A DNA stretch of 64,000 nucleotides from positions 1,082,844 through 1,146,843 of the forward strand of contig OZ220686.1 of the NCBI GenBank assembly GCA_965116435.1, in the 5' to 3' direction. The notes under the pieces are model-generated. The model was given only the letters and a program-made list of their open reading frames with translations. It did not search any database and had not been told where the DNA came from. Below are positions 1-64,000 of this stretch, one piece after another. Position 1 is the first letter of the stretch. Each line of letters starts with the position of its first letter. Both the position numbers and the translations under genes were made by a program. The stretch comes from Rhodothermales bacterium. GTDB taxonomy: Bacteria > Bacteroidota > Rhodothermia > Rhodothermales > VXPQ01.

Positions 1-3000
1 TCGAGCAGTACGCGCACCTGTTGTCCCAACAGGTCGTACACCGCAAGCCGCACATGCTGCGTCTCTGGCAGCGCAAACGCTATCGTCGTCACCGGATTGA
101 ACGGGTTCGGATAGTTCTGATCCAGCGCAAACACCTCTGGTATCTCGTCCCCGAACGATTCGGCCGACGTCACGTCCGTCACGTCCGTGACCGTCACATC
201 GACGGACGCCTGCGCACCCCTCGAAAAGCCCGCCGGCAACGCGCCCAGCGACACCATGAACGTTTCGTCGTCCCTGTCGTCGTCCACCACCGTGGACAGC
301 GTACTCTCCCCGTTCGGCTCGTTCGCGTCAACGACAATGGACGCGAGCGCGCCATAGTCCTCTGCTTCGGCGGTGCCTGCGGTGAGCACGATCGGAACCG
401 TTATCGCACTCGGAACCGTCTGCGACAAAGAAACCGTGACCGTCAACGCCTCTCCCTCGCGCACAGGGTTCGGGGAAACGGACAGCGTAACCAGGGAGTC
501 GTCGTTGTTGTTGTTGTTATCGTCGCCACCTCCGCCGTCGCCGCCACCACCATCGCCACCACCGCCGCCGTCGTTATCCGTAATGGTCAGCGTGTGGACG
601 CGGGGGTTGCCCAGGTCGTAGTCCGCACTGTCCGAAAGCGTCAATATCACCGTCTCGGCCTGTTCGTTCGCGCTGTCGTCCGTAATCGTCACCGGAATGT
701 TCGCGGAAGACTGACCCGCGGCCACCTGCACCCGACCCGATCCTGTAATGCTGTAGTCCGAACCTGCCGTCGCCGTGCCCGACACCGCGTACTCCAGGGT
801 GACCGCGCCCGAAGGAGCAGGGCGGAGGTTGACCGCCACATTGCGCGTTCCAGACCCTTCCCCCGCGCTCTGCGACGCAGACGCAAAGGAAGCGACCGGC
901 GTAACCGGCCCGATCGGCCCGACCGGCCCACCGGTGCCCCCGTCGGAAGCGTCGATCAGCAACGTATGCGTGCGCCAGGGGGATTCCAAGGTGTAATCCG
1001 AACCCGACTTCAGCGTAAAGACGACCGTCTCGACCCCCTCCGACAAGGCGTCGTCGACGAGGCGGACGGGAATGGTCAACGACGTCTTGCCCGCCTCCAC
1101 GCGCACGGCGCGGGTGGGGCCGCCGCCGCCAGAAATGGAGTAGTCCGAATCCAGCGTCGCCGTCCCCGAAAGGCTGTATTGCAATACGAAGGACTCGCTC
1201 GACGAAGGCGTGATATCCACAAGTACGTCCTGGGAACCCACCCCTTCGTCCACGCTCGACGACGACGGGTAGAACGACACCCGAGGCGTCGTGTCCGTAT
1301 CGTCCCGCACCTTCGTCGTGATCGACGCAGCGCCCGTCACAACGTACCCTTCTCCAGGCAGAATAGTCACGACGAGAGAACCCTCCGGCTGCACCGCGTC
1401 CTTTTGCGTCGCAAGCACATTAAATGTCGCGAAGGAGGACGTATTCGCAGCAGGAATAGTGACCTGCCGCATGCCCTCCTCGCTCGCTGCAATAAAGTCC
1501 GCCCCCCCCTGCTCAACCACACGGACATTGACGTCCAGGTCCTGCACAGGACCCGGAATCACGTCCAGGAGGAACCATGCACCTGTACTCTCGAACGTGC
1601 CGCCAGGGAGGGGGCTTCCCCAACGAAGGCTCACCTGCGGGACCGGATCCACCTCCGACAACGTAAACTCCAGCGATCCCGTACTGCTCGCGCCACCGTC
1701 CAGATTGCTATCCAGATTCCCGACGCCGACAGAAATCGTCTCGGCAGGCTCGCTTAAAATGTCCGTGTGCGCTGAAATCGTCATCGTGACGCTGCGCGGC
1801 GCCGAAGGACCGACAATCTCCAGTATTACGGCGTTCGGATCGAACGTCACCCCCGGCGCAGAGGAAGTGGACAACTCGTAATCGCTGCTCAAGGACTCTC
1901 CGTACTCCGCCGACCCGGTCAAGCGAAACCGAATCTCCATCCTCTCTCCCGCAACGAGGCGCCGGCCCAGCTCCACGGCGAACGTCGCGCGCTCGCCCTC
2001 CGCCACCGTGCTACTCGACGCCGAGGTCAGCGTCACCGTCGTTGCATCGTCGTCCTCGACCTCCATCGTGACCGTACGGCTTTGCACGGGACCCCGCTCG
2101 TACCCCGTACCTGCGGCCAGATCGACGCGCAGCGACCCGCCCAAATCGTCGTCCGTGTCGTTCTGAAGAAGAATTATGTGGGATGCAGAGGACGACGCGT
2201 CGCCAGAAGCGGCGGGGATCGTCACCATCTTCTGCCCCTCGTCCGACGCGGCGACGAAATCCCCGGCGCCGGTCTCCGACACCGTCAGATTCACTGTCAG
2301 GGCCGACGACGGCGCAGGCCGCGCCTCCACCGTGACGGACGCGCTGCCCCCCTCTGTGACCGTCGGCGAACCGCTAATGATCACTATGGGAGACGACGGC
2401 GCGGACTCGTCGTCCGTGATTTCAACCTCGGCGACGTGACTTTGAAGGAGCAACCTGTAGTCGCCCTCCAGCAGCTCGACCGTCACATGGCCGGTGCCGC
2501 CATCCCACTGGGCGTTGTTCTTCGTGGGCACCGCATACGTCGCCATGCCGCTCGCGCCGACGGTCACCGTCTGCCGCCCGGCGTCCGACGAACGCAGCCA
2601 ATCCGAAAACTCCTCCTGACTCACCTGCAGGTTCACCGTCACCGGCGACACCGGCGCCGGACACAGCTCGACCGTGAATTCCGCGTTCATCCCCTCCGTC
2701 ACCGGAGACGTGCCCGCGCTAATCATAACGCCCGTGTTGTCGCCCGTGCAGCCGGAAACCTGGAACACCGGCGACAGCGCGTACAGATGCCGCGTGTCGG
2801 TCTTGGGACGGCGCCCGTTCGAATTGTTGTACTTGAAGGGGCCCGAACCCGAGGTGTTAAGAACGGCGTTGCACAGGTCGCCGATGCGGGGATTGGCCGT
2901 TCCCAGTTCCTTGCCGCTGTCGCCCGTGCCGTCGTTCTCGCTGCCCGTCCAGATGCTGAACGCCCCTATGCCGCCGCCGGTCAGGCCGCAACTGTTCAGG

Positions 3001-5462
3001 CGGATACTGTTTCCGTCCTCGTCCCGCCCCGTCTGCGAGGTGTCGTCCCAATCCTCGTCGTAGAAGTCCGCATAGTCGTCGGCGACCTTCGGGCCGCCCA
3101 GCCAGTAGATGGCCTCGCCTGCGCCGGTGGTCCCCGTGTGGTCGCGGGCGTCCACCGTCGGCGTCGAAACGAGCGCCCGGAACTGTGCGCCAAACCGCTG
3201 AATGTCCGCGTGCCCGCTGCCGAGGGCGCCCTGCACGTTCTGGTCGTACGTGGCGATGTTCGTCGAGGACGCCGCGAACTTCGTGGTGGGCGCCGCCAGC
3301 AGGCGGAACTTGCTCCCGGCGGTCGTCAGGCCAGACGGGACGAGCGACCAGTCGTTAGACACGGAAACCACGTCCTCAATCACGACCGTCGCCGTGCCCT
3401 GCGTACCGGCCAGATAATCCGGCGGCACGGAAGAGATCGCGAGCGTGAACGACTCGCCCGACTCGGCGGCAGCGTCCACCGGAATGTTGATATCGAAGCT
3501 GTGACGCGCCGTGTTCGCCGGCACGGTCACCGTAAAGGGACCCGCCTCGTAGTCCGTGCCCGCCGTGGCGCTGCCCCCGCTCGCCGTAACCGTGAACGTC
3601 TGCGCGCTCGACGACGTCGGCGTCAGCTCCAGCGTCGGACGCAGCGTCTCGCCTTCCGGTGCGCGGTACGTCGGACTGCTGAAACCAACGGCGGCCTTGA
3701 CCGGACCGACCGTAGCCGTGCCCGGATTGTGTATGAAGCCGTTGCCGTCATAGTACGTCACGGCAGCCATGTAGTACTTGCCTACATCTTCCGCCCGAAC
3801 AACAAAACGATTTGAGGAGGCGGACCCAGAGAAGCTCATGCGGGATGGATGAGAATCAATTACCCCATCTTCAACGGCATCCACCGGCTCGTCCTGAAAA
3901 TAGTAGTAATAAAAATCGATCAAACCGTAGCCGTCAGGGTCGGACGTGTCCTGCGTTATCGTCAGCGTCTCGGCGACCGCGGGAATTCCCTTGATGGAAA
4001 AGGTCGCATGACCGGTGTCTTCGTAGAGCGTCATGGTCATGGTATGCAGGGTCGGATCGTTGTGCAGCGTGTAACCCGTACCGGGGACCAGTGTCAAGAC
4101 GACCGTCTCGGCGTTGTCCCGAACCTCATCGCTGAGGACCGTTAAGTCCATCGCCCGCCGCGTGAATTTCACTAACTGTGCAGGTAGCGTGAACGTCCCC
4201 GTCCCGGCGGCGTAGTCGGTCGTGACAGTCAGGCCATCGGCCCCCGAACCCGAAGAAATCGTGTAGTCGACCCCCGGGGTGGCCGTGCCGGTCATGGTGA
4301 AGTGGACGACAACGTCCTCCTGCAGAGCTCCAGTGTTGTTGTGATAAAATTCCAGTCTACTCGTTTCCCCCCCCTCAGCCATCCAAGCGTACGGTGTCTC
4401 AGCCCACAGCACACCCGCAGGCACCGGAGCCACCTCAAAAACGCCGGACAGGCCCATATAGACATTGTTGCTGGTCTTCGCGTGATTCCCCTGGGAGATG
4501 GGGTTAGCACCCGTGTTGGCATTGCCCCACTGCACGTTGGTCGCGCCCAGGTGGTTCGAATGCTTGACGCCCGCGGTAGCGTGCGTCGTGCCCGTCTTCG
4601 TGCCGGTGTTCGGCCCGCGTTTTTGCGTCGTCGCAACGCCATTCGCGTTGCGCTCGTTCGCGTCCCCGAGCCCGGTATTATCCCAGGTGCCGTCCCAGAA
4701 ATCGTTGTGGTCGTCCGCGATCTTGCCGCCGCCCAGCCAGTAGATGGGGGTTGACCACGGCGTGTGGCTCGGGGAGTTGCTCTCCATGATGCCGGTGGCG
4801 GTGTGCCAGGCAGCATTGACCGTCGCCGTGCTGCCCACCACGCGGAATGTCGTCGCGTACGACCGGATGTCGGCGTGGCCCGTGCTTGAGCCGCTGATGC
4901 GGTTGCGCACAAACGTGTCGTAGTCGCCGATGTTGGCCGACGCGCCGTTGCGCTCGTTCTCCGTCTTGAACAGCAGCCGGAACTGGTCGCCTGTGTTCAA
5001 CCCGCTCGGCTTGAAATGCCAGTTTGGGTTCACCAGGCTCACGTTCACGATCTGGACCGTTGCCGTGCTCCGCGAGCCAAGCGTGAAGCCCTGCGGCGGC
5101 GAGGAGATGGTGAGCGTGAAGGTCTCGTAGTCCTCGATGTTCGTGTCCGTCTCGATGGCGACGTCGAAAGGGTGGCTCGTCGTGTTCGCCGGCACGGTGA
5201 CGCTAAAGGGGCCCGCCGCATAGTCCGTGCCGGAGGTGGCCGTGCCGCCGCTGGCGGTCACGCTGAACGTCACCGGGTTCGACGAACCCGCCGACAGGCT
5301 CAGCGTCGGCTGGAGGGTCTGGCCCTCGCGAACGTTGTAGTTCCCGCGACCAAACTGGACGGTCGTGCTCTGGGCGCTGGCCTGCTCCGCAAAGACGCCC
5401 AGGAATAGCAGGGCGGACAGCAGCGCGAAGGCCGCAACCCGGACCAGGCGCCCAACACGCAA
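1..5462 (-). CDS. Giant secreted Calx-beta repeat protein with T9SS (Por) C-terminal sorting domain; the 3' end runs off the left edge (about 1820 codons in the window)
   Basis: Absent from the ORF track, consistent with no in-window stop in this frame. My translation, phased from TTG 5462-5460, stays open down to position 3, and no other minus ORF is listed in that phase. The N-terminus MRVGRLVRVAAFALLSALLFLGVFAEQASAQ is a signal peptide. About ten Calx-beta-like modules follow (recurrent G(T/S)A(T/S)xGxDY and DDxxxE motifs). A GGGGGDGGGGDGGGGDDNNNNNDD linker is present. The left edge reads FALDQNYPNPFNPVTTIAFALPETQHVRLAVYDLLGQQVRVLL, a typical T9SS tail. No ATG lies between the upstream stop and the signal peptide, so a TTG start is inferred. 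Confidence 0.8.
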   Translation of the reverse strand, partial: MRVGRLVRVAAFALLSALLFLGVFAEQASAQSTTVQFGRGNYNVREGQTLQPTLSLSAGSSNPVTFSVTASGGTATSGTDYAAGPFSVTVPANTTSHPFDVAIETDTNIEDYETFTLTISSPPQGFTLGSRSTATVQIVNVSLVNPNWHFKPSGLNTGDQFRLLFKTENERNGASANIGDYDTFVRNRISGSSTGHADIRSYATTFRVVGSTATVNAAWHTATGIMESNSPSHTPWSTPIYWLGGGKIADDHNDFWDGTWDNTGLGDANERNANGVATTQKRGPNTGTKTGTTHATAGVKHSNHLGATNVQWGNANTGANPISQGNHAKTSNNVYMGLSGVFEVAPVPAGVLWAETPYAWMAEGGETSRLEFYHNNTGALQEDVVVHFTMTGTATPGVDYTISSGSGADGLTVTTDYAAGTGTFTLPAQLVKFTRRAMDLTVLSDEVRDNAETVVLTLVPGTGYTLHNDPTLHTMTMTLYEDTGHATFSIKGIPAVAETLTITQDTSDPDGYGLIDFYYYYFQDEPVDAVEDGVIDSHPSRMSFSGSASSNRFVVRAEDVGKYYMAAVTYYDGNGFIHNPGTATVGPVKAAVGFSSPTYRAPEGETLRPTLELTPTSSSAQTFTVTASGGSATAGTDYEAGPFTVTVPANTARHSFDINIPVDAAAESGESFTLAISSVPPDYLAGTQGTATVVIEDVVSVSNDWSLVPSGLTTAGSKFRLLAAPTTKFAASSTNIATYDQNVQGALGSGHADIQRFGAQFRALVSTPTVDARDHTGTTGAGEAIYWLGGPKVADDYADFYDEDWDDTSQTGRDEDGNSIRLNSCGLTGGGIGAFSIWTGSENDGTGDSGKELGTANPRIGDLCNAVLNTSGSGPFKYNNSNGRRPKTDTRHLYALSPVFQVSGCTGDNTGVMISAGTSPVTEGMNAEFTVELCPAPVSPVTVNLQVSQEEFSDWLRSSDAGRQTVTVGASGMATYAVPTKNNAQWDGGTGHVTVELLEGDYRLLLQSHVAEVEITDDESAPSSPIVIISGSPTVTEGGSASVTVEARPAPSSALTVNLTVSETGAGDFVAASDEGQKMVTIPAASGDASSSASHIILLQNDTDDDLGGSLRVDLAAGTGYERGPVQSRTVTMEVEDDDATTVTLTSASSSTVAEGERATFAVELGRRLVAGERMEIRFRLTGSAEYGESLSSDYELSTSSAPGVTFDPNAVILEIVGPSAPRSVTMTISAHTDILSEPAETISVGVGNLDSNLDGGASSTGSLEFTLSEVDPVPQVSLRWGSPLPGGTFESTGAWFLLDVIPGPVQDLDVNVRVVEQGGADFIAASEEGMRQVTIPAANTSSFATFNVLATQKDAVQPEGSLVVTILPGEGYVVTGAASITTKVRDDTDTTPRVSFYPSSSSVDEGVGSQDVLVDITPSSSESFVLQYSLSGTATLDSDYSISGGGGPTRAVRVEAGKTSLTIPVRLVDDALSEGVETVVFTLKSGSDYTLESPWRTHTLLIDASDGGTGGPVGPIGPVTPVASFASASQSAGEGSGTRNVAVNLRPAPSGAVTLEYAVSGTATAGSDYSITGSGRVQVAAGQSSANIPVTITDDSANEQAETVILTLSDSADYDLGNPRVHTLTITDNDGGGGGDGGGGDGGGGDDNNNNNDDSLVTLSVSPNPVREGEALTVTVSLSQTVPSAITVPIVLTAGTAEAEDYGALASIVVDANEPNGESTLSTVVDDDRDDETFMVSLGALPAGFSRGAQASVDVTVTDVTDVTSAESFGDEIPEVFALDQNYPNPFNPVTTIAFALPETQHVRLAVYDLLGQQVRVLL

Positions 5463-5981
5463 ACCCCGGGCGCAAACACGGGTTGGCCCGCCTTGCGAGC
5501 GGCTCGCTCCTCCAAGCGACGGCGCCCGTCCACATCCGAGGGAAGGGGCTGCCGTCGGATCCGTTGCCTGTGCGCTGACGAGAACGTCGTTCAGGATGTG
5601 AGGGGGGGGGGCGCAAATTGCGTCGCGGGTAGACGAGGGAATCATTGCTGCTTTCCGGTCTGGGGGTGTCTGAGGGTATCTGGTATGCATGTGTTTGCCG
5701 GTATTTGCACGCATCTTCACGTATTGGCGCGTACTTTCGATGCGTAGCGGTGGCCATCTCCCGGGACGCGCACAGGACGCGCACAAACAGCGTACTGTGC
5801 AGAAGCAACATTAGCAACATTGGGAGCGCCAATCACTGGAATTATCCAAAAACCTGCGATCCGGCGGGCGAAATATACGACAGGGGCCGCCATGTTGTCA
5901 ATCAAAAATGCAAGAATATTTTCCTTGCCGGCGCGCCCGGCGCATGCGAGACGCTGCACGTACGACGACGGCGACAGGGCG

Positions 5982-6051
5982 CTGCTTCGCCATGCCTTGC
6001 CAGCGCACACCTCGCTGCCTCTGAATCTTTGCAGACGTAATCAGAGCATCC
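5982..6051 (+). mobile_element. Truncated copy (3' terminal ~70 bp) of the ~250 bp MITE-like element
   Basis: ctgcttcgccatgccttgccagcgcacacctcgctgcctctgaatctttgcagacgtaatcagagcatcc aligns with the 3' end of the full copies (e.g. 45415-45488). Confidence 0.6.
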
Positions 6052-6085
6052 TTAAACAGATCACCCTGAAGCGTCGCGGATGCAA

Positions 6086-6811
6086 TCAGCGCGCCATCAA
6101 GTCCCGCGAACCGTCGGACTGGAGTACGTATTCGAACGTATAATACCGCGACGGAACCGATGCATCAGGAGGGTCCGGATTATCCTGGTAATAACTCAGA
6201 ATCCGCAGTTTCGCATAGCGGCCGTTCGCCGTCTTGAGTACGATGGTGCGGCCCGGAACAGGCAAAAGCAGCATGCTTTCGGCATTATAGGTATACCAGC
6301 CGTTGTCCGAGCCGGAGCAGATCGCGTAGGGCGAGCCCGGAACGGGACCGAAGGGCGTGGAAACCTCCGGGCAGGATGTGTTCTCTCCGTCGGCAATATA
6401 GCCTCCTTCCGGGGCTTCGACAACGTCGGCGAAAGGCTGCGCAAGCAGCTGCGCCGCGGCTTCGCCTGGCCCGCTTGCGCCCCCGTTGAAAATGATCGTC
6501 GTGCCTCGGAAGCCGATATCCCACGCGGTCGAAGCGGAATCGCGCTGCCGGGCGGCGGCGTCCGTCTGAGACGAGGGAATGCGTATCGAACCCGCCTCAA
6601 GATCATACAGCGTAAACAGGTTGTTGCTAATCGAGGCCCCCGTATCGGGATCGCGGCCCGAAACCGGATCCGCCGGAATATTCTCGGCTATTTGCACGTC
6701 AAGAGGAACCGGGGCGGGCTCGGGATCCGCGCTGTCGCACCCTGCGAGCAACAGGACGAACCCGCAAAGTACAGAAAGCGCAACAGGTATTTTCAGGGGG
6801 CGTGGCGTCAT
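6086..6811 (-). CDS. HmuY-family (haem-binding-like) lipoprotein
   Basis: ORF 6086-6895. The internal Met at 6811 gives MTPRPLKIPVALSVLCGFVLLLAGCDS, a lipobox. The body has HmuY-like blocks: WDIGFRGTTIIFNGGASG, NGWYTYN and TIVLKTANGRYAKLRILSYY. It lies downstream of a TonB-dependent receptor on the same strand. The start is ambiguous (6811 or 6895) because the upstream ATG lies inside a tandem repeat. Confidence 0.7.
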   Translation of the reverse strand: MTPRPLKIPVALSVLCGFVLLLAGCDSADPEPAPVPLDVQIAENIPADPVSGRDPDTGASISNNLFTLYDLEAGSIRIPSSQTDAAARQRDSASTAWDIGFRGTTIIFNGGASGPGEAAAQLLAQPFADVVEAPEGGYIADGENTSCPEVSTPFGPVPGSPYAICSGSDNGWYTYNAESMLLLPVPGRTIVLKTANGRYAKLRILSYYQDNPDPPDASVPSRYYTFEYVLQSDGSRDLMAR

Positions 6812-7067
6812 GGGGCGGGATGTTGCAGGGCGCGTCGTTGCGGGGCGTGTCGTTACGGTGAGACGGGCAATATCAAGACGAAGGGGGTTGCGCATAGTTG
6901 GGGCGTGTTGTTATGGGGCGTGGCGTCATGGGGCGGGTTGCAGGGCGTGTTGTTACGGGGCGTGTTGTTATGGTGAGACGGGCAAGATCAAGACGAAGGG
7001 GGTTACGCATAGTTGGGGCGTGTTGTTATGGGGCGTGTTGCCATGGGCGTGTTGCCATGGGGCGCAC
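6796..7067. repeat. Tandem duplication, ~115-119 bp unit x ~2.3, with internal ~15 bp GGGGCGTGTTGTTA(C/T) sub-repeats
   Basis: Unit 6796-6914 recurs at 6915-7029 (ggtgagacgggcaaKatcaagacgaagggggttRcgcatagttggggcgtgttgttat). A partial third unit spans 7030-7067. The array fills the TBDR-hmuY intergenic space. Confidence 0.85.
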
Positions 7068-7103
7068 GGTCGGTGTTTTATATGGATGCGCTGGTTACAG
7101 GAT

Positions 7104-9242
7104 TTACAGCGAGAGGCGGAGCGCCGCGTACAGCCGGCGTCCGGGAAGCGACGGCACCAGGGTCGAGCGCGTAATGTCGAACACATTGTCTACGCCCAGC
7201 TGGATGTGGGCGTCGGACGAGCCCGGAACTGGTACGTCCTTGGTAACAGTCGCATCGAACACCGCATAGGCCGGCACAAACTCGTCGTCGCGATTGGCCA
7301 GCGCGTTGCCGTCCAGATCGCGGTAGCCGTACCGACTGCGCCAACGCCCCCGAACGCTGGCGACAAGGCCAAACGGCGCGTGCGCATACGCGGCGCGGAA
7401 TGTCGCCGTATGGGGCGAACGCCCGAACATCCCGCCATAGTCGCCCAGGCCGAGGCGGTACTCCCGCCCGGACGGGTCGCGTCCGAATACGGCGCCGGTT
7501 TCCAGCGCGTCGATCACTTCGCGGTCGCGCGCCTGGAGAAACTGATAGCCGAAGGCGACATCAAGGCGGTTCCGTTGCCCTGCAATCGCCCGAACCGTGG
7601 CGTCCGCCTCGATGCCTCGCGTGTAGATCCGCGCAAGGTTGAAATAGCCGAACGCGAACTGCCCGTTCGTCTTTTGCGCAATAGGCTGGGTCTCGATGAG
7701 ATCGCGGACGTTGTTGTGGAACGCATTGGCAGAGACAGCGAGGCGGGGAAACGGCTCGATGGAACCGCCTATGTTGACCGCAACGGAGCTTTCGGCGCGG
7801 ATCTCCTCGAGCGTGGCGGGATTGATGAAGAGGCGGTCAATCGCTCCGTCGGCCTGGAGCCGCGCAATGCCTTCCTGCAACCGGGTGGCGCCAAAGACGG
7901 AGTACCCCGCCGCAGCGTTGGTGAACGCAAGGTAAAACTGCCGAAACGCGGGCGCCTTGAAACCACTGCCCACGCTCACCCGAAAGCGCAGGTTGTCCGC
8001 CGGGCGAACCAGCAGGGCGATTTTTGGGGTCAGCCGGGCGGCGTAGTCGGAATGGGCGTCGAAGCGGGCGCTGGCGCTCGCCTCGACCAGGCGCAGCGGA
8101 AGCCATTCATGCTGGACAAAGGCGTAGGCCTGGTTCGCCGCCGGGCGCTCGCCGTCCGCATCGGGTCCGTAGCGGGCGCCGCCCAGACGTTCCCGCACCG
8201 CGCCCCCGCCGAGGCTCGTGAGGTGGCGCCCGTTCCAAAGCGCGTCCAGCTGAGTCTCGGCCTTCAGATAGCGCTGGTCAAAATCGTCCTCGTAGGTAAG
8301 GGCCCCGTCGCGCTGGCGGCGGTAGCGCGTCTCGGTCCGGTAGCGTGCTGCATAGAGCGTCGTGGTGAGCCGAAAACGATCCGAGAGTCGAATGCGGGCT
8401 TCCGGGTGCAGCGTCCAGTCGATGCGGCGGCCATCGTCGTCGTACCGCGTTTCAACGCCATCGGGCTGCAATGCGAAGGCGCTTTGCTGGTCCTCTATGG
8501 TGGCCCGGGCGCCGAGCCGCAGCAGCACGCGATCCGAAAGGGCAAGGCGGCTGCGCCAATCGGCGGTCCAGTCGGTGAACGCCGGGCTGGTGGCGCCGAA
8601 CGAGGCGGGCGTCAGGTCGTAGCCCGCCGAAGCGTAGCGGTTGAAAAACAGGCGCGCCCCCGCCCGTTCGCGTCCGGCTTCGACTTCGGCGGTAAGGTCC
8701 GTGGTCCCGAACGACCCGAACCGGCCGCCAAGCGTGCCCTTAAACCCCTCGGCCGCAGGCGCCGTAACCAGATTGACCACGCCCGCAAGCGCTTCGCTTC
8801 CGTAGAGCGAGGACGACGGACCGCGCACGATTTCGACCCGATCCAGGCCCTGTACGCTCAAGCGGTTCAGGTCCAGGGTGCCCGCCGTCCGCCCGATGAC
8901 CGGTTCGCCGTCCAGAAGAATGAGCGTGTACTCCGGCGCAAAACCCTGCACCTGCACCCCCGCGCCATGGTCGTCGAACAGGGCAAGGCCGGGAATCGTC
9001 ACCAGGACGTCGGCCAACCGCACCGCCCCCTGGATCCGCATGGTCTCGGCCAGCACGACCGTAGTGGGCACAGCCACGTCCTCAAGCGCCTTTTCCGAGC
9101 GCGTGGCGGTCACGACGACCGGCGCCATCTCGACGACGCGCAACGAATCCGCTTTCACGGAATCGGCGGGAACGCGTTGCGCGTGCGCCGTCATCGCAGG
9201 AAGCGCTATGGCGAGCGCCAGCAGCAAACGAATGGACTGCAT
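7104..9242 (-). CDS. TonB-dependent outer-membrane receptor
   Basis: ORF 7104-9272. Met at 9242 gives the signal peptide MQSIRLLLALAIALPAMTAHAQ. Plug-domain motifs are present: VVVTATRSEKALEDVAVPTTVV, LDRVEIVRGPSSSLYGSEALAGVVNLVT. A long beta-barrel body follows. The 899-aa plus-strand ORF 6579-9278 is its antisense shadow. Confidence 0.9.
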   Translation of the reverse strand: MQSIRLLLALAIALPAMTAHAQRVPADSVKADSLRVVEMAPVVVTATRSEKALEDVAVPTTVVLAETMRIQGAVRLADVLVTIPGLALFDDHGAGVQVQGFAPEYTLILLDGEPVIGRTAGTLDLNRLSVQGLDRVEIVRGPSSSLYGSEALAGVVNLVTAPAAEGFKGTLGGRFGSFGTTDLTAEVEAGRERAGARLFFNRYASAGYDLTPASFGATSPAFTDWTADWRSRLALSDRVLLRLGARATIEDQQSAFALQPDGVETRYDDDGRRIDWTLHPEARIRLSDRFRLTTTLYAARYRTETRYRRQRDGALTYEDDFDQRYLKAETQLDALWNGRHLTSLGGGAVRERLGGARYGPDADGERPAANQAYAFVQHEWLPLRLVEASASARFDAHSDYAARLTPKIALLVRPADNLRFRVSVGSGFKAPAFRQFYLAFTNAAAGYSVFGATRLQEGIARLQADGAIDRLFINPATLEEIRAESSVAVNIGGSIEPFPRLAVSANAFHNNVRDLIETQPIAQKTNGQFAFGYFNLARIYTRGIEADATVRAIAGQRNRLDVAFGYQFLQARDREVIDALETGAVFGRDPSGREYRLGLGDYGGMFGRSPHTATFRAAYAHAPFGLVASVRGRWRSRYGYRDLDGNALANRDDEFVPAYAVFDATVTKDVPVPGSSDAHIQLGVDNVFDITRSTLVPSLPGRRLYAALRLSL

Positions 9243-9278
9243 GGAAGAAGGGCTGGATCGGATCGGCAGCAATTATAA

Positions 9279-9533
9279 GGATGTACTGATCAAGTCCACT
9301 TCGATCAGGGCTTCACGTACGCGAGTAGCGTTTGTAATGATTCTATCGTTAAAATCATCGGAAAACACGGCGTGTTGCGGCGTCGGGGTCGTGAAGCGCC
9401 CTTCGGGAGGCATCAAGGAGCGCGCTGGCTGCCTCATTCCTCATTACGCGGGGCCGCCACACTACCTGCTTCGTCATTCCTTGCCAGCCCACTCCTCATT
9501 GCCTCTGATCTTCGCGGACTTAATCAGAGTGCT
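9279..9533 (+). mobile_element. MITE-like element, full copy 1
   Basis: Starts GGATGTACTGATCAAGTCCACTTCGATCAG and ends CTGATCTTCGCGGACTTAATCAGAGTGC. Roughly 85-90% identical by eye to the copies at 11407, 36500, 40406 and 45236. Confidence 0.85.
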
Positions 9534-9650
9534 TTCTATTTAGATTAAATCTAAATTATAGACACATACAGCGTTATGAATTTTTCTCGAATAGTCCCGG
9601 CATCTGGGTATGGAAGGGCTGGCGGCAGGATAAAAACCTGCGCGAAAAGC

Positions 9651-9845
9651 AACGCACCTGCTTCCGCGGCGTCGGCAAACGCCCTGCAACCCGCTCGTTT
9701 TCACGGCGGCAAACGCCATGCAACGTGCTCGTTTCCGAGGCGGAAAGCAACCTGCAACGTGCTCGTTTCCACGGCGGCCAGCGCCCTGCAACGTGCTCGT
9801 TTTCGCATCGGCCAGCCCCATACAACGTACCCGGCCTCTGGACCG
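9651..9845. repeat. 34-bp tandem repeat, ~5-6 units, no spacers
   Basis: TGCAACGTGCTCGTTTCC-containing units start at 9685, 9719, 9753, 9787 and 9821 (exact 34-bp period). Units degenerate at both ends. Confidence 0.85.
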
Positions 9846-9955
9846 GTGCGCTCCGGGGTCGCCGTGCTGCGCCGGGCCGCCGTCAACCGCCAAGCTTGGC
9901 AATTCAAGCGGAATATCCTGAGCATACTCGCATGCCGTGCCGCGCTGCGTCGCCG

Positions 9956-11311
9956 TCAACCGCCAAACAGGTGCTCTTGCACAAACGCGTTGCGGAATTT
10001 GCCGGCGGGATCGTATTCCTGGAGCAACTCCCGAAAAGCGGCCGCCTTCGGATACCGCGCCTGCAATGCGTCCGGCGCGATCGTAAACAATTTGCCCCAG
10101 TGCGGACGCGCCTCGAAGGGTGCGAGCGCGTCTTCGATAACGGGAAGGAGTTCCTGGAGGGCGTCCCAATCCTGCTCCCAGGTGCAATGAAACGCCACGC
10201 TGGGCCGATCGAAGCACATGCTCATCCACAAGTCGTCGGGAGCGACGGCGCGTACCTCGGAAATCATGAGGAGCGACCCGAACCGTTCCCCCATCCCCTG
10301 AAATAGCCGCGCCACCTCCCGCGCATGCTCCATGGGCACGAAGTATTCGCTTTGCAATTCCTTGCCGCTGCTGGGGGTGAAATCCATCCGAAAATGCGGC
10401 AGGCGCTCATACCAGGGGCCGGATACGCCCATCTGTTCCGTGCAATTCACCGCCGAGAGCGCTATAATCGGGTGCACGTTCCGGGTCGCCAGGCTGGCGC
10501 CGAAAAACGTCGGCTCCGCCTCGAACGCGTCGTCGCCCGCGATGCGCTTGATCCAGACCTGGTTCACGGTGTCCGTTCGCCAGTCCGTAAACAGGCTGAC
10601 GCTGTAGCCGCTCGCCATGATTTCGTCGAAATGCTCGTCCAGCGAGGCCACCGGGAGGTCCAGATACACATGCTGAACCATGTCGAAGGCGGGCACGATA
10701 TCCAGCGTAACCTCCGTAACCGCCCCGAGTCCGCCCAACCCCACCACGGCCCCGGCGAAACGCTCGCCATCCGCTTCGCGGGACAGGGAAATCAGGTCGC
10801 CGCCCGCATCGATGAACGTGATGCCTGCCACCGCCGTAGCCAGATTGCCGTTCGCTACGCCGGAACCGTGGGTGGCCGTAGCGCACGCACCCGCCACGGA
10901 AATATGCGGCAACGAAGCAAGGTTGTGCACGGCGTAGCCCCGTTCGTGCAGATAGGGCGCCAGGTCCCCGTAGCGCATCCCGGCCCCCACCGTGACCCGG
11001 CGGGCCTCCTCGTCGAGATGCACGATCTGATTGAAATGCTCAAGGGATATCTGGGCGTCCGCGCTATCCGCAATGGCGTTAAAGCAATGGCGAGAACCGA
11101 GCGGCCGGAGTTTGGACGCATTGCGCACGATGTCCTGCGCTTCGGCCACCGTGCGCGGCGCATGCAGGCGGTCCGTGGAATACGTAAGATTGCCCGCCCA
11201 GTTCGTCCGGGGGACCGGCGCGGCGTCCTCGGGCCTGCAGGAAGCCAGCGGGGACAGGATGCTGCCCGCCATCAGGGCGGAACAGGTTTTCAGGAACGTT
11301 CTCTTGTCCAT
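9956..11311 (-). CDS. FAD-linked oxidase of the sugar-1,4-lactone / alditol oxidase family, Tat-type signal
   Basis: MDKRTFLKTCSALMAGSILSPLASC is a signal peptide. TNWAGNLTY is present. The FAD-binding PCMH-like region reads RPLGSRHCFN..HISVAGACATATHGSG. The C-terminal ALO-like region reads PHWGKLF. Confidence 0.75.
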   Translation of the reverse strand: MDKRTFLKTCSALMAGSILSPLASCRPEDAAPVPRTNWAGNLTYSTDRLHAPRTVAEAQDIVRNASKLRPLGSRHCFNAIADSADAQISLEHFNQIVHLDEEARRVTVGAGMRYGDLAPYLHERGYAVHNLASLPHISVAGACATATHGSGVANGNLATAVAGITFIDAGGDLISLSREADGERFAGAVVGLGGLGAVTEVTLDIVPAFDMVQHVYLDLPVASLDEHFDEIMASGYSVSLFTDWRTDTVNQVWIKRIAGDDAFEAEPTFFGASLATRNVHPIIALSAVNCTEQMGVSGPWYERLPHFRMDFTPSSGKELQSEYFVPMEHAREVARLFQGMGERFGSLLMISEVRAVAPDDLWMSMCFDRPSVAFHCTWEQDWDALQELLPVIEDALAPFEARPHWGKLFTIAPDALQARYPKAAAFRELLQEYDPAGKFRNAFVQEHLFGG

Positions 11312-11406
11312 ACGTTATGTGGTGCTGGCGGAAGGTTGTTGGCGAAAGGTTGCTGGCGCGCCCAAATCCCGAAAATACGGGATTGATCGGGAAATATGGA
11401 AGTATA

Positions 11407-11659
11407 GGATGCTTTGATTAAATCCGCAAAGATCAGAGGCAGCGAGGTGTGCGCTGGCAAGGAATGACGAAGCAGCGTGGTAGGCCCCACGTAATGAGGA
11501 ATGACGCCGCCAGCGCGTTCCCCGATGCCTCCCGAAGGGCGCTTCACGACCCCGACGGTGCAAAACGCCGTGTTTTCCGATGATTTTAACGATGGAATCA
11601 TTGCAAACGGTACTTGCGTACGTGAAGCGCTGATCGAAGTGGATTTGGTCAGAGCATCC
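11407..11659 (-). mobile_element. MITE-like element, full copy 2 (inverted orientation)
   Basis: Reverse complement aligns end to end with copy 1. Flanked by TATA (11403-11406) and TATA (11660-11663), an apparent 4-bp target-site duplication. Confidence 0.85.
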
Positions 11660-11742
11660 TATAATCTTGTAGTATACTGCATTCGCCGTTATGCTGTTAC
11701 GGCGTATCCGTACTCCTTCGCGCAAATACGCTCTATTATATT

Positions 11743-12504
11743 ATGTCGTTCGACCGGAAAATCGTTGTCGTCACCGGGGCGGCCCGGGGCATCGGGGCCG
11801 CCGCCGCAGAACTGTTTCTTGAAAAAGGGGCTCGCGTGGCCTGTCTGGACGTGACGCCTGCCGCCGAAGCGCCTACGGAAAACGGCTTCTGCGTCCAGTG
11901 CGACGTGTCGCAGGCGGATCAGGTGGAACACGCCTTCCGGCAGGTGCTCGACCGGTTCGGGCGCATTGACGTTCTGGTCAACAATGCGGCGGTCCAGACG
12001 TACGGCACAGTGGAGGAAACGACCGAGGAAACATGGGATCGGGTGCTGGCCGTCAATGTAAAAGGGGCCTTCCTGTGCGCAAAGCAGGCGCTGCCGGGGA
12101 TGACTGCGCAGCGCGACGGGGCGATCGTGAATGTGTCGAGCGTACAGGCCCTGATGAGCGAAGAGCATGTGGCCGCGTACGCCACCAGCAAGGCCGCCAT
12201 GCTGGGCCTGACCCGCAGCATCGCCGTGGATTATGCGCCGTACAATGTCCGCTCCTCTGCCGTGTGCCCGGGCAGCGTGGACACGCCGCTTCTGCAATGG
12301 GCGGCGGACCAATCCAACGACCCGGAAGCCATGATGGACGAAATCCGGGGCATGCACCTCCTGAATCGCATAGCCGACCCAAGCGAAATAGCCCACCTGA
12401 TCGCCTACCTGGCAAGCGACGAGGCCAGCTTCATCACCGGCCAAGCCTTCCGCATCGACGGCGGCCTGGGGGTGAAGGTGGGCGGGGCTTTTCGGGGGAG
12501 GTAG
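11743..12504 (+). CDS. Short-chain dehydrogenase/reductase (SDR)
   Basis: TGAARGIGAA Rossmann motif, NNAAV, and the catalytic YATSKAAMLGLTR (YxxxK). Confidence 0.9.
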   Translation: MSFDRKIVVVTGAARGIGAAAAELFLEKGARVACLDVTPAAEAPTENGFCVQCDVSQADQVEHAFRQVLDRFGRIDVLVNNAAVQTYGTVEETTEETWDRVLAVNVKGAFLCAKQALPGMTAQRDGAIVNVSSVQALMSEEHVAAYATSKAAMLGLTRSIAVDYAPYNVRSSAVCPGSVDTPLLQWAADQSNDPEAMMDEIRGMHLLNRIADPSEIAHLIAYLASDEASFITGQAFRIDGGLGVKVGGAFRGR

Positions 12505-12664
12505 GGGGTGAGGTGAGAAGACATTCGGGCAAGCGCTGGCAACGCCATCGAGCAACTTCGGGGATTAGCGTGATGACAGATACGTTCATAGATACGTTTC
12601 AGGAATTGACAGACAGGATGCATAAGAAACCATCCCGATTTCTTGAGGAAATGGGTTTGCTTAC

Positions 12665-13915
12665 TTGCCGAACCGAATGCGCATAGGACCCATTGCACTG
12701 CTTGCGCTATGCCTTGCAGGATGCAACCCGCTCGACGACTTTGAGGCGGGGCCGCTCGGGGCCGTCGAAATCGACGAGAACGAACCGGTGCGGATTCGTT
12801 TGTTGCTCCCGATGACTGGCGCTGCATCTTCCCATGGCGCATCGCTGGCGCAGGCCGCAGAACTGGCCATTCGGGATTTCGGGAATCTGTACGGTCGCCC
12901 GATCGCCCCTGGAGAACTTGTGGACGCCATGTGCTCCCCCGAGGGCGGGCAGGCGGGCGCCGAACGGATCGTCGCAGAACCGAACGTAGCAGGGGTGCTC
13001 GGCACAGCCTGCTCTGCCTCCGCCGTTACGGCCTCGCCCGTGATCGGCAAAGCGGGGTTCATGATGATTTCGCCAGCCAATGCATCCCCCTTGCTTACTT
13101 CCGATCTCGAAGGCAATGCGGGAACCCATTATTATCCCGGATATTTTCGCGTCGTCACCAACGACCTGTATCGGGGACGGGCTGTCGCCAACTTTGCCTG
13201 GAGCAAACTGGGGCTGCGACGCATGGGGGCCGTGCACGACGGCGACCCGTACACCACAGCCCTTGTAAGCGCCTTCGGCAACGCGTTTCGGTCGCTCGGC
13301 GGAGAAGTTACGACCGCCGCAATCGCAAAAGGCGATACGGACATGGCCGAGGTGCTTGCAGCATTCGCGACCGCCGGAGCGGAGGGCCTCTTTTTGCCGC
13401 TGTTTCTTGCGGAAGGGGCGATTTTCGTCGAACAAGCGAGGCAATTTGACGGGCTGGAGGGCACGGCGCTCATCACGGGATCGGCCATGCTGGTACCCGA
13501 ATTTCTCGGCGCCCCACACTCGGAAGGAATGTATTTTGCGGGACCGGCGCTGGAACACGGCCCCGAGGCCAACGAGATCACCGGGAAAAACGCCGCTGAG
13601 GCGCTCGCCGCATTCAAGGAGGCATACGGCGGCGCACCGGCCTCCCCGTATTGGGCGCACGCCTACGACGCCGCCACGCTCCTGCTCGCCGCCATCGAGT
13701 CCGTTGCGGTGGAAAAAGGCGATAAATTATATGTGGACCGCCTCGCATTGCGCCAGGAGGTCGCAGCAACCGCTGGCTTTCAGGGCATCGTCGGCGTGCT
13801 TTCCTGCGATGATTTCGGGGATTGCGGCCCCGGACGCATCCATATCTACCGCCAGACGGATCCGAACGTGACGGACGCCGCGGAGTTGACGGTGGTGTAT
13901 GAGTTTATGTTGTGA
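12665..13915 (+). CDS. Periplasmic solute-binding lipoprotein, branched-chain amino acid (Liv/Peripla_BP_6-like) type
   Basis: Lipobox LLALCLAGCNP. The overall pattern matches LivJ/K-type binding proteins (VLGTACSASAV, YPGYFRVV, AVHDGDPYT). Confidence 0.7.
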   Translation: MPNRMRIGPIALLALCLAGCNPLDDFEAGPLGAVEIDENEPVRIRLLLPMTGAASSHGASLAQAAELAIRDFGNLYGRPIAPGELVDAMCSPEGGQAGAERIVAEPNVAGVLGTACSASAVTASPVIGKAGFMMISPANASPLLTSDLEGNAGTHYYPGYFRVVTNDLYRGRAVANFAWSKLGLRRMGAVHDGDPYTTALVSAFGNAFRSLGGEVTTAAIAKGDTDMAEVLAAFATAGAEGLFLPLFLAEGAIFVEQARQFDGLEGTALITGSAMLVPEFLGAPHSEGMYFAGPALEHGPEANEITGKNAAEALAAFKEAYGGAPASPYWAHAYDAATLLLAAIESVAVEKGDKLYVDRLALRQEVAATAGFQGIVGVLSCDDFGDCGPGRIHIYRQTDPNVTDAAELTVVYEFML

Positions 13916-14071
13916 GATGGCGAAGGAACACAGCTATATGCACAGAGCCTGCAACAGGACAACCAGAGAGGACACAGCCCTATGGACGTTATGCCCGCGG
14001 CGTTACAACATTTCTTGCCATTGCCCGTCTGGCGATAAGGTGAACTGCTACTCAACATAGAGGCTGTCCGA

Positions 14072-14494
14072 TCATGCGCCCGCCCAGGGATCAATAATAT
14101 CAATCCCCATGTCGTCGAAATCCCGAATGTTTCTGGTCGCCACGGCCATACCTCGCGAATGGGCAATGGCTGCAATTTGGGCGTCTGCCTGCGAAACAGA
14201 TCGGCCGAGAGCACGACGGGTAGCTGCGATCTCCGCATAGGCGCAAGCCGCATCGCGGTCAAACGGGAGCACCCGACCTTCAAAATCTTTGCGCAGCATT
14301 GCTTCAATCGCCGAAACAAATTCGTCCCGACGACGACCTGCCGGCATAATTGCAACGCCATAGCGAAGCTCTGCCTCACCCACTGCGGAGAAGAACAAAC
14401 CAGCCGCTGCCCGTCTCGCAATCCACGCCTCTACGGCAGGATGCGGGGACGGGCGCATCAACTCGGAAAGCACATTGGTATCGAGCAGAATCAT
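14072..14494 (-). CDS. vapC: PIN-domain toxin, VapC family
   Basis: The internal Met at 14494 gives MILLDTNVLSEL... (the PIN acidic residue pattern D..E..D). It lies 8 bp downstream of a small RHH antitoxin gene. Confidence 0.85.
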   Translation of the reverse strand: MILLDTNVLSELMRPSPHPAVEAWIARRAAAGLFFSAVGEAELRYGVAIMPAGRRRDEFVSAIEAMLRKDFEGRVLPFDRDAACAYAEIAATRRALGRSVSQADAQIAAIAHSRGMAVATRNIRDFDDMGIDIIDPWAGA

Positions 14495-14501
14495 GGACGC
14501 C

Positions 14502-14744
14502 TCAACCAAAGCGTGGCGGTTCACGCAAAGGTTCACGCAAAGGCAATTCCAACTCCACGCCGCCAAAAGGCGCAAAGCGGGCGCGAATAGCGCTTGCCAG
14601 ATTTAGCGGAGCTTCCTTGCGATCAACCGCCTCTCGCAGGATCATGCGCGCTTCTTCTTCCATTGAGCGACCATGTCCGGCCGCCCGCATGCGAAGACGC
14701 GTTTTTACATCGTCGTCGAGATTACGAATCGTAATGCTTGCCAT
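14502..14744 (-). CDS. vapB: Antitoxin, VapB/FitA-like ribbon-helix-helix (plasmid-stability type)
   Basis: MASITIRNLDDDVKTRLRMRAAGHGRSMEEEARMILREAV is the classic Arc/MetJ-type antitoxin N-terminus. It sits upstream of vapC. Confidence 0.8.
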   Translation of the reverse strand: MASITIRNLDDDVKTRLRMRAAGHGRSMEEEARMILREAVDRKEAPLNLASAIRARFAPFGGVELELPLREPLREPPRFG

Positions 14745-14866
14745 ACCAACGCTTTTTTCGTTTTGTTCGAATACGAATATACAAATTGATTGCATTGCAA
14801 TCAATCTTTCGGGAAAATATCTGTTCTGAGAGGTGGTGCGGGTTCGTCAGACAGCGTTTCCGGGAT

Positions 14867-14992
14867 TTAAGGTGCAGGGTTGCAAACTTGTTCCGATCCA
14901 TTAGATCCAAGGATGTTATGCCTCGACGCACCCGCAGAATCCGGTAGCACATCCAGCAACAGACGAACCTGTGCAACATAGCGTTCAAGCAT
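14867..14992 (-). pseudogene. Possible 41-codon remnant of an AbiEii-type nucleotidyltransferase toxin gene
   Basis: Its ATG overlaps the abiEi stop (ATGCTTGA), as in intact abiEi-abiEii operons. The peptide MLERYVAQVRLLLDVLP... stops after 41 codons, where a toxin of about 250-300 aa would be expected. Confidence 0.3.
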
Positions 14993-15830
14993 TGCTCTCT
15001 GGGGATGCAGGTTTTGCGGACACGAGAAATTGCGGCACGGAAATACGATAGATTGGGTGGAACTTGCCGCAGTCGACAAGGGCCCGCGGACCGGAACCGA
15101 AGTCGATCCGAGCAGCGTCCAGATATTTTCTCCAACGGTGTTCGTGCCGGTCAGCAAAGACGAAGAACAGTCTGCGCACCTTCACGCTGCGACAAACGGT
15201 CAGCAGCTCCATGAGCAAATTTGGCCGTAACGAAACCAGCCCTTCGAATATACGGTCGATATGTTCAAAGCTGGCCTTGCCAGGTAGTTCGTTGAGCGCC
15301 TCAAGAATCGCGCGTTCTGGAGACGAGGCTCTGACGGGCCAGCGCCATACATCTACCGCCCACCCGTCCAAGTTGGCCTCGAAGTCGGTATCGACGACGC
15401 CGACCGGGTCGCCGCCGAACAGCATCTCCTGTCGAACCACGATCCGTTCCTGCGCAGGCAAACGCGCCAGCCAGGACGGCGTATCGCCGTAAAGATAGAC
15501 GCGCGAACTTTCCCCGAGGGGCAAATAATGAACATGACCCGCAAGATTGAGCGCACTCTCGCCGCCCAAATAGACATTGTACCCCATGAGGCGTTGCAAC
15601 GAGAGTAGAGCGACTTCCCAAGACTTCCCTGTCGCCTGGACGCTCTGTGGCAACGGACGCCGGTAGACTCCGCGAATCACCCGCTCAAGCCATCCGCGAG
15701 CAACGTAGTCGTGAATGGACTTGGGATCAATATCGCGCCCCCTGAGCCATCGCGCATCGACCATGAAGCCCGGCGGAACCGTGTCCAGGAGTGGTTTTAA
15801 TTTTGGTGTTTTTACATGGTTCATAACCAT
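14985..15830 (-). CDS. AbiEi-family type IV antitoxin / transcriptional regulator
   Basis: 281 aa. The N-terminal region ..FMVDARWLRGRDIDPKSIHDYVARGWLERVIRGVYR resembles the AbiEi N-terminal wHTH. GC is lower than in the flanks. Confidence 0.6.
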   Translation of the reverse strand: MVMNHVKTPKLKPLLDTVPPGFMVDARWLRGRDIDPKSIHDYVARGWLERVIRGVYRRPLPQSVQATGKSWEVALLSLQRLMGYNVYLGGESALNLAGHVHYLPLGESSRVYLYGDTPSWLARLPAQERIVVRQEMLFGGDPVGVVDTDFEANLDGWAVDVWRWPVRASSPERAILEALNELPGKASFEHIDRIFEGLVSLRPNLLMELLTVCRSVKVRRLFFVFADRHEHRWRKYLDAARIDFGSGPRALVDCGKFHPIYRISVPQFLVSAKPASPESNA

Positions 15831-15924
15831 GTAAATAACGAATTATCGAAATAATAGCAATTTTTTCACCCTAAACATACGAGGAATATACCCTAATCCG
15901 CCTCCATGGCGGCGGACGATCCCC

Positions 15925-17715
15925 CTACTCCCGCTTCCCCAGCGTCACGTTCAGCGTTACTCGTTCTCCGTCGCGGTCTACGACGATCTGGACCGTGTCC
16001 CCGGGAGCCTGGTCGCGCAGGGCATAGGTGTAGGCGTAAATGTCGGCGATGGGTTTTCCGGCGAACTCCACTACGATGTCCCCGCCCCGAAGGCCGCCCT
16101 CTTCCGCAGGGCTTCCTGCGCGCACGCCCGTAAGCCGCACCCCGGCGTCGCGCGGGGTCATATCGGGAATGGACCCCAGATACGCTGCGCCATATCCGCT
16201 GCCCGAGGAGGCGCTTCCGCCGCCCGAAGATGGCCGCGCCTGCGCCACAGCCGTCAGCCGGGTCGCCTCCGAACCCGCAAGACGGCGAACGACCCCCGTA
16301 GCGAGTTCAACCGTCAGGTCGATCCCCGCCCCGTTCACCTTCTCCCAATCGTCCGAAGGGCGGTGATAATCCTCGTGGGTATTCGTAAAAAAATGCAGTA
16401 CGGGGATGCCTTCCGCATAGAAGGAGGAATGATCGGAGGGACCGTACCCGTCCGCCACGCGCGCCAGCGCAAGCGGCGCGGACATATCCGCATGGGCGGC
16501 GTCCAGCACATCGCCCCATTCCTCGGCGGTGCCGGTCCCGAAAATCGTCAGGCTGCGGTCCTGCATCCGCCCCACCATGTCAAAATTGAGCATGGCTGTC
16601 GCCTCGTCCAGCGGCACGGTCGGCTCCGCCACGAACCGCGCCGAGCCCCATAATCCTTTTTCCTCGCCGGTAAACGCCAGAAACAGGACGCCCCGGGCCA
16701 GCGGCGGTCCCTCGGCCAGGCGGCGGGCGATTTCTATGGTCGCGGCCACGCCGCTGGCGTTGTCGTCGGCCCCGTTGTGCACCGTGCGGGCGTCGGGCGC
16801 CAGCGAACCGTCGCCCCCGAAACCAAGGTGGTCGTAGTGCGCGCCTACGATAACATATTCCCGGGCATGATCTGGATCGGCGCCGGGCAGCAAGGCCGCC
16901 ACGTTACGCGCCTCCGCTATTTCCGGGGCAATGTCTACCGCCAGGTCCGCGGCATGTCCTTCCTGCGCGGCCTTGCGCACTGCCTCGGCGGCCTCCCCCG
17001 CAATCATAAGCACAGGGATGGACAAGGCGGCCCGCGTTTCGTCGGAAGAATCGGGCAGGCGCATGCCCTCCGGCGCCAGCGCCAGCAAGGCCGCCGCGCC
17101 GCGCCCGAACGCCTCCATCGCCTTGAAATGCGAATCGCCCCGCAGCGACATGCCGTGCGGCGCATCTGGATCGCCCCATTCCACCACCACAATCTTGTCG
17201 GAAATATCCATGCGGGCATAGACGTCCCCGGCCTCTTCCGCCTCGCCATGCGCTCCGGAATCTCCACGCAGGCCGTGCCCCCCGTACGCCAACGCGCCCT
17301 CTGCAAGACCGCTTGCCGAAAAACCAAGGGGAACCCACTCCGGGCCGATCTGGTATGCTCGCCCCGCTATGCGCAAGGCATTGCCGGCGCCGAGCCGGAC
17401 GCCTTTCCGCACGGAAAAGGGATGGAAAAAGCGCTGGTTCGATCCGGCGGGCACAAGTCCGAGACGGCGAAACGCCCCGGCGATATATTCCCCGGCGCAC
17501 CAGGCGCCCTGCGAGCCGGTTTCGCGGCCTTCGAGTCGGTCGTCCGCCAGATAGCGAACATGCCGCATCGCTTCCGTCGAGGGGGCGGGCAGATCGCGAG
17601 TCAGTTCCTCGACGACGGGACAGGATGGCTGGGCGAACGCCGGATGGCCGATTGTCCCTGCGAAAACCACCGTGCAACACGCCGCAAGCAGGAACGCATA
17701 GCGGGAAAAAATCAT
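15925..17715 (-). CDS. M28-family aminopeptidase with C-terminal PDZ domain
   Basis: Start chosen at [20 protein letters not shown] (17715) to avoid overlapping the divergent gene. M28 motifs are present: [44 protein letters not shown]. The PDZ-like tail reads [32 protein letters not shown]. Confidence 0.85.
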
Positions 17716-17740
17716 AACGAATCTCAATGGAAACGGAAAC

Positions 17741-18871
17741 ATGACGTTCTGGCGCCATCGTACGCGGATACCCGCTCCCCTGTTCGCCGTCGCCGTATTT
17801 GCGGGCGCGGGATGGCTCTTTGCCGCCTGCGGTGCGAACAACGAACAACCCGCCGCCGGAGAAAACGGCGGGCAGCCCGCGCTCCGGGCAAGCGATCTCG
17901 CCCAACCCGGGGAAACGCGCCTGCGCAACCTCCGCCAATTGACGTTCGGCGGGGAGAATGCCGAAGCGTACTGGGCCTTCGACGGATCGGCGCTCATCTA
18001 CCAGGCTCGCAAGCCGGGCATGGAATGCGACCAGATTTATATCATGGACGATCTGGAAACGGCCGCGTCCCGCATGGTCAGCACGGGCGACGGGCGCACC
18101 ACCTGCTCCTATTTTTATCCGTCGGGAAACCGGATGCTCTATTCGTCCACGCATCTTGCCACCCAGGATTGCCCTCCGGCCCCGGACTTCTCCCAGGGCT
18201 ATGTCTGGCCCATCTACCCGAGCTACGACATCTTCGCCGCGGATGCGGACGGCGCCAACCTGCAACGGCTCACCGAAACCGACGGCTACGACGCGGAGGC
18301 CACTTTTTCGCCCGTCGGAGACCGGATCGTGTTCACGAGCATGCGCGACGGCGACCTGGAACTGTATTCGATGGCCCCGGACGGCTCCGACGTACGGCGA
18401 CTGACGAACCGCATCGGATACGACGGCGGCGCATTCTATTCCCCGGACGGCTCCCGAATCGTCTGGCGAGCGCATTACCCCGAGCCGGGGCCGGAACAGG
18501 ACGACTACCTCCGCCTCCTCGACCAGGGCCTCTTGCGTCCCGGCGATCTGGAGATTTACGTGATGGATGCGGACGGCTCGAACATGCGCCAGGTGACGCA
18601 CCTCGGCGGAGCCAACTTCGCCCCTTACTGGCATCCGGACGGAGAACGCATCCTGTTCAGTTCCAATCACGAGGACCCGAACGGACGGGAGTTCGAAATC
18701 TACATGATCGGCATAGACGGAACCGGCCTGACGCGCATCACGCACTCCGAAGCATTCGACGGATTTCCCGTATTCAGCCCGGACGGGCGCTACCTCGTGT
18801 TCGGATCGAACCGCAACAACGCGGGCACGAACGATACGAACCTCTTCCTGGCGGAATGGGTGGAGGAATGA
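17741..18871 (+). CDS. TolB-like PD40/WD40 beta-propeller lipoprotein
   Basis: Signal [20 protein letters not shown]40 repeats recur: [59 protein letters not shown]. Confidence 0.85.
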
Positions 18872-18951
18872 GTGTCGGGGGTTAGGGGGTGTGGCGTATG
18901 TGCGGTATCGCGGTGCGTGCTGCCACCTGCGTTACCGCCCGCCTTCTGCGG

Positions 18952-19035
18952 TGCCCAAGAGAGGACTCGAACCTCCACGCCCTAACGGGCACATGACCCT
19001 GAATCATGCGCGTCTACCAATTCCGCCACTTGGGC
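18952..19035 (-). tRNA. tRNA-Leu (anticodon CAG)
   Basis: The reverse complement GCCCAAGTGGCGGAATTGGTAGACGCGCATGATTCAGGGTCATGTGCCCGTTAGGGCGTGGAGGTTCGAGTCCTCTCTTGGGCA folds as a class II tRNA. It has a 7-bp acceptor stem, the anticodon loop TTCAGGG, a long variable arm and a GTTCGAGTC T-loop. Confidence 0.9.
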
Positions 19036-19295
19036 CCGGTGCGCACTGGTTGCCTGCCTTGTGTTGCTTGTCCTGCGCCGCTTGCCTTGTTCTCCGCCAT
19101 GCACCCAGTGTCCGGCGGGCTATCAATGCCTTTGGGGCGAAGAAGGTTCCGTGCAAACAGCCCCTCCAGACTACTATTTCCTGTATGTGTCGAATGCATG
19201 GGCGCAGATTCTTGTGGAACCAGCGCCTTGCCCCGGAGTTATTACAGAATAGGCTGTTTTTTCGGAGTGCGGGCACATGCCTGGCGCCCCTACCC

Positions 19296-19370
19296 TCCTC
19301 GGTAGCTCAATGGTAGAGCATGCGGCTGTTAACCGCAGGGTTGTAGGTTCGAGTCCTACCCGGGGAGCCA
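19296..19370 (+). tRNA. tRNA-Asn (anticodon GTT), CCA encoded
   Basis: In TCCTCGGTAGCTCAATGGTAGAGCATGCGGCTGTTAACCGCAGGGTTGTAGGTTCGAGTCCTACCCGGGGAGCCA the acceptor TCCTCGG pairs with CCGGGGA. The anticodon loop is CTGTTAA and the T-loop is GGTTCGAGTCC. The island begins immediately 3' of it. Confidence 0.92.
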
Positions 19371-19396
19371 ACATTCTGTCGGCTCAATGGAGAAGA

Positions 19397-19867
19397 GTGG
19401 TGGCGGTACCACTTGCAGACCAGATCATACGGAAGGTCAAGCAAGCGGCTGAACTCTATCACCGGCTGCTTTTGGTCGTCGCGCCGGCGGGTGCGGGAAA
19501 GACGACTGCGCTTCATGATGTACAGGATCGCACCGGTGCGCCCCTCGTCAACGTCAACCTGGAGCTATCCCGCCTGATGCTGGAATTGACAGAGCGTCAA
19601 AGGGCGCTACAGTTGCCTCATCTTCTCAGGGCGATCGTCGGCAATGGGGGCGGAGAGATGATTCTGCTCGACAATATTGAAATCCTCTTCGATTCCAGTC
19701 TGAAGCAAGACCCGCTTCGGCTACTCCAGGGACTCTCCCGCAACAAAACCGTCGTGGCTGCATGGAACGGCGCCATCGTTGAAGATTCTTTGACCTATGC
19801 CGCTCCAGGTCACCCGGAATACAAGCGCTATCCGATGCGCGATTTTCTGGTGGCAAGCCCGGAGTGA
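19397..19867 (+). CDS. brxF: Small P-loop ATPase, BrxF-like (BREX type 3 marker)
   Basis: The listed ORF 19277-19867 starts inside the tRNA, so GTG at 19397 (or 19400) is the likely start. Walker A is LLLVVAPAGAGKTT. A Walker B-like motif is EMILLDNIEILF. The tail reads PLRLLQGLSRNKTVVAAWNG..LTYAAPGHPEY. Size (~156 aa) and position directly upstream of brxC fit BrxF. Confidence 0.65.
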   Translation: MVAVPLADQIIRKVKQAAELYHRLLLVVAPAGAGKTTALHDVQDRTGAPLVNVNLELSRLMLELTERQRALQLPHLLRAIVGNGGGEMILLDNIEILFDSSLKQDPLRLLQGLSRNKTVVAAWNGAIVEDSLTYAAPGHPEYKRYPMRDFLVASPE

Positions 19868-19909
19868 CGATATGAAAATTACAAATTCCATTGCAAGGAA
19901 GCAGCCACA

Positions 19910-22900
19910 ATGAAATACGGTGACCTGATCCAGTTTGAACCCATTGAGTCCGTGGTCCAGCTGCGGAACGCCGACGAAGCGACTGCGGCACGGCAACTTG
20001 TCGAGACCTACGTTATTTCAGAGGAGATGGCGGAAACGCTGGTGGGCCTTGTCATTCCCCAGCTGCAGTTCGAGCACCCCACCGACAACAAAGGCCTTCT
20101 GGTGGTCGGTAACTACGGCACCGGTAAGTCCCACCTGATGTCGGTGATCTCCGCACTTGCGGAAAACGCCGACCTCGCCCCCTTCTTGAACAATTCAGAC
20201 GTGGCGGATGCCGCCGGAAAGATCGGCGGACGATTCAAGGTGGTTCGCACCGAAATCGGGGCCACCACCATGTCACTTCGGGACATCCTCGTGGCCGAGT
20301 TGGAAGAGCACCTTGAGGACATGGGCGTGAGTTACAGCTTCCCCTCTGCGGATCAGGTATCCAACAACAAGCGGTCCTTTGAAGAGATGATGACCGCGTT
20401 TCATCAGGAGTTTCCAGACCACGGACTGCTCCTCGTCGTGGACGAACTGCTTGATTATCTGCGCACGCGCAGGGACCAGAAACTCATCCTGGATCTGAAT
20501 TTTCTCCGTGAAATCGGCGAGGTCTGCAAGGACCTGCGCTTCCGCTTCATGGCCGGCGTTCAGGAAGCGATCTTCGACAGCCTACGCTTTTCCTTTGTGG
20601 CGGACAGCATCCGCCGGGTACGGGATCGCTTCGAGCAGGTCCTGATCGCCCGCAAAGACGTCAAGTTCGTAGTGGCCGAGCGACTGCTCAAAAAGACCGG
20701 CGAACAGCAGGCCAGGATACGCGAGTACCTGACGCCCTTCGGCATGTTCTACGGCCACATGAACGAGCGCATGGACGAGTTCGTCCGCCTCTTTCCGGTA
20801 CATCCCGACTATATCGACACCTTCGAGCGGGTGACCGTCGTGGAGAAGCGCGAGGTATTGAAGACCCTCTCGCTGGCCATGAAGAAGATACTCGACCAAG
20901 ACATACCGGACGACCGGCCCGGGCTCATTGCCTATGATACCTACTGGACCAATCTTCGGGAGAACCCCTCGTTTCGTGCCGTACCGGATATCAAGGAAGT
21001 GATCGACTGCAGTCAGGTACTGGAGTCCCGTATCCAGCAGGCCTTTACGCGCCCGACTTACAAGCCCATGGCATTGCGGCTCATTCACGCCCTGTCGGTT
21101 CATCGGCTCACCACGAACGACATTTACACCACCCTGGGTGCAACAGCCGGGGAACTGCGGGACGGGCTCTGCCTCTATCAACCAGGCATTGAGGATCTGG
21201 GCGGTGATCCGGCCGACGACCTGCTCTCCCAGGTGGAGACAGTGCTGCGGGAAATCCACAAGACGGTCAGCGGGCAGTTCATTTCATCGAACCCGGACAA
21301 CCGCCAGTTCTATCTGGACCTGAAGAAGACCGACGACTTCGACGCGCTGATCGAAAAGCGGACAGAGAGCATCGACTCCTCAACACTGGACCGTTATTAC
21401 TACAAAGCCCTGAAACGGGTCATGGAGTGCACGGACCAAACCTATGTGCGCGGCTACAAGATCTGGCAGCACGAACTGGAATGGCTGGAGCGCAAGGCCG
21501 CGCGTCAGGGGTATCTGTTTTTCGGTGCGCCCAACGAACGGTCCACCGCTGTGCCGCCGCGGGATTTCTACCTCTACTTCATCCAGCCCTTCGATCCACC
21601 GCCCTTCAAGGATGAAAAGAACGCCGACGAGTTGTTCCTGCGACTCACGAACCCGGACGACGAATTTCGCACCTCGCTCATGAGTTACGCGGCAGCCCTG
21701 GACCTGGCCTCCACCTCGTCAGGGCACGCCAAGTCCACTTACGAGTCCAAGTCATCCCATTTTCTGCGGGATATTGTGCAATGGCTACAAAAGCACATGA
21801 GTGACGCCTTCGAGGTCACCTATCAAGGCCGCGCCAAGTCGCTCACTGAATGGGCCAAGGGCAAATCGATCCGGGAGCTATCCGGCATCGGCTCCCATGA
21901 GCGCATCAACTTCCGCGACCTTGTGAACACGATCTCCGGCATCTGCCTGGGAGCCCATTTCCAGGATCAGGCGCCTGAATATCCCTTCTTCTCGGTGCTC
22001 ATCACCGGGACCAACCGGGACCAGGCCGCGCAGCATGTCTTGCGCGCCATCGCCAGCCAGAATCGAACCAGGCAGGCTACGGCGGTGCTCGACGCCTTGG
22101 AACTGCTCGACGGCGAACGACTCGACCCCTACAAATCGAAATACGCCAAACACATCCTTGGACTACTCAATAAGAAAGGCCACGGTCAGGTGGTCAACCG
22201 CTCCGAGCTGATCCAGGATGACAAGGACGTGGAATACATGGACAAGGACCGGCAGCGGCTGGAACCTGAATGGGTTGCGGTCGTGCTGGCCGCCCTGGTC
22301 TACGCCGGTGATCTGGTCCTCGCCATTCCGGGCAAGAAATTCGACGCTACCGGTCTGTCGCAGCTGGCAGGAACCGGCATCGACGAACTCACGCAGTTCA
22401 AGCATATCGAACAGCCCAAGGACTGGAACCTTCCGGCGCTCAAGGCCTTGTTCGAACTGCTCGGTCTCACTCCCGGCATGGCCCAGCTTGTCACTCAGGG
22501 CAAGGAAGAGCCTGTCCAGCAGCTCCAGAAAGCTATCTCCCAGATGGTGGATAAACTGGTGCTTTCGCGGCAGAGCCTGGAAAGCGGTCTACTTTTCTGG
22601 GGCCGAAATCTCCTGGCCGAGAAAGAGGCGCAAAAACTTCGCATCCGGCTTGATAAGACCAAGATCTTCCTGGAATCGCTCCAGGCGTACAGCTCGCCCG
22701 GAAAGCTCAAGAACTTCCGCTATGACGCGCAGGAGGTAACCGCCCATCGGAACGAGCTCAATTCCCTGGCTGAAATCGAATCCCTCCAAGAACTGGTCGC
22801 TGATCTCGGTTCCACCGCCTCCTTCCTCTCCACCGCCGAAGCGGTTCTGTCCGCCGAACACGAGTGGGTAGGCAAGATGCACGAGGCACGGGACGAAGTG

Positions 22901-23638
22901 CTCGCCCAGCTTCGTGACCCGGACAAGCGCGAGACCGCCACCTTCCGTCAGCAAACCCAGCGCAAACTGATCGACCTCAAAAAGGCCTATGTGCAGACCT
23001 ATCTGGGAATGCACACCAGGGCACGGTTGGGCGTGAACGAGGACAGGCGCAAGAACGGCCTCATGGGAGATGAACGGCTCAAAGTGCTGCAGAAGCTCTC
23101 CACCATCGAGTTGATGCCCCTCCAGCACCTGATTGACTTTCAAAATCGTTTGGCCGGATTGAAAGGCTGCTTTGCCCTCACCGGGCAAGAGATGGACGCT
23201 TTACCGGTATGCCCGCACTGCAGCTATAAACCAGAGGCGGAGCCGCCTGCCGCACCTGCCGGAACGGTGCTGGACGGCTTGGACGACGAACTGGACAATC
23301 TGGTGGCCAACTGGACCCAGACGCTGCTCGCCAACCTGGAAGATCCGACCACCAAGGGCAACCTGGACCTGCTCAGGCCCGAACCCAAAATTCTGGCAAA
23401 CGACTTTATCAAGAAGCGGGAGCTACCCAACAATCTCGGCCAGGATTTCATCCATGCACTGAGCGAGGCGCTTTCCGGCCTTCAAAAGGTTCCCGTCAAG
23501 ACCGAGGACCTGCGAGCGGCGCTGCTCTCCGGCGGTTCACCGGCAACACCGGTTGAGATGAAGAAACGATTCGAGGAATATCTGGACGAACTTACCAAGG
23601 GCAAGGAACCCGGCAAGGTGCGCATCGTGCTGGAGTGA
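19910..23638 (+). CDS. brxC: Large BREX ATPase, BrxC/PglY family
   Basis: 1242 aa. The N-terminus is [34 protein letters not shown]. Walker A is [11 protein letters not shown] and Walker B is [13 protein letters not shown] long helical C-terminal half contains a CPHC element. Confidence 0.8.
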
Positions 23639-23642
23639 AATC

Positions 23643-25499
23643 ATGACTCAAAATGAACTGGCCAATCTGCTCAACGCTCATGAATGGCGAGATGTTGAGT
23701 TCAAGGAGGCGCAACGGAACGTGCCGCGAAACGCCTATGAAACGGTTTCCGCTTTTGCGAATACCGAAGGCGGTCATCTCGTGTTCGGCGTTCGGAAAAG
23801 TGGACAAGATTTCGAATTTGTCGGCGTTCTTGATATCGACAAGGTTCAGAACGATTTCCTGACAGCACTGCGACAACGCGACAAGCTGAGCATCATTGTG
23901 AATGTTCGTGAAGAACTGCACAAATACGGCGAATCAGACTTGCTCATTTTCTACGTGCCGGAAGCCCATCGCTCGGAAAAACCGGTTTTCCTGAATGGCG
24001 ACATTCGTCGATCATATGTGCGCAGTGGCGGCTGCGATGTGCGCTGCTCGGACAATGAGCGGAGCCGATTCCTTGTGGATGCTGCTGCCGAACGATATGA
24101 CGGCCAGCCTGTTGACCTGAACCCAAGTACGGCGTTCGACAGGGAAAGCATCAAATGGTATCGGGCCTTTTATGAAATAAGGCCGGGAAACCGATCTCAC
24201 GCAACGCTATCCGACACAGATTTCCTAAAGGAACTGGGGTTGCTGGTTGAAGAGCACGGCGAAGTGTCTCCGTCGCGCGCTGCGATTTTTCTGTTTGGGA
24301 CCAATGCGACTTTCCGGCAACTCCTTCCACGGCCGGTAGTGGACTGCCAGAGGTTCTCGCTGCCTCGTGACAGGGCTGATGTCGGTGAGCGATGGATTGA
24401 CCGTCTCGTTCTCGACGAAAACCTCATTCGGTCCTGGCAATCCCTTATCGATTGGTACCAAAGATTCGCGGAGCGGCCATTCAGAATTGACCCAATAACC
24501 TTGCAGCGAGATGACGCACCGCCGGACTACCGCGCCTTTCGTGAATCCATGGTCAACCTGATCATCCATCAGGATTATTCCGATCATTCCAGGAATCCGG
24601 AAATACGTCACTATACCGACCGGACCGTCTTTTGGAATCCTGGCGATGCCTTCGCTGCTGATACAGACCTGCTTGAACCCGGTGAAAAAGAGGTCCGAAA
24701 TCCCAGGATCGTGACCGCTTTCCGGCGCATAGGGCTGAGCGAGAACGCTGGCTGGGGTCTGCGAGATGTCTTCCGCAATTGGCAGCAGTTGGGCCATGTT
24801 CCGCCGACGATTGCTAACAACAAGGGGCGCAAGTGTTTTGAGCTCATTCTCAAAAAAGAAGAACTCATGTCGGAACAGCAGATTCTTTTCCAGGCAAGCC
24901 TCGGTGTGCAGCTCAGCAACGAACAAGCCAGGGTGCTTGCTTTTGCCTGCCGCGAAAGTATAATCTCACTTCCGCAAGTCAAGGCCGTAACGGGTCTTGC
25001 CGGACCGGATGCCGCGGAGCTTGCCAATGCCCTGGTTACAAAATCTCTCCTCAGGACCCTTGAGGACAGTAGAAAATACGCCTTGGCAGAGCACTTGAAG
25101 AAAATGTTCCACCAAACCGACCAAGCCACTGACCAACCTGATGTACGGGCCGAAAACTTGTCCACTGCACAAGTCGAAGGCCAAGAGGAAGACTTGTCCA
25201 CTGGACAAGTTCCTGTCCTTGCAGAACTTTCCGAAACTCATTGGAAAATCATAGCGTTATGCGATGTACCCCGCCGCTTGGCCGAGATTCTGGAAGCCCT
25301 TGGCGTAACCAACAGGGGTTATTTCAAGGAACACCACCTTGACCCACTGATTCAGTCCAAGATTGTGGCGATGACCAACCCGGAGAACCCCCGGGCATCA
25401 AACCAGAGATACGTAATCACCGAAGCGGGCGCTTTGTTGAAAGCACGCCGCATGTCTGACGACACCGACCGAAGCGAGGATCAGAATGGCAATGTTTAG
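23643..25499 (+). CDS. AlbA_2 (Schlafen-like) + HATPase_c_4 + winged-helix protein (RecG-like putative DNA-binding regulator)
   Basis: The N-terminus EWRDVEFKEAQRNVPRNAYETVSAFANTEGGHLVFGV is the AlbA_2 signature. The middle ..YRAFRESMVNLIIHQDYSDHSRNPEIRHYTDRTVFWNPG is HATPase_c_4-like. The C-terminal wHTH-like segments end ..HHLDPLIQSKIVAMTNPENPRASNQRYVITEAG. It starts 5 bp after the brxC stop and overlaps the next gene by 14 bp. Confidence 0.75.
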   Translation: MTQNELANLLNAHEWRDVEFKEAQRNVPRNAYETVSAFANTEGGHLVFGVRKSGQDFEFVGVLDIDKVQNDFLTALRQRDKLSIIVNVREELHKYGESDLLIFYVPEAHRSEKPVFLNGDIRRSYVRSGGCDVRCSDNERSRFLVDAAAERYDGQPVDLNPSTAFDRESIKWYRAFYEIRPGNRSHATLSDTDFLKELGLLVEEHGEVSPSRAAIFLFGTNATFRQLLPRPVVDCQRFSLPRDRADVGERWIDRLVLDENLIRSWQSLIDWYQRFAERPFRIDPITLQRDDAPPDYRAFRESMVNLIIHQDYSDHSRNPEIRHYTDRTVFWNPGDAFAADTDLLEPGEKEVRNPRIVTAFRRIGLSENAGWGLRDVFRNWQQLGHVPPTIANNKGRKCFELILKKEELMSEQQILFQASLGVQLSNEQARVLAFACRESIISLPQVKAVTGLAGPDAAELANALVTKSLLRTLEDSRKYALAEHLKKMFHQTDQATDQPDVRAENLSTAQVEGQEEDLSTGQVPVLAELSETHWKIIALCDVPRRLAEILEALGVTNRGYFKEHHLDPLIQSKIVAMTNPENPRASNQRYVITEAGALLKARRMSDDTDRSEDQNGNV

Positions 25500-28353
25500 G
25501 CATGATGCTGGACAGCGGCAGTTGTTCAAAACCAAGCTGGTCCCGGGCAATGCGGAATCGGGCAATCTCTTTAAAGAGGAGGTGGTCACGGACGATGATC
25601 CGGTGGAATGCCTCGGCATAATCTTCGAAAGCAATGAGAAACGCCGCGAGTATTTCCTGGAGAAGTTGCGCGAAAAACTCGAGGATCCTGAGTTCCGCAA
25701 GATCGAAGGGTTCCCCATTGGTGAGGACGAGGACATCCTGGCCTTGTCCGACCCGCCGTACTACACGGCTTGCCCCAATCCATTCATCGAAGACTTTATC
25801 AAGCACCACGGGAAGCCGTATGATCCAGCTACTGATGATTATCGAAGAGAGCCCTTTGCGGCTGATGTGAGCGAAGGGAAGACCGACCCAATGTATAATG
25901 CTCACGCTTACCACACAAAAGTCCCTTATAAGGCAATCATGCATTACATCCTGCACTATACAGAACCAAATGACCTTGTTTTCGATGGTTTCTGCGGCAC
26001 AGGCATGACTGGCGTAGCGGCTCAAATGTGCGGTGATACCGAGATCGTAAAAGAGCTTGGTTACTCGATTAGTGAAGATGGCTCATTGACATCGAAACGC
26101 CACGTACATGATATTCAGCAGCAGATTCAAATAGGGACGCGAAATGCCCTAATAAGTGACCTCTCACCCATTGCTGCTTTCATTTCTGCTAACTACTGCT
26201 TGCCATTCGATGTTGACGCGTTTCAAAGAGCAGGGACACGCCTGCTTGAGGACGTCGAACGTGATGTGGGGTGGATGTATGAGACTGCTCATTCAGATGG
26301 TCGTCGTGCAGGAAAGATCAACTTCACAGTATGGAGTGATATCTATGCATGCCCTGAATGCGCCGAAGAGATTGTTTTTGTGGAGCAAGCATTCGATCCT
26401 GATGAAAAGCGAATAAGGGACAACTTCGCTTGCCCAGGCTGCAGTGCGTCGCTTACCAAGAATGATTTAGAGCTGTTGTACAGTTCATACATCGACGCAG
26501 CAACTAACGAAACTGTTCGTCATCCCAAGCGCAAACCTGTCTTCATCAATTACTCCATCGGAAAGTCCAGATTTACCAAGAGAGTGGATGTCGATGATTT
26601 GGAGAAACTGAAAAAAATCGGCCAGCTACCTCTTCCTCCAGAAATTCCAACTCTCGAACTTCCTGATTCACAAATGCGGCGTGTTGGCCGAATGAAATCA
26701 GCAGCCGTCACGCATATTCATCATTTTTTCCTTCCTCGACCTGCTCAAGCGCTTGCATCTTTATGGCGGAGTGCTTTGGCGATTGAGGAACGACGCCTTC
26801 GGAATATGGCAGTATTCTTTGTTGAGCAGGCGATCTGGGGACTTTCGATTTTGAATCGCTTCAGCCCATCCCATTTCTCTCAAGTTAATCGTGCACTATC
26901 AGGAGTGTTTTACGTACCCTCACAGATCTCGGAAGTCAGCCCTAATTATGTGCTATCTGGAAAACTGAACCGCTTGGTCTCAGCGTTTTCAGGGCAACAT
27001 ATTCGGGATTCCAAGGTGATGATCTCAGTCGCCGATTGCGCTCAAACTCGAATCTCAGACAACTCGATTGACTATGTTTTCACTGATCCTCCGTTTGGTG
27101 AGAATATTTACTACGCAGATCTAAATTTATTGCTTGAATCATGGCATGGTTTATTAACTGCACCCGCACGGGAAGCGATAATTGATCGTGCACGCGGAAA
27201 AGCACTCAATGATTATCAAGCACTAATGGAGGAATGCTTTAGTGAGTACCATCGTGTATTGAAACCTGGGAGATGGATAACGATTGAATTTCACAATTCG
27301 AAAAATAGTGTGTGGAACTCAATTCAAGAGGCTCTTCAGAAATCAGGATTCGTAATAGCTGATGTTCGGATGCTCGATAAAAAACAGTGTTCATTTCAAC
27401 AAGTAACCAGTCGAGGCGCCGTCAAGCAAGACCTCGCGATTTCAGCTTACAAGCCAAATGGTGGAATCGAGGATCGCTTTAAATTGACCGCCAGCACAGA
27501 GGATGGTGTTTGGGATTTCGTTCGGACGCATCTGAAGCAGCTCCCAGTATTTGTTTCAAAAGATGGCCAAGCTGAAGTTGTCGCTGAACGTCAGCACTAC
27601 TTGCTTTTCGATCGAATGGTGGCCTTCCATGTCCAGCGCGGTGTGACGGTTCCCATGTCCGCTGCAGAGTTCTACGCCGGCCTCGAACAACGTTTTCCCC
27701 CACGTGACGGTATGTATTTTCTGCCGGACCAAGCAGCCGAGTACGATAAGAAACGGATGACGGTCAAGGAAGTGCTCCAGCTTCAGATCTTCGTCTCCGA
27801 CGAGGCGTCTGCTATTCAGTGGCTCAAGCAGCTGCTCACCAAGAAGCCACAGACCTTCCAGGATGTCCACCCGCAATTCCTAAGGGAAATCGGCGGTTGG
27901 CAAAAACATGAAAAGGTGTTGGAGCTTTCCGAACTGCTGGAACAAAACTTCCTCCGTTACGACGGCAAAGGCGATGTGCCCAGCCAAATTCACAGCCACC
28001 TGTCCTCAAACTACAAGGAACTGCGCAATCTGGCAAAGGACGATCCAGCGCTCAATGCCAAAGCCAAGAACCGCTGGTACGTGCCCGACCCGAACAAGGC
28101 TGGCGACTTGGAGAAGCTACGCGAGCGGGCCCTGATGCGGGAGTTCGAGGAATACCGTGAATCGAAACAGAAACGCCTGAAGATATTCCGCCTGGAGGCT
28201 GTCCGGGCCGGATTCAAGAAGGCATGGCAGGAGCGCGATTACGCCACGATCATCGCCGTGGCCCGCAAGATACCCGAAAAAATTCTCCAGGAGGACCCCA
28301 AACTCCTCATGTGGTACGACCAAGCACACACCCGTTCAGAAGAGGGGACATGA
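25486..28353 (+). CDS. pglXI: DNA methyltransferase (N6-adenine/N4-cytosine type), PglXI-like
   Basis: 955 aa. The SAM-binding motif is VFDGFCGTGMTGVAAQ and the catalytic motif is YVFTDPPFGENIYY. An extra N-terminal LSDPPYYTACPNPF is present. A zinc ribbon CPECAEE..(20)..CPGC lies between the motifs. Confidence 0.8.
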   Translation: MAMFRHDAGQRQLFKTKLVPGNAESGNLFKEEVVTDDDPVECLGIIFESNEKRREYFLEKLREKLEDPEFRKIEGFPIGEDEDILALSDPPYYTACPNPFIEDFIKHHGKPYDPATDDYRREPFAADVSEGKTDPMYNAHAYHTKVPYKAIMHYILHYTEPNDLVFDGFCGTGMTGVAAQMCGDTEIVKELGYSISEDGSLTSKRHVHDIQQQIQIGTRNALISDLSPIAAFISANYCLPFDVDAFQRAGTRLLEDVERDVGWMYETAHSDGRRAGKINFTVWSDIYACPECAEEIVFVEQAFDPDEKRIRDNFACPGCSASLTKNDLELLYSSYIDAATNETVRHPKRKPVFINYSIGKSRFTKRVDVDDLEKLKKIGQLPLPPEIPTLELPDSQMRRVGRMKSAAVTHIHHFFLPRPAQALASLWRSALAIEERRLRNMAVFFVEQAIWGLSILNRFSPSHFSQVNRALSGVFYVPSQISEVSPNYVLSGKLNRLVSAFSGQHIRDSKVMISVADCAQTRISDNSIDYVFTDPPFGENIYYADLNLLLESWHGLLTAPAREAIIDRARGKALNDYQALMEECFSEYHRVLKPGRWITIEFHNSKNSVWNSIQEALQKSGFVIADVRMLDKKQCSFQQVTSRGAVKQDLAISAYKPNGGIEDRFKLTASTEDGVWDFVRTHLKQLPVFVSKDGQAEVVAERQHYLLFDRMVAFHVQRGVTVPMSAAEFYAGLEQRFPPRDGMYFLPDQAAEYDKKRMTVKEVLQLQIFVSDEASAIQWLKQLLTKKPQTFQDVHPQFLREIGGWQKHEKVLELSELLEQNFLRYDGKGDVPSQIHSHLSSNYKELRNLAKDDPALNAKAKNRWYVPDPNKAGDLEKLRERALMREFEEYRESKQKRLKIFRLEAVRAGFKKAWQERDYATIIAVARKIPEKILQEDPKLLMWYDQAHTRSEEGT

Positions 28354-30986
28354 TGGCTAAGAAACAAATTTTTAAAACCGACTTCACCCGGACTACCGGA
28401 CCTACTGATCCGGAAGCACTTTTCCACAATTTACGGGGAAGGGCTCCAGACATTAAGCACCTTTGGTCGCACCAAGCCGATCTTCTTCGAGACTATCACC
28501 AAAAGTGTCTTGAAGCAAGAGATGTGGCTATTGAGCTCCCTACGGGATCAGGAAAGACACTTGTAGGCTTGCTGATCGCAGAATGGCGACGGCAATCGTT
28601 TAATGAGCGTATCGCCTACCTATGCCCCACTCGTCAGCTTGCTTATCAAGTTGGATCGCAGGCTAATAACTATGGAATTAGAGCCCATGTGTTGGTTGGA
28701 CAGCAAAGCTACTATCCTCCTCAAGAATTCAGCGAATATCAATCAAGTCGTGCTATCGCGGTAACCACATATAGTGGGGTGTTCAATAGATATCCAAGAA
28801 TTGAAGATGCACAGACATTGATTCTGGACGATGCACATGCGGGTGAAAATTTCATGGTCAGCATGTGGTCCGTGGAAATATCTCGTTCATCCATTGATAA
28901 TACCTACTTTTCGATTGTTGAACTTTTGCAAAATGCGCTGAATTCAGGATTCTATTCAAACATTTCAGATCGCACTGATCGGGATTCGACGAAAGCTCGT
29001 ATGACAGAGGTAGAGCTAATCGCTGGAGCTTCAATCCGTAAACACGAGGATGCCATCAGAGACCTTCTTGACGAGAATCTTGAAAAAAAGACATCTCCAT
29101 GGTATGCGTGGAATAATGTTAGAGAAAATATCACCGCTTGTAATTTTTTTATTTCTTGGGATACAATTCTCATCCGGCCATTCATTCCACCAACTCAAAC
29201 CCACGCGCCATTCGAGCAGGCGATTCAAAGAGTTTATATGTCGGCAACATTAGGAGCTGGTGGAGAACTGGAACGTATTACCGGCATCAAGTCTATAAAG
29301 CGTTTGCCCCTTCCCCTAGGATGGGACAAACGAGGTAGCGGACGGAAGTTATTCCTTATTCCAGAACTATCAATGATCAACGAAAAAATGATTGAAGTTG
29401 TAAAAGATGCAGTGCAAAAATTCGACCGAAGTCTTATTCTTATTCCTAGTCGATATGACTCTGAAGGTGCTGATCTAATCAACGTTATTGATCGATTAAA
29501 TATGAAAACATTTCATGCTGCTGACATTAAGGACAGTCTCGACCCATTTCTGAGTAGCACTAACTCCGCCTTGATTCTTTCGCGTTACGACGGATTAGAT
29601 TTACCTGACGAAGCCTGTCGCCTGCTTATTTTTGGTGGACTACCCAGCGGGACCAATCTGCAAGAAAAGTTTCTGTGGTCCAAAATAGCAGCCTCTTCGC
29701 TATTTAGAGATCGCGTGATAACACGTTTTGCCCAAGGCGTTGGCAGGTGTACGCGATCTGATAATGACTATGCTGTTGTATTGATGATCGGCCGTCGGTT
29801 GATTGATTTTCTTTTGAAGAATGAAAATCGTCAAATTTTGAATCCAGAATTGCAGGCAGAGATTAAGTTCGGCATGGAGAATTCCAGAGACAAGTCTGTA
29901 GAAGATTTTCAGGAACTGCGGAGAGTGTTCTTGTCACAGGGCGATGATTGGAAAGACGCAGAATCTGCGATTCTCGCTCTGCGAGATAGCTGTTCTCGCC
30001 ATGATGATCCAATCTCAAGGAAGCTAAATTCTGTGGTTGCCGATGAGGTTTCCTATCTCTATGCAATGTGGAGCAACAATTTTGAAGATGCGCTTGAGCA
30101 CGCGCGAAAAGCCGCGGATGCGCTTGGTGGTGATGAGACAAAGGCATATCGAGCATGGTGGTATTACCTTTCTGCTGAAGCGGCGATGGTTCTTTATGAA
30201 ACCACTGGAAAGGAAGCCTATCAAGATACCGCCCGAAACTTCCTTAAACGTGCCACTCGATGTTGTACCGGTGTTAGTTGGTTTGCACGCTTGGGGCGAT
30301 CATTCAATACCGGTGGTGAGACTCTGGAAATCAATGAAAAAATTGCGATAGCCGTTGAGACAATCAGAGGGCATTTGGCTAATTGGGGTGCTGTGGGTCA
30401 ACTGTTTGAACAGCAACTCACTCAGGTCATGAATAACATCCAATCCATTGAACACAAGGCATTTCATCAAGGACTCAAGGGGCTAGGTGAGATGCTTGGT
30501 TTCTACTCAGAATTGCCAGAAGGGGACGCTGCGCCTGATTGCATTTGGTCCGTTGGAAATCTAATCTATGTAGTACATGAGGCCAAATCGGAACACACGC
30601 CAAAGGACCCTATCGGGGTCAACGATATCCGGCAGGCGCAAAGCCACGGTAACTGGGTCCGGGCCAATCGAACATGTGAAGATAATACCGAAATTATCTG
30701 TCTGATTGAGAGCCCACGTGTAGCAGTAGCTCCAGAAGCCATTGCTCATGCTGAGTCTCTTTACCATGTGACCCCTGCACAGCTGAAAGAATTGTTTGAC
30801 AAGACCGCTGGCATTCTCCGGCGAGTCAGATCGAAGTTGACCGATCTCAGTGATGAGAAAGTCCTTGAGGAGCTATCACGCGAACTCATAACGGGCAGCC
30901 TTACACCTATGCGATTGGTGGAAAGGTTTTCCCAAATGCCTGTTGCCAACATGGAAAGGCGTGGCGGTAGAGGAAACAGCAGTTGA
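28350..30986 (+). CDS. SF2 helicase (DinG/XPD-like C-terminal motifs) fused to a C-terminal PD-(D/E)xK nuclease-like module; occupies the BrxHII position
   Basis: The start ATGATG overlaps the methylase stop (ATGA). Motif I is ELPTGSGKTLVG, motif II is LILDDAH and motif III is MSATLG. Helicase_C_2-like blocks are LILSRYDGLDLPDEACRLLIFGGLP and FAQGVGRCTRSDNDYAVVLMIG. The C-terminal ..APDCIWSVGNLIYVVHEAKSEHT..IRQAQSH fits D...ExK...Q. Confidence 0.75.
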   Translation: MMAKKQIFKTDFTRTTGPTDPEALFHNLRGRAPDIKHLWSHQADLLRDYHQKCLEARDVAIELPTGSGKTLVGLLIAEWRRQSFNERIAYLCPTRQLAYQVGSQANNYGIRAHVLVGQQSYYPPQEFSEYQSSRAIAVTTYSGVFNRYPRIEDAQTLILDDAHAGENFMVSMWSVEISRSSIDNTYFSIVELLQNALNSGFYSNISDRTDRDSTKARMTEVELIAGASIRKHEDAIRDLLDENLEKKTSPWYAWNNVRENITACNFFISWDTILIRPFIPPTQTHAPFEQAIQRVYMSATLGAGGELERITGIKSIKRLPLPLGWDKRGSGRKLFLIPELSMINEKMIEVVKDAVQKFDRSLILIPSRYDSEGADLINVIDRLNMKTFHAADIKDSLDPFLSSTNSALILSRYDGLDLPDEACRLLIFGGLPSGTNLQEKFLWSKIAASSLFRDRVITRFAQGVGRCTRSDNDYAVVLMIGRRLIDFLLKNENRQILNPELQAEIKFGMENSRDKSVEDFQELRRVFLSQGDDWKDAESAILALRDSCSRHDDPISRKLNSVVADEVSYLYAMWSNNFEDALEHARKAADALGGDETKAYRAWWYYLSAEAAMVLYETTGKEAYQDTARNFLKRATRCCTGVSWFARLGRSFNTGGETLEINEKIAIAVETIRGHLANWGAVGQLFEQQLTQVMNNIQSIEHKAFHQGLKGLGEMLGFYSELPEGDAAPDCIWSVGNLIYVVHEAKSEHTPKDPIGVNDIRQAQSHGNWVRANRTCEDNTEIICLIESPRVAVAPEAIAHAESLYHVTPAQLKELFDKTAGILRRVRSKLTDLSDEKVLEELSRELITGSLTPMRLVERFSQMPVANMERRGGRGNSS

Positions 30987-31013
30987 GAACTGAAGAAAAA
31001 ACCCTGGAACTGA

Positions 31014-31262
31014 GTGAACTGCTTCATAATTAAGATTGATGCAAAAAACCGATATTTTAGTCCGGACCATGGACAAATCTGCCAGACCATCAAGACCCAG
31101 ATGCTCTGGGGCGAGACGACCTGTCGGGTATGGCTATCCAACCGCGATTCGATGGTCCGCGTCCCTGCATCCAGGCTGCCCCCCCTGAAGGATTCAAGAA
31201 CAAGAACCGCTACCGGAAATGACGCCTCTCCTTATCTTACGGGTTACAGGAGGTACCCATGA
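31014..31262 (+). CDS. Doubtful 82-codon ORF in the helicase-pglZ spacer; its stop overlaps the pglZ ATG
   Basis: ORF-track entry. It ends ..YRRYP* with TGA overlapping the ATG of pglZ (ATGA). The segment GQICQTIKTQMLWGETTCRVWLSNRDSMVRVPASRLPPL could be a small beta-rich domain or a gene remnant. There is no independent support. Confidence 0.2.
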   Translation: MNCFIIKIDAKNRYFSPDHGQICQTIKTQMLWGETTCRVWLSNRDSMVRVPASRLPPLKDSRTRTATGNDASPYLTGYRRYP

Positions 31263-33265
31263 GTAACTGGCGCGACCAGATTCTCAGGGAGTTCACTCCC
31301 CATGTCGCCCGGCTGACCCTGGTTGCCGATCCAGACGGGCTGCTCCTGGAAGAAGGGGTTATTGGGAGCATACGCGAGCGTGGTTTTGAATTGATTCCGT
31401 TCGAGGATCATGTCGCCTTTCGCTACGCCTACGAATCCAGATTTCGCTCCCGCTGGGATCAGGGTGAGCAGACGGATTTGGTAGTCGTGCTGCGCTCTGC
31501 GGAGAGCGACCTCGGCTATCTGCCATACGATCTGCTCCAGGCAGGTCGCAAATTTTCATTCAACCTCGGGGATATCTTCCCCAGCCTGAGCTATCCAATC
31601 GTGACCGCCTTGGATCGGGGGGATCTGGATGCGCTCTACGAAGCCCAGAAGCAGCAGCACCCCGGAGTGCTGGGCGACAATGCTACAAAGGAATTCGTTC
31701 TGTGCCATGTCTTTGAGATCGATCCAGAACTCATCCGCAAGCCGTCCGATCTACTGCGGGTGCTGCTGCGCCGCCACTATCGGGAACAGCACATCCCCGC
31801 TTTGCTTGACGAGCGCTTTATTCAGATCCTGCGCCAACAGAGCGATTTTGAAGGGTGGCCCCTCGAAACGATTATCCCGGATCGAGAAGCCTTTTTCGCC
31901 TTTCTCCAGGAACGCTGGCCCATCTTCTTAAATCGGGCGGCAACCCAGGTTACCACCAGCACTCGCGAGGATGAGAAGCCCTGCGACCTTGAGTATCCCG
32001 GTCCTTCGAACTTGCCCTTCGACCATGACGACATCCGTGTCTATATCGACAACCTCTTTGTTGAAGGACTGCTTGAAGCGGTTGCCCATGATCAAGCCAA
32101 GTCGCTCTCCAGGACTTGGCTCGCCATAGGCATCCGAACGGACGAGCATGCGGACCGGGCGAGGCGCGTGGAGGGACTCCTCGATACCTTGGCGTCCGAT
32201 ATTCCGAATGAGGACACGCGGCACGAGGACTGGTTTCACTTTGCCAAAACCTGGGCGGAGCTTGTAGCGTTGGTGCTGGGTCCGAATGCGGTACTGCCGG
32301 AACCGGCGCGGCAGAAGATGGGAGCGCTTCAAGCTCAGATCGATGCCGCACTCGTGCCGTGGCTAACAAAACGCTACGCAGGATTGGTCAGCCTGCCTCC
32401 GGTTCCTCCGGTCATGCTCCATCATATTCCCCGTTTCCTCTCCCGCCATATTCACAATGGGAACCAACACAAGGTTGCGTTTATCCTGATGGACGGCCTT
32501 GGGCTGGATCAGTGGATCGTCATCCGAAAAGAAATCGCCAAACAGCGAGCCAATTACCGCTTTCGTGAGAACGCCGTGTTTGCCTGGATACCGACCATCA
32601 CGTCTGTTTCGCGCCAGGCTGCTTTTGCAGGAAAACCACCGATCTATTTCCCGAACAGCATCCATACCACCGACAAAGAACCGGCGTTGTGGACACAATT
32701 TTGGGCCGACCAAGGGCTTACACAGCAGGAAGTCGCATATGCCAAGGGACTGGGGAACGGCCCCCTGGAAAGTGTGGAGGAGATTGTTGCCCGGCCCAAG
32801 ACGCGGGTGGTCGGTCTGGTTGTCGACAAAGTGGACAAGATCATGCACGGCATGGAACTTGGCGCAAAGGGCATGCACAACCAGGTTCGCCAGTGGGCCG
32901 AGGGGCCATTCATGACGCAACTGTTTGACTTGCTTCTGGAAAACGGATTTCGTGTTTACCTGTCGTCGGATCACGGCAATATTGAAGCATCAGGTTGCGG
33001 CCGACCTGCAGAAGGAGCCGTGGCAAACCTGCGCGGAGAACGTGCTCGGATTTATTCCGATTCCTTGCTGCGAGGTCGGGTTAAGGAACGCTTCCCGGAC
33101 GCTTTGGAATGGCCTCCTATCGGGCTGCCGGAGGATTATTGGCCCCTGCTTGCTCCGCCTCGCGCCGCGTTTGTGCCCAAGACCAGAAACCTTGTCGGGC
33201 ATGGCGGCGTCGCTCTCGAAGAACTCATCGTCCCGCTTGTTCGGATTGAAAGAAGAGACACATGA
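31259..33265 (+). CDS. pglZ: PglZ alkaline-phosphatase-superfamily protein (BREX)
   Basis: 668 aa. The PglZ core reads VAFILMDGLGLDQW, FAWIPTITSVSRQAAFAG, VDKVDKIMHG and VYLSSDHGNIEA. Confidence 0.85.
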   Translation: MSNWRDQILREFTPHVARLTLVADPDGLLLEEGVIGSIRERGFELIPFEDHVAFRYAYESRFRSRWDQGEQTDLVVVLRSAESDLGYLPYDLLQAGRKFSFNLGDIFPSLSYPIVTALDRGDLDALYEAQKQQHPGVLGDNATKEFVLCHVFEIDPELIRKPSDLLRVLLRRHYREQHIPALLDERFIQILRQQSDFEGWPLETIIPDREAFFAFLQERWPIFLNRAATQVTTSTREDEKPCDLEYPGPSNLPFDHDDIRVYIDNLFVEGLLEAVAHDQAKSLSRTWLAIGIRTDEHADRARRVEGLLDTLASDIPNEDTRHEDWFHFAKTWAELVALVLGPNAVLPEPARQKMGALQAQIDAALVPWLTKRYAGLVSLPPVPPVMLHHIPRFLSRHIHNGNQHKVAFILMDGLGLDQWIVIRKEIAKQRANYRFRENAVFAWIPTITSVSRQAAFAGKPPIYFPNSIHTTDKEPALWTQFWADQGLTQQEVAYAKGLGNGPLESVEEIVARPKTRVVGLVVDKVDKIMHGMELGAKGMHNQVRQWAEGPFMTQLFDLLLENGFRVYLSSDHGNIEASGCGRPAEGAVANLRGERARIYSDSLLRGRVKERFPDALEWPPIGLPEDYWPLLAPPRAAFVPKTRNLVGHGGVALEELIVPLVRIERRDT

Positions 33266-34038
33266 GCACAGGGAGAGACCGACGGCACAGCCAGATTGGC
33301 CTGGATCGGCTTGTTCGGCTTGACTGGTTAGAGCAAACTGCCTATCTGGTCCTGGCCGGGAACGAAGCGCATAAAATGAAAACTATCCTGCAGGAGGAAC
33401 TTTCAGATGCGTTCCGCTCCAGCAACGCCGATGTGCGAGGTTCGCTCGACAAAACAATCACCATTTTGTTGAGGATTTGGGCGGGCGTTTCAGGCAATCT
33501 CCATCCACTTCGGGAAGATGGGCTCAATCTACTCTCAAGCCTGCCTCGGAAAGACCATATTGCAGTTCATTGGGGTATGACCATGGCGGTTTACCCTTTT
33601 TGGGGTTCGGTCGCCGCCCATACAGGACGGCTACTCAGGCTTCAAGGCACGGCGGCAAGCGATCAAATACAGCGCAGAGCGCGGGAGCAATACGGAGAGC
33701 GCGAAACGGTCTCTCGTCGAGTTCGCTATGTGCTGCGCAGCTTTATTGACTGGAACGTACTGGAAGAGACGCGAGTCAAGGGGACTTACAGCCAAGGAAA
33801 CCACTATCTGGTTGAAGAACCCAAGCTCATTGCCTGGATGATGGAAGCATCCCTCCACGCCCGGGTGAACGGGTCGGCCGCCATAAAAGACCTGCTCGAC
33901 AGCCCGAGCATCTTTCCCTTCCGATTAACCCATATCTCAGCCGAACATGTGGCGTCGCTCTCGCCTCGTCTGAATATCCTTCGGCACGGACTGGATGACA
34001 ACCTTGTGATGCTACATGAAAAAGGAAGGAGAACATGA
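33262..34038 (+). CDS. Uncharacterised 258-aa protein, translationally coupled to pglZ; candidate BrxA-like component
   Basis: ATGA overlap with the pglZ stop. It is helical-looking, with no TM segment or catalytic motif that I can see. The BrxA assignment rests on its position as last gene of a type-3-like operon and on size only. I cannot confirm sequence similarity from memory. Confidence 0.4.
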   Translation: MSTGRDRRHSQIGLDRLVRLDWLEQTAYLVLAGNEAHKMKTILQEELSDAFRSSNADVRGSLDKTITILLRIWAGVSGNLHPLREDGLNLLSSLPRKDHIAVHWGMTMAVYPFWGSVAAHTGRLLRLQGTAASDQIQRRAREQYGERETVSRRVRYVLRSFIDWNVLEETRVKGTYSQGNHYLVEEPKLIAWMMEASLHARVNGSAAIKDLLDSPSIFPFRLTHISAEHVASLSPRLNILRHGLDDNLVMLHEKGRRT

Positions 34039-34180
34039 ATAGCCTGCTTAAAGGTCACAGCTAAGCACGTAATGTTCGCCCGCCGCGCCGATAACGTTTT
34101 TGCTGATCTTGCCCATTTACCTGATCGTTATCTGTATAAATCACCCTTTTACCTTCCCGACGCAAAAGAGGCGCGTTACA

Positions 34181-35551
34181 TCACCCCCTCCCCATCCAGT
34201 ACGCCTCGATTTCTTCCAGGGTGCGGCCTTTTGTTTCTGGCATTACCTTCCAGCCAAGCCAGATGGCCGGAGAGCATAGTGCGGCGAACAGCCAGAAGGT
34301 CCCGGCGGGCGACAACGTATCCAGCAGCCACGGCACGGTCTGCCCCACCAGCGCCGTCCCGCCCCACAGCGCAAAGGTGGCGATGGACATGGCCCGGCCC
34401 CGCACCCGCGTGGGGTACATCTCCGCAAGCAACACCCAGATGACCGGTCCGAACGACGCCGCGAAGCAGGCGATGTAGATCAGAATGAAGACGAGCAGCC
34501 AGGGGCCCTCCGTCACGCCAAACCAGAACAGCCCGCCGATCACCAGCAGCGACACCACCAGCCCGGATACGCCCCCGATCAGGAGCGGCCTTCGTCCCAA
34601 ATCGTCTATTTTCCAGATGGCGACCAGGGTGAACAGCACATTCACCACGCCGATCACCACCTGTCCGCCCAGCGCATCGCCCAGTGTGAACCCGGCCTCT
34701 TCCAGAATCCTCGGCCCGTAATAAATAATGGCGTTGATGCCGCTCACCTGCGTCAGAAAACCCAGCGCCACGCCCAGCAGAATCGAAAACCGGATGCCCC
34801 GATGCCCCAGAATGCGCTTCCAGGATTCCGGCTCCTGCGCCAGCGCCGTCTCTATGTCCGCCACCTGCCCGGCGGCAGTCTCCGCATCCGCCACCTGCGC
34901 CAGAATGTTTCGGGCTTCGCCGGAGCGGCGACGGGCCACCAGCCAACGCGGGCTTTCCGGCACCATCAACAGCAAGGCAAGGAAGCACAGCGCAGGCACG
35001 GCTTCGCTGCCGAGCATGCCGCGCCACACCTCGTCCCCGGCGAAAATGCCTTCGGACACGGCGGGCGCCCTGTGCAACAACCAGGCATTCACGAAATACG
35101 AGGTCAGAATGCCGACCGTGATAGCCAACTGATACATGGCCACCATGCGGCCCCGTACGCGCGAAGGCGACACCTCGGAGATGTACAGCGGAGACAGCAT
35201 GGAAGCCACCCCCACGCCCACGCCGCCCACCAACCGGTACGCGATGAGCATGAAATGCCCGCCCGAATACGCGCACCCTATCGCGGAAAGAAAAAACAGC
35301 GCGGCGGCCAGCATCAGGACGCGCTTGCGCCCGAACCGGTCGCTCAGAAAGCCCGCCACAGAAACACCCAGAATGCACCCGATCAGCGCCGAACTGACGT
35401 ACCACCCCTCCATGACCGGGCCGAGGCCGAATTTGTCCTTGACAAACCCGATCGTGCCGGAAATCACCGCCGTATCGTAGCCAAACAGGAACCCGCCAAG
35501 CGATGCAATGAGGGCGAGGCGCCACAAATAACTGGAGGAAGAACGCGACAT
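34181..35551 (-). CDS. MFS sugar porter (XylE/GalP-like)
   Basis: Start at MSRSSSSYLWRLALIASLGGFLFGYDTAVISG (35551). Sugar-porter signatures are GRKRVLMLAA, PESPRWL and PETKGRTLEEIE. Confidence 0.9.
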   Translation of the reverse strand: MSRSSSSYLWRLALIASLGGFLFGYDTAVISGTIGFVKDKFGLGPVMEGWYVSSALIGCILGVSVAGFLSDRFGRKRVLMLAAALFFLSAIGCAYSGGHFMLIAYRLVGGVGVGVASMLSPLYISEVSPSRVRGRMVAMYQLAITVGILTSYFVNAWLLHRAPAVSEGIFAGDEVWRGMLGSEAVPALCFLALLLMVPESPRWLVARRRSGEARNILAQVADAETAAGQVADIETALAQEPESWKRILGHRGIRFSILLGVALGFLTQVSGINAIIYYGPRILEEAGFTLGDALGGQVVIGVVNVLFTLVAIWKIDDLGRRPLLIGGVSGLVVSLLVIGGLFWFGVTEGPWLLVFILIYIACFAASFGPVIWVLLAEMYPTRVRGRAMSIATFALWGGTALVGQTVPWLLDTLSPAGTFWLFAALCSPAIWLGWKVMPETKGRTLEEIEAYWMGRG

Positions 35552-35558
35552 ACTGCGG

Positions 35559-36494
35559 TTACAGAGAGGGAGACGAAGGCGACGACGCGGAGGATACCGA
35601 ACGCACCGTTTCCATAAAACGACGAAGCACCGGATCCGCATTGTCTTCCAGCCAGGCCATTCTGAGCACGAGACGGGGCGCTGGGCCGGCCAGCGGCACG
35701 AACCGCACCTCCTGCACGTCCGACCGGTTCTGCAGGGACGCCGGCGCAAACGCCACCCCCAGACCCGCCGCCGCCATACCCAGCGCTACGCCGATCCGGT
35801 TCGCCCGCTGCGCTATGCGCGGCCCGAATCCCGCCTGCCGACACACCTCCACAAGGCCGTCGAACAAGGCCGGCTCGAACGCCCGATCCACCAGAATAAA
35901 CGATTCGTCGGCCAGATCGGCCAACGCGACTTCCGACGCGGCGGCGCGCGGATGATGCGCCGGGAACGCCAGCATGATCTCGTCGCGAGCCACCGCCTCG
36001 GACGCAAATTCTTCGGGAAAAGCGCTGCCGAACGCAGCGGAAACAGTTCGCCGCCGGAGCGCATCCGGTTGTTCGTGCGTCCGCATCTCGCGCAAAGCAA
36101 TCCCGACGCGGGGATTTTGCACCTGGAACCGGCGCAGGCAACGCGGCAGGACGCCGTACATGGCGTATCCCGTAAAACCGACAACCAGGCGCCCCTCCTC
36201 TCCGCGGGCGGCTTGCTGCACTTCCTGACGGACAAGCTCCACCTGGTCCAGCATGTGGCGGGCTTTCTCTACAAACGCCGCGCCCGCCCCGGTCAACTCC
36301 ACGGCATGCCCGCTCCTGTCGAACAATTGCACCTCCAGCTCCTCCTCGAGGCGTCGGATATGCCGACTCAACGTAGGCTGGGCCAAGGCAAGGCGTTCGG
36401 CGGCCCGGCTAAAGTTTTTGTCTTCGGCGGCGGCGAGAAACGAAAGAATGTGCTGGGTATCCACGACCGGCGAAACGGACAGGGAGAGGAACAT
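35559..36494 (-). CDS. LysR-family transcriptional regulator
   Basis: The N-terminal HTH is LSFLAAAEDKNFSRAAERLALAQPTLSRHIRRLEEELEVQLFDR. A LysR substrate-binding-like C-terminal domain follows. Confidence 0.9.
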   Translation of the reverse strand: MFLSLSVSPVVDTQHILSFLAAAEDKNFSRAAERLALAQPTLSRHIRRLEEELEVQLFDRSGHAVELTGAGAAFVEKARHMLDQVELVRQEVQQAARGEEGRLVVGFTGYAMYGVLPRCLRRFQVQNPRVGIALREMRTHEQPDALRRRTVSAAFGSAFPEEFASEAVARDEIMLAFPAHHPRAAASEVALADLADESFILVDRAFEPALFDGLVEVCRQAGFGPRIAQRANRIGVALGMAAAGLGVAFAPASLQNRSDVQEVRFVPLAGPAPRLVLRMAWLEDNADPVLRRFMETVRSVSSASSPSSPSL

Positions 36495-36499
36495 GCAAG

Positions 36500-36752
36500 G
36501 GATGCACTGATCAAATCCACTTCGATCAGCGCTTCACGTACGCAAGTAGCGTTTGTAATGATTCCATCGGTAAAATCATCGGAAAACACGGCGCTTGGCG
36601 GCGTCGGGGTCGTGAAGCGCCCTTCGGGAGGCAGCGAGGAGTGTGCTGGCGGCGTCATTCCTCATTACGTGGGGCCTGCCACGCTGCTTCGTCATTCCTT
36701 GCCAGCACACCCCTCGCTGCCTCTGATCTTCGCGGACTTAATCAGTGCATCC
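36500..36752 (+). mobile_element. MITE-like element, full copy 3
   Basis: GGATGCACTGATCAAATCCACTTCGATCAG ... CTGATCTTCGCGGACTTAATCAGTGCATCC. It lies between lysR and its divergent neighbour. Confidence 0.85.
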
Positions 36753-36958
36753 CTGGAATTGCATAAAGATAGGGACTTCCATGCAATGTATGCATAGGCA
36801 AAATACAGGGTCGCAAACCGGGTGACAATTTTTTCGACAGCTCGCTTGCACAATTGAGGGGGGGGGGCTTATACTACAGTACATACGTGCGCGTGAGGCC
36901 GTATCAGGCATTGGCCTGAAGGTGCTCATGCGCTCCATTCAGACTCGGAAAATGCACC

Positions 36959-37594
36959 TTGAAACACGAGGAAAACGCCATGACTACACGTCTGCCGAAC
37001 CGTTTTATCCATACCATGTGCCTGCCGATCCTTGCGCTGGCGCTTCTTGCGGGCTGCAACGATAGCTCCAAGGACACAGTGTCCCTCGGTACGGACTCGG
37101 ACAACGAAACTGCCTTGCGCGAGGCAGGGATGAAATACGCCAAGCGCCTGAGGGCAGCGATACAGCCCCTGTCCATGCTCGAAAGGGACTATGCGGCTGG
37201 CGACATCTCTGCCGAGGAATTGTACACGAAATCCCGGACCATCCTTGACGAAATTGCCGAAGACGAAGCCATTGCGCAGACGGCCATCGAATTTGTTGGC
37301 CCCAGATTTCTGAATCGCATGCTCCAGGACAAAAACGCCCCGAAAGAGGGCGTCGGGTATTTCACGGAGATGCTGATGTCCATAGAATCCCCCAACGCAG
37401 ACATGATTCTTGAGGCGCTGCACGCGCTGGACGGCTATTGGACAGAAGAACACATCCGAACGACCGCCCACGAATCCATACGGAACGCAGAGGAATGGAT
37501 CTCCCGCACAGACGCCGGGGTGCGCTACCAAGATAGAGATCGCACGGCCATCATCGCCAGCGTACAGCATCTTCAGTCGCTTGCTTCGCTTTGA
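36959..37594 (+). CDS. Hypothetical lipoprotein
   Basis: MKHEENAMTTRLPNRFIHTMCLPILALALLAGCNDSS contains a lipobox. The alternative start is 36980. The body is helical and acidic with no recognisable family. Confidence 0.55.
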   Translation: MKHEENAMTTRLPNRFIHTMCLPILALALLAGCNDSSKDTVSLGTDSDNETALREAGMKYAKRLRAAIQPLSMLERDYAAGDISAEELYTKSRTILDEIAEDEAIAQTAIEFVGPRFLNRMLQDKNAPKEGVGYFTEMLMSIESPNADMILEALHALDGYWTEEHIRTTAHESIRNAEEWISRTDAGVRYQDRDRTAIIASVQHLQSLASL

Positions 37595-37603
37595 GCGCGG
37601 GCG

Positions 37604-38419
37604 TCATGGGGTCTGCAGGAAGCACTGATCAAGTCCACTTCGATCAGCGCTTCCTTGAAGTTGATCTGCGAGGTCCTCGAAGTTTCGGGCTACGATATCG
37701 ACCGAGGCGTCCGGGACAAGGTCCGTCGTTTGGGCCGGGCCGTATTCTGTGGTTCGATAGACAAAGGCGGCGCTGAACCCCGCGGCCTGCGCCGCCAGCA
37801 GATCGGCATTGTGGGCGGCCACCATCATCACCTGTTGCGGGCGAAGGCCAAGCAACCGGGCCGCCGTCAGGTACGCCTCCGGGTCGGGCTTGTAACGATG
37901 CGCCAGTTCTGCGGACAGGATGCAATCCCAACGCAGGTCGGCCCACTTCGCCATGTTGGTCAAGAGCGCCATATTTCCATTAGAGAGGGGCGCCACGAGG
38001 AAGCGGCGGCGCAACCGCGCCAGCCCTGCCCGGGTGTCCGGCCAGGGATCGAGCCGATGCCATGCGCGGTTCAGATGATCTTTCTCGGCCTCGGCGAGCC
38101 CTTCAATCCGAAACTGGACCAGCAATTCGTCCAGAATCATCCGATGGAGCGCGTCGATGTTCAACCAGGGCAGTTCGCCCGTGCGCACGCGGTGCATGCA
38201 CGGCTCGTATCCGGCCCGCCACGCATCGGCAAATTCCTCCCAGTCCACGGTCAGCGCTTTCTGCTCGCCCAGCGCCCGCCCCTCGCGAACAATGGCGCTT
38301 CGCCAATCAACGACCGTCCCGAAAACATCGAAGGTCAGCGCTTTTATGGAGGAAAGGTTCACGGGAGAAAGATTCATAGAAAAAAGATTCACGGAGGCCT
38401 TGTGTTCATCCACGCGCAT
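37604..38419 (-). CDS. Type II (L-2-) haloacid dehalogenase, HAD superfamily
   Basis: FDVFGTVVDW provides the DxxGT nucleophile motif. Other matches are LSNGN, SAELAHRYKPDPEAY and MVAAHNADLLAAQAAG. The start ATG overlaps the upstream stop (TAATG). The last ~15 codons (..SADRSGLDQCFLQTP*) are read from the MITE-type hairpin at 37618-37653. Confidence 0.8.
   Translation of the reverse strand: MRVDEHKASVNLFSMNLSPVNLSSIKALTFDVFGTVVDWRSAIVREGRALGEQKALTVDWEEFADAWRAGYEPCMHRVRTGELPWLNIDALHRMILDELLVQFRIEGLAEAEKDHLNRAWHRLDPWPDTRAGLARLRRRFLVAPLSNGNMALLTNMAKWADLRWDCILSAELAHRYKPDPEAYLTAARLLGLRPQQVMMVAAHNADLLAAQAAGFSAAFVYRTTEYGPAQTTDLVPDASVDIVARNFEDLADQLQGSADRSGLDQCFLQTP
37618..37653 (+). repeat. Isolated copy of the MITE 5'-terminal hairpin
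   Basis: GGAAGCACTGATCAAGTCCACTTCGATCAGCGCTTC matches the first ~36 nt of the full copies. It is itself a 13-bp stem with an 11-nt loop. The loop AAGTCCACTTC gives plus orientation. Confidence 0.75.
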
Positions 38420-39273
38420 TAATCAATCCGGGCCGACCGAACCGGCTCTTCCATTTGCCGTAGCCAGTGCGCGAGGCCGTGGCCGATGACCACCATGCGG
38501 ACGACCAGCCCCGGATGGCGCACGTACCGCGCTACCATGGCCCGCGCCGCCCCCGGCATGTCGATGCGATCCGGGGAAAGGTGCGCAAGGGAGGGCGCCG
38601 CTGCTTGCGCTCGCGCCAGTACCTGCTGGATCGCGCGCTGGATCGTCCCGTCTTGCTGGCGCGGCGCGAGGCCCGCATGGATGACGGCGAGCAAGGCGGG
38701 CCAATGGGCAAGGTGTCGCCAGAGCGTAGCGAGGCCGGGTTCGTCTGGCGCGGCGCCGAAGCGATTCAGACGGTGCAGGAGGTTCCATGTATCCGCGGCC
38801 ATATCGGCTTGCGCAAGCAGAGGAGGTAAGGTCGGCCAAGGCGAGGGCGGCGGCGGAACCGGCCCGTTCGCAGGCACCCCGGAAGGGGTCGCAACAAGGC
38901 CAGAGAGCGCCATCAGGTTCAGCCCGTTCGAACGGTTATAGGCGGCGAGGATCGCCCGGATCGCCGGCAAATCCCCAGCAGAAACGCCCGCCGAATCCAG
39001 CGGGCCGAGCGCAAGGGGATCAGGCATCGGCAACGCGACGCCCTCAAGCGTCCTGCATAATGCGGCGTCAGGCTGGCCAGACGCATACATGGGCTTCGCC
39101 GCCGCCCAGACGGCGCGCAACCCCCCTTCCACACCGGCGAGCATACGCCAGATCGACGTGACCAGCGGAAGTTGCATGGTCTGACGGATGTCTGCAAAAA
39201 GCGTGGCGGTTTCGCCCGTCGCCTCGGCCTCGGCCAACGCCGACACCGGATCGTGGCGGTATTCCCCGGTCAT
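38419..39273 (-). CDS. DehI-family (group I, D- or DL-2-) haloacid dehalogenase-like protein
   Basis: Start at MTGEYRHDPVSALAEAEATGETATLFADIRQTMQLPLVTSIWRMLAGVEGGLRAVW (39273). A second half repeats the same theme (TLWRHLAHWPALLAVIHAGL), consistent with the DehI pseudo-dimeric repeat. The family call is from memory of the DehI pattern. Confidence 0.55.
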   Translation of the reverse strand: MTGEYRHDPVSALAEAEATGETATLFADIRQTMQLPLVTSIWRMLAGVEGGLRAVWAAAKPMYASGQPDAALCRTLEGVALPMPDPLALGPLDSAGVSAGDLPAIRAILAAYNRSNGLNLMALSGLVATPSGVPANGPVPPPPSPWPTLPPLLAQADMAADTWNLLHRLNRFGAAPDEPGLATLWRHLAHWPALLAVIHAGLAPRQQDGTIQRAIQQVLARAQAAAPSLAHLSPDRIDMPGAARAMVARYVRHPGLVVRMVVIGHGLAHWLRQMEEPVRSARID

Positions 39274-39489
39274 GATATCGTCCCCTTCGCGCAATCGTCC
39301 CCGTTTCCGCGCAGGCGTCTTTTCGTTCCTTCCCGCATTGCTGCATTTCATGCGCCAACCCCGGCGAAACCTGAATGTAGCAAACCCTGCGCCACGGGCA
39401 GTATACGGAAAATCGCCACGACCGAGGAAAGCGAGACGAAAAAGGGCCGTTCCGGCGCGCCCGCGACAGCAAGACAGCATCATGAGGAT

Positions 39490-39522
39490 GCGCTGATCGA
39501 AGTGGATTTGACCAGAGTACCC
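39490..39522 (-). repeat. Isolated, slightly degraded copy of the MITE 5'-terminal hairpin, inverted relative to 37618-37653
   Basis: The reverse complement CTGGTCAAATCCACTTCGATCAGCGC matches the 5' terminus at 22/23 of the core positions. The RC of the 3' terminus matches much less well. The outer end faces right. Confidence 0.65.
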
Positions 39523-39530
39523 CAAAACGA

Positions 39531-39757
39531 TCTATGCAAAAAATGAATCGAAAGAAGGGTTTCTATACAAATTTCGCATAAGTCGTACGTGAATTATGCA
39601 TAAAATGAATGGAAATATAAACTTCTATGCATTTTTCGTATAGACAGAAAAAATCCGAGCGGAAAAGTCGGGAATTTCTATAAAATTCCGGGTACAGACA
39701 CATGGATTATGCAGAAAATGAATGGAAATATAGGCTTCTATGCATTTTTTGCATAGT
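39531..39757. repeat. AT-rich region with three ~50-bp quasi-palindromic units (39531-39581, 39593-39643, 39706-39757)
   Basis: The units are TATGCAxAAAATGAA..(~20)..TTCTATGCATTTTTxGxATAG. Arms TATGCA(N)AAAATG / CATTTTT(N)GCATA are inverted. Each unit holds ATGCAT-type cores. Local GC is far below the genome level. Confidence 0.8.
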
Positions 39758-39796
39758 GAAGGATACGCTGCACAAAGCCGCTACTTCAGGTAGAGC

Positions 39797-39983
39797 GCGG
39801 CAACCGTGGTTTAGAGGGGGCAGGCGGCGCAGCGCGGCAGCCGTGATTCAGAGAGATCAGGCGGCGCCAGGCGGCAGCCGTGGTTCAGAGCGGTCAAGCG
39901 GCGCCAGGCGGCAACCGTGGTTCAGGGGGGGGCAGGCGGCGCTGCGCGGCAACCGTGATTCAGAGGGATCAGGCGACACCAGG
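39797..39983. repeat. 37-bp tandem repeat x5, no spacers
   Basis: GCGGCA(A/G)CCGTG(G/A)TT(C/T)AGAG-type units start at 39797, 39834, 39871, 39908 and 39946. Confidence 0.85.
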
Positions 39984-40174
39984 CGGGCCGCGTGCGGCGC
40001 AGGAGAAAAGGAATGAAAATCGCCGCGATGTCTGGACGCATCCCTACAATGTCGCAGCGGGACAATCCCTCAACGAAAACCGCCGCACAGCGCCAGGAAG
40101 ACACAAAAAACGCCCCGGCATCGCCGTGTTGGACGACATCGGGGCCTATTCCATATCCGTTTCCATTTTCGTAG

Positions 40175-40248
<74 letters not shown>

Positions 40249-40405
40249 GTATTGTGCGGTGCAACGCCCATGCCGACCCGTTTGTTCGCTATGATTCGTT
40301 CCTGATCGCGTATTCCGCGCAAAAAATGTCCGCCGGCGCGCACAGGGAGCCGCTGCTTCCCTCACGCCGGCGAGGACAACACGTCCTCTGGATTCAGAAA
40401 ATAAA

Positions 40406-40658
40406 GGATGCGCTGATTAAGTCCGCGAAGATCAGAGGCAGCGAGGGGTGCGCTGGCAAGGAATGACGAAGCAGCGTGGCAGGCCCCACGTAATGAGGAA
40501 TGACACAGCCAGCGCGCTCCTCGATGCCTCCCGAAGAGCGCTTCACGACACCGACGACGTCAAGCACCGTGTTTTCCGATGATTTTAACGATGAAATCAT
40601 TACAAACCCCACTCGCGTACGTGAAGCACTGATCGAAGTGGATTTGATCAGTGCATCC
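40406..40658 (-). mobile_element. MITE-like element, full copy 4 (inverted)
   Basis: Flanked by TAAA (40402-40405) and TAAA (40659-40662). Its last base plus the duplicated TA form the thiD stop codon (TAG, 40658-40660). Confidence 0.85.
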
Positions 40659-41437
40659 TAAAAATGATGCACGGGGCCGTGGCCTTTTCCGAGGGCCGGG
40701 GCGCGGCGGATTGCGGACGTTACATACTGCTTGGCCCGGGCCACGGATTCCCTGAGGGAATGTCCGCACGCCAGGTTCGCCGTGATTGCGGACGCATACG
40801 TGCAGCCTGTTCCGTGCGTATGCTTCGTGACGATGCGGGGCGCCCGAAACGTATGCATCCGCTGGCCGTCGTACAGCACGTCCACCGCGTCGCCGCCCGC
40901 CTCGTCCACATGCCCCCCCTTGACGAGCACAGCCTCCGGCCCCATAGCATGGATAGCAGCGGCGGCTTCCCGCTGTCCCTCCTCTGAATCCACATCGAAC
41001 CCGGCAAGGCGGCGGGCTTCATGGGCATTCGGCGTGACCAGCGAAGCCAGCGGCAGCAGCCGTTCGCAAAGCGTTTTCACCGCCTCGTCGCGCAACAGGG
41101 GAAATCCGCCCTTGGAAATCATGACCGGATCGACCACAACCGGAGATATCTGGCGCTCCCGGAGTTTTTCCGCCACGATTTCAATGATCGCCGAGGAAGA
41201 AAGCATACCCGTCTTCGTAGCGCGTACGTCGAAATCGTCGTAGACCGCATCCATTTGCCGGACTATCAGGTCCGGGGACAACTCGAAGGCGTCCAGCACG
41301 GCTTGCGTGTTTTGCGCCGTGACCGCCGTCACGACGCTCGTCGCGAACACGCCGTGGGCTTGCATGGTTTTGATGTCGGCCTGTATGCCGGCGCCGCCGC
41401 CGGAGTCGCTGCCTGCGATCGTAAGGGCTACGTTCAT
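40658..41437 (-). CDS. thiD: Hydroxymethylpyrimidine/phosphomethylpyrimidine kinase
   Basis: Start at [24 protein letters not shown] (41437, ATGA overlap with the thiE stop). Other matches are [21 protein letters not shown] and [12 protein letters not shown]. Confidence 0.9.
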
Positions 41438-42405
41438 GAATCTTCCTCGAAATATGCGCGCAATGCGTCGAAATACTTGTGCGCCGCTTCTCCGGGGCGG
41501 TCGGCCATCATAATGCCGGACAGCACCGCAACGCCGTAACTCCCTGCGTCCAGGCACAGCGCTACCCGTTCCGGGGTCACGCCGCCCAGCGCATAGACGG
41601 GAACGCGGCCCTGAACATACTGCACAAAATCGCGCAGCGCATCAATGCCTGCGCCGGCGTACCCGGGCTTGCCCTGCGGATTGAAAACGGGGCTGAAGAA
41701 AAGGTATTGAGGGCAATGGACCTCGCTCTCTCGAGGGGTATTCCCTATTACGCGGGGGTTATTCCCCAATGCACCAGGATTGGTCCCCAAAGTACGAGGA
41801 TTATTCCCCAATGCACGGGGGTTATTCCCCAATGCACGAGGATTAGTCCCCAAAGTACGAGGGTTATTCCCCAATGCACGAGGATTGATCCCTGCTGCGC
41901 TGTCCAGACGACGATTCGGGGGATCTCCTTCTATCGCGGCCCGGGCTTCTTCGGGATTGTGCGCCGACCTGCCATAGGGTTGCCGGGGGCCGTGCGAGAA
42001 CCCTGGCGCCGGATCGCGCGCACCCGCGTGATACCCGCACTGCAAGGCGTCGGCCACCTCCGGGCGCCCGTTGACAGAAAGCAATGCCGACGGGGCCGCG
42101 TAGCGCAAGCGCTTCGTCAGGCGAGCGGCGCATTCCTCAAACAACGCCTCGGGCGCTGCGCGATCCCGCAAATGCACCCACAATGCGCGTTCCTGGCCTT
42201 GCACGCCCTGCGGGTCTCGACGGTCCTGCGCGCTCCGCCTGCCGCCGGACGAGTTCGCCGCGGCGTCCACGATCCGGTCGGCGCATTTGGGATCGGTAAA
42301 ACGGTCCCCGATCAGGATGAGCCGGGGCAACCTCCACGAGGACGCACCTCCGGTGCGGCGCTTTTCCGATGCCTCCTGCGGGTTATCCACCGATGCCCCC
42401 TCCAT
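41434..42405 (-). CDS. thiE: Thiamine-phosphate synthase with a ~60-aa repeat-containing insertion
   Basis: ThiE blocks occur in order: [49 protein letters not shown], then after the insertion [24 protein letters not shown] and GVAVLSGIM. The start codon is uncertain. Confidence 0.7.
41737..41904. repeat. 21-bp in-frame tandem repeat x ~8 inside thiE (heptad NPRALGN / NPRTLGT)
   Basis: GTTATTCCCCAATGCACGAGG / ATTAGTCCCCAAAGTACGAGG units alternate with exact 21-bp period. On the minus strand they read ..[55 protein letters not shown].. Confidence 0.9.
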
Positions 42406-42444
42406 GGGCGACGATGCCTGCGAATCGTGCGGCGCGTCGTCCGT

Positions 42445-44049
42445 TCAACGAGCCATCGGCATTGCAGCCGACACGGACTCGCGCCAGGCATGAAGCCGTG
42501 CGCGCAGTTCGGCGGCTGTCGCCGGCTGCTCGGCGGCCAGGTCGCGCTGCTCACCAGGATCGTTGTCCAGATCGAAGAGTTGCACCGTGCCGTTCTCGAA
42601 GTACTCGAGCAGCTTGTAGGGGCCGGCTCGAATGGCGCCGCCGGGACTCTGCATGCCGTGATTGCTGTAGTGCGGGAAGTGCCAGTAGATCGCATCGCGT
42701 TCGAACGTGCTGCCTTGTAGCGCGGCGGTAAAACTCACGCCGTCGACGTGCTGGTCAGATCTGGCGGGCAATCCGGCCATCTCGAGCAACGTCGGATAGA
42801 AATCCGTGCTGATCACCGGCTCGTCGCGAATCGCACCGGTCTGGCCCCCGCCCGGCCAGCGCACAATGAGGGGCACCCGGATACCGCCTTCGTACAGCCA
42901 ACCCTTGGCCCCCCGCAGGGGCAGATTCGAGGTCGAGTAGGCGACATCCAGCCAGTCCGGGTCCACGACTCGCTCGGGATAACCGAAGTTGGCTGCCGCC
43001 ATACCGCCGTTGTCCGAGTAGAAAACGATGATCGTGTGTTCGGTCAGCCCCCGTTCGTCAAGGGTGCGAAGCACACGTCCCATGCTCTCGTCGATGGCGG
43101 TAACCATCGCCGCAAACTCGACGTTGTCCTGATGTTGCTTGATCTGGACCGTGCGCTGCGGAAGCACCCGGTGCTCCCGATGCGAGGGCTCTTGTTGCAG
43201 AGAATCCAGTTGGGTGCGTGAAAGCGGCTCTGGATCGTCCGGGTTGCCCTCGAGGAGGAAGGCCGGCCCCGCGGGAGGCGCTGCTTGCGCCAGCTTGCTC
43301 CGGTATCTCGTGACCAGGTCCGGGCGTCCTTCGATCGGGTCGTGCACCGAGAAGTGCGAGAGGTAGAGGAAAAACGGCTCTTCGCCGCTTTGCTCGATGA
43401 ACTCGACCGCGAAGTCGGCGAGGCGGTCCGTCAGGTACTCGTCGTCCTTTCCCTCGACCGTCAGGCCCTTCATCAGGTAGGGCGGAAAGTAGCCGCCGCG
43501 TGGGGTCGAGCCGGGGAAGTCGGGCGCTTGCACGTCAAAGCCCTGGTGGAGCGGACCCGCCTCGCCTGTGCCGAGATGCCACTTGCCGAAGATGGCCGTA
43601 CGGTAGCCGTGCTCCTTGAAGGCCTCCGCCAGCGTGACCTCTTCGAGGGGGAGAGCGGCCAGCTTCTCGGCGCTCAGCATCTGCTCGAAAGCATGTTCTC
43701 TGCGGCCGGGCAACCAGTCCGTCAACCGCAGCCGTGCCGGGTACTTGCCGGTCATGAGCGCCGCACGGGTGGGCGAGCAGACATGCGCCGCCGCGTAGGC
43801 GTTCGTGAAGCGGACGCCCTGCTCGGCGAGTCGGTCGATGTTCGGCGTCTCGTAGAACGAACTGCCGAAGACGCCGATATCGCTCCAGCCCAAATCGTCA
43901 ACCAGGAAGAAAACGATGTTCGGCGGTCTTTCCTGCGCAGCGAGTGTGGCCGGAAGGCTCAGCGCGAGGAGCCACGCTGCGAACAGGCAGCCCATCACGG
44001 ATTGCAATTTTCTGTTGATCGACATGTTGATGAGAGATTGGGAAGACAT
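42445..44049 (-). CDS. Secreted sulfatase (formylglycine-dependent arylsulfatase family)
   Basis: A signal peptide is followed by NIVFFLVDDLGWSD and the sulfatase signature HVCSPTRAALMTGKYPARL (CxPxR). Confidence 0.9.
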   Translation of the reverse strand: MSSQSLINMSINRKLQSVMGCLFAAWLLALSLPATLAAQERPPNIVFFLVDDLGWSDIGVFGSSFYETPNIDRLAEQGVRFTNAYAAAHVCSPTRAALMTGKYPARLRLTDWLPGRREHAFEQMLSAEKLAALPLEEVTLAEAFKEHGYRTAIFGKWHLGTGEAGPLHQGFDVQAPDFPGSTPRGGYFPPYLMKGLTVEGKDDEYLTDRLADFAVEFIEQSGEEPFFLYLSHFSVHDPIEGRPDLVTRYRSKLAQAAPPAGPAFLLEGNPDDPEPLSRTQLDSLQQEPSHREHRVLPQRTVQIKQHQDNVEFAAMVTAIDESMGRVLRTLDERGLTEHTIIVFYSDNGGMAAANFGYPERVVDPDWLDVAYSTSNLPLRGAKGWLYEGGIRVPLIVRWPGGGQTGAIRDEPVISTDFYPTLLEMAGLPARSDQHVDGVSFTAALQGSTFERDAIYWHFPHYSNHGMQSPGGAIRAGPYKLLEYFENGTVQLFDLDNDPGEQRDLAAEQPATAAELRARLHAWRESVSAAMPMAR

Positions 44050-44126
44050 GGTTCACCCGCCTGTTTGCGCGGCGTATTTGTATGAAAGCACTTCCGGCGC
44101 CGCGCTGTTCCGACGCCCCCTGTGCC

Positions 44127-44915
44127 TTATCCGCCAATGCGTCCCTCCATCGGCGACGACGCCTGCGCATACGTACGGCGGGGCATACGCCCGGACAGAA
44201 ACGCCAGCCGCCCTGCCTCGACGGCCCGCCGCATGGCCGAGGCCATCGCGACCGGATGCTGCGCATCGGAAACGGCGGTATTCAGGAGCACCCCGTCGTA
44301 CCCCAGTTCCATGACCCGAGCCGCATCGCTGGCCGTGCCGATCCCGGCGTCTACGATAAGCGGCGTATCCCGGATCATATCCCGAATCAGCGCCAGATTG
44401 TAGGGATTCACCAAACCCTGCCCACTGCCTATCGGCGCCGCCAGCGGCATGATCGCCGCGCAACCGAGATCGGCCAGTTTGCGGCACGTAATCGGATCGT
44501 CGTTCGCGTAGACCATTACGCAAAACCCGTCGTCCACCAGTTCCTTCGCCGCCCGGAGCACCTGCTCGACGTCCGGCAACAGGGTTTCGTCGTCCCCGAT
44601 CACCTCCAGTTTGATGAGCCGGGTTTCGAGGGCTTCGCGGGCCAGTTGCGCAACGAGCACCGCCTCTTTCGCCGTATAGCATCCGGCCGTGTTCGGCAGG
44701 CAGCGATACGGCTTGAGCAAGTCCAGGAAGCGTTCCCCGGAAGGGTCCTGCAAATTCACGCGCCGAATGGCTACGGTAACGAGTTCCGTGCCGGACGCTT
44801 CCAGCGCATCCAGCATAACCCGGGGATTCGGGTAGCGGCTCGTGCCCATGATCAGCCGGGACGACAGATGCATGTCGCCGATATGCAGTACGTCCGTGCG
44901 TCCGTTCGTCGTCAT
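44127..44915 (-). CDS. thiG: Thiazole synthase
   Basis: [38 protein letters not shown] and [13 protein letters not shown] form the typical ThiG pattern. Confidence 0.9.
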
Positions 44916-44916
44916 G

Positions 44917-45144
44917 CTATCCTCCCTGTTGCGCAGCGATCACTTCGATCCGGTCGCCCAGCCGAATCGCATGACGATCCCATGTCCCTTTCGGGGCCAC
45001 CGTATCGTTCACCGCCACCGCGACGCCTTTCGCCTCCGCCGGATCGAATCCCATCGTCCGCATCAATACGGACACGGTGGCCTGCGCCGGCACGGAATGC
45101 TTTTTCCCGTTGATCGACACGTCGATGTGCGATTTCGAAGCCAT
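44917..45144 (-). CDS. thiS: Sulfur-carrier protein ThiS
   Basis: 75 aa, ubiquitin-like size, C-terminal ..EVIAAQQGG ending in GG. It lies immediately upstream of thiG. Confidence 0.85.
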
Positions 45145-45235
45145 GATGCGTTTGCCTGTTTATGCGGCGTATGCGGGTGATAGTAGGTGCGCGGCGGACG
45201 AGACAGGACCCGTGCCCGCCGCAAACCAGCCTTTA

Positions 45236-45488
45236 GGATGCACTGATCAAATCCACTTCGATCAGCGCTTCACGTACGCAAGTAGCGTTTGTAATGATTC
45301 TATCGTTAAAATCAGAGGAAAACACGGCGTGTTGCGGCGGCGGGGTCGTGAAGCGCCCTTCGGGAGGCATCGAGGAGCACGCTGGCTGCGTCATTCCTCA
45401 TTACGTGGGGCCTGCCACGCTGCTTCGTCATTCCTTGCCAGCGCACCCCTCGCTGCCTCTGATCTTCGCGGACTTAATCAGAGCATCC
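45236..45488 (+). mobile_element. MITE-like element, full copy 5 (best-preserved; used as reference)
   Basis: GGATGCACTGATCAAATCCACTTCGATCAGCGCTTCACG...CTGATCTTCGCGGACTTAATCAGAGCATCC. Flanked by TTTA (45232-45235) and TTTA (45489-45492). The right TTTA contains the thiO stop codon. Confidence 0.9.
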
Positions 45489-45489
45489 T

Positions 45490-46668
45490 TTACGCAGGCG
45501 CCGCCTCGAAACGTTCCGGTAAAAACGGAGCGATCCATGCAGAGGTTTCTCCGGTCAGCACGTACCGGGCCACTTCTTCGGAAGCAACCGGAGCCAGCAA
45601 AATGCCGTGCCGATAGAAACCCGTCGCCATGACCACGCCGGGAGCAGAAGAAGGCCCAAGGATGGGCAAATGATCCCGGCTGGCCGGACGAAGCCCCGCC
45701 CACAGGTCGCGCACAGGCAAATCGTCGACGCCCGGCACAATCTTGCGGGCCTCGTCCAGCAGGGCGTACAATCCGCCTGCCGTAACGCGGGCGTCGAACC
45801 CCATTTCTTCCATGGTGGCGCCGACCAGCACGCGCCCCCCGGGCTTGGGCGCCACGTACGTATGCGCGCTCCGCACGACATGCTGCAAGGCAAACGGGGA
45901 TTCGACCTGCAATTCGATCATCTGCCCGCGCACCGGACGCACGGGCGGCTGTTGATCCGGCGTCAAGCCCGCCATGCCGTGCGACCAGGCCCCCGTCGCA
46001 AGCGCCACGCATGCCCCTTCGATCCGTTCGCCTCCTTCCGTAACGACCGCAGGAACCTCGGCGTCGGGTTCGACGGCGCGAACGGGCGTTCCCTCGCGCA
46101 ACACTCCCCCGGCCTTCACGAAAGCAGCCCGCAACGCCTCGACCAGCGCGCGCGCGTCCGCCTGGCTATCCGTCGGGGAATACATGACGGCTGCGGGGCG
46201 GGACGTAATGAACGGCTCTATATCCAGCGCCTCCGCCGTGGAAAGCCATTGGCTGTCCAGCCCCTGCGCTTTCATGAATTCGTAGCGACGCCGCAGCGCT
46301 TCCGCCGCATCCCGGTCGGGGGCCACATGCACGGCGCCTCCCGTACGAAATCCCGTTTCGATTCCGCTGGCCTCTTCCAGCGACGCCGCAAACGACGGCC
46401 ATCGGCGCAAACTTTCCCGGTTGAGCCTGTACAGTTCCGGGTCCTCGAACCCGATTTCCGCATCCGGGGCCAGCATGCCCGCCGCCGCCCAGGAAGCGCT
46501 GCGCCCCGCGCGCTCCCCCTCGAAAAGATGCACGACTCGCCCGGCGCACAGCAACCGCCAGCCCAGCGCAAGCCCCGCCACGCCGCCGCCCACGATGAGC
46601 ACGGGCTTTTCGGCGCGAGATGCGGTGGTGCGGGACGGGGTGCGGGACATGGGGCGAAACGGGCGCAA
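45490..46668 (-). CDS. thiO: Glycine oxidase-type FAD oxidoreductase
   Basis: The dinucleotide-binding motif is VLIVGGGVAGLALG and the body is DAO-family. Its position at the head of the thiS-thiG cluster supports the call. The alternative start is Met at 46650. Confidence 0.75.
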   Translation of the reverse strand: MRPFRPMSRTPSRTTASRAEKPVLIVGGGVAGLALGWRLLCAGRVVHLFEGERAGRSASWAAAGMLAPDAEIGFEDPELYRLNRESLRRWPSFAASLEEASGIETGFRTGGAVHVAPDRDAAEALRRRYEFMKAQGLDSQWLSTAEALDIEPFITSRPAAVMYSPTDSQADARALVEALRAAFVKAGGVLREGTPVRAVEPDAEVPAVVTEGGERIEGACVALATGAWSHGMAGLTPDQQPPVRPVRGQMIELQVESPFALQHVVRSAHTYVAPKPGGRVLVGATMEEMGFDARVTAGGLYALLDEARKIVPGVDDLPVRDLWAGLRPASRDHLPILGPSSAPGVVMATGFYRHGILLAPVASEEVARYVLTGETSAWIAPFLPERFEAAPA

Positions 46669-46863
46669 AACCCGCCCGGCAGTGGAAACATCAGAATGCT
46701 TTCCGGGAAATTAGGAGGGAGCGAGGCGGTATGCAACTATAGGATGTCCCGCCGTTGATTTTACCCCCGGTTCACAATATCTTCCAGGGTCTATGATTTT
46801 TTGCAAGCCAGCGAATGAATTTTATGTGGATGCGGTCTAATTCTGAAAGAAACCCCGTTCCCC

Positions 46864-48036
46864 ATGTCTCCCTCGTGCTTGCTTCGATTCGGCTGTGCGC
46901 TGACCCTGCTGATGCTTGGGTGCGGCATGGGGTGGGCAGATGCGTTCGGAGCCGACGGGTCAGCCATTTCCCGTGAGGCCCCTGTCGCACAGGGCGCGCC
47001 GAACGGCCCCTGGCTTGCCCCGCCGGACGAAACCGGCAAGAAACTCTACCGAAACGCCTGCGCAACATGCCATGGCGCAGATGGCCGGGGCGCTCCCGAA
47101 GCCCTGCTGGGGTTTGGCGTTCCGCTCCCCGATTTCACCGACTGCAATTTCGCCACCCGCGAACCCGACGCGGACTGGATTGCGGTAGCGCATCAGGGAG
47201 GTCCCGTACGCGGTTTTGCGCGGGAAATGCCGGCCTTCGGCGATGCGCTGACGCAAAACGAACTCCAGAAAATCCTGGGTTACATACGCACACTGTGCCC
47301 GAACGACGACTGGCCCCGAGGCGAATTGAATACGCCCCGCGCCCTCGTGACGGAAAAAGCCTTCCCGGAAGACGAGGTCGTACTCACCACGACAGCAGAT
47401 ATCGAAACCGCACATACCGTCGTGGTCCATGAACTGGTCTACGAGAAACGATTCGGCGCACGCAATCAATTCGAAGTCGTTATGCCGTTCGGGTTCGGGA
47501 AACATACGAACGGGGGCGTACTCGGGGACGTAGCGCTCGGTCTGAAACGCGTCGTTTTGCACAAGATCGACCGGGGCAACATACTCAGCCTCGGCGGCGA
47601 GGTCATCCTCCCTACCGGGTATGAAAACGCAGATTTCGGAAAGGGCGCAACGCGCCTGGAGCCTTTCGTTTCGTTCGGGCAAATGCTTCCCGGAGACGCT
47701 TTTTTGCAATTTCAGGGGGGCCTCGAAATTTCCCTGAACCGGGACGCCATTGAGGACGAAGCGTTTTTGCGCAGCGTGGCAGGCAAAAGTTTTACGCAGG
47801 GAGACTGGGGGCGAACATGGTCTCCCATGCTGGAAGTCCTCGGGGCGCGCACGCTGGGCCTGGAGGGCAGTTTACATTGGGATATAGCCCCCCAGGTGCA
47901 AATCGCCCTGAATCAGCGACAGCATGTGATGCTCAATGCCGGGCTTCGCATGCCTGTACGCCGCGACGAACGCATGCAATTTATGGTCTATTTGTTGTGG
48001 GAATGGTTCGACGGCGGATTTTTCGAGGGCTGGTAA
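46864..48036 (+). CDS. Fusion protein: N-terminal monohaem class I cytochrome c + C-terminal predicted outer-membrane beta-barrel (MetA/phenol-degradation-like)
   Basis: The signal/lipobox-like N-terminus is LTLLMLGCG. The single haem site is CATCH with a distal ..REMPAF. The C-terminal ~260 aa show alternating-hydrophobic strands and end ..LLWEWFDGGFFEGW with an aromatic terminus. Confidence 0.6.
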   Translation: MSPSCLLRFGCALTLLMLGCGMGWADAFGADGSAISREAPVAQGAPNGPWLAPPDETGKKLYRNACATCHGADGRGAPEALLGFGVPLPDFTDCNFATREPDADWIAVAHQGGPVRGFAREMPAFGDALTQNELQKILGYIRTLCPNDDWPRGELNTPRALVTEKAFPEDEVVLTTTADIETAHTVVVHELVYEKRFGARNQFEVVMPFGFGKHTNGGVLGDVALGLKRVVLHKIDRGNILSLGGEVILPTGYENADFGKGATRLEPFVSFGQMLPGDAFLQFQGGLEISLNRDAIEDEAFLRSVAGKSFTQGDWGRTWSPMLEVLGARTLGLEGSLHWDIAPQVQIALNQRQHVMLNAGLRMPVRRDERMQFMVYLLWEWFDGGFFEGW

Positions 48037-48056
48037 CCGGTATCTCATCGGAAAAC

Positions 48057-49721
48057 ATGTCCATGCACAGAAAACTTGTTTGGGTTATCCTTGCCGCGGC
48101 GGCAGGATTGGCGTTCGCGCACCCGCTCTTGTTCCCTGCGTCCCCCCGGACGACAGGCCCGGCTTTCTCCCAAGCCGACGATCCGCACTTGTTTGCGACC
48201 GGCGCCGCCTGCATCAGTTGTCACAGCAACCTGATCGCCCCTTCCGGCGAGGACATCTCGATGGGCACGGACTGGCGGGCGTCCATGATGGCCAATTCGG
48301 CCCGCGACCCGTACTGGCAAGCCGCCGTGCGGCGAGAAACCATGGATCACCCGGAGTCGGCGGACCACATCGAAGACGAATGCGCCGCCTGTCATATGCC
48401 CATGTCTCGCTTCGAGGCACAGGCGGCGAACCGGCTCGGCCAGGTTTTTGCGCACCTGCCGGTCGGGAAGGAAACGCATCGCACCGACCGCCTGGCCGCC
48501 GACGGCGTTTCCTGCACCGTATGTCACCAGATCGCCGCCGAAAACCTGGGCGCCCCGGAAAGTTTCACTGCCGGCTTCGCGATCGATACGGAAACGCCCA
48601 TGGAGCAACGCATCCTTTTTGGGCCCTACGATGTGGACGCCGGACGCAGCACGGTGATGCACTCCGCATCGGGATTCCGGCAAGTGGAATCGCGCCATAT
48701 CCAAACGTCTGAAGTCTGCGCAACCTGTCATACCCTGTTTACCGAAGCCCTGGGCCCTTCGGGAGAGGTCGTGGGCACGCTGCCCGAGCAGGTCCCGTAC
48801 CTGGAATGGCTGCATAGCGCGTACCGCGAAGAAGAGAGCTGCCAGTCCTGCCACATGCCCGTCGTGCAGGATACCGCCGCCATCTCGTCCGTACTGGGCG
48901 CAAAGCGAACCGGCGTTTCCCGGCATGTATTCCAGGGAGGCAATTTCTTTATGCTGCGGATGCTGAACCGGTACCGCGACGACCTGGGCGTGGAAGCGCT
49001 CCCCGAAGAACTGGACGCCGCGGCCCGGCACACCGAACGCCATCTGCAAACGAGCGCAGCGCGCATCGCGATCGCAAGCACGGAATGGGAAGGGCATACG
49101 CTGCGCGTCGAGGTGCGCGTCGAAAACCTGGCGGGACACAAACTGCCGACCGGGTATCCTTCGCGCAGAAGCTGGATTCGTTTTGCGGTGCTCGACCGAA
49201 ACGGAACGCCCGTTTTCGAATCCGGCGCCCTGCAACCCACCGGCGAAATCACAGGAAACGACAACGACCGCGATCCGACCCGCTACGAACCCCATTACCG
49301 GCGCATCTCGCAGCACGATCAGGTGCAGATTTACGAATCCGTACTGGTTGACACGGAAGATCAGGTCACGACGGGGCTTTTGCAGGGGGTGCGGTACGTC
49401 AAGGACAATCGACTGCTCCCGCGCGGCTTCGACAAAACGACCGCCTCCGAAGACATTGCGGTGCATGGACATGCCCGAACCGACGACGATTTCGCCGAAG
49501 GAGGCGACGCCGTCCGGTACCTCGTCGAGGTTGGCGAACGCCCGGGGCCTTTTACCGTGCAGGCAGCGCTCTGGTATCAACCTGTCGGCTACCGATGGGC
49601 CCGGAATCTTGGAGACTACGCGGCCCCTGAAACCGATCGGTTCGTGGCATTCTACGACGCCATGTCGGACATATCCGGCCTGCCCCTCGCGACAGCAGAA
49701 CGCACGGTATCTGCCCCGTGA
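48057..49721 (+). CDS. Periplasmic pentahaem c-type cytochrome
   Basis: Start at MSMHRKLVWVILAAAAGLAFA (48057). The listed ORF start 47817 overlaps the previous gene. Five CxxCH motifs are present: CISCH, CAACH, CTVCH, CATCH, CQSCH. The conserved HKLPTGYPSRRSW block is also present. Confidence 0.8.
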   Translation: MSMHRKLVWVILAAAAGLAFAHPLLFPASPRTTGPAFSQADDPHLFATGAACISCHSNLIAPSGEDISMGTDWRASMMANSARDPYWQAAVRRETMDHPESADHIEDECAACHMPMSRFEAQAANRLGQVFAHLPVGKETHRTDRLAADGVSCTVCHQIAAENLGAPESFTAGFAIDTETPMEQRILFGPYDVDAGRSTVMHSASGFRQVESRHIQTSEVCATCHTLFTEALGPSGEVVGTLPEQVPYLEWLHSAYREEESCQSCHMPVVQDTAAISSVLGAKRTGVSRHVFQGGNFFMLRMLNRYRDDLGVEALPEELDAAARHTERHLQTSAARIAIASTEWEGHTLRVEVRVENLAGHKLPTGYPSRRSWIRFAVLDRNGTPVFESGALQPTGEITGNDNDRDPTRYEPHYRRISQHDQVQIYESVLVDTEDQVTTGLLQGVRYVKDNRLLPRGFDKTTASEDIAVHGHARTDDDFAEGGDAVRYLVEVGERPGPFTVQAALWYQPVGYRWARNLGDYAAPETDRFVAFYDAMSDISGLPLATAERTVSAP

Positions 49722-49797
49722 AATTTCTTCCGCGCACAGGAGCGCCAACCGCCGCGCCGCCCCGTCCATTTCCGGCGGCGCCGCAAACAAACCAACG

Positions 49798-50742
49798 CTA
49801 CGCCGAATCCCGCGCCGTGGCGATCAAGTGGTCGACGTGATGCGCTTCGCGACAGCGGCTTGCGCTGGTTTCCAGCTGCACCGTAATGTGATGGATGTCG
49901 AACTCGTCGTATGCGATATCCCGAATCTTGTTCAGCAGGGATTCGTGGCCGCCGTCCGTTTCGTAGCCCGGCTCCACCAGCAAGTGCGCCGTCAGGGCCA
50001 CGTACCCGGGCGCCAGCGACCAGCAGTGGACATCGTGGATCACGGTCACCCCTTCGAGTTCCTCGATCTTGTAGCAGAGGGCGTAGAGATCGATGTGTTC
50101 CGGCGTACCTTCAAGGAGTGCATCAACCACATTGGACAACAGGCGCCAGGTGCTCATCAGGATCAGAACGCCGATCAGCATGGCCACGACCGGGTCGGCC
50201 CTATGCCAGTCAAACGCCCAGACCAGCACGGCGGCGACAACCACAGCCACAGACCCCATCAGGTCGGTGACCATATGCTGGAAGACGCCTTCCAGCCGGG
50301 CGTTCTGCCGAGACGAAGCGTGCAGCGTCCACACGGCGACAATGTTTACGACCATTCCGATCGAACCCACGATCAGGAAAAGCGGACTGTCTACTTCCAG
50401 CGCGGCCGAAAAGCGGCGGTAGGCCTCAATGAATACCCAGACAGAGACGCCCCAGAGCGCCAGCGCATTGACAAGCGCAGCGATGATCTCCATGCGGTGG
50501 AAACCGTACGTATGTTCCGCCGTGGACCGACCCGAAAAACGCATGGCAATCAGGGCGAGCGCAAGGAACGCTGCATCCGTGAGCATATGACCGGCGTGGG
50601 CGAGCAAGGCCAGGCTGCCGGCGAGAACGCCGGCGACCGCCTCGACGATCATATACCCGCCGATCAGAATCAGGGCCGCTACGACGCCGGACCGCCCTGC
50701 CGAGCGAGAATCGGAGGAAGCGCTGATGTTCGCTGATGTCAT
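49798..50742 (-). CDS. Cation diffusion facilitator (CzcD/ZitB-like) metal exporter
   Basis: Six TM segments with the CDF signatures LALLAHAGHMLTDA, YGFHRMEIIAAL and HMVTDLMGS. A C-terminal cytoplasmic domain follows. Confidence 0.9.
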   Translation of the reverse strand: MTSANISASSDSRSAGRSGVVAALILIGGYMIVEAVAGVLAGSLALLAHAGHMLTDAAFLALALIAMRFSGRSTAEHTYGFHRMEIIAALVNALALWGVSVWVFIEAYRRFSAALEVDSPLFLIVGSIGMVVNIVAVWTLHASSRQNARLEGVFQHMVTDLMGSVAVVVAAVLVWAFDWHRADPVVAMLIGVLILMSTWRLLSNVVDALLEGTPEHIDLYALCYKIEELEGVTVIHDVHCWSLAPGYVALTAHLLVEPGYETDGGHESLLNKIRDIAYDEFDIHHITVQLETSASRCREAHHVDHLIATARDSA

Positions 50743-50959
50743 CTTTGCAGACGGTGGAAATCAAGGATAGTGGCGGGGGCGTCCTGGCGTGCGCTCCCCG
50801 GTTTTTGGGGAAGACAGCACCGTTCGCGCATCCGTATGGATGGCCATGAATGGTGCATGGATGATCCAATACATGGCCCGCCGTACAACATAAAGAATAC
50901 GGACTCTCTTGCACAATGAAAAATACAGCGTACTCTGTCGTAACGTCAGTCGTTCTCCT

Positions 50960-50988
50960 TTGACATTCCCCGATTTCCGCCGTATTAT
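50960..50988 (+). promoter_or_regulatory. Sigma-70-consensus-like promoter candidate (TTGACA-17 nt-TATTAT) ~200 nt upstream of the RND operon
   Basis: TTGACA at 50960-50965, a 17-nt spacer, and TATTAT at 50983-50988. Whether this organism uses this consensus is unknown. Confidence 0.3.
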
Positions 50989-51186
50989 GGGGCACTCCCC
51001 TGAAAAACAGATACGGCGGCAGGCGCCTTTGCCTTGCGCGAAAAAGGATGGATTCTGTCGGCGCATCCGTGTTCCAGGCGCGGAACGCCTTGGGCTGGCT
51101 GGAGAACCCCAAGATCGTAATCCGGCGGCTTACATCCCGCTAAAACCTGCCCGGCCTACGCGAACCGCTTCTATAGTCACGCCAGG

Positions 51187-52488
51187 ATGCCTCGTTACGG
51201 AAGATTCATGCGAAAGAGCAGGAGACAGACGCGTGTGCGCGCTATTCCGGCGCTGGCCCTTTGTGGTCTCCTCCTCGCTCCTGCAGGCGCGTTCGGACAG
51301 CAACTCAGCCAGGAAACAGCGCAGCGGGTTTCGCTTGCCGAAGCGCTGGAAGCATTCGCCAGGAATAGCCTCGCATTACGGATCGCCCGGTCCGAAACCG
51401 CCGAACTGACCGGGGCGGCCCGGCAATCGCGGACCTATTCCAATCCGGCGTTCTCGTTCGGACGGGACGACCTCAGCCACCAGAACGAAAAAATATGGGA
51501 AGAGACGTTCCATATTAGCCAACAAGTGGAATGGCCAGGACGAACCGCTGCCCGGGGTCGAATCGCCACGCACGCCATCGGCGCCGGCGCCGCTCGTTTC
51601 CGCGCCGACTCCACCGAACTGGCTTTCGAGGTTCGCGAGGCCTACGCGCAAACCTGGCTCGCCGAAGAGACGGAATCGATCGCGCGACAAACGGCCGCCA
51701 TCATACAGGAGGTAGCCGAAGATGCGGAAAATCGCCTCGAGTCGGGCGACATTTCGGCCTACGACGCCCGGCGGCTTCGCATTGAGCGAGCGACGGCCAG
51801 CATGGACGTGGAGGAAGCAGAACTTCGCGCCCGCGACGCCCGCAGGATGCTTGCCGCCCTGATCGCCCCCGGGACGGGAACGGATGAAATCGGACCCTCC
51901 GAAGCCCTCGACGGCATCCCTCCCGTGATAGCCCGGGAGGCTGCGATGCACGCGCTTTCGCAACGACCGGACGTCGAAGCCGCCATGCGGGAACTGCATG
52001 CAGCGAGCGCAGGCGTTCAGGTCGCCCAGACCTATTGGGTACCCGAGCCGACCCTTGGCGTGGGGTACCGACACCACGACGATGGATTCGGCGGCGCCAG
52101 CATTGCGCTGGACCTTCCGTTGCCGCTTTTCGACCGGGGCGCGGGCGCCCGGCAAGAGGCGACCGCGCAACATTCCGCCGCCGCGTATCGCCTGGACCTG
52201 ACCAGTCAGCTGGCCGAATACGACCTGCTGACTGCTTCGGATCGCTATGGCTCCGCGCGAGCGCGCCTTGAATCGATGGGACCGAACCTCCGGGCCGATA
52301 GCGAGGCCCTGCTTGCATCCGCAACCACGGCCTACGCCGAAAACGAAATGACGCTGCTGGACATCCTCGATGCAGCCAATACGTTTAAGAGCGCCCAACT
52401 GAGCGTGCTCTCCCTGACGTCCGAGGCCTGGATATCGTACTACAACCTGCTTCGCGCCATGGGAAGCGCTCCAGAGAACGAACGATGA
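51187..52488 (+). CDS. TolC-family outer-membrane factor of a heavy-metal RND system (CzcC-like)
   Basis: A signal peptide is followed by two OEP-type repeats. It is the first gene of a three-gene operon with overlapping stop/start codons. Confidence 0.8.
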   Translation: MPRYGRFMRKSRRQTRVRAIPALALCGLLLAPAGAFGQQLSQETAQRVSLAEALEAFARNSLALRIARSETAELTGAARQSRTYSNPAFSFGRDDLSHQNEKIWEETFHISQQVEWPGRTAARGRIATHAIGAGAARFRADSTELAFEVREAYAQTWLAEETESIARQTAAIIQEVAEDAENRLESGDISAYDARRLRIERATASMDVEEAELRARDARRMLAALIAPGTGTDEIGPSEALDGIPPVIAREAAMHALSQRPDVEAAMRELHAASAGVQVAQTYWVPEPTLGVGYRHHDDGFGGASIALDLPLPLFDRGAGARQEATAQHSAAAYRLDLTSQLAEYDLLTASDRYGSARARLESMGPNLRADSEALLASATTAYAENEMTLLDILDAANTFKSAQLSVLSLTSEAWISYYNLLRAMGSAPENER

Positions 52489-54191
52489 ACAGGAAATTTG
52501 CCATGTTGTTGTCGGGGGGCGTGGCGCTCCTCGGGCTGTGTGGGCTTTGGGGTTGCGGAAACGCGCCCGAAGAGGACGCGGCCCTCGCCGAAACGCACGA
52601 TAGCCACATGGGCGGAGGATCGTTCACGCAGACGGTGGACGGTATGGAGATATTCGTCGAATATCCGCACCAGATCCAAGGCGTGGAGAGCGAAGAACCC
52701 TGGACGATGTACCTGACCCGGCTGGATACCTGGCGACCGGTTGCGGGCGCAAGCGTAACGCTGGTGGCGTATGAATCGCCTGAATCACGCCGGGAAATCA
52801 AGGCCCGGGCCGAGGCTCCGGGCATGTACGTGGCGGCGCCCATGTTGCCGTCGGCAGGACATTGGCGCGCCGGGCTTGCGCTGTCGGTCGACGGACGCGA
52901 TCACTGGATCGAGGCGGGCGAGTTCGAGGTCTTCGCAAGCGAAGAGGACGTCCACGCCCATGCCGGGCACGATCATGCAGAGCACGAAACCGACGCCCAT
53001 GCCGGACATGATCATGCAGAGGACGAGGACGACGCACATGCCGGACACGATCATGCGGAGGATGAAGCCGACGCTGATGCCGGACACGACCATGCAGAGG
53101 ACGAGGCCGACGCCCATGCCGGGCATGATCATGCGGAGGACACTATAGCGGCGGAGATCACCGAATTGATCACGCTGCCCAAACGGGAGCAATGGACGCT
53201 GCCCTTCGCCGTCGCCGAGGCGGAAGCGCGCGGAATACCGGCCTCGATCCCGGCAGCGGGAGAGCTCGTGGCGCCTCCCAGCGGTCTCGTCCACGTCTCG
53301 TCGCCCGTAGCCGGGCTCGTTAAAGTGCATAACCCCGCGGTCGGACCGGGCGACTATGTCCGCGCCGGACAGATCCTGGCGCAGATCGCTCCCGTCAGCC
53401 TGGACAATTCATACGCCCGTACGCGGGCGGACGTCACAGGGGCGCAACTTGAGGCGGACAGAGCGGAACGCCTCTTCGCCGCCGGCGCCATCCCGGAACG
53501 CCGACTGCTGGATGCGCAACGAAACCTTGAGGTGGCCGTAGCCGCTTTCGAAGCGATCGGCGGGTCGCTGGACACGATCGGCGAGGATAATCCCGACGCC
53601 AACGTGTATTATCTTCGCAGCCCCATTAACGGCGTGGTCGCGGTGCGCGACGTGGCGCTGGGCGCCCAGGTCGAGATCGGAACACATGCATTCACCATCG
53701 TGAACGCATCCACGCTCTGGTTCGTCGCACGGGTTCCGGCCCGCTACGCCGCCGAGACAAACAGGATTCGGGGCGCATGGTTCACCGTCGAAGGCGGAGA
53801 GGACACCTACGCTTCAGACCGGTTGCTTTCCACAGGCAGCATGATTGATCCGGGGAGCCGCACGCTCCCGGTTCGATTCGCCATTCGGAACCCCGGCGAT
53901 GCGCTCAAGGTGGGCATGCTGGCCGAGGGCCGTATCCTGCTGGGCGATCCGGTGCAGGGCGTCGCGGTTCCGAATTCGGCGATCCAGGAAGAGAACAATC
54001 TGCCGGTGATCTACGCCATGCTCGCCGGGGACACCTTCGAGCGCCGCGTCGTCGAAACAGGTCCGTCGGACGGGTCCTGGACGATCGTGTCCGGCGTGGA
54101 CGCGGGCGAGCGGGTCGTGACCGAAGGCGCCTACCAGGTGAGCCTTGCCGCACTGGGAACCGTCGAGCCGGCGCATGACCATGCCCACTAA
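52485..54191 (+). CDS. RND periplasmic adaptor (CzcB/CusB-like) with a His/Asp/Glu-rich repeat insert
   Basis: The HlyD/MFP-like C-terminal two thirds include VSSPVAGLV and RSPINGVVAVRDV. The N-terminal part carries the metal-binding-looking repeat. Confidence 0.85.
   Translation: MNRKFAMLLSGGVALLGLCGLWGCGNAPEEDAALAETHDSHMGGGSFTQTVDGMEIFVEYPHQIQGVESEEPWTMYLTRLDTWRPVAGASVTLVAYESPESRREIKARAEAPGMYVAAPMLPSAGHWRAGLALSVDGRDHWIEAGEFEVFASEEDVHAHAGHDHAEHETDAHAGHDHAEDEDDAHAGHDHAEDEADADAGHDHAEDEADAHAGHDHAEDTIAAEITELITLPKREQWTLPFAVAEAEARGIPASIPAAGELVAPPSGLVHVSSPVAGLVKVHNPAVGPGDYVRAGQILAQIAPVSLDNSYARTRADVTGAQLEADRAERLFAAGAIPERRLLDAQRNLEVAVAAFEAIGGSLDTIGEDNPDANVYYLRSPINGVVAVRDVALGAQVEIGTHAFTIVNASTLWFVARVPARYAAETNRIRGAWFTVEGGEDTYASDRLLSTGSMIDPGSRTLPVRFAIRNPGDALKVGMLAEGRILLGDPVQGVAVPNSAIQEENNLPVIYAMLAGDTFERRVVETGPSDGSWTIVSGVDAGERVVTEGAYQVSLAALGTVEPAHDHAH
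52956..53141 (+). repeat. 39-bp in-frame tandem repeat x ~4.8 encoding AHAGHDHAE(D/H)E(x)D
   Basis: The protein segment reads AHAGHDHAEHETDAHAGHDHAEDEDDAHAGHDHAEDEADADAGHDHAEDEADAHAGHDHAED. Confidence 0.9.
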
Positions 54192-57100
54192 CGACGGAGC
54201 CAATATCAACAAATCCCGGCAGCGGGGCGTCCTCGACTATGTGGTGGACGTATCCCTCAAAAACCCCTTCCTCGCGCTCCTCTTCGCGATGACGCTGTTT
54301 GTGGTCGGGTGCTGGGTGGCGGCCACCTTTCCTGTCGATGTCTTTCCCGACCTGACCGCGCCCACGGTCGCCGTGGTGACGGACGCCCACGGACTGGCCC
54401 CGGAAGACGTGGAAGCGTCCATCACCTTCCCGGTTGAAACGGCGTTGAACGGCGCGCTCGGCGTCCGCCGGGTGCGCTCGAAATCCGCCCAGGGCATCAG
54501 CGTCGTCTGGGCCGATTTCGAATGGGGAACCGACATCTATCTGGCGAGACAGATCGTAAGCGCCCGGCTCCAGACGCAGGCGCTGGACTTTCCGGAAGGA
54601 GTAAGCCCGCCGGTTCTCGCCCCCATCAGTTCCATCATGGGCGAGATCATGCTGGTCGGCCTTGTCGCTCCCGAATCGCAGCTCATGGAGGCGCGCACTA
54701 CGGCGGACTGGATCGTACGGCGGCGGTTGCTGGCCGTGCCAGGGGTGTCGCAGGTAATAACGCAGGGCGGCGACGTGCGCGAATACCAGGTTCTGATCGA
54801 TCCGCAGCGGCTGCTGGCGTACCAGGTGGGCCTGGACGACGTACTCGGCGCCATCGAAGGATCCAGCGAAAACGTAGCGGGAGGCGTCTACTGGTCGGGC
54901 GGCCGCGAAATCCTGATTCGAGGCATGGTGCGTCCCGCAAGCGTGGAGGATATCGGGATAACCGTGGTGGCGACCCGCAACGGCATTCCGGTGCTGATCG
55001 ACGATGTGGCCGAGGTCCGCATCGGTCCCAGAATCACCTACGGGACCGGGTCGGTAAACGGGGAACCGGGCGTCATCCTGTCGATCCAGAAACAGGCAGG
55101 CGCCAACACGCTGGAACTCACGCGCAGGATCAATGCGGAACTGGACGAAATCGCGGCGGAATTGCCCGATGGAATCACCATGGAGCGGAATATCTTCCGG
55201 CAGGCCGATTTTATTTCGCTGGCGGTGGAGAATGTAATCCACGCCTTGCGCGACGGCGCCTTCTTTGTGATCGCCATCCTGCTGCTGTTCCTGTGGAACG
55301 TGCGCACCACGCTCATTTCCGTAGTGGCTATCCCCCTGTCGCTGGCGTTGGCGATCATTGTGATGCGCGCGCTCGGAGGCACGGTGAACACCATGACGCT
55401 GGGCGGCATGGCGATCGCAATCGGCGCCCTCGTGGACGACGCCATCATATTTGTCGAAAATGTGTATCGACGGCTGCGCGACAACCTCCGGCGACCGCCC
55501 GGCGAACGCCTTGCGACCCTCCCGCTCATTCGGGAGGCCGCGAGCGAAATCAGGGATCCGATCCTGAACGCCACGCTGATTATCACCATCGTATTCGTTC
55601 CCCTCTTCTTTCTGACAGGGATCGAAGGCCGCATGCTCAAACCGCTGGGATACGCCTACATCATCAGTATCCTGTCGTCGCTTGTCGTCGCGGTGACGAT
55701 AACCCCGGCGCTCTCCTACCTCTTGCTGCCGTCGGACCGTTCGATCCAGCGAAGACGCGAACCCTGGCTGCTGCGGGGACTTGAATTCCTGTACGAGCGC
55801 ATCCTGATACAGGCGCTGCGCCGTTCAGGAACTGTTCTGATCGCGGCCGCGCTCCTGCTGGTCGGCGTGCTGGCGCTGATCCCGACGCTGGGCCGGGAGT
55901 TTCTGCCCGAGTTTCAGGAGGGATCGTTGACGATCGCCATCATCAGCGTACCGGGGACTTCCCTTGAGGAATCCAACGAAATCGGCAATCGGGTGGAGCG
56001 TCGTTTACTGGGGGTGCCGGGGGTCCTGACGACGGCCAGGCGCACGGGGCGCGCCGAGCTGGACGAAGAGGCGCAAGGCGTCAACGTCTCGCACGTCGAA
56101 GCCCAGCTGGACCTGAGCGGTCGCGAAATCGCCGAGGTCATGGCCGAAGTCCGTGCAGAGCTGGCGGGCATTGCGGGAACCAGCATCACCGTAGGACAGC
56201 CGATCGGCCACCGGATCGACCATATGCTGTCCGGTACGCGCGCCGCCATCGCCATCAGCCTTTTTGGACCCGATCTCCGTGAGTTACGGGGCATTGCAGG
56301 GCAAATTGAGCAGGTCGCCCTGGGCGTCGAAGGCCTGGTGGACATCTCGGTCGAGCAACAGGCGGAGGTGCCCCAGTTACAGGTTCGCGCGAACCGGCGT
56401 GCCATGGCCCGCTACGGCGTAAGCCCCGGGGCGCTGGCCAGCGCAGTGCACATCGCCATGCAGGGGGAAGCGGTGTCCATCGTGCGCGAGGGAGAGCGAA
56501 CCTTCGATCTTGTGGTGCGCTATGCAGACAAGTACCGGGCCAACCCGGAGGCCATTGGCGACGCGCTGATGGCGACCCCCGCTGGCCCCACGGTGCCGCT
56601 GTCGCAACTTGGCTCCATCGTGCAGGCGCGCGGACCAAACATGATTACGAGGGAGAATGTGTCGAGGAAGATCGTAGTCAGCGCCAACGTGGCCGGGCGC
56701 GACGTGATCGGGGCGGTCACAGAACTTCAGGACCAAATCGCCGGATCGCTGGATCTTCCCCCGGAATACCACATTGAGTACGGCGGACAGTTCGAAAGCG
56801 GGCAGAGGGCTACTCGCCGGATCACCATCCTGTCGCTCTTCTCGATCGCCGCCATCTTCATGATCATGTTCCGCGCTTTCGGCAGTTTCAGCACGGCCGC
56901 CTTTCTCATGGTGAATCTCCCGCTGGCCTTGACTGGCGGGGTGCTCGCCGTGCTGCTCATAGGCGGAACGGTAAATGTTGCGACGCTGGTCGGATTCATT
57001 ACGTTGTTCGGCATCGCAGTTCGGAACGGGATGCTTCTGGTGAGCCGATATCAGGACTTGTGTGCAGAAGGGACGTCGCTTCCAGACGCCATCCGGCGCG

Positions 57101-57330
57101 GCTCGGTAGAGCGCCTGAGCCCAATCCTGATGACGGCGTTAACCGCCGGACTCGCGCTGATTCCCCTCGCGCTCGGCATCGGCGAGCCCGGAAAGGAGAT
57201 CCAGGCGCCGCTCGCCGTGGTGGTGCTGGGCGGTTTGATAACGTCTACCCTGCTCAATATGGTGGTCGTACCGGCCCTGTTTGTGCGCTGGGGCAACATC
57301 CCGGTGGGAGAACCTGCGAACAAGGAGTAA
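54175..57330 (+). CDS. Heavy-metal-efflux RND permease (CzcA/CusA family)
   Basis: About 1050 aa with the 12-TM RND architecture. The start ATGACCATG overlaps the end of the adaptor gene. HME-type blocks include VVTDAHGLAPEDVE and DDAIIFVENVYRRL. Confidence 0.9.
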   Translation: MTMPTNDGANINKSRQRGVLDYVVDVSLKNPFLALLFAMTLFVVGCWVAATFPVDVFPDLTAPTVAVVTDAHGLAPEDVEASITFPVETALNGALGVRRVRSKSAQGISVVWADFEWGTDIYLARQIVSARLQTQALDFPEGVSPPVLAPISSIMGEIMLVGLVAPESQLMEARTTADWIVRRRLLAVPGVSQVITQGGDVREYQVLIDPQRLLAYQVGLDDVLGAIEGSSENVAGGVYWSGGREILIRGMVRPASVEDIGITVVATRNGIPVLIDDVAEVRIGPRITYGTGSVNGEPGVILSIQKQAGANTLELTRRINAELDEIAAELPDGITMERNIFRQADFISLAVENVIHALRDGAFFVIAILLLFLWNVRTTLISVVAIPLSLALAIIVMRALGGTVNTMTLGGMAIAIGALVDDAIIFVENVYRRLRDNLRRPPGERLATLPLIREAASEIRDPILNATLIITIVFVPLFFLTGIEGRMLKPLGYAYIISILSSLVVAVTITPALSYLLLPSDRSIQRRREPWLLRGLEFLYERILIQALRRSGTVLIAAALLLVGVLALIPTLGREFLPEFQEGSLTIAIISVPGTSLEESNEIGNRVERRLLGVPGVLTTARRTGRAELDEEAQGVNVSHVEAQLDLSGREIAEVMAEVRAELAGIAGTSITVGQPIGHRIDHMLSGTRAAIAISLFGPDLRELRGIAGQIEQVALGVEGLVDISVEQQAEVPQLQVRANRRAMARYGVSPGALASAVHIAMQGEAVSIVREGERTFDLVVRYADKYRANPEAIGDALMATPAGPTVPLSQLGSIVQARGPNMITRENVSRKIVVSANVAGRDVIGAVTELQDQIAGSLDLPPEYHIEYGGQFESGQRATRRITILSLFSIAAIFMIMFRAFGSFSTAAFLMVNLPLALTGGVLAVLLIGGTVNVATLVGFITLFGIAVRNGMLLVSRYQDLCAEGTSLPDAIRRGSVERLSPILMTALTAGLALIPLALGIGEPGKEIQAPLAVVVLGGLITSTLLNMVVVPALFVRWGNIPVGEPANKE

Positions 57331-57405
57331 TCCAGCGCGCAAAAGGGCCTTTTTTCGGGCCGATCACCGCGCTCGCCCCGAAACGCTTCCTGGAAACCTG
57401 CTTCA

Positions 57406-57525
57406 GGATGCTCTGATTAAGCCCGCTAAGATCAGAGGCAGCAAAGGGTGCGCTGGCAAGGAATGACGAAGCAGGTAGTGTGGCGGCCCCGCGTAATGAG
57501 GAATGACGCAGCCAGGGCGCTTCAC
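57406..57525 (-). mobile_element. Truncated and internally deleted MITE copy abutting feoB
   Basis: GGATGCTCTGATTAAGCCCGCTAAGATCAGAGGCAGCAAAGGGTGCGCTGGCAAGGAATGACGAAGCAGG... aligns to the 3'-terminal ~105 nt of the element, then jumps to ..GGCGCTTCAC. The feoB stop (TGA, 57522-57524) lies in that GTGAAGCGC-derived segment. Confidence 0.7.
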
Positions 57526-59912
57526 TGCAACCCCAGCAGCAATCCGCCCTGATACACCAGGAGCGAGCACAGATACCCGAGCCCGGTCATGTAGAACCAC
57601 ATGACGGCCGGCCAGCGCCATGTGTTCGTTTCGCGGCGGGCAATGGCCAGGGTGCTCATGCATTGCAGCGCAAACACGAAGAACACCAGCAGGCTCACCG
57701 CCACCAGCGGCGTAAACACGGGCCGCCCGTCGGGATACCGGTCCGCCTTGAGTTGATCGCGCAAAACGGGGCTGGCTTCGTCCGCATCGCCCACGCTGTA
57801 GAGCGTAGCAAGGGTGCTCACAATCACTTCGCGCGCCGCAAACGCCGCAATAATGCCCGCGGTAATCTTCCAATCGAAGCCAAGGGGCTGCATGACAGGC
57901 TCCAGCGCCCGCCCGAACCGCCCGATGAAACTGTTCCGAATCCGGTAACTGGCTTCGGCGTCGGCCAATAGCGCCGAACCGGCTTCGTACTTCTCCTCGG
58001 CGCGATGCAGCGTTTCGGCAAGGGCCACCTGGCCAGGGTGTTCCGTACGCAACGCGTCCAGGGCCAGGCGATCCCCGGAATCGGCAGCGAGCAAACGCAT
58101 CGCCTCCGCCACGGGAGGGCGGGCCCGCACGGCGGCGACATCCGCGCCTTCCTGCGCGGCGACGCGATCGTATGCGTCCTGCCGCTGCGCTTCGACGGCC
58201 GTGCGTTGCTCCACCAGGTCCTGGCTGAACGGCGTAGCGGGATAACTGGCCAAAAACCAGAGCGCAATGCTCAGCGAAAAGATGATCTTCCCGGCGCGAT
58301 ACACGAACACTTTGGAGCGCCCGATCATGCGCCAGCACAGATAACGCACCTTCGGCCTCCGGTACGGGGGCAATTCCATGGCGAAAAACGAAGCCGACCC
58401 CTTGAACACGTATCGTTTCAGAATCCAGGCCGCCGCGAACGCCGTCAGGGTTCCGATGAGATACATTGCGAACATCGTCAAGCCCTGATAGCCGAACACG
58501 CCGAACAGTTTGTCCCCCGGAATAAACGCGGCGATGAACAGGGTATACACCGGCAGACGCGCCGAGCAACTCATCAGCGGGGCCACCATGATCGTGATGA
58601 TCCGGTCGCGTTCGTTGTCGAGCGTCCGGGCCGCCATGATCCCGGGAATGGCGCACGCGAAACTGCTCAAAAGCGGCACCACCGAACCGCCGCTGAGTCC
58701 CACCCTGCTCATCAGCCGGTCCATGATAAACGCGGTCCGGGCCATGTACCCGGTATCCTCCATCAACCCGATGAAGAAAAACAGCAACAGAATCTGCGGC
58801 AAAAAGATCAATACGTTGCCCACGCCCGTAATCGCGCCTTCGACCAAGAGGTCCGTCGCGACGCCGGCGGGTAGCGTAGTCCGCGCCAGGGCGCCCAATC
58901 CTCCCACGGCGGCTTCAATCAGGTCCATGGCCGGAATAGCCCAGGAAAAGACCGCCTGGAACACAATGAGCAGGACCCCCAGAAAGACCGGAAGGCCAAA
59001 GATGCGGTGGGTCAGCACAGCGTCCAGACGGTCCGACCAGGTCCGGCCTGAGGAAGCCGTGCGACGAGACGTTGCCTGCGCGACGATCGGGCCGAGCCAG
59101 TCGTAGCGGCCCGTCATTTCCGCCTGCCGGTACGGCGCCTTGCGCGCTTCCATAGCCTCCCGGGCCGCCAGCGCCGCGGCATGAAACACCGGGGCCCGCT
59201 CTTCCCAGCGCGCCAGGGCTTTCTCGTCGCCCAGGACATGCAACGCCTCGCTGAACCGATGCGCCTCCGGCAGGTCGGGCGCATGCTCGGCAAGCGCTTC
59301 GCATAGCGGTTCCACCTGCGCCGCCACCACGGGCATCAGCGACCAGCGCCGCGCCGGAGCAGGCGCGGGCGCCTCGAACATCGCGCGGCGCAACGCGTCG
59401 AGGCCCTCCTTCCTAATCGCCGCCATCGGCGCGACCGGCAGGCCCAATGCCGCCGCAAGCGCTTCCGCATCGATGTCCAGATCGCTCTCCCGCACCGAAT
59501 CCATCATATTCAGCGCCACAACCACCGGAAGCCCCAGGTCTATCACCTGCGAAACCAGATACAGGTTGCGCTCCAGGTTCGTAGCGTCCACTACGCAAAT
59601 GGCCAGATCGGGCGGCGCCTCGCCCGCAATGCGGCCGGTGAGCATATCGTAGGCGATCTGCTCGTCCAGCGACCGGGGATTCAGGCTGTAGACACCCGGC
59701 AAATCCACGACTTCGACCTGTTCGGCCCCGATAAGCCGTCCGCTCTTGCGTTCGACGGTAACGCCCGGGTAATTCGCGACTTTTTGCCGCCGCCCCGTCA
59801 GGAGGTTGAATACGGTCGTCTTCCCTACGTTGGGGTTGCCGATCAGGGCAACCCGGCGCAAGGCAGGCGACCTATCCGTCAACGAGGAAACGGATTCATG
59901 CGCGCTTGACAC
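57522..59912 (-). CDS. feoB: Ferrous iron transporter B
   Basis: The N-terminal G-domain reads VALIGNPNVGKTTVFNLLTG, VANYPGVTVE and VVDLPGVYSL. A polytopic membrane domain follows. Confidence 0.95.
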   Translation of the reverse strand: MSSAHESVSSLTDRSPALRRVALIGNPNVGKTTVFNLLTGRRQKVANYPGVTVERKSGRLIGAEQVEVVDLPGVYSLNPRSLDEQIAYDMLTGRIAGEAPPDLAICVVDATNLERNLYLVSQVIDLGLPVVVALNMMDSVRESDLDIDAEALAAALGLPVAPMAAIRKEGLDALRRAMFEAPAPAPARRWSLMPVVAAQVEPLCEALAEHAPDLPEAHRFSEALHVLGDEKALARWEERAPVFHAAALAAREAMEARKAPYRQAEMTGRYDWLGPIVAQATSRRTASSGRTWSDRLDAVLTHRIFGLPVFLGVLLIVFQAVFSWAIPAMDLIEAAVGGLGALARTTLPAGVATDLLVEGAITGVGNVLIFLPQILLLFFFIGLMEDTGYMARTAFIMDRLMSRVGLSGGSVVPLLSSFACAIPGIMAARTLDNERDRIITIMVAPLMSCSARLPVYTLFIAAFIPGDKLFGVFGYQGLTMFAMYLIGTLTAFAAAWILKRYVFKGSASFFAMELPPYRRPKVRYLCWRMIGRSKVFVYRAGKIIFSLSIALWFLASYPATPFSQDLVEQRTAVEAQRQDAYDRVAAQEGADVAAVRARPPVAEAMRLLAADSGDRLALDALRTEHPGQVALAETLHRAEEKYEAGSALLADAEASYRIRNSFIGRFGRALEPVMQPLGFDWKITAGIIAAFAAREVIVSTLATLYSVGDADEASPVLRDQLKADRYPDGRPVFTPLVAVSLLVFFVFALQCMSTLAIARRETNTWRWPAVMWFYMTGLGYLCSLLVYQGGLLLGLQ

Positions 59913-60117
59913 GGATCATCGCGGCTTCGTGCTTGCGGATCGAGAGATGATATCCGCGCACTTTCAGATCAATGGGGTCGCCCAGCGGAGCATATCGCAC
60001 GACCTCGACAGGCGTACCGGACAACAGGCCCATTTCTAACAAACGACCGGGCGGGACAGGGCCTGCAAAGCCCGTCACGATCCCGCACTCTCCGGGTTCA
60101 AGTTCTTTCAGCGTCAT
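59896..60117 (-). CDS. feoA: FeoA-family small protein
   Basis: 73 aa. LKELEPGECGIVTGF..LLEMGLLSGTPVEVVRYAPLGDPIDLKVRGYHLSIRKHEA fits the FeoA SH3-like fold pattern. It overlaps the feoB start. Confidence 0.85.
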   Translation of the reverse strand: MTLKELEPGECGIVTGFAGPVPPGRLLEMGLLSGTPVEVVRYAPLGDPIDLKVRGYHLSIRKHEAAMIRVKRA

Positions 60118-60344
60118 AATGCGATGGCCGGACTGCCGAAAATGCGCATGGCCAGTTCGCGCCGAAGACCGATGCGGCTATCGGACACGCGGACGATCAG
60201 CTTATCGGAATTTTGCAGGATAGCCACCTGTGTGCCTTCGCGCAGGCCCAGTTCGCGCATGCGCTGCGCCGTAGCGGGATCAAGACCCAAAAAGGCCAGC
60301 TTGACGTCAATGCCGTGGCCAAAACTGGTGAGGGGCGCCATCAT
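60114..60344 (-). CDS. feoA: Second FeoA-family protein
   Basis: The internal Met at 60344 gives MMAPLTSFG..RMRELGLREGTQVAILQNSDKLIVRVSDSRIGLRRELA. Its stop overlaps the next feoA start. Confidence 0.7.
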   Translation of the reverse strand: MMAPLTSFGHGIDVKLAFLGLDPATAQRMRELGLREGTQVAILQNSDKLIVRVSDSRIGLRRELAMRIFGSPAIAL

Positions 60345-60662
60345 TGCTTTCCGTAAAGATACCGTGTAGAGATACAGAACATCTGGAGAACCCCGCCAAT
60401 TTAGACTTAATACAAATAAAGAGTGCATTAATTTTATATCTTCACGAAATCTTCATGATGCCTGTGATTTGCGCCAAAAATCCCCTGATTCAGAAAATTT
60501 CAAGCGCATAGCAAACGCTGCAAAAGCCTTCGCGCCTGCATAACCTAAAAAAGTAAGGCCGGAGATTTCTCGACTTAAAAAATTAAGGTTGGGTGTGGAT
60601 ACTCGAGGAAACCAAGGCCCCGTGCAGGGTAGCGGACGCGGCGCTGCCCTCCTCCCGTATCC

Positions 60663-63305
60663 TCAATTCAGGAAATTGTAATTCAGTTTGATGAGGAATG
60701 CATTCTCCGGGAAGGCCTCGAAGGTATCGCCGAATTGGTCGCCTGTCGAGCGGTCGTACGGGGAAGCGGCCCTGGGCGAAAGCGGATTCAGGGTGTCTTC
60801 CGCGTTCCGCCCGTGCGTCCAGACAATGAACAACGCCGAGCCGGGGCGGTATTCCCAACGCAACACAAGGTTGGAGTGCAGGCTGCTGAACGTAAATTCG
60901 TCCCGCTTCGGATACGCGTCGAAATCGAGCAGCGCGTCCCGATCCGGATGGAGCTGGAAACGGTCATACCGGCCCCGCGCGGCGAAAATCTGGCTGTAGA
61001 GCTGCACGGACAACCGGGGCGTCAGGGTAAACGCGCCGCGCAGCGTAATGTCCGTCGAGCGCGTATCCCGCGCCCCGAACACGGACACGTAATACTGGTC
61101 CGGGACCGTCGGCTCGACGCCGGAAAGGAGCGCGTTCAGCGTTCCCCGGTCGTCGAACGCCCTGAAATCCGCCGCGTCCAGATCATCCGGGTGGGCCGCG
61201 TCCTCCCCAATGGACCAGCCGGAGCCGGAACGCCAAAATGTTTCGTTGGCGGACCAGGCCAGCACGTCGCGCTCCCAGGCGCCTTCGATTTCGCTGGACA
61301 ACGACAACCGGTTGCTGACATTCCACTGCCCTTCCAGGCTTATTTCGGATTCCGTGCCGCCGTTGCCGTAAAACGTCAAATCCACGCCCGGCTCCACTTG
61401 CCAGTTGCGCCGTTCGTCGGTTTCGAATTGCCCCTGCACCGCAAAACTTCCCGGCGGAGACCAGGGCAACAAACCGCGCGTCTCGTACAAATCGTACCCC
61501 CCGAACGGATTCTCGTATTCGAAACCCAGAATCATGGACCGGAAACTCCGAAACGTCCACCGGGACCCAATATCGAATCGCTGCCCGAGGTCCAGTCCTT
61601 CCCGGTACGAAAATTCCTGCACGAAGAAAAACCGGGCGCCGCCGCGCAGGAACGGGCCAAAGGACCTTCCGCCCCGGACCGAGTACGACCCCGAAGAAAT
61701 AAACGCGATAAAATTATCCTCGCGAAGCTGGCCCGTATCGTTCGGGTTAAAGGCGTCGCTGAATACGTCCAGTCCGGCGAAGCCGCGCACGGTCCCTTGC
61801 CGTTTGCGAAGCCACGCTTTGCTGGCGAACCCGGTCTCCCCGGCGATATCCGTATCGATCTGATTCCTGTTCGCCACCGAAAAGAAGCCCTCGACGCCGT
61901 ACCGGTTCTGCAGAAAACGCAAATCCCAGTCCATGCCCGCTGTCAGGCTACGCAACCGATTCTCCTCCTCCCCGGCGTCGCCCCCCTCGAACAGCGTCGC
62001 GATGCCGCCCACGGACGACCAGGAGCCGACTTGTTGAATCACCCGCCCGACGCCATACCCTCGCGAAGGGCTGAAATCGGACCCCGTAACCGCTCCCAGT
62101 ACGCCGAAGGAAAGGCCCGATCCGGTGCGCCCGGACAGCTTCCCGGCGCCGATAATAGGCGCATCCGCCCCAATGCGGCGCGTATACAGGAGCCGCCCGG
62201 GCCCCACGGAAAAATCGTAGATATTGATCCCCTCCACAAAGAAGGGTCGGCGCTCCTGAAAGAAGGTCTCGAACGCCGTCAGGTTCAAGACCGCCGGATC
62301 CGCCTCGACCTGCCCGAAATCGGGATTGATCGTGGCGTCCAGCGTAACATTCGTGCCCAAACCGATCTTCAGGTCGCCGCCGATATCGAAGGTGCCGTCG
62401 CGGACGCGTTCGCCGGCGACCTCCTCGCTTTCGAGCGTATGCAGGCCGGTCACGGTATACGGTATGATTTGCACATTGCGGCGGGGCTTCACGTCCCGAA
62501 TGCCTTCCAGGCGCCCGAACTGGGCCACCAGGTTGGTGCGCTGCGTACGGGGCACATGGGGCCACTCGGATTGTTCGCCGAGCCGGGGAATCCGGCGCGT
62601 GAAGTGAATGCCCCAGGTCTGCACGGGAGCCTCCGAGAAACGCAACATGCTGTACGGAATGCGCAGCTCGGCGGACCACCCGGCCTGCGTGACGCGTACG
62701 TCCGAATACCATACGGCGTCCCATGAAGGATCCATGCCCCGGGGTGCGTTGCTATTGCCGCCCCCGCCGCCTCCGCCGCCGCCCGATCCGCCCCCGCCGC
62801 TGCTGGTCCCCGTCTGGAGCGCATCGAACTGCACCCCGGCGGCGTTCACCCCAAACACATAGGCGGTGCGCCGGTCGAACCAGGCGTCCACGGCCACCAG
62901 AAACCAATCGGCCCGGTTGAAATCGTCCCGCCGCCCGAGCGCCTTTTCGATGGCGCCCGGCTCCTCGTCACGGAGCAACGCCCCCACGTACAGGTAATTC
63001 GCGCCATACAACACGCGCACTTCCGTATCCCGGGACGCAGGCGCGCCGTCCACCGGCTCGTATTGCCGGAAACCGGATATCGCCGCCGCCCGTTGCCAGG
63101 CGGCTTCGTCCAGCAACCCGTCAAGCACGATCTCTTCTTCGACGAACAGGGCCTGCATGACGCCCTCGTTTCCCTGCTCCATCGGAGGCGATGGGGCGCT
63201 CGTCTGGGCCGAAGCCTCGAAAACGCCCCCCGCACACCATGCGGCGCACAGGCCGACGACAAGCGCCTGGGCCCAGTGCTGGCGAATCGGACAATACGGT
63301 TTCAC
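60663..63305 (-). CDS. DUF5916 / carbohydrate-binding-family-9-like outer-membrane protein
   Basis: The N-terminal CBM9-like part is IVLDGLLDEAAWQRAAAISGFRQYEPVDGAPASRDTEVRVLYGANYLYVGA. A large beta-rich body follows, ending ..FLIKLNYNFLN. The likely GTG start at 63305 gives (M)KPYCPIRQHWAQALVVGLCAAWCAGGVFEASAQ. The ATG of the listed ORF (63512) lies far upstream of any signal peptide. Confidence 0.7.
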   Translation of the reverse strand: MKPYCPIRQHWAQALVVGLCAAWCAGGVFEASAQTSAPSPPMEQGNEGVMQALFVEEEIVLDGLLDEAAWQRAAAISGFRQYEPVDGAPASRDTEVRVLYGANYLYVGALLRDEEPGAIEKALGRRDDFNRADWFLVAVDAWFDRRTAYVFGVNAAGVQFDALQTGTSSGGGGSGGGGGGGGGNSNAPRGMDPSWDAVWYSDVRVTQAGWSAELRIPYSMLRFSEAPVQTWGIHFTRRIPRLGEQSEWPHVPRTQRTNLVAQFGRLEGIRDVKPRRNVQIIPYTVTGLHTLESEEVAGERVRDGTFDIGGDLKIGLGTNVTLDATINPDFGQVEADPAVLNLTAFETFFQERRPFFVEGINIYDFSVGPGRLLYTRRIGADAPIIGAGKLSGRTGSGLSFGVLGAVTGSDFSPSRGYGVGRVIQQVGSWSSVGGIATLFEGGDAGEEENRLRSLTAGMDWDLRFLQNRYGVEGFFSVANRNQIDTDIAGETGFASKAWLRKRQGTVRGFAGLDVFSDAFNPNDTGQLREDNFIAFISSGSYSVRGGRSFGPFLRGGARFFFVQEFSYREGLDLGQRFDIGSRWTFRSFRSMILGFEYENPFGGYDLYETRGLLPWSPPGSFAVQGQFETDERRNWQVEPGVDLTFYGNGGTESEISLEGQWNVSNRLSLSSEIEGAWERDVLAWSANETFWRSGSGWSIGEDAAHPDDLDAADFRAFDDRGTLNALLSGVEPTVPDQYYVSVFGARDTRSTDITLRGAFTLTPRLSVQLYSQIFAARGRYDRFQLHPDRDALLDFDAYPKRDEFTFSSLHSNLVLRWEYRPGSALFIVWTHGRNAEDTLNPLSPRAASPYDRSTGDQFGDTFEAFPENAFLIKLNYNFLN

Positions 63306-63845
63306 GGGTGCTATCGTTTTTGTGGGGGGCGTACGGACAATACGAGCAATACGGCGGGCGCCCGCAAGGCCCGGTTGCAACGCCTCGCCGTGCGTAAGGG
63401 CCCGGCGAGCGTGGCGAACATTCTTACCTTGACTCCATTGTTGCGATGCCTCGCCGCGCGAACCGGCAAGGCGTGGAGCATTAGACTCCCGCATGCCGCC
63501 CGTACATTCCATCGACCGGATTTCCTGCGCGCGGACTGTGCTGGTTTAGTATTTACTTGACAGTCCGCCCGAAAACCGTCCCCGCACAAGACAGACTCCG
63601 AAGCAGGCTGCCATGTGTTTGCAAGACGCCCAAAGACAAGACACCGAAAAAACAGAGGGCAATCTGGTCTTTGCGGACGTACCCAGCGCATTCTGTAATA
63701 TAATTTCGGACGTCGGGTTTCAGAAAGCATTAAAAAATACGCCTGTATCCTGTATTTTATAATCTGATTGTCCGAATTTCCCGGATCATGCCTGTTATTA
63801 TAGCGGTGTCCGCTTCGCCATCCCCGAATCCTCTGTGACGAACCC

Positions 63846-64000
63846 CATGCATCCCGGAATCCGCCGTGCAAAAAGGCGCGCCGCGCTTGCGATCCTCTGT
63901 GTTTGCCCGATCCTGCTCCTGACGTTTCCCGCCGCCGCGCAGCAAACGGGAGCCTACGTCGCCCCGAGCGCCCCCGGCGCCGCCGACCCGGGCGCGGCCC
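63846..64000 (+). CDS. 5' end of an exported protein (runs off the right edge)
   Basis: MHPGIRRAKRRAALAILCVCPILLLTFPAAAQQ is a signal peptide. The frame is open to the window end, so the ORF is not in the track. Confidence 0.45.

Follow-up and report, generated by a model that had tools for sequence, protein, structure and literature searches.

Why does an otherwise GC-rich chromosomal region carry, upstream of a dehalogenase gene and close to a tRNA-Arg gene, a short AT-rich island built of repeated units? The island lies in the window analysed here, a 64,000-nucleotide stretch of a Rhodothermales bacterium contig. From this sequence, the original prediction had described three ~50-bp quasi-palindromic units, each also encoding a 15-codon mini-ORF. 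Are these units coding, structural, replicative, or regulatory elements?

Architecture of the AT-rich island

The GC content fell to 0.37 at positions 39500-39799, against 0.60-0.69 on either side, bearing out the AT-rich island. A repeat search recovered a direct-repeat family of three copies (39525-39581, 39587-39643, and 39700-39756; 68-88% identity to the reference copy), and the three predicted repeats were thus found where they had been placed. The 50-bp palindrome did not stand, as each unit proved to be a pair of shorter palindromes spanning ~54 bp. The repeating element is a 19-23 bp palindrome, ttCTATGCA-w5-TGCATAGaa, with an (A/T)5 centre and a 31-bp phase. The island comprises six such boxes arranged as three pairs, with 31 bp from centre to centre within a pair, and the spacing of neighbouring boxes was exactly 31 bp in nearly all cases, in the window and in its relatives. 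Because 31 bp corresponds to three helical turns, paired boxes lie on the same DNA face. Allowing up to two mismatches, we counted 8 matches to TATGCA-N5-TGCATA in the window, where 0.84 would be expected, and 7 of these 8 fell in two intergenic regions, one upstream of a DehI-like gene and the other on the side of a LysR gene. The elements of the island and its flank are as follows (bits are PWM scores).

39736..39758, minus strand: box S1, distal box of pair 1, CACTATGCAAAAAATGCATAGAA (minus strand); 0 mismatches to TATGCA-N5-TGCATA; 35.1 bits
39705..39727, minus strand: box S2, proximal and degenerate box of pair 1, TTCCATTCATTTTCTGCATAATC; 31 bp from S1; 2 mismatches, both in the left half-site; 23.5 bits
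39646..39704, no strand: non-box spacer, which interrupts the 31-bp phase and leaves 82 bp between S2 and S3
39623..39645, minus strand: box S3, distal box of pair 2, GTCTATACGAAAAATGCATAGAA; 29.1 bits
39592..39614, minus strand: box S4, proximal box of pair 2, TTCCATTCATTTTATGCATAATT; 31 bp from S3; 27.7 bits
39561..39583, minus strand: box S5, distal box of pair 3, ACTTATGCGAAATTTGTATAGAA; 31 bp from S4; 28.5 bits
39530..39552, minus strand: box S6, promoter-proximal box of the array, TTCGATTCATTTTTTGCATAGAT; 27.8 bits; followed by a T-run, cgTTTTgggg
39486..39521, no strand: REP-like hairpin of the GGTCAAATCCACTTCGATCAG type, between the array and the DehI-like gene

S1 was the best palindrome of the window, and within the pairs of the array the upstream box was the better palindrome and the downstream box the weaker one. 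Pair 2 was 88% identical to pair 1, including the spacers, indicating a recent tandem duplication. The non-box spacer contains a small perfect inverted repeat, GGAATTT-CTATA-AAATTCC, and resembles a degenerate segment, CTCTATTTTTACCGGGG, of one related locus (L062). Together with S3 and most of S4, it falls within a 113-bp segment that, in a pairwise alignment, was missing from a 95% relative (L058). The "right hairpin" noted beside the units corresponds to the REP-like hairpin. The window holds 7 copies of this element, where 0 would be expected, and L058 also contains it; it is a dispersed repeat and no part of the operator. The same intergenic region also holds an unrelated 37-bp repeat, which has expanded from one to five copies.

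The mini-ORFs were present on both strands as claimed, and translation exactly reproduced the peptides MQKMNRKKGFYTNFA, MHKMNGNINFYAFFV, and MQKMNGNIGFYAFFA from the plus strand and MQKMHRSLYFHSFSA from the minus strand, each ending at a stop codon. ATG lies within tATGca and TAG or TAA within tgcaTAG/A, and at 31-bp spacing start and stop are invariably separated by 45 nt. A 15-codon ORF therefore arises on both strands from any two boxes at this spacing, which identifies the mini-ORFs as artefacts. If the units encoded translated 15-residue micropeptides of the form M-Q/H-K-M-...-F-Y-A-x-F-A, for example leader peptides or small toxins, this would account for a start, length, and stop kept in all three window copies and in most pairs of the relatives. 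However, residues are conserved exactly where a half-site encodes them, and the five to six in the middle are free (NRKKG, NGNIN, HRNTD, and others). Four-box arrays leave all three overlapping registers open on both strands, and the conservation at the DNA level is dyad-symmetric. Moreover, the LysR-promoter pairs described below have no forward-frame ATG, yet their boxes are conserved, and in L059, L063, and L064 the frame of this pair also stops after two codons. Neither peptide conservation beyond the DNA motif nor a preference for a single strand or register was seen, and a coding role for the units is hardly credible. The case carries a caution for small-ORF discovery, in that a palindromic operator with ATG and TAG/TAA at 31-bp spacing mimics "conserved" 15-codon ORFs on both strands.

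Neighbouring genes

The chromosomal gene order around the island, thiOSG-sulfatase-thiED-tRNA-DehI-HAD-LysR-MFS, is conserved. The neighbours that bear on its interpretation are listed below.

40174-40248, minus strand: tRNA-Arg(ACG); its 3' end lies 417 bp from the last unit, in agreement with the predicted ~420 bp
38419..39273, minus strand: DehI-like gene, 284 aa; matches DehI (PDB 3bjx, E=3.3e-8); homologues match Pfam PF10778; synteny conserved
37604..38419, minus strand: type II haloacid dehalogenase (HAD) gene, immediately 3' of the DehI-like gene; TIGR01428 at 167 bits against a cut-off of 125; Pfam Hydrolase
35559..36464, minus strand: LysR-type regulator gene, 301 aa, starting GTG GAT ACC CAG; Pfam HTH_1 and LysR_substrate; start set by alignment with relatives
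34181-35554: MFS sugar-porter gene, next after the LysR gene (lysR-MFS operon)

The DehI-like protein itself gave no direct Pfam or NCBIfam match, and its identity is taken from the PDB 3bjx match together with the homologues carrying PF10778. The ATG of the gene is at 39273, with the centre of S6 268 bp away, and the gene is the presumed regulated target of the array. The coordinates of the HAD gene are those of the maximal ORF, and its true start is probably internal.

The closest solved structures to the LysR-type protein were ItcR, BenM, and CbnR, with CatM also among the nearest solved homologues. Its best NCBIfam match was AlsR (NF045775), but the score of 223.7 bits was far under the cut-off of 430, indicating that the protein is no AlsR equivalog. 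The AlsR box, TAAT-N11-ATTA, also differs from the box found here. A metagenome scan with the LysR protein returned at least one relative, at 27% identity. As the MFS gene downstream of LysR is of the sugar-porter type, it is uncertain whether the cluster as a whole has to do with haloacids. A search of the literature on LysR control of DehI-type dehalogenases found nothing relevant.

A box pair at the LysR promoter

A motif beside the LysR gene (36762-36800), previously noted as similar to the units, was indeed present and homologous to the array boxes. The promoter region of this gene carries a box pair whose proximal member is split by a MITE-like element.

36777..36799, minus strand: distal box of the LysR-promoter pair, GCCTATGCATACATTGCATGGAA (minus strand); 1 mismatch; 22.7 bits; orthologous to the distal LysR box in all relatives
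36757..36769, minus strand: left half of the proximal box, CTTTATGCAATTC, separated from the right half by the MITE (LysR upstream alignment, 7 loci)
36500..36752, no strand: MITE-like element of 253 bp with terminal inverted repeats, inside the proximal LysR box
36488..36498, minus strand: right half of the proximal box, TTGCATGTTCC (minus strand) in the window and L058, against CTTTATGCAATTCTTGCATAGTT in intact boxes

A two-box pair was found upstream of the LysR start in all seven relatives including the gene (L059, L062, L063, L064, L065, L070, and L071). When intact, the pair ends ~21 nt before the LysR start, and the centre of the proximal box lies 30-54 bp from the start codon. Here the proximal box is the better palindrome, the opposite order to that in the DehI array of the window. 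In the window pairs and at every LysR promoter, one box per pair was degenerate in one half-site. The MITE insertion is common to the window and L058 and absent in L059, L062-L065, and L070. A second, inverted copy of the element lies at 40406-40658, the two forming a 253-nt inverted repeat that is 93% complementary.

Conservation and specificity of the boxes

Comparison with relatives showed that the boxes are kept, the same box being found in seven related genomic contexts. Phased arrays stood upstream of DehI-like/HAD genes in five contexts, with box counts of 4, 5, 6, or 8 (window, 6; L058, 4; L062, 5; L065, 4; L070, 8, seven of them perfect). In L070 and L065, both boxes of a pair were near-perfect. 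Three lineages (L059, L063, and L064) had the DehI-like gene without any array, indicating that the array is dispensable. In L070, the array was found upstream of the DehI homologue even though the tRNA is no longer adjacent, so the array belongs to the DehI-like gene and not to the tRNA. The distance from the centre of the last box to the DehI start codon differed between lineages, from 108 to 278 bp. Of 11 promoter-proximal boxes, 10 were followed by a T-run (3-6 T), in DehI arrays and LysR pairs alike.

A PWM scan of ~160 kb (the window and nine related loci) placed all 46 matches of at least 22 bits at a DehI or LysR promoter, the next best match scoring 17 bits. Further strong copies of the box, which the original prediction had proposed to search for, were thus restricted to these two promoters within the ~160 kb. 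Across 29 boxes, A2, T3, G13, A15, and T16 were invariant and the centre was 95% A/T, and the spacer positions carried ~0 bits. Among 39 boxes, every one of the 31 deviations in the 6-bp core broke the dyad and none was compensated, which fits recognition of half-sites by a protein and not a stem.

LysR homologues of 50% identity in another gene context (L067 and L069) carried TGATGCG-N5-YGCATCA 12-13 nt before the ATG. L067 had a TGCAT half-site 31 bp further upstream (read by hand), and L069 shares the same upstream sequence. A similar box was not found at a LysR homologue of 43% identity (L072), suggesting that the motif is confined to the closer LysR clade. A scan of GTDB representative genomes for TATGCANAAAATGAATNGAAA gave 57 matches, nearly all in AT-rich, unrelated genomes; the single match in Bombella pollinis (L004) is probably due to chance, the true relatives being Bacteroidota MAGs. 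A sigma-70 promoter and terminator scan gave nothing above chance and no terminator-like sites; the host, a member of the Bacteroidota, probably follows promoter rules other than the sigma-70 consensus.

A candidate LysR-type operator array

Judged from sequence comparison, the island is probably a phased six-box operator array, and its most probable binder is the LysR-type regulator encoded 3 kb away (35559-36464). We infer the identity of the binding protein from the linkage of the boxes to this gene and from their geometry. LTTR sites are interrupted dyads of the form T-N11-A with a 13-15 bp core (PMC11495319). In the boxes described here, the core is ATGCA-N5-TGCAT, and a T and an A 11 nt apart were invariant in 29 of 29. 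The BenM/CatM/CbnR-type box, ATAC-N7-GTAT, and the present one, ATGC-N7-GCAT, are both T-N11-A dyads, interrupted and 15 bp long, and differ at one position per half-site (BenM box: PMC11495319). LTTRs bind a high-affinity site and lower-affinity sites and autoregulate (PMC4730206; PMC11495319). As in LTTR operators with their high-affinity RBS and low-affinity ABS, a symmetric and a less symmetric box lie here within ~54 bp, a tetramer-sized stretch, an LTTR gene is linked, and a box overlaps the regulator's own promoter region. Both the preference of the original prediction for operator sites over mini-ORFs and its suspected link to the LysR-side motif are supported by this comparative evidence.

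We propose that a dimeric or tetrameric regulator would occupy the array and respond to a ligand, possibly a 2-haloacid or its product. It would control the DehI-like/HAD operon, in a direction that is likewise inferred, through a promoter expected just downstream of the last box. The same regulator would control its own lysR-MFS operon through the one box pair ~21 nt before the start codon, and in this genome and its 95% relative this presumed autoregulatory box is split by the 253-bp MITE. A strong upstream box and a weak downstream box may represent the high- and low-affinity sites of one LTTR tetramer. The array probably grew by tandem duplication of a 62-bp two-box module, which would explain why the box number varies by lineage (0, 4, 5, 6, or 8). 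For a LysR-type regulator of dehalogenase genes, the locus thus offers a candidate operator motif together with a candidate regulon of two promoters, in an uncultivated lineage of probably sponge-associated Bacteroidota.

Alternative explanations

It is very improbable that the units act through nucleic-acid structure, be it a cruciform in the DNA, hairpins in RNA, a terminator array, or an sRNA. A 7-bp hairpin is possible for perfect boxes (-6.2 kcal/mol, z=-5.4), as is one of 50 nt for unit 3 (-10.3 kcal/mol, z=-4.1), but the degenerate boxes gave 0 kcal/mol and units 1 and 2 stayed in the range of shuffled sequences (z=-1.1 and -1.4). A structured RNA or cruciform would be expected to show compensatory changes and stable folding of all copies; with none of the 31 core deviations compensated and two of three units folding no better than shuffles, the cruciform alternative raised in the original prediction is not supported. 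An Rfam search matched only the tRNA, and no terminator-like sites were present. An AT-rich island beside tandem repeats and a tRNA 3' end might also suggest replication-origin iterons, a centromere for partition, or arm sites for the integrase of an island inserted at tRNA-Arg. Iterons or a centromere would call for adjacent rep or par genes and a replicon context, and att or arm sites for an integrase and island boundaries at the tRNA 3' end. No rep, par, or integrase genes lie nearby, the neighbours being thi genes, a sulfatase, the tRNA, dehalogenases, LysR, and MFS in conserved chromosomal synteny, and a plasmid BLAST of the intergenic region gave no match. Even without the tRNA as a neighbour, the array is found at the DehI-like gene, and the same box recurs in the LysR promoter. 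In the F sopC centromere, a 43-bp repeat recurs in tandem, and each copy contains an inverted repeat to which a dimeric protein binds. The present array resembles it in having tandem repeats that each contain a short palindrome but, unlike sopC, is chromosomal, promoter-associated, and without partition genes or plasmid similarity. The iteron-like alternative, also raised earlier, is scarcely believable on these grounds.

The remaining alternatives accept the boxes as potential binding sites. They might be true operators of a different protein, such as an Lrp/AsnC-type or other oligomeric DNA-wrapping regulator, with LysR just one gene under its control. The strict 31-bp phase, kept over as many as eight boxes, does recall wrapped multi-dimer complexes, and arrays this long are atypical of LTTRs. 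Lrp/AsnC arrays, such as those at pap and ilvIH, have several dyad sites ~three helical turns apart on one DNA face, with A/T-rich centres, all of which is seen here. Unlike in those systems, however, no Lrp-family gene is linked, and the box has LTTR T-N11-A geometry and tracks the LysR gene. Strong boxes occurred only at the LysR and adjacent dehalogenase promoters in ~160 kb, a similar palindrome is retained at the same position before the start codon by distant LysR homologues in other gene surroundings, and no other regulator gene was consistently linked across loci. We consider a different regulator unlikely, if worth bearing in mind. The DehI-upstream array might instead be a neutral or decoy minisatellite, a LysR operator pair that was copied there and expanded by slippage and that may bind the regulator without any role for the dehalogenases. 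This would suit the differing box numbers among close relatives (0, 4, 5, 6, or 8), the pair gained by the window over its 95% relative, the long and variable distance to the DehI start, and the 1-to-5-copy expansion of the 37-bp repeat in the same intergenic region. However, the half-sites are near-invariant while the spacers hold ~0 bits, both within arrays and between lineages at 72-80% protein identity, and conserved half-sites amid diverged spacers are unexpected under neutral decay. Position and orientation relative to the DehI-like gene are also kept in five contexts, even after loss of the tRNA neighbourhood, and the T-run after the last box is common to the LysR promoter. A neutral origin is accordingly given little weight, and the LysR-type operator array is our preferred reading.

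Operator multiplicity

As a LysR-type operator, the array is a departure from the classical layout in its four to eight boxes. Unlike in known LTTR operators, the pair is repeated two to four times in strict 31-bp phase with a lineage-variable copy number, and the box extends to 19-23 bp. The LTTR gene is not divergent from the dehalogenase operon but heads its own lysR-MFS operon. In classical LTTR activation, the RBS lies near -65 and the ABS near -35/-10 of the regulated promoter; given the 108-278 bp to the DehI start, such an arrangement would imply a 5' leader both long and variable. According to a review of LTTRs, AlsR and CrgA recognise two sites that exceed the classical box in length, and on DNA they assemble into octamers or higher oligomers (PMC11495319). 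Oligomerisation of this kind could accommodate several phased boxes.

A more speculative extension, which we put forward only tentatively, is that the island is a copy-number-variable operator (0, 4, 5, 6, or 8 boxes) on which LysR might assemble as several tetramers or octamers on one face. The number of boxes might then tune the cooperativity, threshold, or strength of induction, or buffer free regulator as a decoy. If so, it would represent an evolvable "operator VNTR" in uncultivated sponge-associated Bacteroidota. On our preferred reading, the array would be a case of ordinary gene regulation in which the operator is unusually multiplied, and it leaves the current understanding of regulation unchanged. 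Promoters with 0 to 8 boxes, together with the autoregulatory box split by a MITE, constitute a natural experiment on operator multiplicity and disruption.

Phased palindromic boxes upstream of the DehI-like gene

The AT-rich island at 39531-39757 lies within an intergenic stretch of ~900 bp, and its GC content (0.37 vs 0.60-0.69 in the surroundings) agreed with the original prediction. The neighbouring genes were as follows.

40174-40248, minus strand: tRNA-Arg(ACG), one flank of the stretch
39273, minus strand: gene start (DehI-like gene), the other flank
38419-39273, minus strand: DehI-like gene, a distant DehI-type haloacid dehalogenase homologue downstream of the array
After the DehI-like gene: type II haloacid dehalogenase gene (TIGR01428 score above cut-off)
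Next: divergent lipoprotein-like gene
35559-36464, next: LysR-type regulator gene
Next: MFS sugar-porter gene
Upstream side of the array: thiD, thiE, sulfatase, thiGSO

The DehI-like product matched PDB 3bjx (E=3.3e-8), and PF10778 was present in its homologues. A repeat search recovered the three predicted units (39525-39581, 39587-39643 and 39700-39756); the proposed search for further copies found none elsewhere in the 64-kb window. These units had been described as ~50-bp quasi-palindromes. They are indeed repeats, but not single 50-bp palindromes: in minus-strand orientation, which is that of the downstream gene, each consists of two 19-23 bp palindromes (boxes), YTATGCA-N5-TGCATAR, with centres 31 bp apart. 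Plus-strand coordinates of the six boxes, each taken as a 23-mer, are:

39736-39758
39705-39727
39623-39645
39592-39614
39561-39583
39530-39552

Four of the six keep an unbroken 31-bp phase, and a single 82-bp gap breaks the series. With up to two mismatches, TATGCA-N5-TGCATA occurred eight times in the window (0.84 expected), seven of them in two intergenic regions.

A GC-rich 37-bp tandem repeat (5.2 copies, 39794-39986; single copy in L058, a 95% relative) sits between the box array and the tRNA-Arg terminator. The latter is a terminator-like hairpin with a T-run (GGCCCCGATGTCG...CGGCGATGCCGGGGCGTTTTTT; 40105-40150, minus strand) directly 3' of tRNA-Arg, which is kept in the related locus L062 and missing from L058; it escaped a simple terminator scan.

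A box pair upstream of the LysR gene

In every context containing the LysR gene, a pair of boxes 31 bp apart immediately precedes it. The distal one is degenerate (CTATAGA-N5-TGCATAA); the proximal one, perfect or near-perfect (TTTATGCA-N5-TGCATAG), is centred 30-54 bp away from the conserved start, GTG GAY ACC CAG. The similar motif noticed earlier at 36762-36800 corresponds to the distal box together with the proximal one's left half; an insertion splits the proximal box.

36500-36752: MITE-like element, 253 bp, inserted mid proximal LysR box
36488-36498: right half-site of the split box
40406-40658: second MITE copy, inverted, directly after the thiD stop codon
9287, 11630, 37626, 39493 and 45244: solo REP-like hairpins

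The two inverted copies are 93% identical and flank the dehalogenase/LysR block. Their 37-nt terminal inverted repeats are a REP-like hairpin (GCACTGATCAAATCCACTTCGATCAGCGC) dispersed seven times in the 64 kb. The insertion is common to the window and L058; the box is intact in other relatives.

Conservation in related loci

We compared seven related genomic contexts, retrieved via DehI and LysR homologues. Conservation, which the original prediction had proposed to check, was found in four of them, with boxes at the equivalent position upstream of the DehI-like gene.

Arrays preceding DehI homologues (locus; DehI identity; number of boxes; spacing)
L058; 95%; 4; all 31 bp
L062; 80%; 5; mixed, 51, 31, 41, 31 bp
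L065; 80%; 4; all 31 bp
L070; 72%; 8, seven perfect; all 31 bp

The other three (L059, L063 and L064) have no array there. In L070, where a T9SS cargo gene replaces the tRNA/thi neighbourhood, the DehI homologue has kept its upstream array. This assigns the array to the DehI-like gene rather than to the tRNA, and an att-site reading was rejected on the same evidence. The array probably grew by tandem duplication of a 62-bp two-box module: the window's pairs 1 and 2 share 88% identity, spacers included, and the window carries a 113-bp insertion relative to L058.

L063, which lacks the array, has a weak box-like sequence (6422-6444, ACTTCTGTAAAAAATGTATAAAA, 17 bits) 580 bp before its DehI homologue, perhaps what is left of a decayed box. 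In L059, also without the array, an 11-bp tandem repeat (CCATTTCTATA/CCATTTCTGCA, ~12 copies), similar to the operator half-site TTTCTATGCA, lies between thiD and tRNA-Arg (~5495-5640); it also occurs in L060 and L061. Only one match of the half-unit pattern came from a moderately GC-rich genome, that of Bombella pollinis (L004, 1905-1925, intergenic, TTATGCAAAAAATGAATGGAAA); it is unrelated to the window's lineage and probably due to chance.

Protein recognition, DNA structure or translation

We scored the window plus nine related loci (~160 kb in total) with a matrix (PWM) derived from the boxes. All 46 matches of at least 22 bits fell at DehI-array and LysR promoters, and the best match elsewhere reached 17 bits. 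Across 29 boxes, A2, T3, G13, A15 and T16 were invariant, the 5-bp centre was 95% A/T, and several spacer positions carried ~0 bits. Within the 6-bp core of 39 boxes, each of 31 deviations broke the dyad and none was compensated. Single-stranded DNA folding gave -6.2 kcal/mol for a perfect box and 0 kcal/mol for a degenerate one, of the 50-bp units just one in three folded better than shuffles, and the array matched no Rfam family. We interpret these results as the mark of a dimeric protein recognising half-sites, and not of selection for a stem or cruciform. The cruciform reading was rejected on the uncompensated deviations and the two units folding no better than shuffles; an iteron reading was also rejected.

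The previously quoted mini-ORF peptides were reproduced on both strands. The boxes supply both ends of the frame (ATG in tATGca, TAG/TAA in tgcaTAG/A), and the 31-bp spacing sets these 45 nt apart, so two adjacent boxes always create a 15-codon frame, whichever strand is read. Where four boxes are arrayed, every overlapping register is open. Residues are conserved only where half-sites encode them, and the middle residues vary freely. LysR-promoter pairs lack the ATG of the forward frame although their boxes are conserved; in L059, L063 and L064 this frame is also stopped after two codons. The mini-ORF reading was rejected, the frames being by-products of the boxes. Comparative evidence favours palindromic protein-binding sites, one of the readings originally preferred.

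A LysR-type regulator as candidate binder

Boxes of LysR-type regulators (LTTRs) are defined by a T-N11-A geometry, which the core ATGC-N7-GCAT shares; a single position per half-site separates this core from ATAC-N7-GTAT, the BenM box (PMC11495319). The nearest solved homologues of the window LysR were ItcR (7w06) first, with BenM, CbnR and CatM among the next. LTTR tetramers are described as autoregulating and as binding one site of high affinity near -65 and others of lower affinity near -35/-10 (PMC4730206, PMC11495319); a candidate box pair, one symmetric and one degenerate, 31 bp apart, matches such a unit. LysR homologues at 50% identity (L067, L069) lie in a different context with a divergent SnoaL gene, and have TGATGCG-N5-YGCATCA placed 12-13 nt ahead of the ATG. 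Another 31 bp upstream, L067 has a TGCAT half-site (counted by hand), in sequence common to L069. A homologue at 43% identity had no similar box. The wHTH regions are well conserved within the clade. Given the linkage and geometry, the neighbouring LysR is the most likely binder of the boxes.

We read the island as a genuine and conserved cis-regulatory element: LTTR-type operator boxes in a phased array, whose most probable binder is the adjacent LysR regulator. The LTTR would occupy the candidate pairs preceding the DehI-like/HAD operon, as well as the one pair before lysR-MFS. In 10 of 11 cases, across both promoter types, a short T-run comes after the promoter-proximal box; this shared feature suggests that the last pair and its flank are a duplicated promoter-operator module, with a core promoter just downstream of the last box. 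The last pair would then lie near -65 and -35. The last box centre is 108-278 nt from the DehI ATG, depending on lineage, which would give a long and variable mRNA leader. Such a distance counts against the LTTR-array reading, as do the absence of the array from three lineages and the reversed order of strong and weak boxes between DehI and LysR promoters. A layout of 4-8 boxes is also not classical for LTTRs, but octameric AlsR and CrgA use longer and multiple sites (PMC11495319); AlsR was the best NCBIfam match of the window LysR, with a score under the cut-off. The box motif is new and the kind of element already known; the multi-copy, copy-number-variable layout is unusual.

Other features of the locus

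The nearest relatives are metagenome-assembled contigs, one cluster being named 'Bacteroidetes bacterium SB0662_bin_6', and syntenic contigs carry T9SS-sorting-domain genes; both point to a probable Bacteroidota host rather than a proteobacterial one. Defence-type genes are abundant around 31259-33265 and in five relatives, and differ between lineages around the conserved LysR-MFS block (PglZ in L058; AbiEi/AbiEii in L059 and L060; DNA methylase and HATPase_c_3 in L065 and L070). The thiE-like ORF (41434-42405) contains an in-frame 21-bp tandem repeat (~8 copies, 41732-41899) encoding NPRALGN-like heptads, a repeat-peptide insertion inside a TMP-TENI domain protein. The insertion brings the protein to 323 aa, compared with 322 aa in L058 and 246-266 aa in most relatives.

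Follow-up and report, generated by a model that had tools for sequence, protein, structure and literature searches.

The window analysed here, a stretch of 64 kb with a G+C content of 60%, contains nine pieces of one repeat family: five full copies, two shortened copies, and two mini elements. Searches of the whole window by blastn, with the copy at 45236-45488 as the query, and with an nhmmer profile built from 38 copies returned the same set, which is exactly the set listed by the initial annotation, with none further. The full copies are ~253 bp long and share 92-94% identity with the query by blastn. This reference copy (45236..45488, plus strand, 253 bp) is flanked by a TTTA duplication at 45232-45235 and 45489-45492 and lies between the stop of an FAD oxidoreductase gene (45490-46668, minus strand) and the next gene. 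The copy at 36500..36752 (plus strand; 94% identity to the reference) lies upstream of a LysR gene (35559-36494, minus strand), 6 bp from its start, and the flanks of the copy, CAAG and CTGG, form no duplication. Two copies on the minus strand, each with 92% identity, do carry duplications: the one at 11407..11659, which has divergent genes on both sides (9956-11311, minus strand; 11743-12504, plus strand), is flanked by TATA at 11403-06 and 11660-63, and the one at 40406..40658, which adjoins the stop of a ThiD-like kinase gene (40658-41557, minus strand) with a tRNA nearby (40175-40248), is flanked by TAAA, as read on the plus strand, at 40402-05 and 40659-62. The remaining full-length copy (9279..9533, plus strand) is matched by blastn at 9279-9529, the final ~6 nt of its 3′ terminus being degenerate, and like the copy at 36500 it has no recognisable duplication, which leaves the three 4-bp AT-only duplications proposed at the outset confirmed with their coordinates, and two of the five full copies without one.

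The reference copy begins with a 5′ terminal inverted repeat at 45236..45265 (plus strand; GGATGCACTGATCAAATCCACTTCGATCAG), the first ~15 nt of which match the termini of an IS5-family element described below, and ends with a 3′ terminal inverted repeat at 45459..45488 (plus strand). The initial annotation had put the match between the 3′ terminus and the reverse complement of the 5′ terminus at about 22 of 30 positions; the inverted repeats are real, the exact figure is 23 of 30, and the short palindrome ascribed to each terminus is present. A degenerate terminus pattern gives 13 matches in the window, compared with none in 100 shuffles. The shortened copies comprise a 3′-terminal fragment at 5980..6051 (plus strand; 72 bp, corresponding to reference positions 183-253) and the copy at 57406..57525 (minus strand; blastn match at 57406-57521), which had been called truncated and is indeed shortened, but by an internal deletion that has left one terminus, arm A and the start of arm B of the fold set out below, together with the final ~7 nt of the far terminus. 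Likewise, what had been taken for isolated terminal hairpins are present, as blastn matches of ~36 nt at 37618-37653 and 39487-39515, but are in fact mini elements of 37 bp in which both outer ends are retained: the one at 37618..37654 (plus strand) is a palindrome, GGAAGCaCTGATC-aagtccacttc-GATCAGcGCTTCC, that overlaps the 3′ end of a HAD-hydrolase ORF, and the second, at 39486..39522 (minus strand), is less perfect (GGGGTACTCTGGTC...GATCAGCGCATCC). The two mini elements face each other at 37618 and 39522 with 1.9 kb between them, and they were considered as the ends of a composite or autonomous element; this candidate was rejected, the ORFs between them encoding the HAD hydrolase and a protein for which neither Pfam nor NCBIfam gave a match, and the 37618-39522 interval having neither a duplication nor a homologue near other copies. 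Also rejected was the idea that copies consisting of reference positions 1-~135 only are the ends of a longer element, these being truncations or internal deletions. As the initial annotation had stated, no transposase was found in the window, either as an IS5-type protein by tblastn with the transposase of the element described below, or as a transposase domain, Y1 transposase, TnpA(Y1), or TnpB in the 32 window ORFs scanned against Pfam, a set that leaves out a few long ORFs, including one of >1,800 aa at the window start.

The family is not confined to the window. A scan for the terminus pattern across one genome per species (species representatives), from whose matches the loci were given labels such as L015, found at least 54 loci, and 53 of the 54 among the matches listed lie in Rhodothermales MAGs; the other match among those listed, in an Akkermansiaceae bin, has the hairpin core alone and no element end. 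These loci contain 35 further full copies and many fragments, which brings the window and the loci together to 40 full and 85 partial matches with the nhmmer profile. The family is present in at least seven Rhodothermales genome assemblies, with loci on the complete chromosomes OZ246975.1, OX638293.1, OX638295.1, and OZ220746.1, as well as in several draft bins. The window copies are 76-85% identical to those of other genomes, whereas identities within a genome average 84-90% and reach 98.8% in the closest pairs, so that some copies are recent, and each lineage has seen its own, partly recent, amplification of the family. The terminus pattern has no match in a viral contig collection, and carriage by phages is accordingly not supported. 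A search of the window with Rfam 15 at the gathering threshold returned three tRNAs only, and relaxing the threshold to E <= 10 over 45200-45530 added merely chance matches far below threshold. Coding potential was rejected, no reading frame being open across copies of different genomes; the recurring peptide that had been attributed to the copies corresponds to a plus-strand frame, which all five window copies keep open and those of other genomes do not. When ORFs of at least 150 aa from the 54 loci were clustered in search of a protein recurring beside the copies, the sole recurrent family was that of the GFO/IDH/MocA oxidoreductases, a large paralogous family, and this candidate too was set aside. 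A literature search found no published description of the repeat.

An autonomous element with the same termini, which the initial annotation had suggested looking for in relatives, was recovered by searching for pairs of terminus-like 19-mers spaced 0.8-3 kb apart. The single candidate that resulted is an insertion sequence of 1,172 bp at locus L015 (positions 6424-7595; chromosome OZ246975.1), with TTAA on both sides. Its termini start with GGATACTCTGATCAA..., as in the repeat, the two ends reading GGATACTCTGATCAATCC and GGATACTCTGATTTAATCC (...GGATTAAATCAGAGTATCC), and over their first 15-16 nt these ends agree with the ones of the repeat family, among the copies of which the GGATAC terminus variant is common as well. 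The element contains an intact ORF of 329 aa with the Pfam domains DDE_Tnp_1 (2e-30) and DUF772 (1e-20), and the protein matches profile positions 1-284 of 285 of the NCBIfam equivalog NF033581 ("IS5 family transposase") with 332 bits, against a cut-off of 140. Homologues bearing that annotation occur in more than 5,000 plasmid records at less than 60% identity (the nearest at ~50%), and the termini of metagenomic relatives of the transposase, which are ~50% identical to it, include GGAAGCTCTGATTAA...TTAATCAGAGCTTCC, a pair identical to the termini of repeat copies in L020, L011, and L053. OZ246975.1 carries both the insertion sequence and full copies of the repeat, and the related sequence covered, about 430 kb, yielded only this one autonomous copy. 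The interior of the insertion sequence has no similarity to the repeat, and blastn of the repeat against L015 matches a neighbouring mini element only; the repeat shows no similarity to the transposase ORF, and the GGAATGAC motif that characterises its interior is absent from the insertion sequence. A type II MITE is one whose similarity to an insertion sequence is limited to the termini (PMC10969869), and the restriction of similarity seen here places the repeat in that class. We infer from the shared ends that the mobilising element is the L015 insertion sequence or a close relative of it, and that one is, or once was, probably present in the genome of the window.

Evidence for mobility comes from the flanks and the insertion sites. 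In the window and the related genomes, 15 of the 38 full copies have perfect 4-bp flanking duplications and a further 12 have a 3-of-4 match, compared with 0/38 and 2/38, respectively, for control tetranucleotides taken next outward, and termini and duplications alike are conserved across these 38 copies. The duplicated words are TTAA (four copies), TTTA, TAAA, TATA, and TGTA (two each), and CATG, ATAA, and TTAT (one each), which defines a T-W-W-A target with TTAA the commonest. A 4-bp target duplication is a hallmark of the IS5 group (ISfinder). Two copies are nested, those at L020 5767-6021 and L004 5927-6181 lying inside a TTAA of the terminal hairpin of another copy. Locus L051 (OX638295.1) is syntenic with the window at 44.0-49.7 kb and 57.5-59.9 kb, and once the reference copy is removed, window positions 44900-45700 align to it colinearly, at 79% identity over 556 nt with no 253-bp gap, so that the L051 site is empty. 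At the site orthologous to 57406-57525, by contrast, L051 has a 37-bp mini element (at 6799, with CCAG on both sides), and that insertion is therefore older than the split of the two genomes. Deletion derivatives occur at several loci, some without the arm B apex and others without any of arm A, their breakpoints lying at the stem bases, and hairpin slippage is clearly active in the family; the arm-B-apex deletion recurs with identical breakpoints at non-orthologous loci and has thus probably itself been transposed. The outermost nucleotides vary in concert between the two ends of a copy (GGATGC/GCATCC, GGATAC/GTATCC, GGAAGC/GCTTCC, GGACAC/GTGTCC), variation that is paralleled among the insertion sequences, and this covariation is best read as the co-evolution of two putative transposase-binding ends and not as evidence for an RNA.

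The family thus has the properties by which prokaryotic MITEs are recognised, being non-coding and small (253 bp, where such elements measure about 50-1000 bp), with inverted termini, duplications, dispersed copies that show presence and absence between genomes, and termini shared with an insertion sequence. We conclude that the repeats are, with high probability, non-autonomous DNA transposons, namely a type II MITE mobilised in trans by an IS5-group DDE transposase, which upholds and sharpens the initial description of them as MITE-like. The family is a previously undescribed one within a well-known kind of element. In the mechanism that we propose, the transposase would act in trans, binding the terminal inverted repeats of ~16-20 bp (GGAT[G/A]CTCTGAT[C/T]AA...), a step suggested by the shared termini; it would then excise the element and insert it, by cut-and-paste, at a staggered cut in an AT-rich tetranucleotide (T-W-W-A, mostly TTAA), and repair of that cut would generate the 4-bp duplication, the chemistry being taken from general knowledge of DDE enzymes. 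In a genome of 60% G+C, T-W-W-A targets are found mainly at stop codons and in intergenic sequence, which is where the copies sit. Copies subsequently decay by point mutation and hairpin-mediated deletion down to the 37-bp mini elements, as the range of forms and the orthologous site shared by 57406 and L051 6799 show, and in lineages that amplify the interior fold is kept through compensatory changes, as the covariation described next shows. The canonical DDE cut-and-paste reaction requires no strand-specific fold, and the model therefore leaves the interior structure, with its near-invariant GGAATGAC strands and junction, unexplained.

This interior is the sole unusual point of the family, in that a non-terminal region is constrained more tightly than the termini, and on one strand. 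An alignment of the 38 full copies (A4), oriented opposite to the 45236-45488 reference, yields by RNAalifold a Y-shaped consensus, in which the two paired termini form a basal stem and the interior of ~190 bp forms two long hairpin arms. Arm A (45364..45459, minus strand) is a long hairpin of ~105 nt in the consensus with a covarying stem, within which near-invariant GGAATGAC strands at 45427-45434 and 45390-45397 face each other. It is followed by a six-nucleotide junction (45358..45363, minus strand), CCGAAG, the core of a near-invariant CCCGAAGGG, and by arm B (45264..45357, minus strand), which consists of a conserved 10-bp basal stem (GCGCTTCACG / CGTGAAGCGC) and a variable, AT-richer apex at 45274-45347, the sub-alignment of which gives no consensus structure. 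As RNA or single-stranded DNA, the facing GGAATGAC strands would pair as G-C, G.A, A.G, A-U, U-A, G.A, A.G, C-G.

The fold is supported by the pattern of substitutions among the copies. Standard pairs occupy 96.8% of the paired cells across the 38 copies, a share that falls to 32-41% if the partners are displaced by 1-3 columns; 20 of the 61 pairs have changed on both sides, as against 9.4 +/- 1.9 in shuffles, and further pair types number 62, as against 47.9 +/- 2.2, with none of 500 shuffles reaching the observed value in either case. In arm A, six of the doubly changed pairs lie in the stem and three in the apical hairpin; four more belong to the stem of arm B, and the presence of such pairs in both arms makes the covariation signal independent of the termini. 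The paired change of GTGTGCTGGC / GCCAGCACAC in the copy at 36500..36752 (columns 47-49 with 124-126), from which the initial annotation had drawn its hint of selection on a folded structure, is real, and the hint is borne out and widened by the covariation across the 38 copies.

Several observations assign this fold to one strand. The A4 strand folds better in 34 of the 38 copies, by a mean of 10.4 kcal/mol, and for the reference copy the fold has z = -8.1 on the stable strand versus -2.45 on the other. G.U pairs occur in at least three copies at 13 pairs, 10 of which lie outside the terminal stem, whereas the mirror-image A.C occurs in at least three copies at no pair; the probability of this 13:0 split under strand-neutral decay is ~2e-4. 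Base composition was considered as a source of the G.U excess and rejected, T being the rarest base on the stable strand. Column identity is highest in the junction and where arm A is unpaired (94-98%), followed by the termini (91-93%), the stems (84-90%), and the arm B apex (78%).

As regards what the fold might do, motif scans found no sigma-70-type promoter and no intrinsic terminator inside the three copies of the 36-46 kb region, and the Bacteroidota-type motif TAnnTTTG is not conserved in the copies. With genes called by a crude caller based on codon usage, 15 of 19 full copies have their stable strand antisense to co-directional neighbours, a bias that looked significant; with partial copies and stricter calls the ratio becomes 17-18:10 (p = 0.09-0.25). 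Given the missing internal promoter and terminator and an orientation bias that is not robust, expression as RNA is unsupported. The one full-length orthologous pair, L007 and L025, is 96% identical within flanks that are 90-97% identical, a divergence like that of the flanks, with nothing to suggest that the host constrains a copy once it has inserted. Five of the 10 differences within this pair fall in three adjacent pairs of arm A, a clustering that looks like the product of a single conversion-type event rather than of five mutations. Constraint seems to act on the lineages that amplify, and the reading that fits best is selection, on one strand, for something that the element itself needs. 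Our best guess is that the fold may act as a single-stranded nucleic acid, most likely read-through RNA, with a single-stranded DNA step as the second guess; to our knowledge, no single-stranded step has been described for IS5-family transposition. We put forward only tentatively, as a possibility that falls well short of an even chance, the view that the MITE interior is a mobile, strand-specific structured module (RNA or single-stranded DNA) under purifying selection, composed of two arms and a platform of two near-invariant GGAAUGAC strands that may form tandem G.A pairs and bind a protein, the IS5-type termini serving merely as carriers, or else that the element's amplification depends on the fold by way of a single-stranded step. 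If a function as RNA or as a single strand is real, the family would be a case of a structured non-coding module carried by a transposon, and if there is none, one of palindrome dynamics mimicking RNA covariation.

The latter outcome corresponds to the most serious rival, in which the family is a plain selfish MITE whose fold has no function, the founding palindromes having been kept complementary by template switching or gene conversion in hairpins together with the loss of imperfect ones by slippage. The proneness of the arms to deletion at their stem bases at several loci, the conversion-like cluster of differences between L007 and L025, and copies without an internal promoter or terminator are all in keeping with such a history. 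Conversion in hairpins should, however, yield Watson-Crick pairs and treat both strands alike, whereas the wobbles that have spread are all G.U on one strand (13 versus 0, and 10 versus 0 outside the termini); nor does the upkeep of palindromes predict that the unpaired GGAATGAC strands and the junction should be more conserved than the stems and the termini. On this balance a functionless fold is a rival to be taken seriously, albeit one that we doubt.

We consider it improbable that the copies are immobile, host-kept genes for a multicopy structured small RNA, or cis-regulatory RNA elements, with the inverted termini serving as the basal stem of the RNA. The strong covariation, the one-strand wobbles, the near-invariant loop motifs, and the z-score of -8.1 on the stable strand versus -2.45 would all suit an RNA gene, but such a gene does not account for target duplications, nesting, an orthologous site that is empty, and the many copies that are decayed or truncated, or for copies lying in either orientation and in gene contexts of every kind. 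The copies also have no internal promoter or terminator and no Rfam family even at E <= 10, and the orthologous pair diverges about as its flanks do (96% versus 90-97%).

Still less likely, and close to refuted, is a family of the REP/REPIN type, in which folded single-stranded DNA would be the substrate of a RAYT (HUH) transposase that spreads pairs of short palindromes. There are true likenesses to REPINs, namely two palindromes inverted around a spacer, solo palindromes (here of 37 bp), a hairpin upheld by compensating changes, and a strand-specific fold that would suit a single-strand mechanism. HUH enzymes leave no target duplication, and a GTAG head is typical of REPs. The Rhodothermales family, unlike the HUH-dependent REPINs, has perfect 4-bp duplications (15/38 versus 0/38 in the control) of variable words (TTAA, TAAA, TATA, CATG, TGTA, ATAA) and a DDE IS5-family partner, with which it shares its termini and which has a TTAA duplication of its own; its palindromes lack a GTAG head on direct reading, and no Y1 transposase was found among the 32 window ORFs scanned. 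Derivation from IS200/IS605-type elements, which are associated with palindromes and may have a guide-RNA-like right end, is contradicted, for although subterminal hairpins at both ends, the retention of the 3′-terminal fragment at 5980-6051, and a strand-specific fold are what it would lead one to expect, that family has no inverted termini and no duplications and inserts beside a fixed short target, whereas inverted termini and variable 4-bp duplications are present here, with no Rfam match to IS605-associated RNAs and no TnpA(Y1) or TnpB in the window ORFs scanned.

With the type II MITE reading thus preferred, the closest described systems are BrickBuilt and MITEPgRS/MITE464 of Porphyromonas gingivalis, with the termini of ISPg1, ISPg4, and ISPg9, and the ATR element of Neisseria (ISNme1), all type II MITEs associated with IS5-family elements (PMC4596501; PMC10969869). 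Like them, the Rhodothermales family is small, non-coding, and intergenic, has no transposase remnant, and is predicted to form long stem-loops (PMC4596501; PMC10969869), and as in those MITEs the termini alone are common to IS5-family insertion sequences. The termini themselves are unrelated (GAGACC... there, GGATGC... here), and whereas BrickBuilt has an internal minisatellite and inconsistent duplications, the Rhodothermales family has a regular 4-bp T-W-W-A duplication and, in place of a BrickBuilt-type interior, a fixed covarying Y fold with near-invariant loop motifs. The L015 insertion sequence resembles the E. coli IS5 group in its DDE_Tnp_1 transposase of ~330 aa that reaches NF033581, its length of ~1.2 kb, its termini starting with GG, and its 4-bp duplication, but differs in being only ~50% identical to its nearest plasmid and metagenome homologues and in having as its companion a MITE without an IS5 interior. 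The target of E. coli IS5 is YTAR, in contrast to T-W-W-A (TTAA) for the Rhodothermales family. As a MITE with an intact IS5-group partner and a clear T-W-W-A target in an uncultured lineage, the family offers a matched pair for tests of trans-mobilisation.

Among the more abundant intergenic MITE-like repeats, the Correia/NEMIS elements of Neisseria and the ERIC elements of enterobacteria have transcripts that fold as long hairpins, and their orientation matters for the processing of host mRNAs by RNase III or RNase E (PMC10969869). The Rhodothermales family is likewise an abundant intergenic MITE-like repeat with a predicted fold of long hairpins. Correia elements have a TA duplication, promoters, and an IHF site. 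In contrast to Correia elements, no promoter-like site was found in the Rhodothermales copies, and the fold is branched instead of a single hairpin.

Two further observations concern annotation and genome structure. The family yields spurious ORFs, 84 codons being open in two frames in the window's genome; such ORFs inflate the counts of "hypothetical proteins", and masking of the family would improve the annotation of Rhodothermales MAGs. The family also marks sites of rearrangement, a 7.7-kb metal-efflux block ending at a decayed copy.

The internally deleted forms of the MITE fall into two classes, one of about 187 bp that lacks the apex of arm B (L003 4164-4350, L033 266-452, and L054 2299-2485, all loci from the terminus-pattern scan), and one of about 130-165 bp that lacks arm A (L024 1549-1712, L020 6045-6173, and L011 5532-5685). 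The breakpoints of both classes lie at stem bases, so that the deleted forms keep a hairpin, and in the ~187-bp class the same breakpoints are shared by loci that are not orthologous, which suggests that this shortened form itself transposes. In the orthologous pair L007 765-1013 and L025 619-868, five of the 10 differences are concentrated in three neighbouring base pairs of arm A (columns 47-49 and 124-126 of the alignment of 38 full copies). The paired triplets read TGT/GTG in one copy, whereas they read GGC/ACA in the other, with the 3' arm of one copy being exactly complementary to the 5' arm of the other; the cluster looks like the product of template switching or conversion inside the hairpin.

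Among the matches listed for the terminus pattern, the sole one from outside Rhodothermales (L039 5029-5051, on contig JBMHCQ010000027.1, labelled Akkermansiaceae) has the hairpin core and lacks the GGATGC end. It is either a chance match, about one of which is expected across the collection, or a relic.

Within the window, all five full copies (9279-9533, 11407-11659, 36500-36752, 40406-40658, and 45236-45488) carry a stop-free frame of about 84 codons on the reference strand, and a second frame is also open in four of them; in MITE copies from other genomes the corresponding frame is not free of stops. Because the frame is open in every window copy, gene callers will predict a set of related small proteins in this genome, all of them spurious.

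Two oppositely oriented mini elements, the 37-bp palindromes carrying both outer ends of the MITE, stand at the two ends of window 37618-39522, on either side of a HAD-hydrolase gene (37604-38419, minus strand) and a second ORF of about 290-368 aa (38419-39525, minus strand) with no Pfam or NCBIfam match. No flanking duplication was found around the pair, and no homologue near other MITE copies, and there is thus no evidence that it moves as one unit.

A 7.7-kb efflux block (49798-57330) codes for a CDF cation-efflux protein together with an RND efflux set made up of an outer-membrane factor and of HlyD/CusB-like and AcrB-like components, and it terminates at the decayed copy of the MITE at 57406-57525. 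The genes flanking it are neighbours in the related chromosome OX638295.1, where the corresponding stretch (L051 6773-6836) holds just a 37-bp mini element.

Elsewhere, the window carries a defence island of the BREX type, similar to type 3 (19397-34038, all plus strand), consisting of BrxF (19397-19867), BrxC/PglY with DUF6079 (19910-23638), an additional Schlafen-AlbA_2/HATPase gene inserted behind BrxC (23643-25499), a PglXI methyltransferase (25486-28353), a DinG-like helicase (28224-30986), PglZ (31259-33265), and BrxA (33262-34038). Its GC3 is lower than that of the genes around it, and its start adjoins a pair of tRNA genes (18952-19035 and 19296-19367). An AbiEi-type antitoxin/regulator gene, of a putative type IV toxin-antitoxin or abortive-infection module, lies at 14985-15764 on the minus strand.

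Follow-up and report, generated by a model that had tools for sequence, protein, structure and literature searches.

A cytochrome c fused to an outer-membrane barrel and its pentahaem partner in a Rhodothermales bacterium: a putative periplasmic redox module

Fusions of a monohaem cytochrome with a porin are known as Cyc2 from the iron oxidisers Acidithiobacillus, Mariprofundus and Gallionellaceae, and in MtrCAB, PioAB and MtoAB a 26-stranded barrel sheathes a membrane-spanning decahaem wire (both PMC8406198). Much smaller barrels are found in FapF and in the COG4313 channels. The N-terminal domain of FapF has been found experimentally to be periplasmic, the plug enters the barrel from the periplasm, the N-terminal domain and the linker govern plug conformation and pore opening, and a truncated FapF barrel is stably closed by the plug (PMC5557850). 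The lumen of Pput2725 is blocked by the 14 N-terminal residues, which come from the periplasmic side, and COG4313 channels are believed to transport hydrophobic compounds, perhaps via a lateral exit into the membrane (PMC4493636). There are also precedents for pentahaem cytochromes encoded with a porin, namely extKL, which is accompanied by the porin gene extI (PMC11976967), and PtdA, the neighbour of which is the porin PtdB (bioRxiv 10.1101/2023.11.21.568154), and the one characterised member of this pentahaem family, MccSep, is a periplasmic enzyme the substrate of which must cross the outer membrane (bioRxiv 10.1101/2025.11.18.688581).

The gene pair described here lies in a window of 64,000 nucleotides, which is the whole stretch of DNA that was analysed (Table 1). 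The promoter of the pair presumably lies in the intergenic region upstream of gene 1, in which neither an Rfam match nor a plus-strand sigma-70-like site above shuffle expectation was found. From the N- to the C-terminus, the gene 1 product consists of a signal peptide, a class I haem c domain, a 25-residue linker and a 12-stranded barrel. The signal peptide is a predicted helix at residues 3-21 (AlphaFold2), is variable among homologues (conservation 0.21), and by sequence reading has no canonical lipobox. An earlier note on this DNA had claimed a signal peptide and one class I haem c domain (CATCH, EMPAF), and this is borne out by Pfam, which recognises residues 56-144 as the sole cytochrome c domain (PF13442, E 9e-11; PF00034, E 1.4e-8), by the single CxxCH of the product, and by Met122. 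The latter is the probable sixth haem ligand, because within the Pfam alignment range it coincides in position with the Met ligand known from class I cytochromes c. C66, C69, H70 and M122 are invariant in an alignment of 50 sequences, and so are C94 and C145, a pair that flanks a large part of the haem domain; a disulfide, if formed between them, would fit a folded periplasmic haem domain. The AlphaFold2 model of this domain is weak at residues 95-124.

Table 1. Positions of the features of the gene pair within the window
Feature	Positions	Strand	Details and basis
Presumed promoter region of the pair	46669..46863	.	195-bp intergenic region between a thiO-like gene (minus strand, divergent) and gene 1; ORF map
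Gene 1, cytochrome c and outer-membrane barrel fusion	46864..48036	+	390 aa, stop codon included; ORF map
Gene 1 signal peptide	46864..46944	+	about residues 1-27, MSPSCLLRFGCALTLLMLGCGMGWADA; sequence reading, cleavage site approximate
Gene 1 class I cytochrome c domain	47029..47298	+	residues 56-145; Pfam; includes extra cysteines C94, C145
Gene 1 haem-binding motif C66-A-T-C-H70	47059..47073	+	translation; invariant
Gene 1 Met122 in EMPAF	47227..47229	+	probable sixth haem ligand, assigned by position; invariant
Gene 1 linker	47299..47373	+	residues 146-170, PNDDWPRGELNTPRALVTEKAFPED; proline- and charge-rich, near-invariant; mean conservation 0.87
Gene 1 12-stranded beta-barrel	47374..48003	+	residues 171-380; AlphaFold2, Foldseek, alternating faces, PF13557 in homologues
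Gene 1 L-P-T-G motif	47608..47619	+	residues 249-252, base of loop beta5-beta6; conservation
Gene 1 C-terminal tail WFDGGFFEGW	48004..48033	+	residues 381-390, invariant; conservation 0.95; low model confidence
Spacer between gene 1 and gene 2	48037..48056	+	20 nt; sequence
Gene 2, pentahaem cytochrome	48057..49721	+	PHC (pentahaem + Ig-like domain) fold family; 554 aa, stop codon included; ORF map
Gene 2 Sec-type signal peptide	48057..48119	+	MSMHRKLVWVILAAAAGLAFA; sequence reading; predicted helix 3-25
Gene 2 five-CxxCH span	48210..48854	+	translation
Gene 2 CISCH	48210-48224	+	translation
Gene 2 CAACH	48381-48395	+	translation
Gene 2 CTVCH	48513-48527	+	translation
Gene 2 CATCH	48717-48731	+	translation
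Gene 2 CQSCH	48840-48854	+	translation
Gene 2 C-terminal beta-rich (Ig-like, extended) domain	49056..49718	+	residues about 334-554; strand-rich, pLDDT about 90-97
Gene 2 H361-K-L-P-T-G	49137-49154	+	H361, K362, L363, P364 invariant

For the C-terminal part of gene 1, a barrel of the MetA/phenol-degradation type ending in ...FFEGW had been proposed, and barrel prediction had been set beforehand as a refutation test. This part is indeed predicted as a barrel and not as a soluble domain: AlphaFold2, run on the 50-sequence alignment, places 12 strands over residues 171-380 with a pLDDT mostly of 85-97, and the top Foldseek matches in the PDB are 12-stranded outer-membrane barrels (FapF, E 1e-9; the COG4313 channel 4rl8, E 2e-6), with NanC, KdgM and PcoB (7pge, E 1e-3) as further barrels and also invasin (E 1.5e-5) and BrkA (E 2e-4). 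In the strands, a hydrophobic, less conserved face alternates with a polar, more conserved one, and the mean column identity of the barrel is 53% across phyla. PF13557 (Phenol_MetA_deg) stays below threshold on gene 1 itself (E 0.03, 14.8 bits versus a cut-off of 22) and is matched at E <= 0.01 by 31 of 50 homologues (best 6.4e-7); the similarity of the gene 1 profile to the FapF sequence is marginal (E 0.9). The L-P-T-G motif, with P250 and G252 invariant and T251 nearly so, is located like the conserved PTG motifs of FapF (PMC5557850) and Pro119-Thr120-Gly121 of Pput2725 (PMC4493636). The linker is more conserved than the haem domain and the barrel and second only to the C-terminal tail; the lumen-occluding N-terminal segment in COG4313 (PMC4493636) and the plug in FapF (PMC5557850) have the same position, which makes the linker a candidate plug or gate at the periplasmic mouth, and the tail is a candidate BAM signal or a contact at the same mouth. 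Conservation is thus higher in linker, tail and periplasmic turns (0.75) than in the external loops (0.61), and it points to a functional periplasmic face.

Gene 2, the ATG of which is found 21 bp past the last base of gene 1, encodes a periplasmic protein with five CxxCH motifs, just as had been stated before, and its signal peptide lacks a lipobox cysteine by sequence reading. The motifs are at residues 52, 109, 153, 221 and 262, and all ten cysteines and five histidines are invariant among 48 homologues. Gene 2 has no cysteine outside the haem motifs, nor do the 48 homologues have another conserved one, and the six conserved histidines outside the motifs would suffice for five bis-His haems. 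Since the catalytic Cys and Sec of MccSep are lacking and the histidines for five bis-His haems are present, gene 2 may only carry electrons and not be an enzyme. Foldseek gave one strong match, 5ze8 (E 4.8e-14, TM 0.61 on the target). The C-terminal domain of gene 2 aligns with the Ig-like domain of this protein (NLQPHAMPTGAPFRN), and phmmer detects 5ze8 at E 0.003. The NCBIfam ExtKL model is matched at E 5e-9, with 35 bits versus an equivalog cut-off of 250, and 44 of the 48 homologues match the ExtKL/MccSep model weakly; the Pfam MtrC/MtrF pentahaem domain reaches 27.1 bits, which is below its cut-off of 30.

Co-occurrence of both genes in other genomes had been named as a check on the earlier note, and gene 2 is found directly downstream of gene 1, on the same strand and with short gaps, at 68 of the 72 related loci with room for it. 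These loci span Rhodothermales, Balneolaceae, Gemmatimonadota, Acidobacteriota and others, the pairing persists at 37% identity, and the whole gene 1 architecture is kept in all full-length homologues down to 33% identity. In four Gemmatimonadota loci and in the most divergent subgroup, gene 1 has no gene 2 nearby and thus can stand alone. No third conserved neighbour gene was found in 80 related loci. The pair had also been placed in a metal-homeostasis setting; the metal-efflux genes (CDF, OEP/HlyD/RND) are present in the window, but such a neighbourhood is conserved in none of the 80 related loci, and it is therefore coincidental and uninformative on function. Judged from the sequences, the architecture is not a chance pattern, because both families are large and strongly conserved and the pairing recurs across phyla. 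Gene 1 and gene 2 are a real, widespread two-gene unit, and their family, on which a literature search found no publication, is distinct from Cyc2.

By homology to FapF and COG4313, the haem domain of gene 1 would be periplasmic, and both proteins together probably constitute a redox module on the periplasmic side of the outer membrane and not a trans-membrane wire. The best explanation, with a probability somewhat short of an even chance, is a two-gene operon for an outer-membrane-anchored periplasmic redox module that comprises a channel, a tethered cytochrome c and a pentahaem partner. The 12-stranded barrel of the FapF/COG4313 superfamily would have short, variable external loops, the linker would be a plug or gate in the barrel or at its periplasmic mouth, the His/Met class I cytochrome c domain would hang in the periplasm, and gene 2 would be a soluble periplasmic protein composed of a helical cap that holds the five haems and an Ig-like stem. 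The gated barrel would let a small substrate or product across the outer membrane, gene 2 would oxidise or reduce it at the periplasmic face, and the tethered monohaem domain would be a dedicated one-electron link between gene 2 and soluble carriers of the respiratory chain, without any haem wire through the membrane. This presumes that the two proteins are in physical contact, that the barrel is a transporter and that gene 2 is a catalyst. It counts against this explanation that an outer-membrane tether is an odd site for a relay to inner-membrane complexes, that gene 2 is devoid of the catalytic Cys/Sec of MccSep, and that gene 1 sometimes occurs without gene 2, and it counts against a substrate channel into the periplasm that COG4313 cargo may exit laterally into the membrane (PMC4493636).

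The barrel could also be a mere membrane anchor, permanently plugged and without transport, holding a cytochrome c that docks gene 2, and the pair would then be a periplasmic electron relay or store without catalytic chemistry of its own. The balanced conserved acidic and basic lumen lining and the equally conserved linker would suit a salt-bridged closed barrel, a plug does keep the truncated FapF barrel closed (PMC5557850), gene 2 is without a catalytic Cys or Sec and could ligate five bis-His haems with its conserved histidines, and branched five-haem arrangements have been proposed as transient electron stores (bioRxiv 10.1101/2025.11.18.688581). This is nevertheless unlikely: a lipid anchor would be far cheaper, the PTG loop and the gate-like linker are kept as in the transporting homologues, which suggests that passage matters, and the strict cross-phylum conservation of both proteins resembles an enzyme system more than a generic relay. 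The high conservation of the linker between haem domain and strand 1, together with the control of plug and pore by the N-terminal domain and linker of FapF (PMC5557850), would also agree with a redox-gated channel in which the haem domain is a sensor, gene 2 sets its state, and the linker plug opens or closes the barrel. A haem-c-gated outer-membrane barrel is without precedent, however, five haems in the partner seem more than the switching of a sensor would need, and nothing in the sequence separates the sensor from the substrate-channel model. Such gating is improbable.

The earlier note had found this locus reminiscent of porin-cytochrome conduits in a minimal form. Such a conduit is physically unlikely: a 12-stranded barrel cannot enclose a cytochrome domain of about 90 residues, the nearest homologous barrels (FapF, COG4313) keep their N-terminal part in the periplasm or have it enter from there, and the distance from the periplasmic mouth to the cell surface is too large for a lone haem to transfer electrons directly. 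In such a conduit, or in a Cyc2-like metal oxidase, Fe(II), Mn(II) or Cu(I) would enter the barrel and be oxidised by the fused haem, or electrons would cross via this haem, and gene 2 would pass electrons onward in the periplasm. In overall logic, with a signal peptide and one haem c joined to an outer-membrane barrel, gene 1 is like Cyc2 (PMC8406198), the lumen is lined by polar positions of high conservation, with His/Met/Glu/Gln near the periplasmic mouth (M322, E324, Q344, Q346, H354, M356), the copper transporter PcoB is among the Foldseek neighbours, and metal-efflux genes adjoin in the window. Yet the AxPxFAR[QK][TY] and PxL motifs that surround the CxxCH in Cyc2 are found in none of 50 gene 1 sequences, and Cyc2 has 16 strands (PMC8406198) and, with a poorly conserved porin part, whole-protein identities of 17-30% between clusters, as compared to the barrel of gene 1 with its 12 strands and 53% mean column identity. 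With a haem domain that is periplasmic by homology, oxidation of the metal would take place within the periplasm; the metal-efflux genes nearby are not a conserved neighbourhood, and recognised iron oxidisers (Gallionellaceae, Zetaproteobacteria) are absent from the 80 loci listed. A metal oxidase or conduit is thus distinctly unlikely. The remark that the fusion was not recognised as a described system needs correction, as fused cytochrome-porins are known from Cyc2, although gene 1 does not qualify as Cyc2 by its features, and the earlier interpretation as a whole is partly supported. Very improbable is an autotransporter-like display (type Va layout), in which the linker would run through the lumen and present the cytochrome c on the cell surface to external electron donors or acceptors. 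Gene 1 has the domain order of classical autotransporters (signal peptide, passenger, linker, 12-stranded barrel), barrels of the autotransporter type (BrkA) and of the intimin/invasin type (invasin) are among its Foldseek matches, COG4313 (PMC4493636) and FapF (PMC5557850) barrels have been noted as autotransporter-like, and a 25-residue extended linker could cross the lumen. But FapF and COG4313 outscore the autotransporters, the N-terminus of FapF is experimentally periplasmic, the linker is proline-rich and not the usual helix, the periplasmic side is more conserved than the outside, and gene 2 carries an ordinary Sec signal peptide. In type Va secretion, folded haem proteins or long-range disulfides pass a 12-stranded barrel poorly, and both a periplasm-folded c-type cytochrome with covalent haem and a C94/C145 disulfide would be poor cargo.

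Compared to the known systems, gene 1 is like Cyc2 a single polypeptide with a signal peptide, an N-terminal single CxxCH and a C-terminal outer-membrane barrel, and it shares with Cyc2 the concept of a small, cheap alternative to large porin-cytochrome complexes. The available part of the Cyc2 description gives an OprO/OprP-like, poorly conserved porin with a very short cytochrome part and mentions no obligatory pentahaem partner, whereas gene 1 has a highly conserved FapF/COG4313-type barrel, a full His/Met domain and gene 2, and the taxa differ. The best structural matches are the 12-stranded plugged barrels of FapF and COG4313 (Phenol_MetA_deg, e.g. Pput2725, SphA, TcpY), which share the PTG at the base of loop beta5-beta6 and a conserved plug-position segment before strand 1, and COG4313 is also linked by the weak but recurrent PF13557 matches. 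FapF has an extra N-terminal domain ahead of the plug as well; this is a coiled coil in FapF, haem c in gene 1, and absent in COG4313, and the gene partners there are amyloid or aromatic-catabolism genes, not a multihaem cytochrome. In MtrCAB, PioAB and MtoAB, an outer-membrane barrel gene adjoins a multihaem cytochrome gene, too, but the fold of the multihaem protein differs from gene 2, and 12 strands cannot sheathe a cytochrome. The Pco system combines the small outer-membrane barrel PcoB with the periplasmic copper oxidase PcoA. Its similarity to a small barrel with a periplasmic redox protein is an analogy only, as there is no sequence relationship and the redox partner is a multicopper oxidase and not a haem protein. 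Gene 2 shares with the PHC family a helical N-terminal part that carries five CxxCH and, after it, a beta-rich part of Ig-like type; the family comprises the low-potential c552 of Thermochromatium tepidum (5ze8), Geobacter ExtKL/MccSep, PtdA and the sPHC/lPHC of cable bacteria. It is about 120 residues longer than c552, with which it has the invariant His (HKLPTG) in common, and has neither a haem-ligating Cys nor a Sec or Cys in the Ig-domain loop. As with extKL near extI and PtdA next to PtdB, it adjoins an outer-membrane barrel gene, but its barrel partner has a haem domain of its own, for which no statement on ExtI or PtdB was found. Because this pentahaem fold family (T. tepidum c552/ExtKL-MccSep/PtdA) recurrently adjoins outer-membrane barrels, the pairing of gene 1 and gene 2 is not unprecedented but a variant of a recurring theme.

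Gene 1, which encodes a cytochrome c fused to a predicted outer-membrane barrel, and gene 2, which encodes a pentahaem cytochrome, are flanked on either side by genes on the opposite strand and therefore form a two-gene unit (see the table). The N-terminus of gene 2, as read from the translation, is a Sec-type leader, MSMHRKLVWVILAAAAGLAFA. No Rfam element was found upstream of gene 1, and a scan for promoters and terminators gave a result no better than that obtained with shuffles.

Features of the two-gene unit and segments of the gene 1 product with their mean conservation; the periplasmic and external sides assume that strand 1 goes outward from the periplasm
Feature	Position	Strand or orientation	Description	Mean conservation
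Gene 1	46864..48036	+	ORF, 390 aa	
Gene 2	ATG 48057, end 49721	+	long ORF, 554 aa; start chosen after 20-nt spacer	
ThiO-like and ThiG genes	upstream of gene 1	divergent	from the window ORF map	
CDF transporter gene	downstream of gene 2	convergent	followed by OEP, HlyD/CusB-like and RND genes	
C-terminal tail, gene 1	residues 381-390		WFDGGFFEGW	0.95
Linker, gene 1	residues 146-170		PNDDWPRGELNTPRALVTEKAFPED; second most conserved segment	0.87
Cytochrome c domain, gene 1				0.76
Periplasmic turns, gene 1				0.75
Barrel, gene 1				0.71
External loops, gene 1			short	0.61

When 185,579 species genomes were scanned with a pattern, at least 579 of them were found to encode a relative of gene 1, and the nearest relatives among the matches listed belong to Rhodothermales MAGs (66-67% identity). 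The best 80 of these at least 579 come from Rhodothermales, Balneolaceae, Cyclonatronaceae, Gemmatimonadota/Longimicrobiales, Latescibacterota, Bradymonadales, Desulfuromonadaceae and one gammaproteobacterium, and they also include many Acidobacteriota (Vicinamibacterales, Bryobacterales, Aminicenantes). The pairing of the two genes, which the earlier note had described for this genome, recurs elsewhere: of the 72 loci that extend far enough downstream, 68 have a homologue of gene 2 (50-78% identity) shortly behind gene 1 and on the same strand, and the partner is still present with gene 1 relatives of 37% identity. The other four loci, all on Gemmatimonadota MAG contigs (L042, L045, L061, L068), have gene 1 without the pentahaem partner within the stretch of DNA at hand, and also the most divergent gene 1 group (about 361-366 aa) lacks it in two contigs examined. 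In some lineages, the fusion is apparently able to work, or at any rate to survive, on its own. Next to these lone homologues, i.e. in the same four loci and on the contigs of the protein entries P0341 and P0351, the next gene downstream is encoded on the opposite strand.

An exhaustive search with just the barrel as query gave 390 cluster representatives at E <= 1e-10, and the haem domain is present in all those of full length. Apparent stand-alone barrel relatives of 270-300 aa were rejected as truncated gene calls, because all of them begin with MPAFG at an internal Met of the haem domain; entries of this kind (P0255, P0279, P0283, P0293 and P0332, 270-285 aa) could mislead surveys of domain architecture. 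Nine of the loci (L024, L033, L037, L038, L049, L050, L057, L059, L079) carry the labels 'uncultured Eubacteriales' or 'Bifidobacteriaceae'. These are monoderm taxa, and the labels on such pair-carrying contigs are probably binning or taxonomy errors, which is also indicated by the adjoining genes that resemble those of Acidobacteriota loci.

When the ORFs of the 80 related loci and the window were clustered all-against-all, only genes 1 and 2 were conserved, and no third conserved gene was found. The metal-homeostasis setting, which had been considered as a hint at the function, therefore has to be given up as a clue, and RND pumps were present in just 6 of the 81 loci. Other minor neighbours (FtsX/ABC permeases, PadR, kinases, a PQQ dehydrogenase) revealed no theme. 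The PQQ-dependent dehydrogenase of 640 aa, with a weak Pfam cytochrome c match, is encoded just upstream of the pair on two contigs (L082 3548-5470, L083 488-2410) that carry one and the same gene 1 homologue (P0291), from a divergent branch with 37% identity to gene 1, and at no other locus. In the window itself, the HlyD/CusB-like gene at 52485-54191 (+) contains 4.8 tandem copies of a 39-bp unit (52954-53141) that encodes, close to the N-terminal end of the RND operon's membrane-fusion protein, the His/Asp/Glu-rich repeat HAGHDHAEDExDA, presumably a metal-binding arm. Further away, a low-GC block at 19910-34038 (+), with GC down to 0.46-0.53 around 24-32 kb, encodes a DUF6079 protein (1242 aa), a Schlafen/AlbA_2-HATPase protein, an N6/N4 DNA methylase (955 aa), a DEAD/ResIII helicase (920 aa) and a PglZ-domain protein; it looks like a BREX/Pgl-type phage-defence island and was probably acquired horizontally.

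The cytochrome c domain of gene 1 (residues 56-144) is recognized by Pfam above threshold as a single domain (PF13442, E 9e-11; PF00034, E 1.4e-8), and C66, C69, H70 and M122 do not vary among 50 aligned homologues, which is what is expected of a class I cytochrome c with a predicted His/Met ligation of the haem. In the same 50 homologues, a long conserved loop (DFTDCNFATREPDADW..HQGGPxRxF) lies between the haem motif and the Met, and also C94 and C145 are invariant. These two cysteines (47143-47145 and 47296-47298) are outside the haem motif, flank the long conserved insertion and are retained even at 33% identity; a disulfide is the simplest reading, but they could also act at the haem or serve in redox sensing. 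In the AlphaFold2 model of gene 1 (mean pLDDT 76, pTM 0.72), residues 95-124 of the haem domain are poorly modelled.

The same model, which was built on the alignment of 50 homologues and, like that of gene 2, without haem, predicts twelve strands in residues 171-380 with a pLDDT of mostly 85-97. The top Foldseek PDB matches are 12-stranded outer-membrane barrels, namely FapF (E 1e-9) and the COG4313 channel Pput2725 (4rl8, E 2e-6), followed by NanC, the translocators of invasin/intimin and BrkA, KdgM and PcoB. The strands alternate between a less conserved hydrophobic face and a more conserved polar face (up to 0.96). PF13557 (Phenol_MetA_deg) matches residues 171-315 below its gathering threshold (E 0.03, 14.8 bits vs a cut-off of 22), but it matches 31 of the 50 homologues at E <= 0.01 (best 6.4e-7), and the barrel therefore is a divergent relative at the superfamily level. 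L249-P-T-G252 directly follows strand 5 (239-249), with P250 and G252 invariant, and like the PTG motifs of FapF and Pro119-Thr120-Gly121 of Pput2725 it is at the base of the loop between strands 5 and 6 (L3). A barrel profile matched FapF alone among the PDB sequences, with an E of 0.9 that is too weak by itself and counts only together with the fold and the motif. The C-terminal part of gene 1 is thus predicted to belong, as a divergent representative, to the FapF/COG4313 barrel superfamily, and the earlier assignment to the "MetA type" was thus right.

In Pput2725, it is from the periplasmic side that the 14 residues ahead of strand 1 fold into the lumen (PMC4493636), and FapF has a plug that comes in from the periplasm and is controlled by the N-terminal domain and its linker; the periplasmic location of that domain has been demonstrated by tag accessibility and a beta-lactamase fusion (PMC5557850). 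The linker of gene 1 occupies the position of this lumen-occluding segment before strand 1. From the homology to both proteins we infer that the haem domain resides in the periplasm and that the invariant linker is a candidate plug or gate.

As to the partner, all five CxxCH motifs of gene 2 (at residues 52, 109, 153, 221 and 262) are invariant in 48 homologues, and six further histidines outside these motifs are conserved (H98, H214, H253, H290, H361, H413). No conserved cysteine outside the five CxxCH was found in gene 2 and its 47 aligned homologues. The AlphaFold2 model (pLDDT 78, pTM 0.80) is helical in its N-terminal part and rich in strands in its C-terminal part (pLDDT 90-97), and its single strong Foldseek PDB match is 5ze8, the low-potential pentahaem c552 of Thermochromatium tepidum (E 4.8e-14, TM 0.61 on target). 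With phmmer, the Ig-like domains of the two align, ENLAGHKLPTGYPSRR against NLQPHAMPTGAPFRN, and it is just in this Ig-domain stretch that the alignment of gene 2 is reliable. Cytochrome c552, ExtKL, Gsu2801 and cable-bacterial proteins have been grouped as one 'PHC' family (PMC11976967). Gene 2 is, by its model, a protein of this PHC fold, with a five-haem helical part and an Ig-like beta-sandwich. The NCBIfam model for ExtKL/MccSep, NF040886, weakly matches 44 of the 48 homologues (best E 4.7e-12), and on gene 2 itself it scores 35.1 bits vs a cut-off of 250, which is far from the equivalog level. MccSep/ExtKL is a periplasmic polysulfide reductase in which haem 2 is His/Cys-ligated and the Ig-like domain supplies a catalytic selenocysteine (bioRxiv 10.1101/2025.11.18.688581). 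Gene 2 has neither the Cys as distal ligand of haem 2 nor the Sec/Cys of the Ig loop, and it therefore has the PHC fold without being an MccSep. Its Ig-domain loop bears an invariant His (HKLPTG), like c552, at a place that presumably corresponds to U325 of MccSep. The lack of a non-haem cysteine argues against a sulfur chemistry in the style of MccSep or TsdA, but some other chemistry could take place at an open haem site. In the literature on GSU2801, functional data were not found.

It can tentatively be proposed that the gated barrel of gene 1 lets a small molecule through, that the PHC protein processes this molecule, or stores electrons, at the periplasmic face, and that the tethered His/Met cytochrome c serves as a one-electron link to soluble carriers; localisation, contact between the two products, transport and catalysis are all inferred here. 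It is unlikely that the barrel just holds the cytochrome as the anchor of a relay, and it is very unlikely that the pair is a channel gated by redox state. The most improbable alternative is a display similar to that of type Va autotransporters, in which the passenger would reach the cell surface through the 12-strand barrel and a helical linker would remain in the lumen. The domain order of gene 1 fits this, and autotransporter barrels are among the weaker Foldseek matches, but the linker is proline-rich, the haem is covalently bound, the Cys pair is invariant, and the closer homologue FapF has its N-terminus in the periplasm (PMC5557850). Returning to the gated barrel with its pentahaem partner, it is possible, yet rather doubtful, that the pair constitutes an unrecognised class of outer-membrane-associated haem enzyme systems, in which a channel with its tethered cytochrome c would feed a small molecule to a pentahaem catalyst docked at the periplasmic mouth, or in which the haem domain would gate the channel by redox state.

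That the fusion is a metal oxidase like Cyc2 is quite unlikely. According to Keffer et al. (PMC8406198), a Cyc2 combines a signal peptide and a short cytochrome part containing a single CxxCH with a porin of 16 strands that resembles OprO/OprP, and the motifs AxPxFAR[QK][TY] and PxL lie 5 residues upstream and 4 residues downstream of the CxxCH, respectively. Gene 1 shares the generic features, i.e. the signal peptide, the one CxxCH, the fused barrel and the length (390 aa vs at least 365 aa for Cyc2), but these alone do not define the Cyc2 family. By regular-expression search, the upstream motif was found in 0 of 50 members of the gene 1 family, gene 1 itself reading ...ETGKKLYRNA-CATCH, and the PxL motif was equally absent from all 50 (GADGRGAPEA in gene 1). 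OprO/OprP did not occur among the 50 best-listed Foldseek PDB matches of gene 1, the best of which are 12-strand barrels. Compared with Cyc2, the barrel has 12 strands instead of 16, a complete class I domain takes the place of the short cytochrome part, and a mean column identity of 53% across phyla compares with whole-protein identities of 17-30% between Cyc2 clusters. As the motifs are absent and strand number and haem domain differ, gene 1 has a plan similar to that of Cyc2 but, judged by the motifs and the description published for that family, it is not a member, and it should be kept out of the Cyc2 counts of iron-gene surveys that look for 'haem plus barrel'. The minimal electron conduit considered in the earlier note is not favoured either, as a lumen of 12 strands is too small to enclose a haem domain of ~90 residues and a single haem at the periplasmic mouth would be too far from the surface for a direct transfer to the outside, biological electron tunnelling having an upper limit of roughly 14 Å. 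A conduit of the MtrAB type needs a barrel of ~26 strands that sheathes a membrane-spanning multihaem cytochrome, like the 26-stranded MtrB, MtoB and PioB, which Keffer et al. contrast with Cyc2 (PMC8406198), and the gene 1 barrel is far smaller.

The only papers retrieved by full-text literature searches on fused cytochrome-porins, COG4313/MetA barrels and PHC proteins dealt with Cyc2, FapF/COG4313 and PHC proteins, and none concerned the gene 1 fusion family; the source databases list gene 1 as 'c-type cytochrome' and gene 2 as 'hypothetical protein'. In diderm bacteria, electrons and redox-active substrates enter and leave by way of outer-membrane cytochromes, and to our knowledge only few architectures of these have been described, namely the MtrCAB type, Cyc2, and the Ext and Omc clusters of Geobacter. 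The pair adds to these a compact and strongly conserved architecture, present in at least 579 species-level genomes from a number of phyla with high abundance in soils, sediments and saline habitats, and gene 1 is rated as a second, unrelated cytochrome-barrel fusion family besides Cyc2, coupled to a PHC protein. If the pair turns over a substrate, this would be an unrecognised and possibly widespread redox activity, and if it is an enzyme or a gated channel, hundreds of species from soil, sediment and saline environments, among them Rhodothermales, Balneolaceae, Gemmatimonadota and Vicinamibacterales, would possess a new respiratory or detoxifying activity. As a tractable two-gene system with cultured hosts (Fodinibius, Gracilimonas, Rhodohalobacter, Longibacter), it is well suited to studies of how PHC proteins cooperate with outer-membrane barrels, a question that equally concerns ExtKL/MccSep and PtdAB. 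PHC proteins adjoin outer-membrane barrels also elsewhere, extKL being associated with extI (PMC11976967) and PtdA with the porin PtdB (bioRxiv 10.1101/2023.11.21.568154), and in the case of MccSep the authors regarded the substrate's route over the outer membrane as unknown (bioRxiv 10.1101/2025.11.18.688581). By analogy to these systems, gene 1 and gene 2 may be read as a compact form of a recurring theme in which a PHC protein is combined with a barrel.
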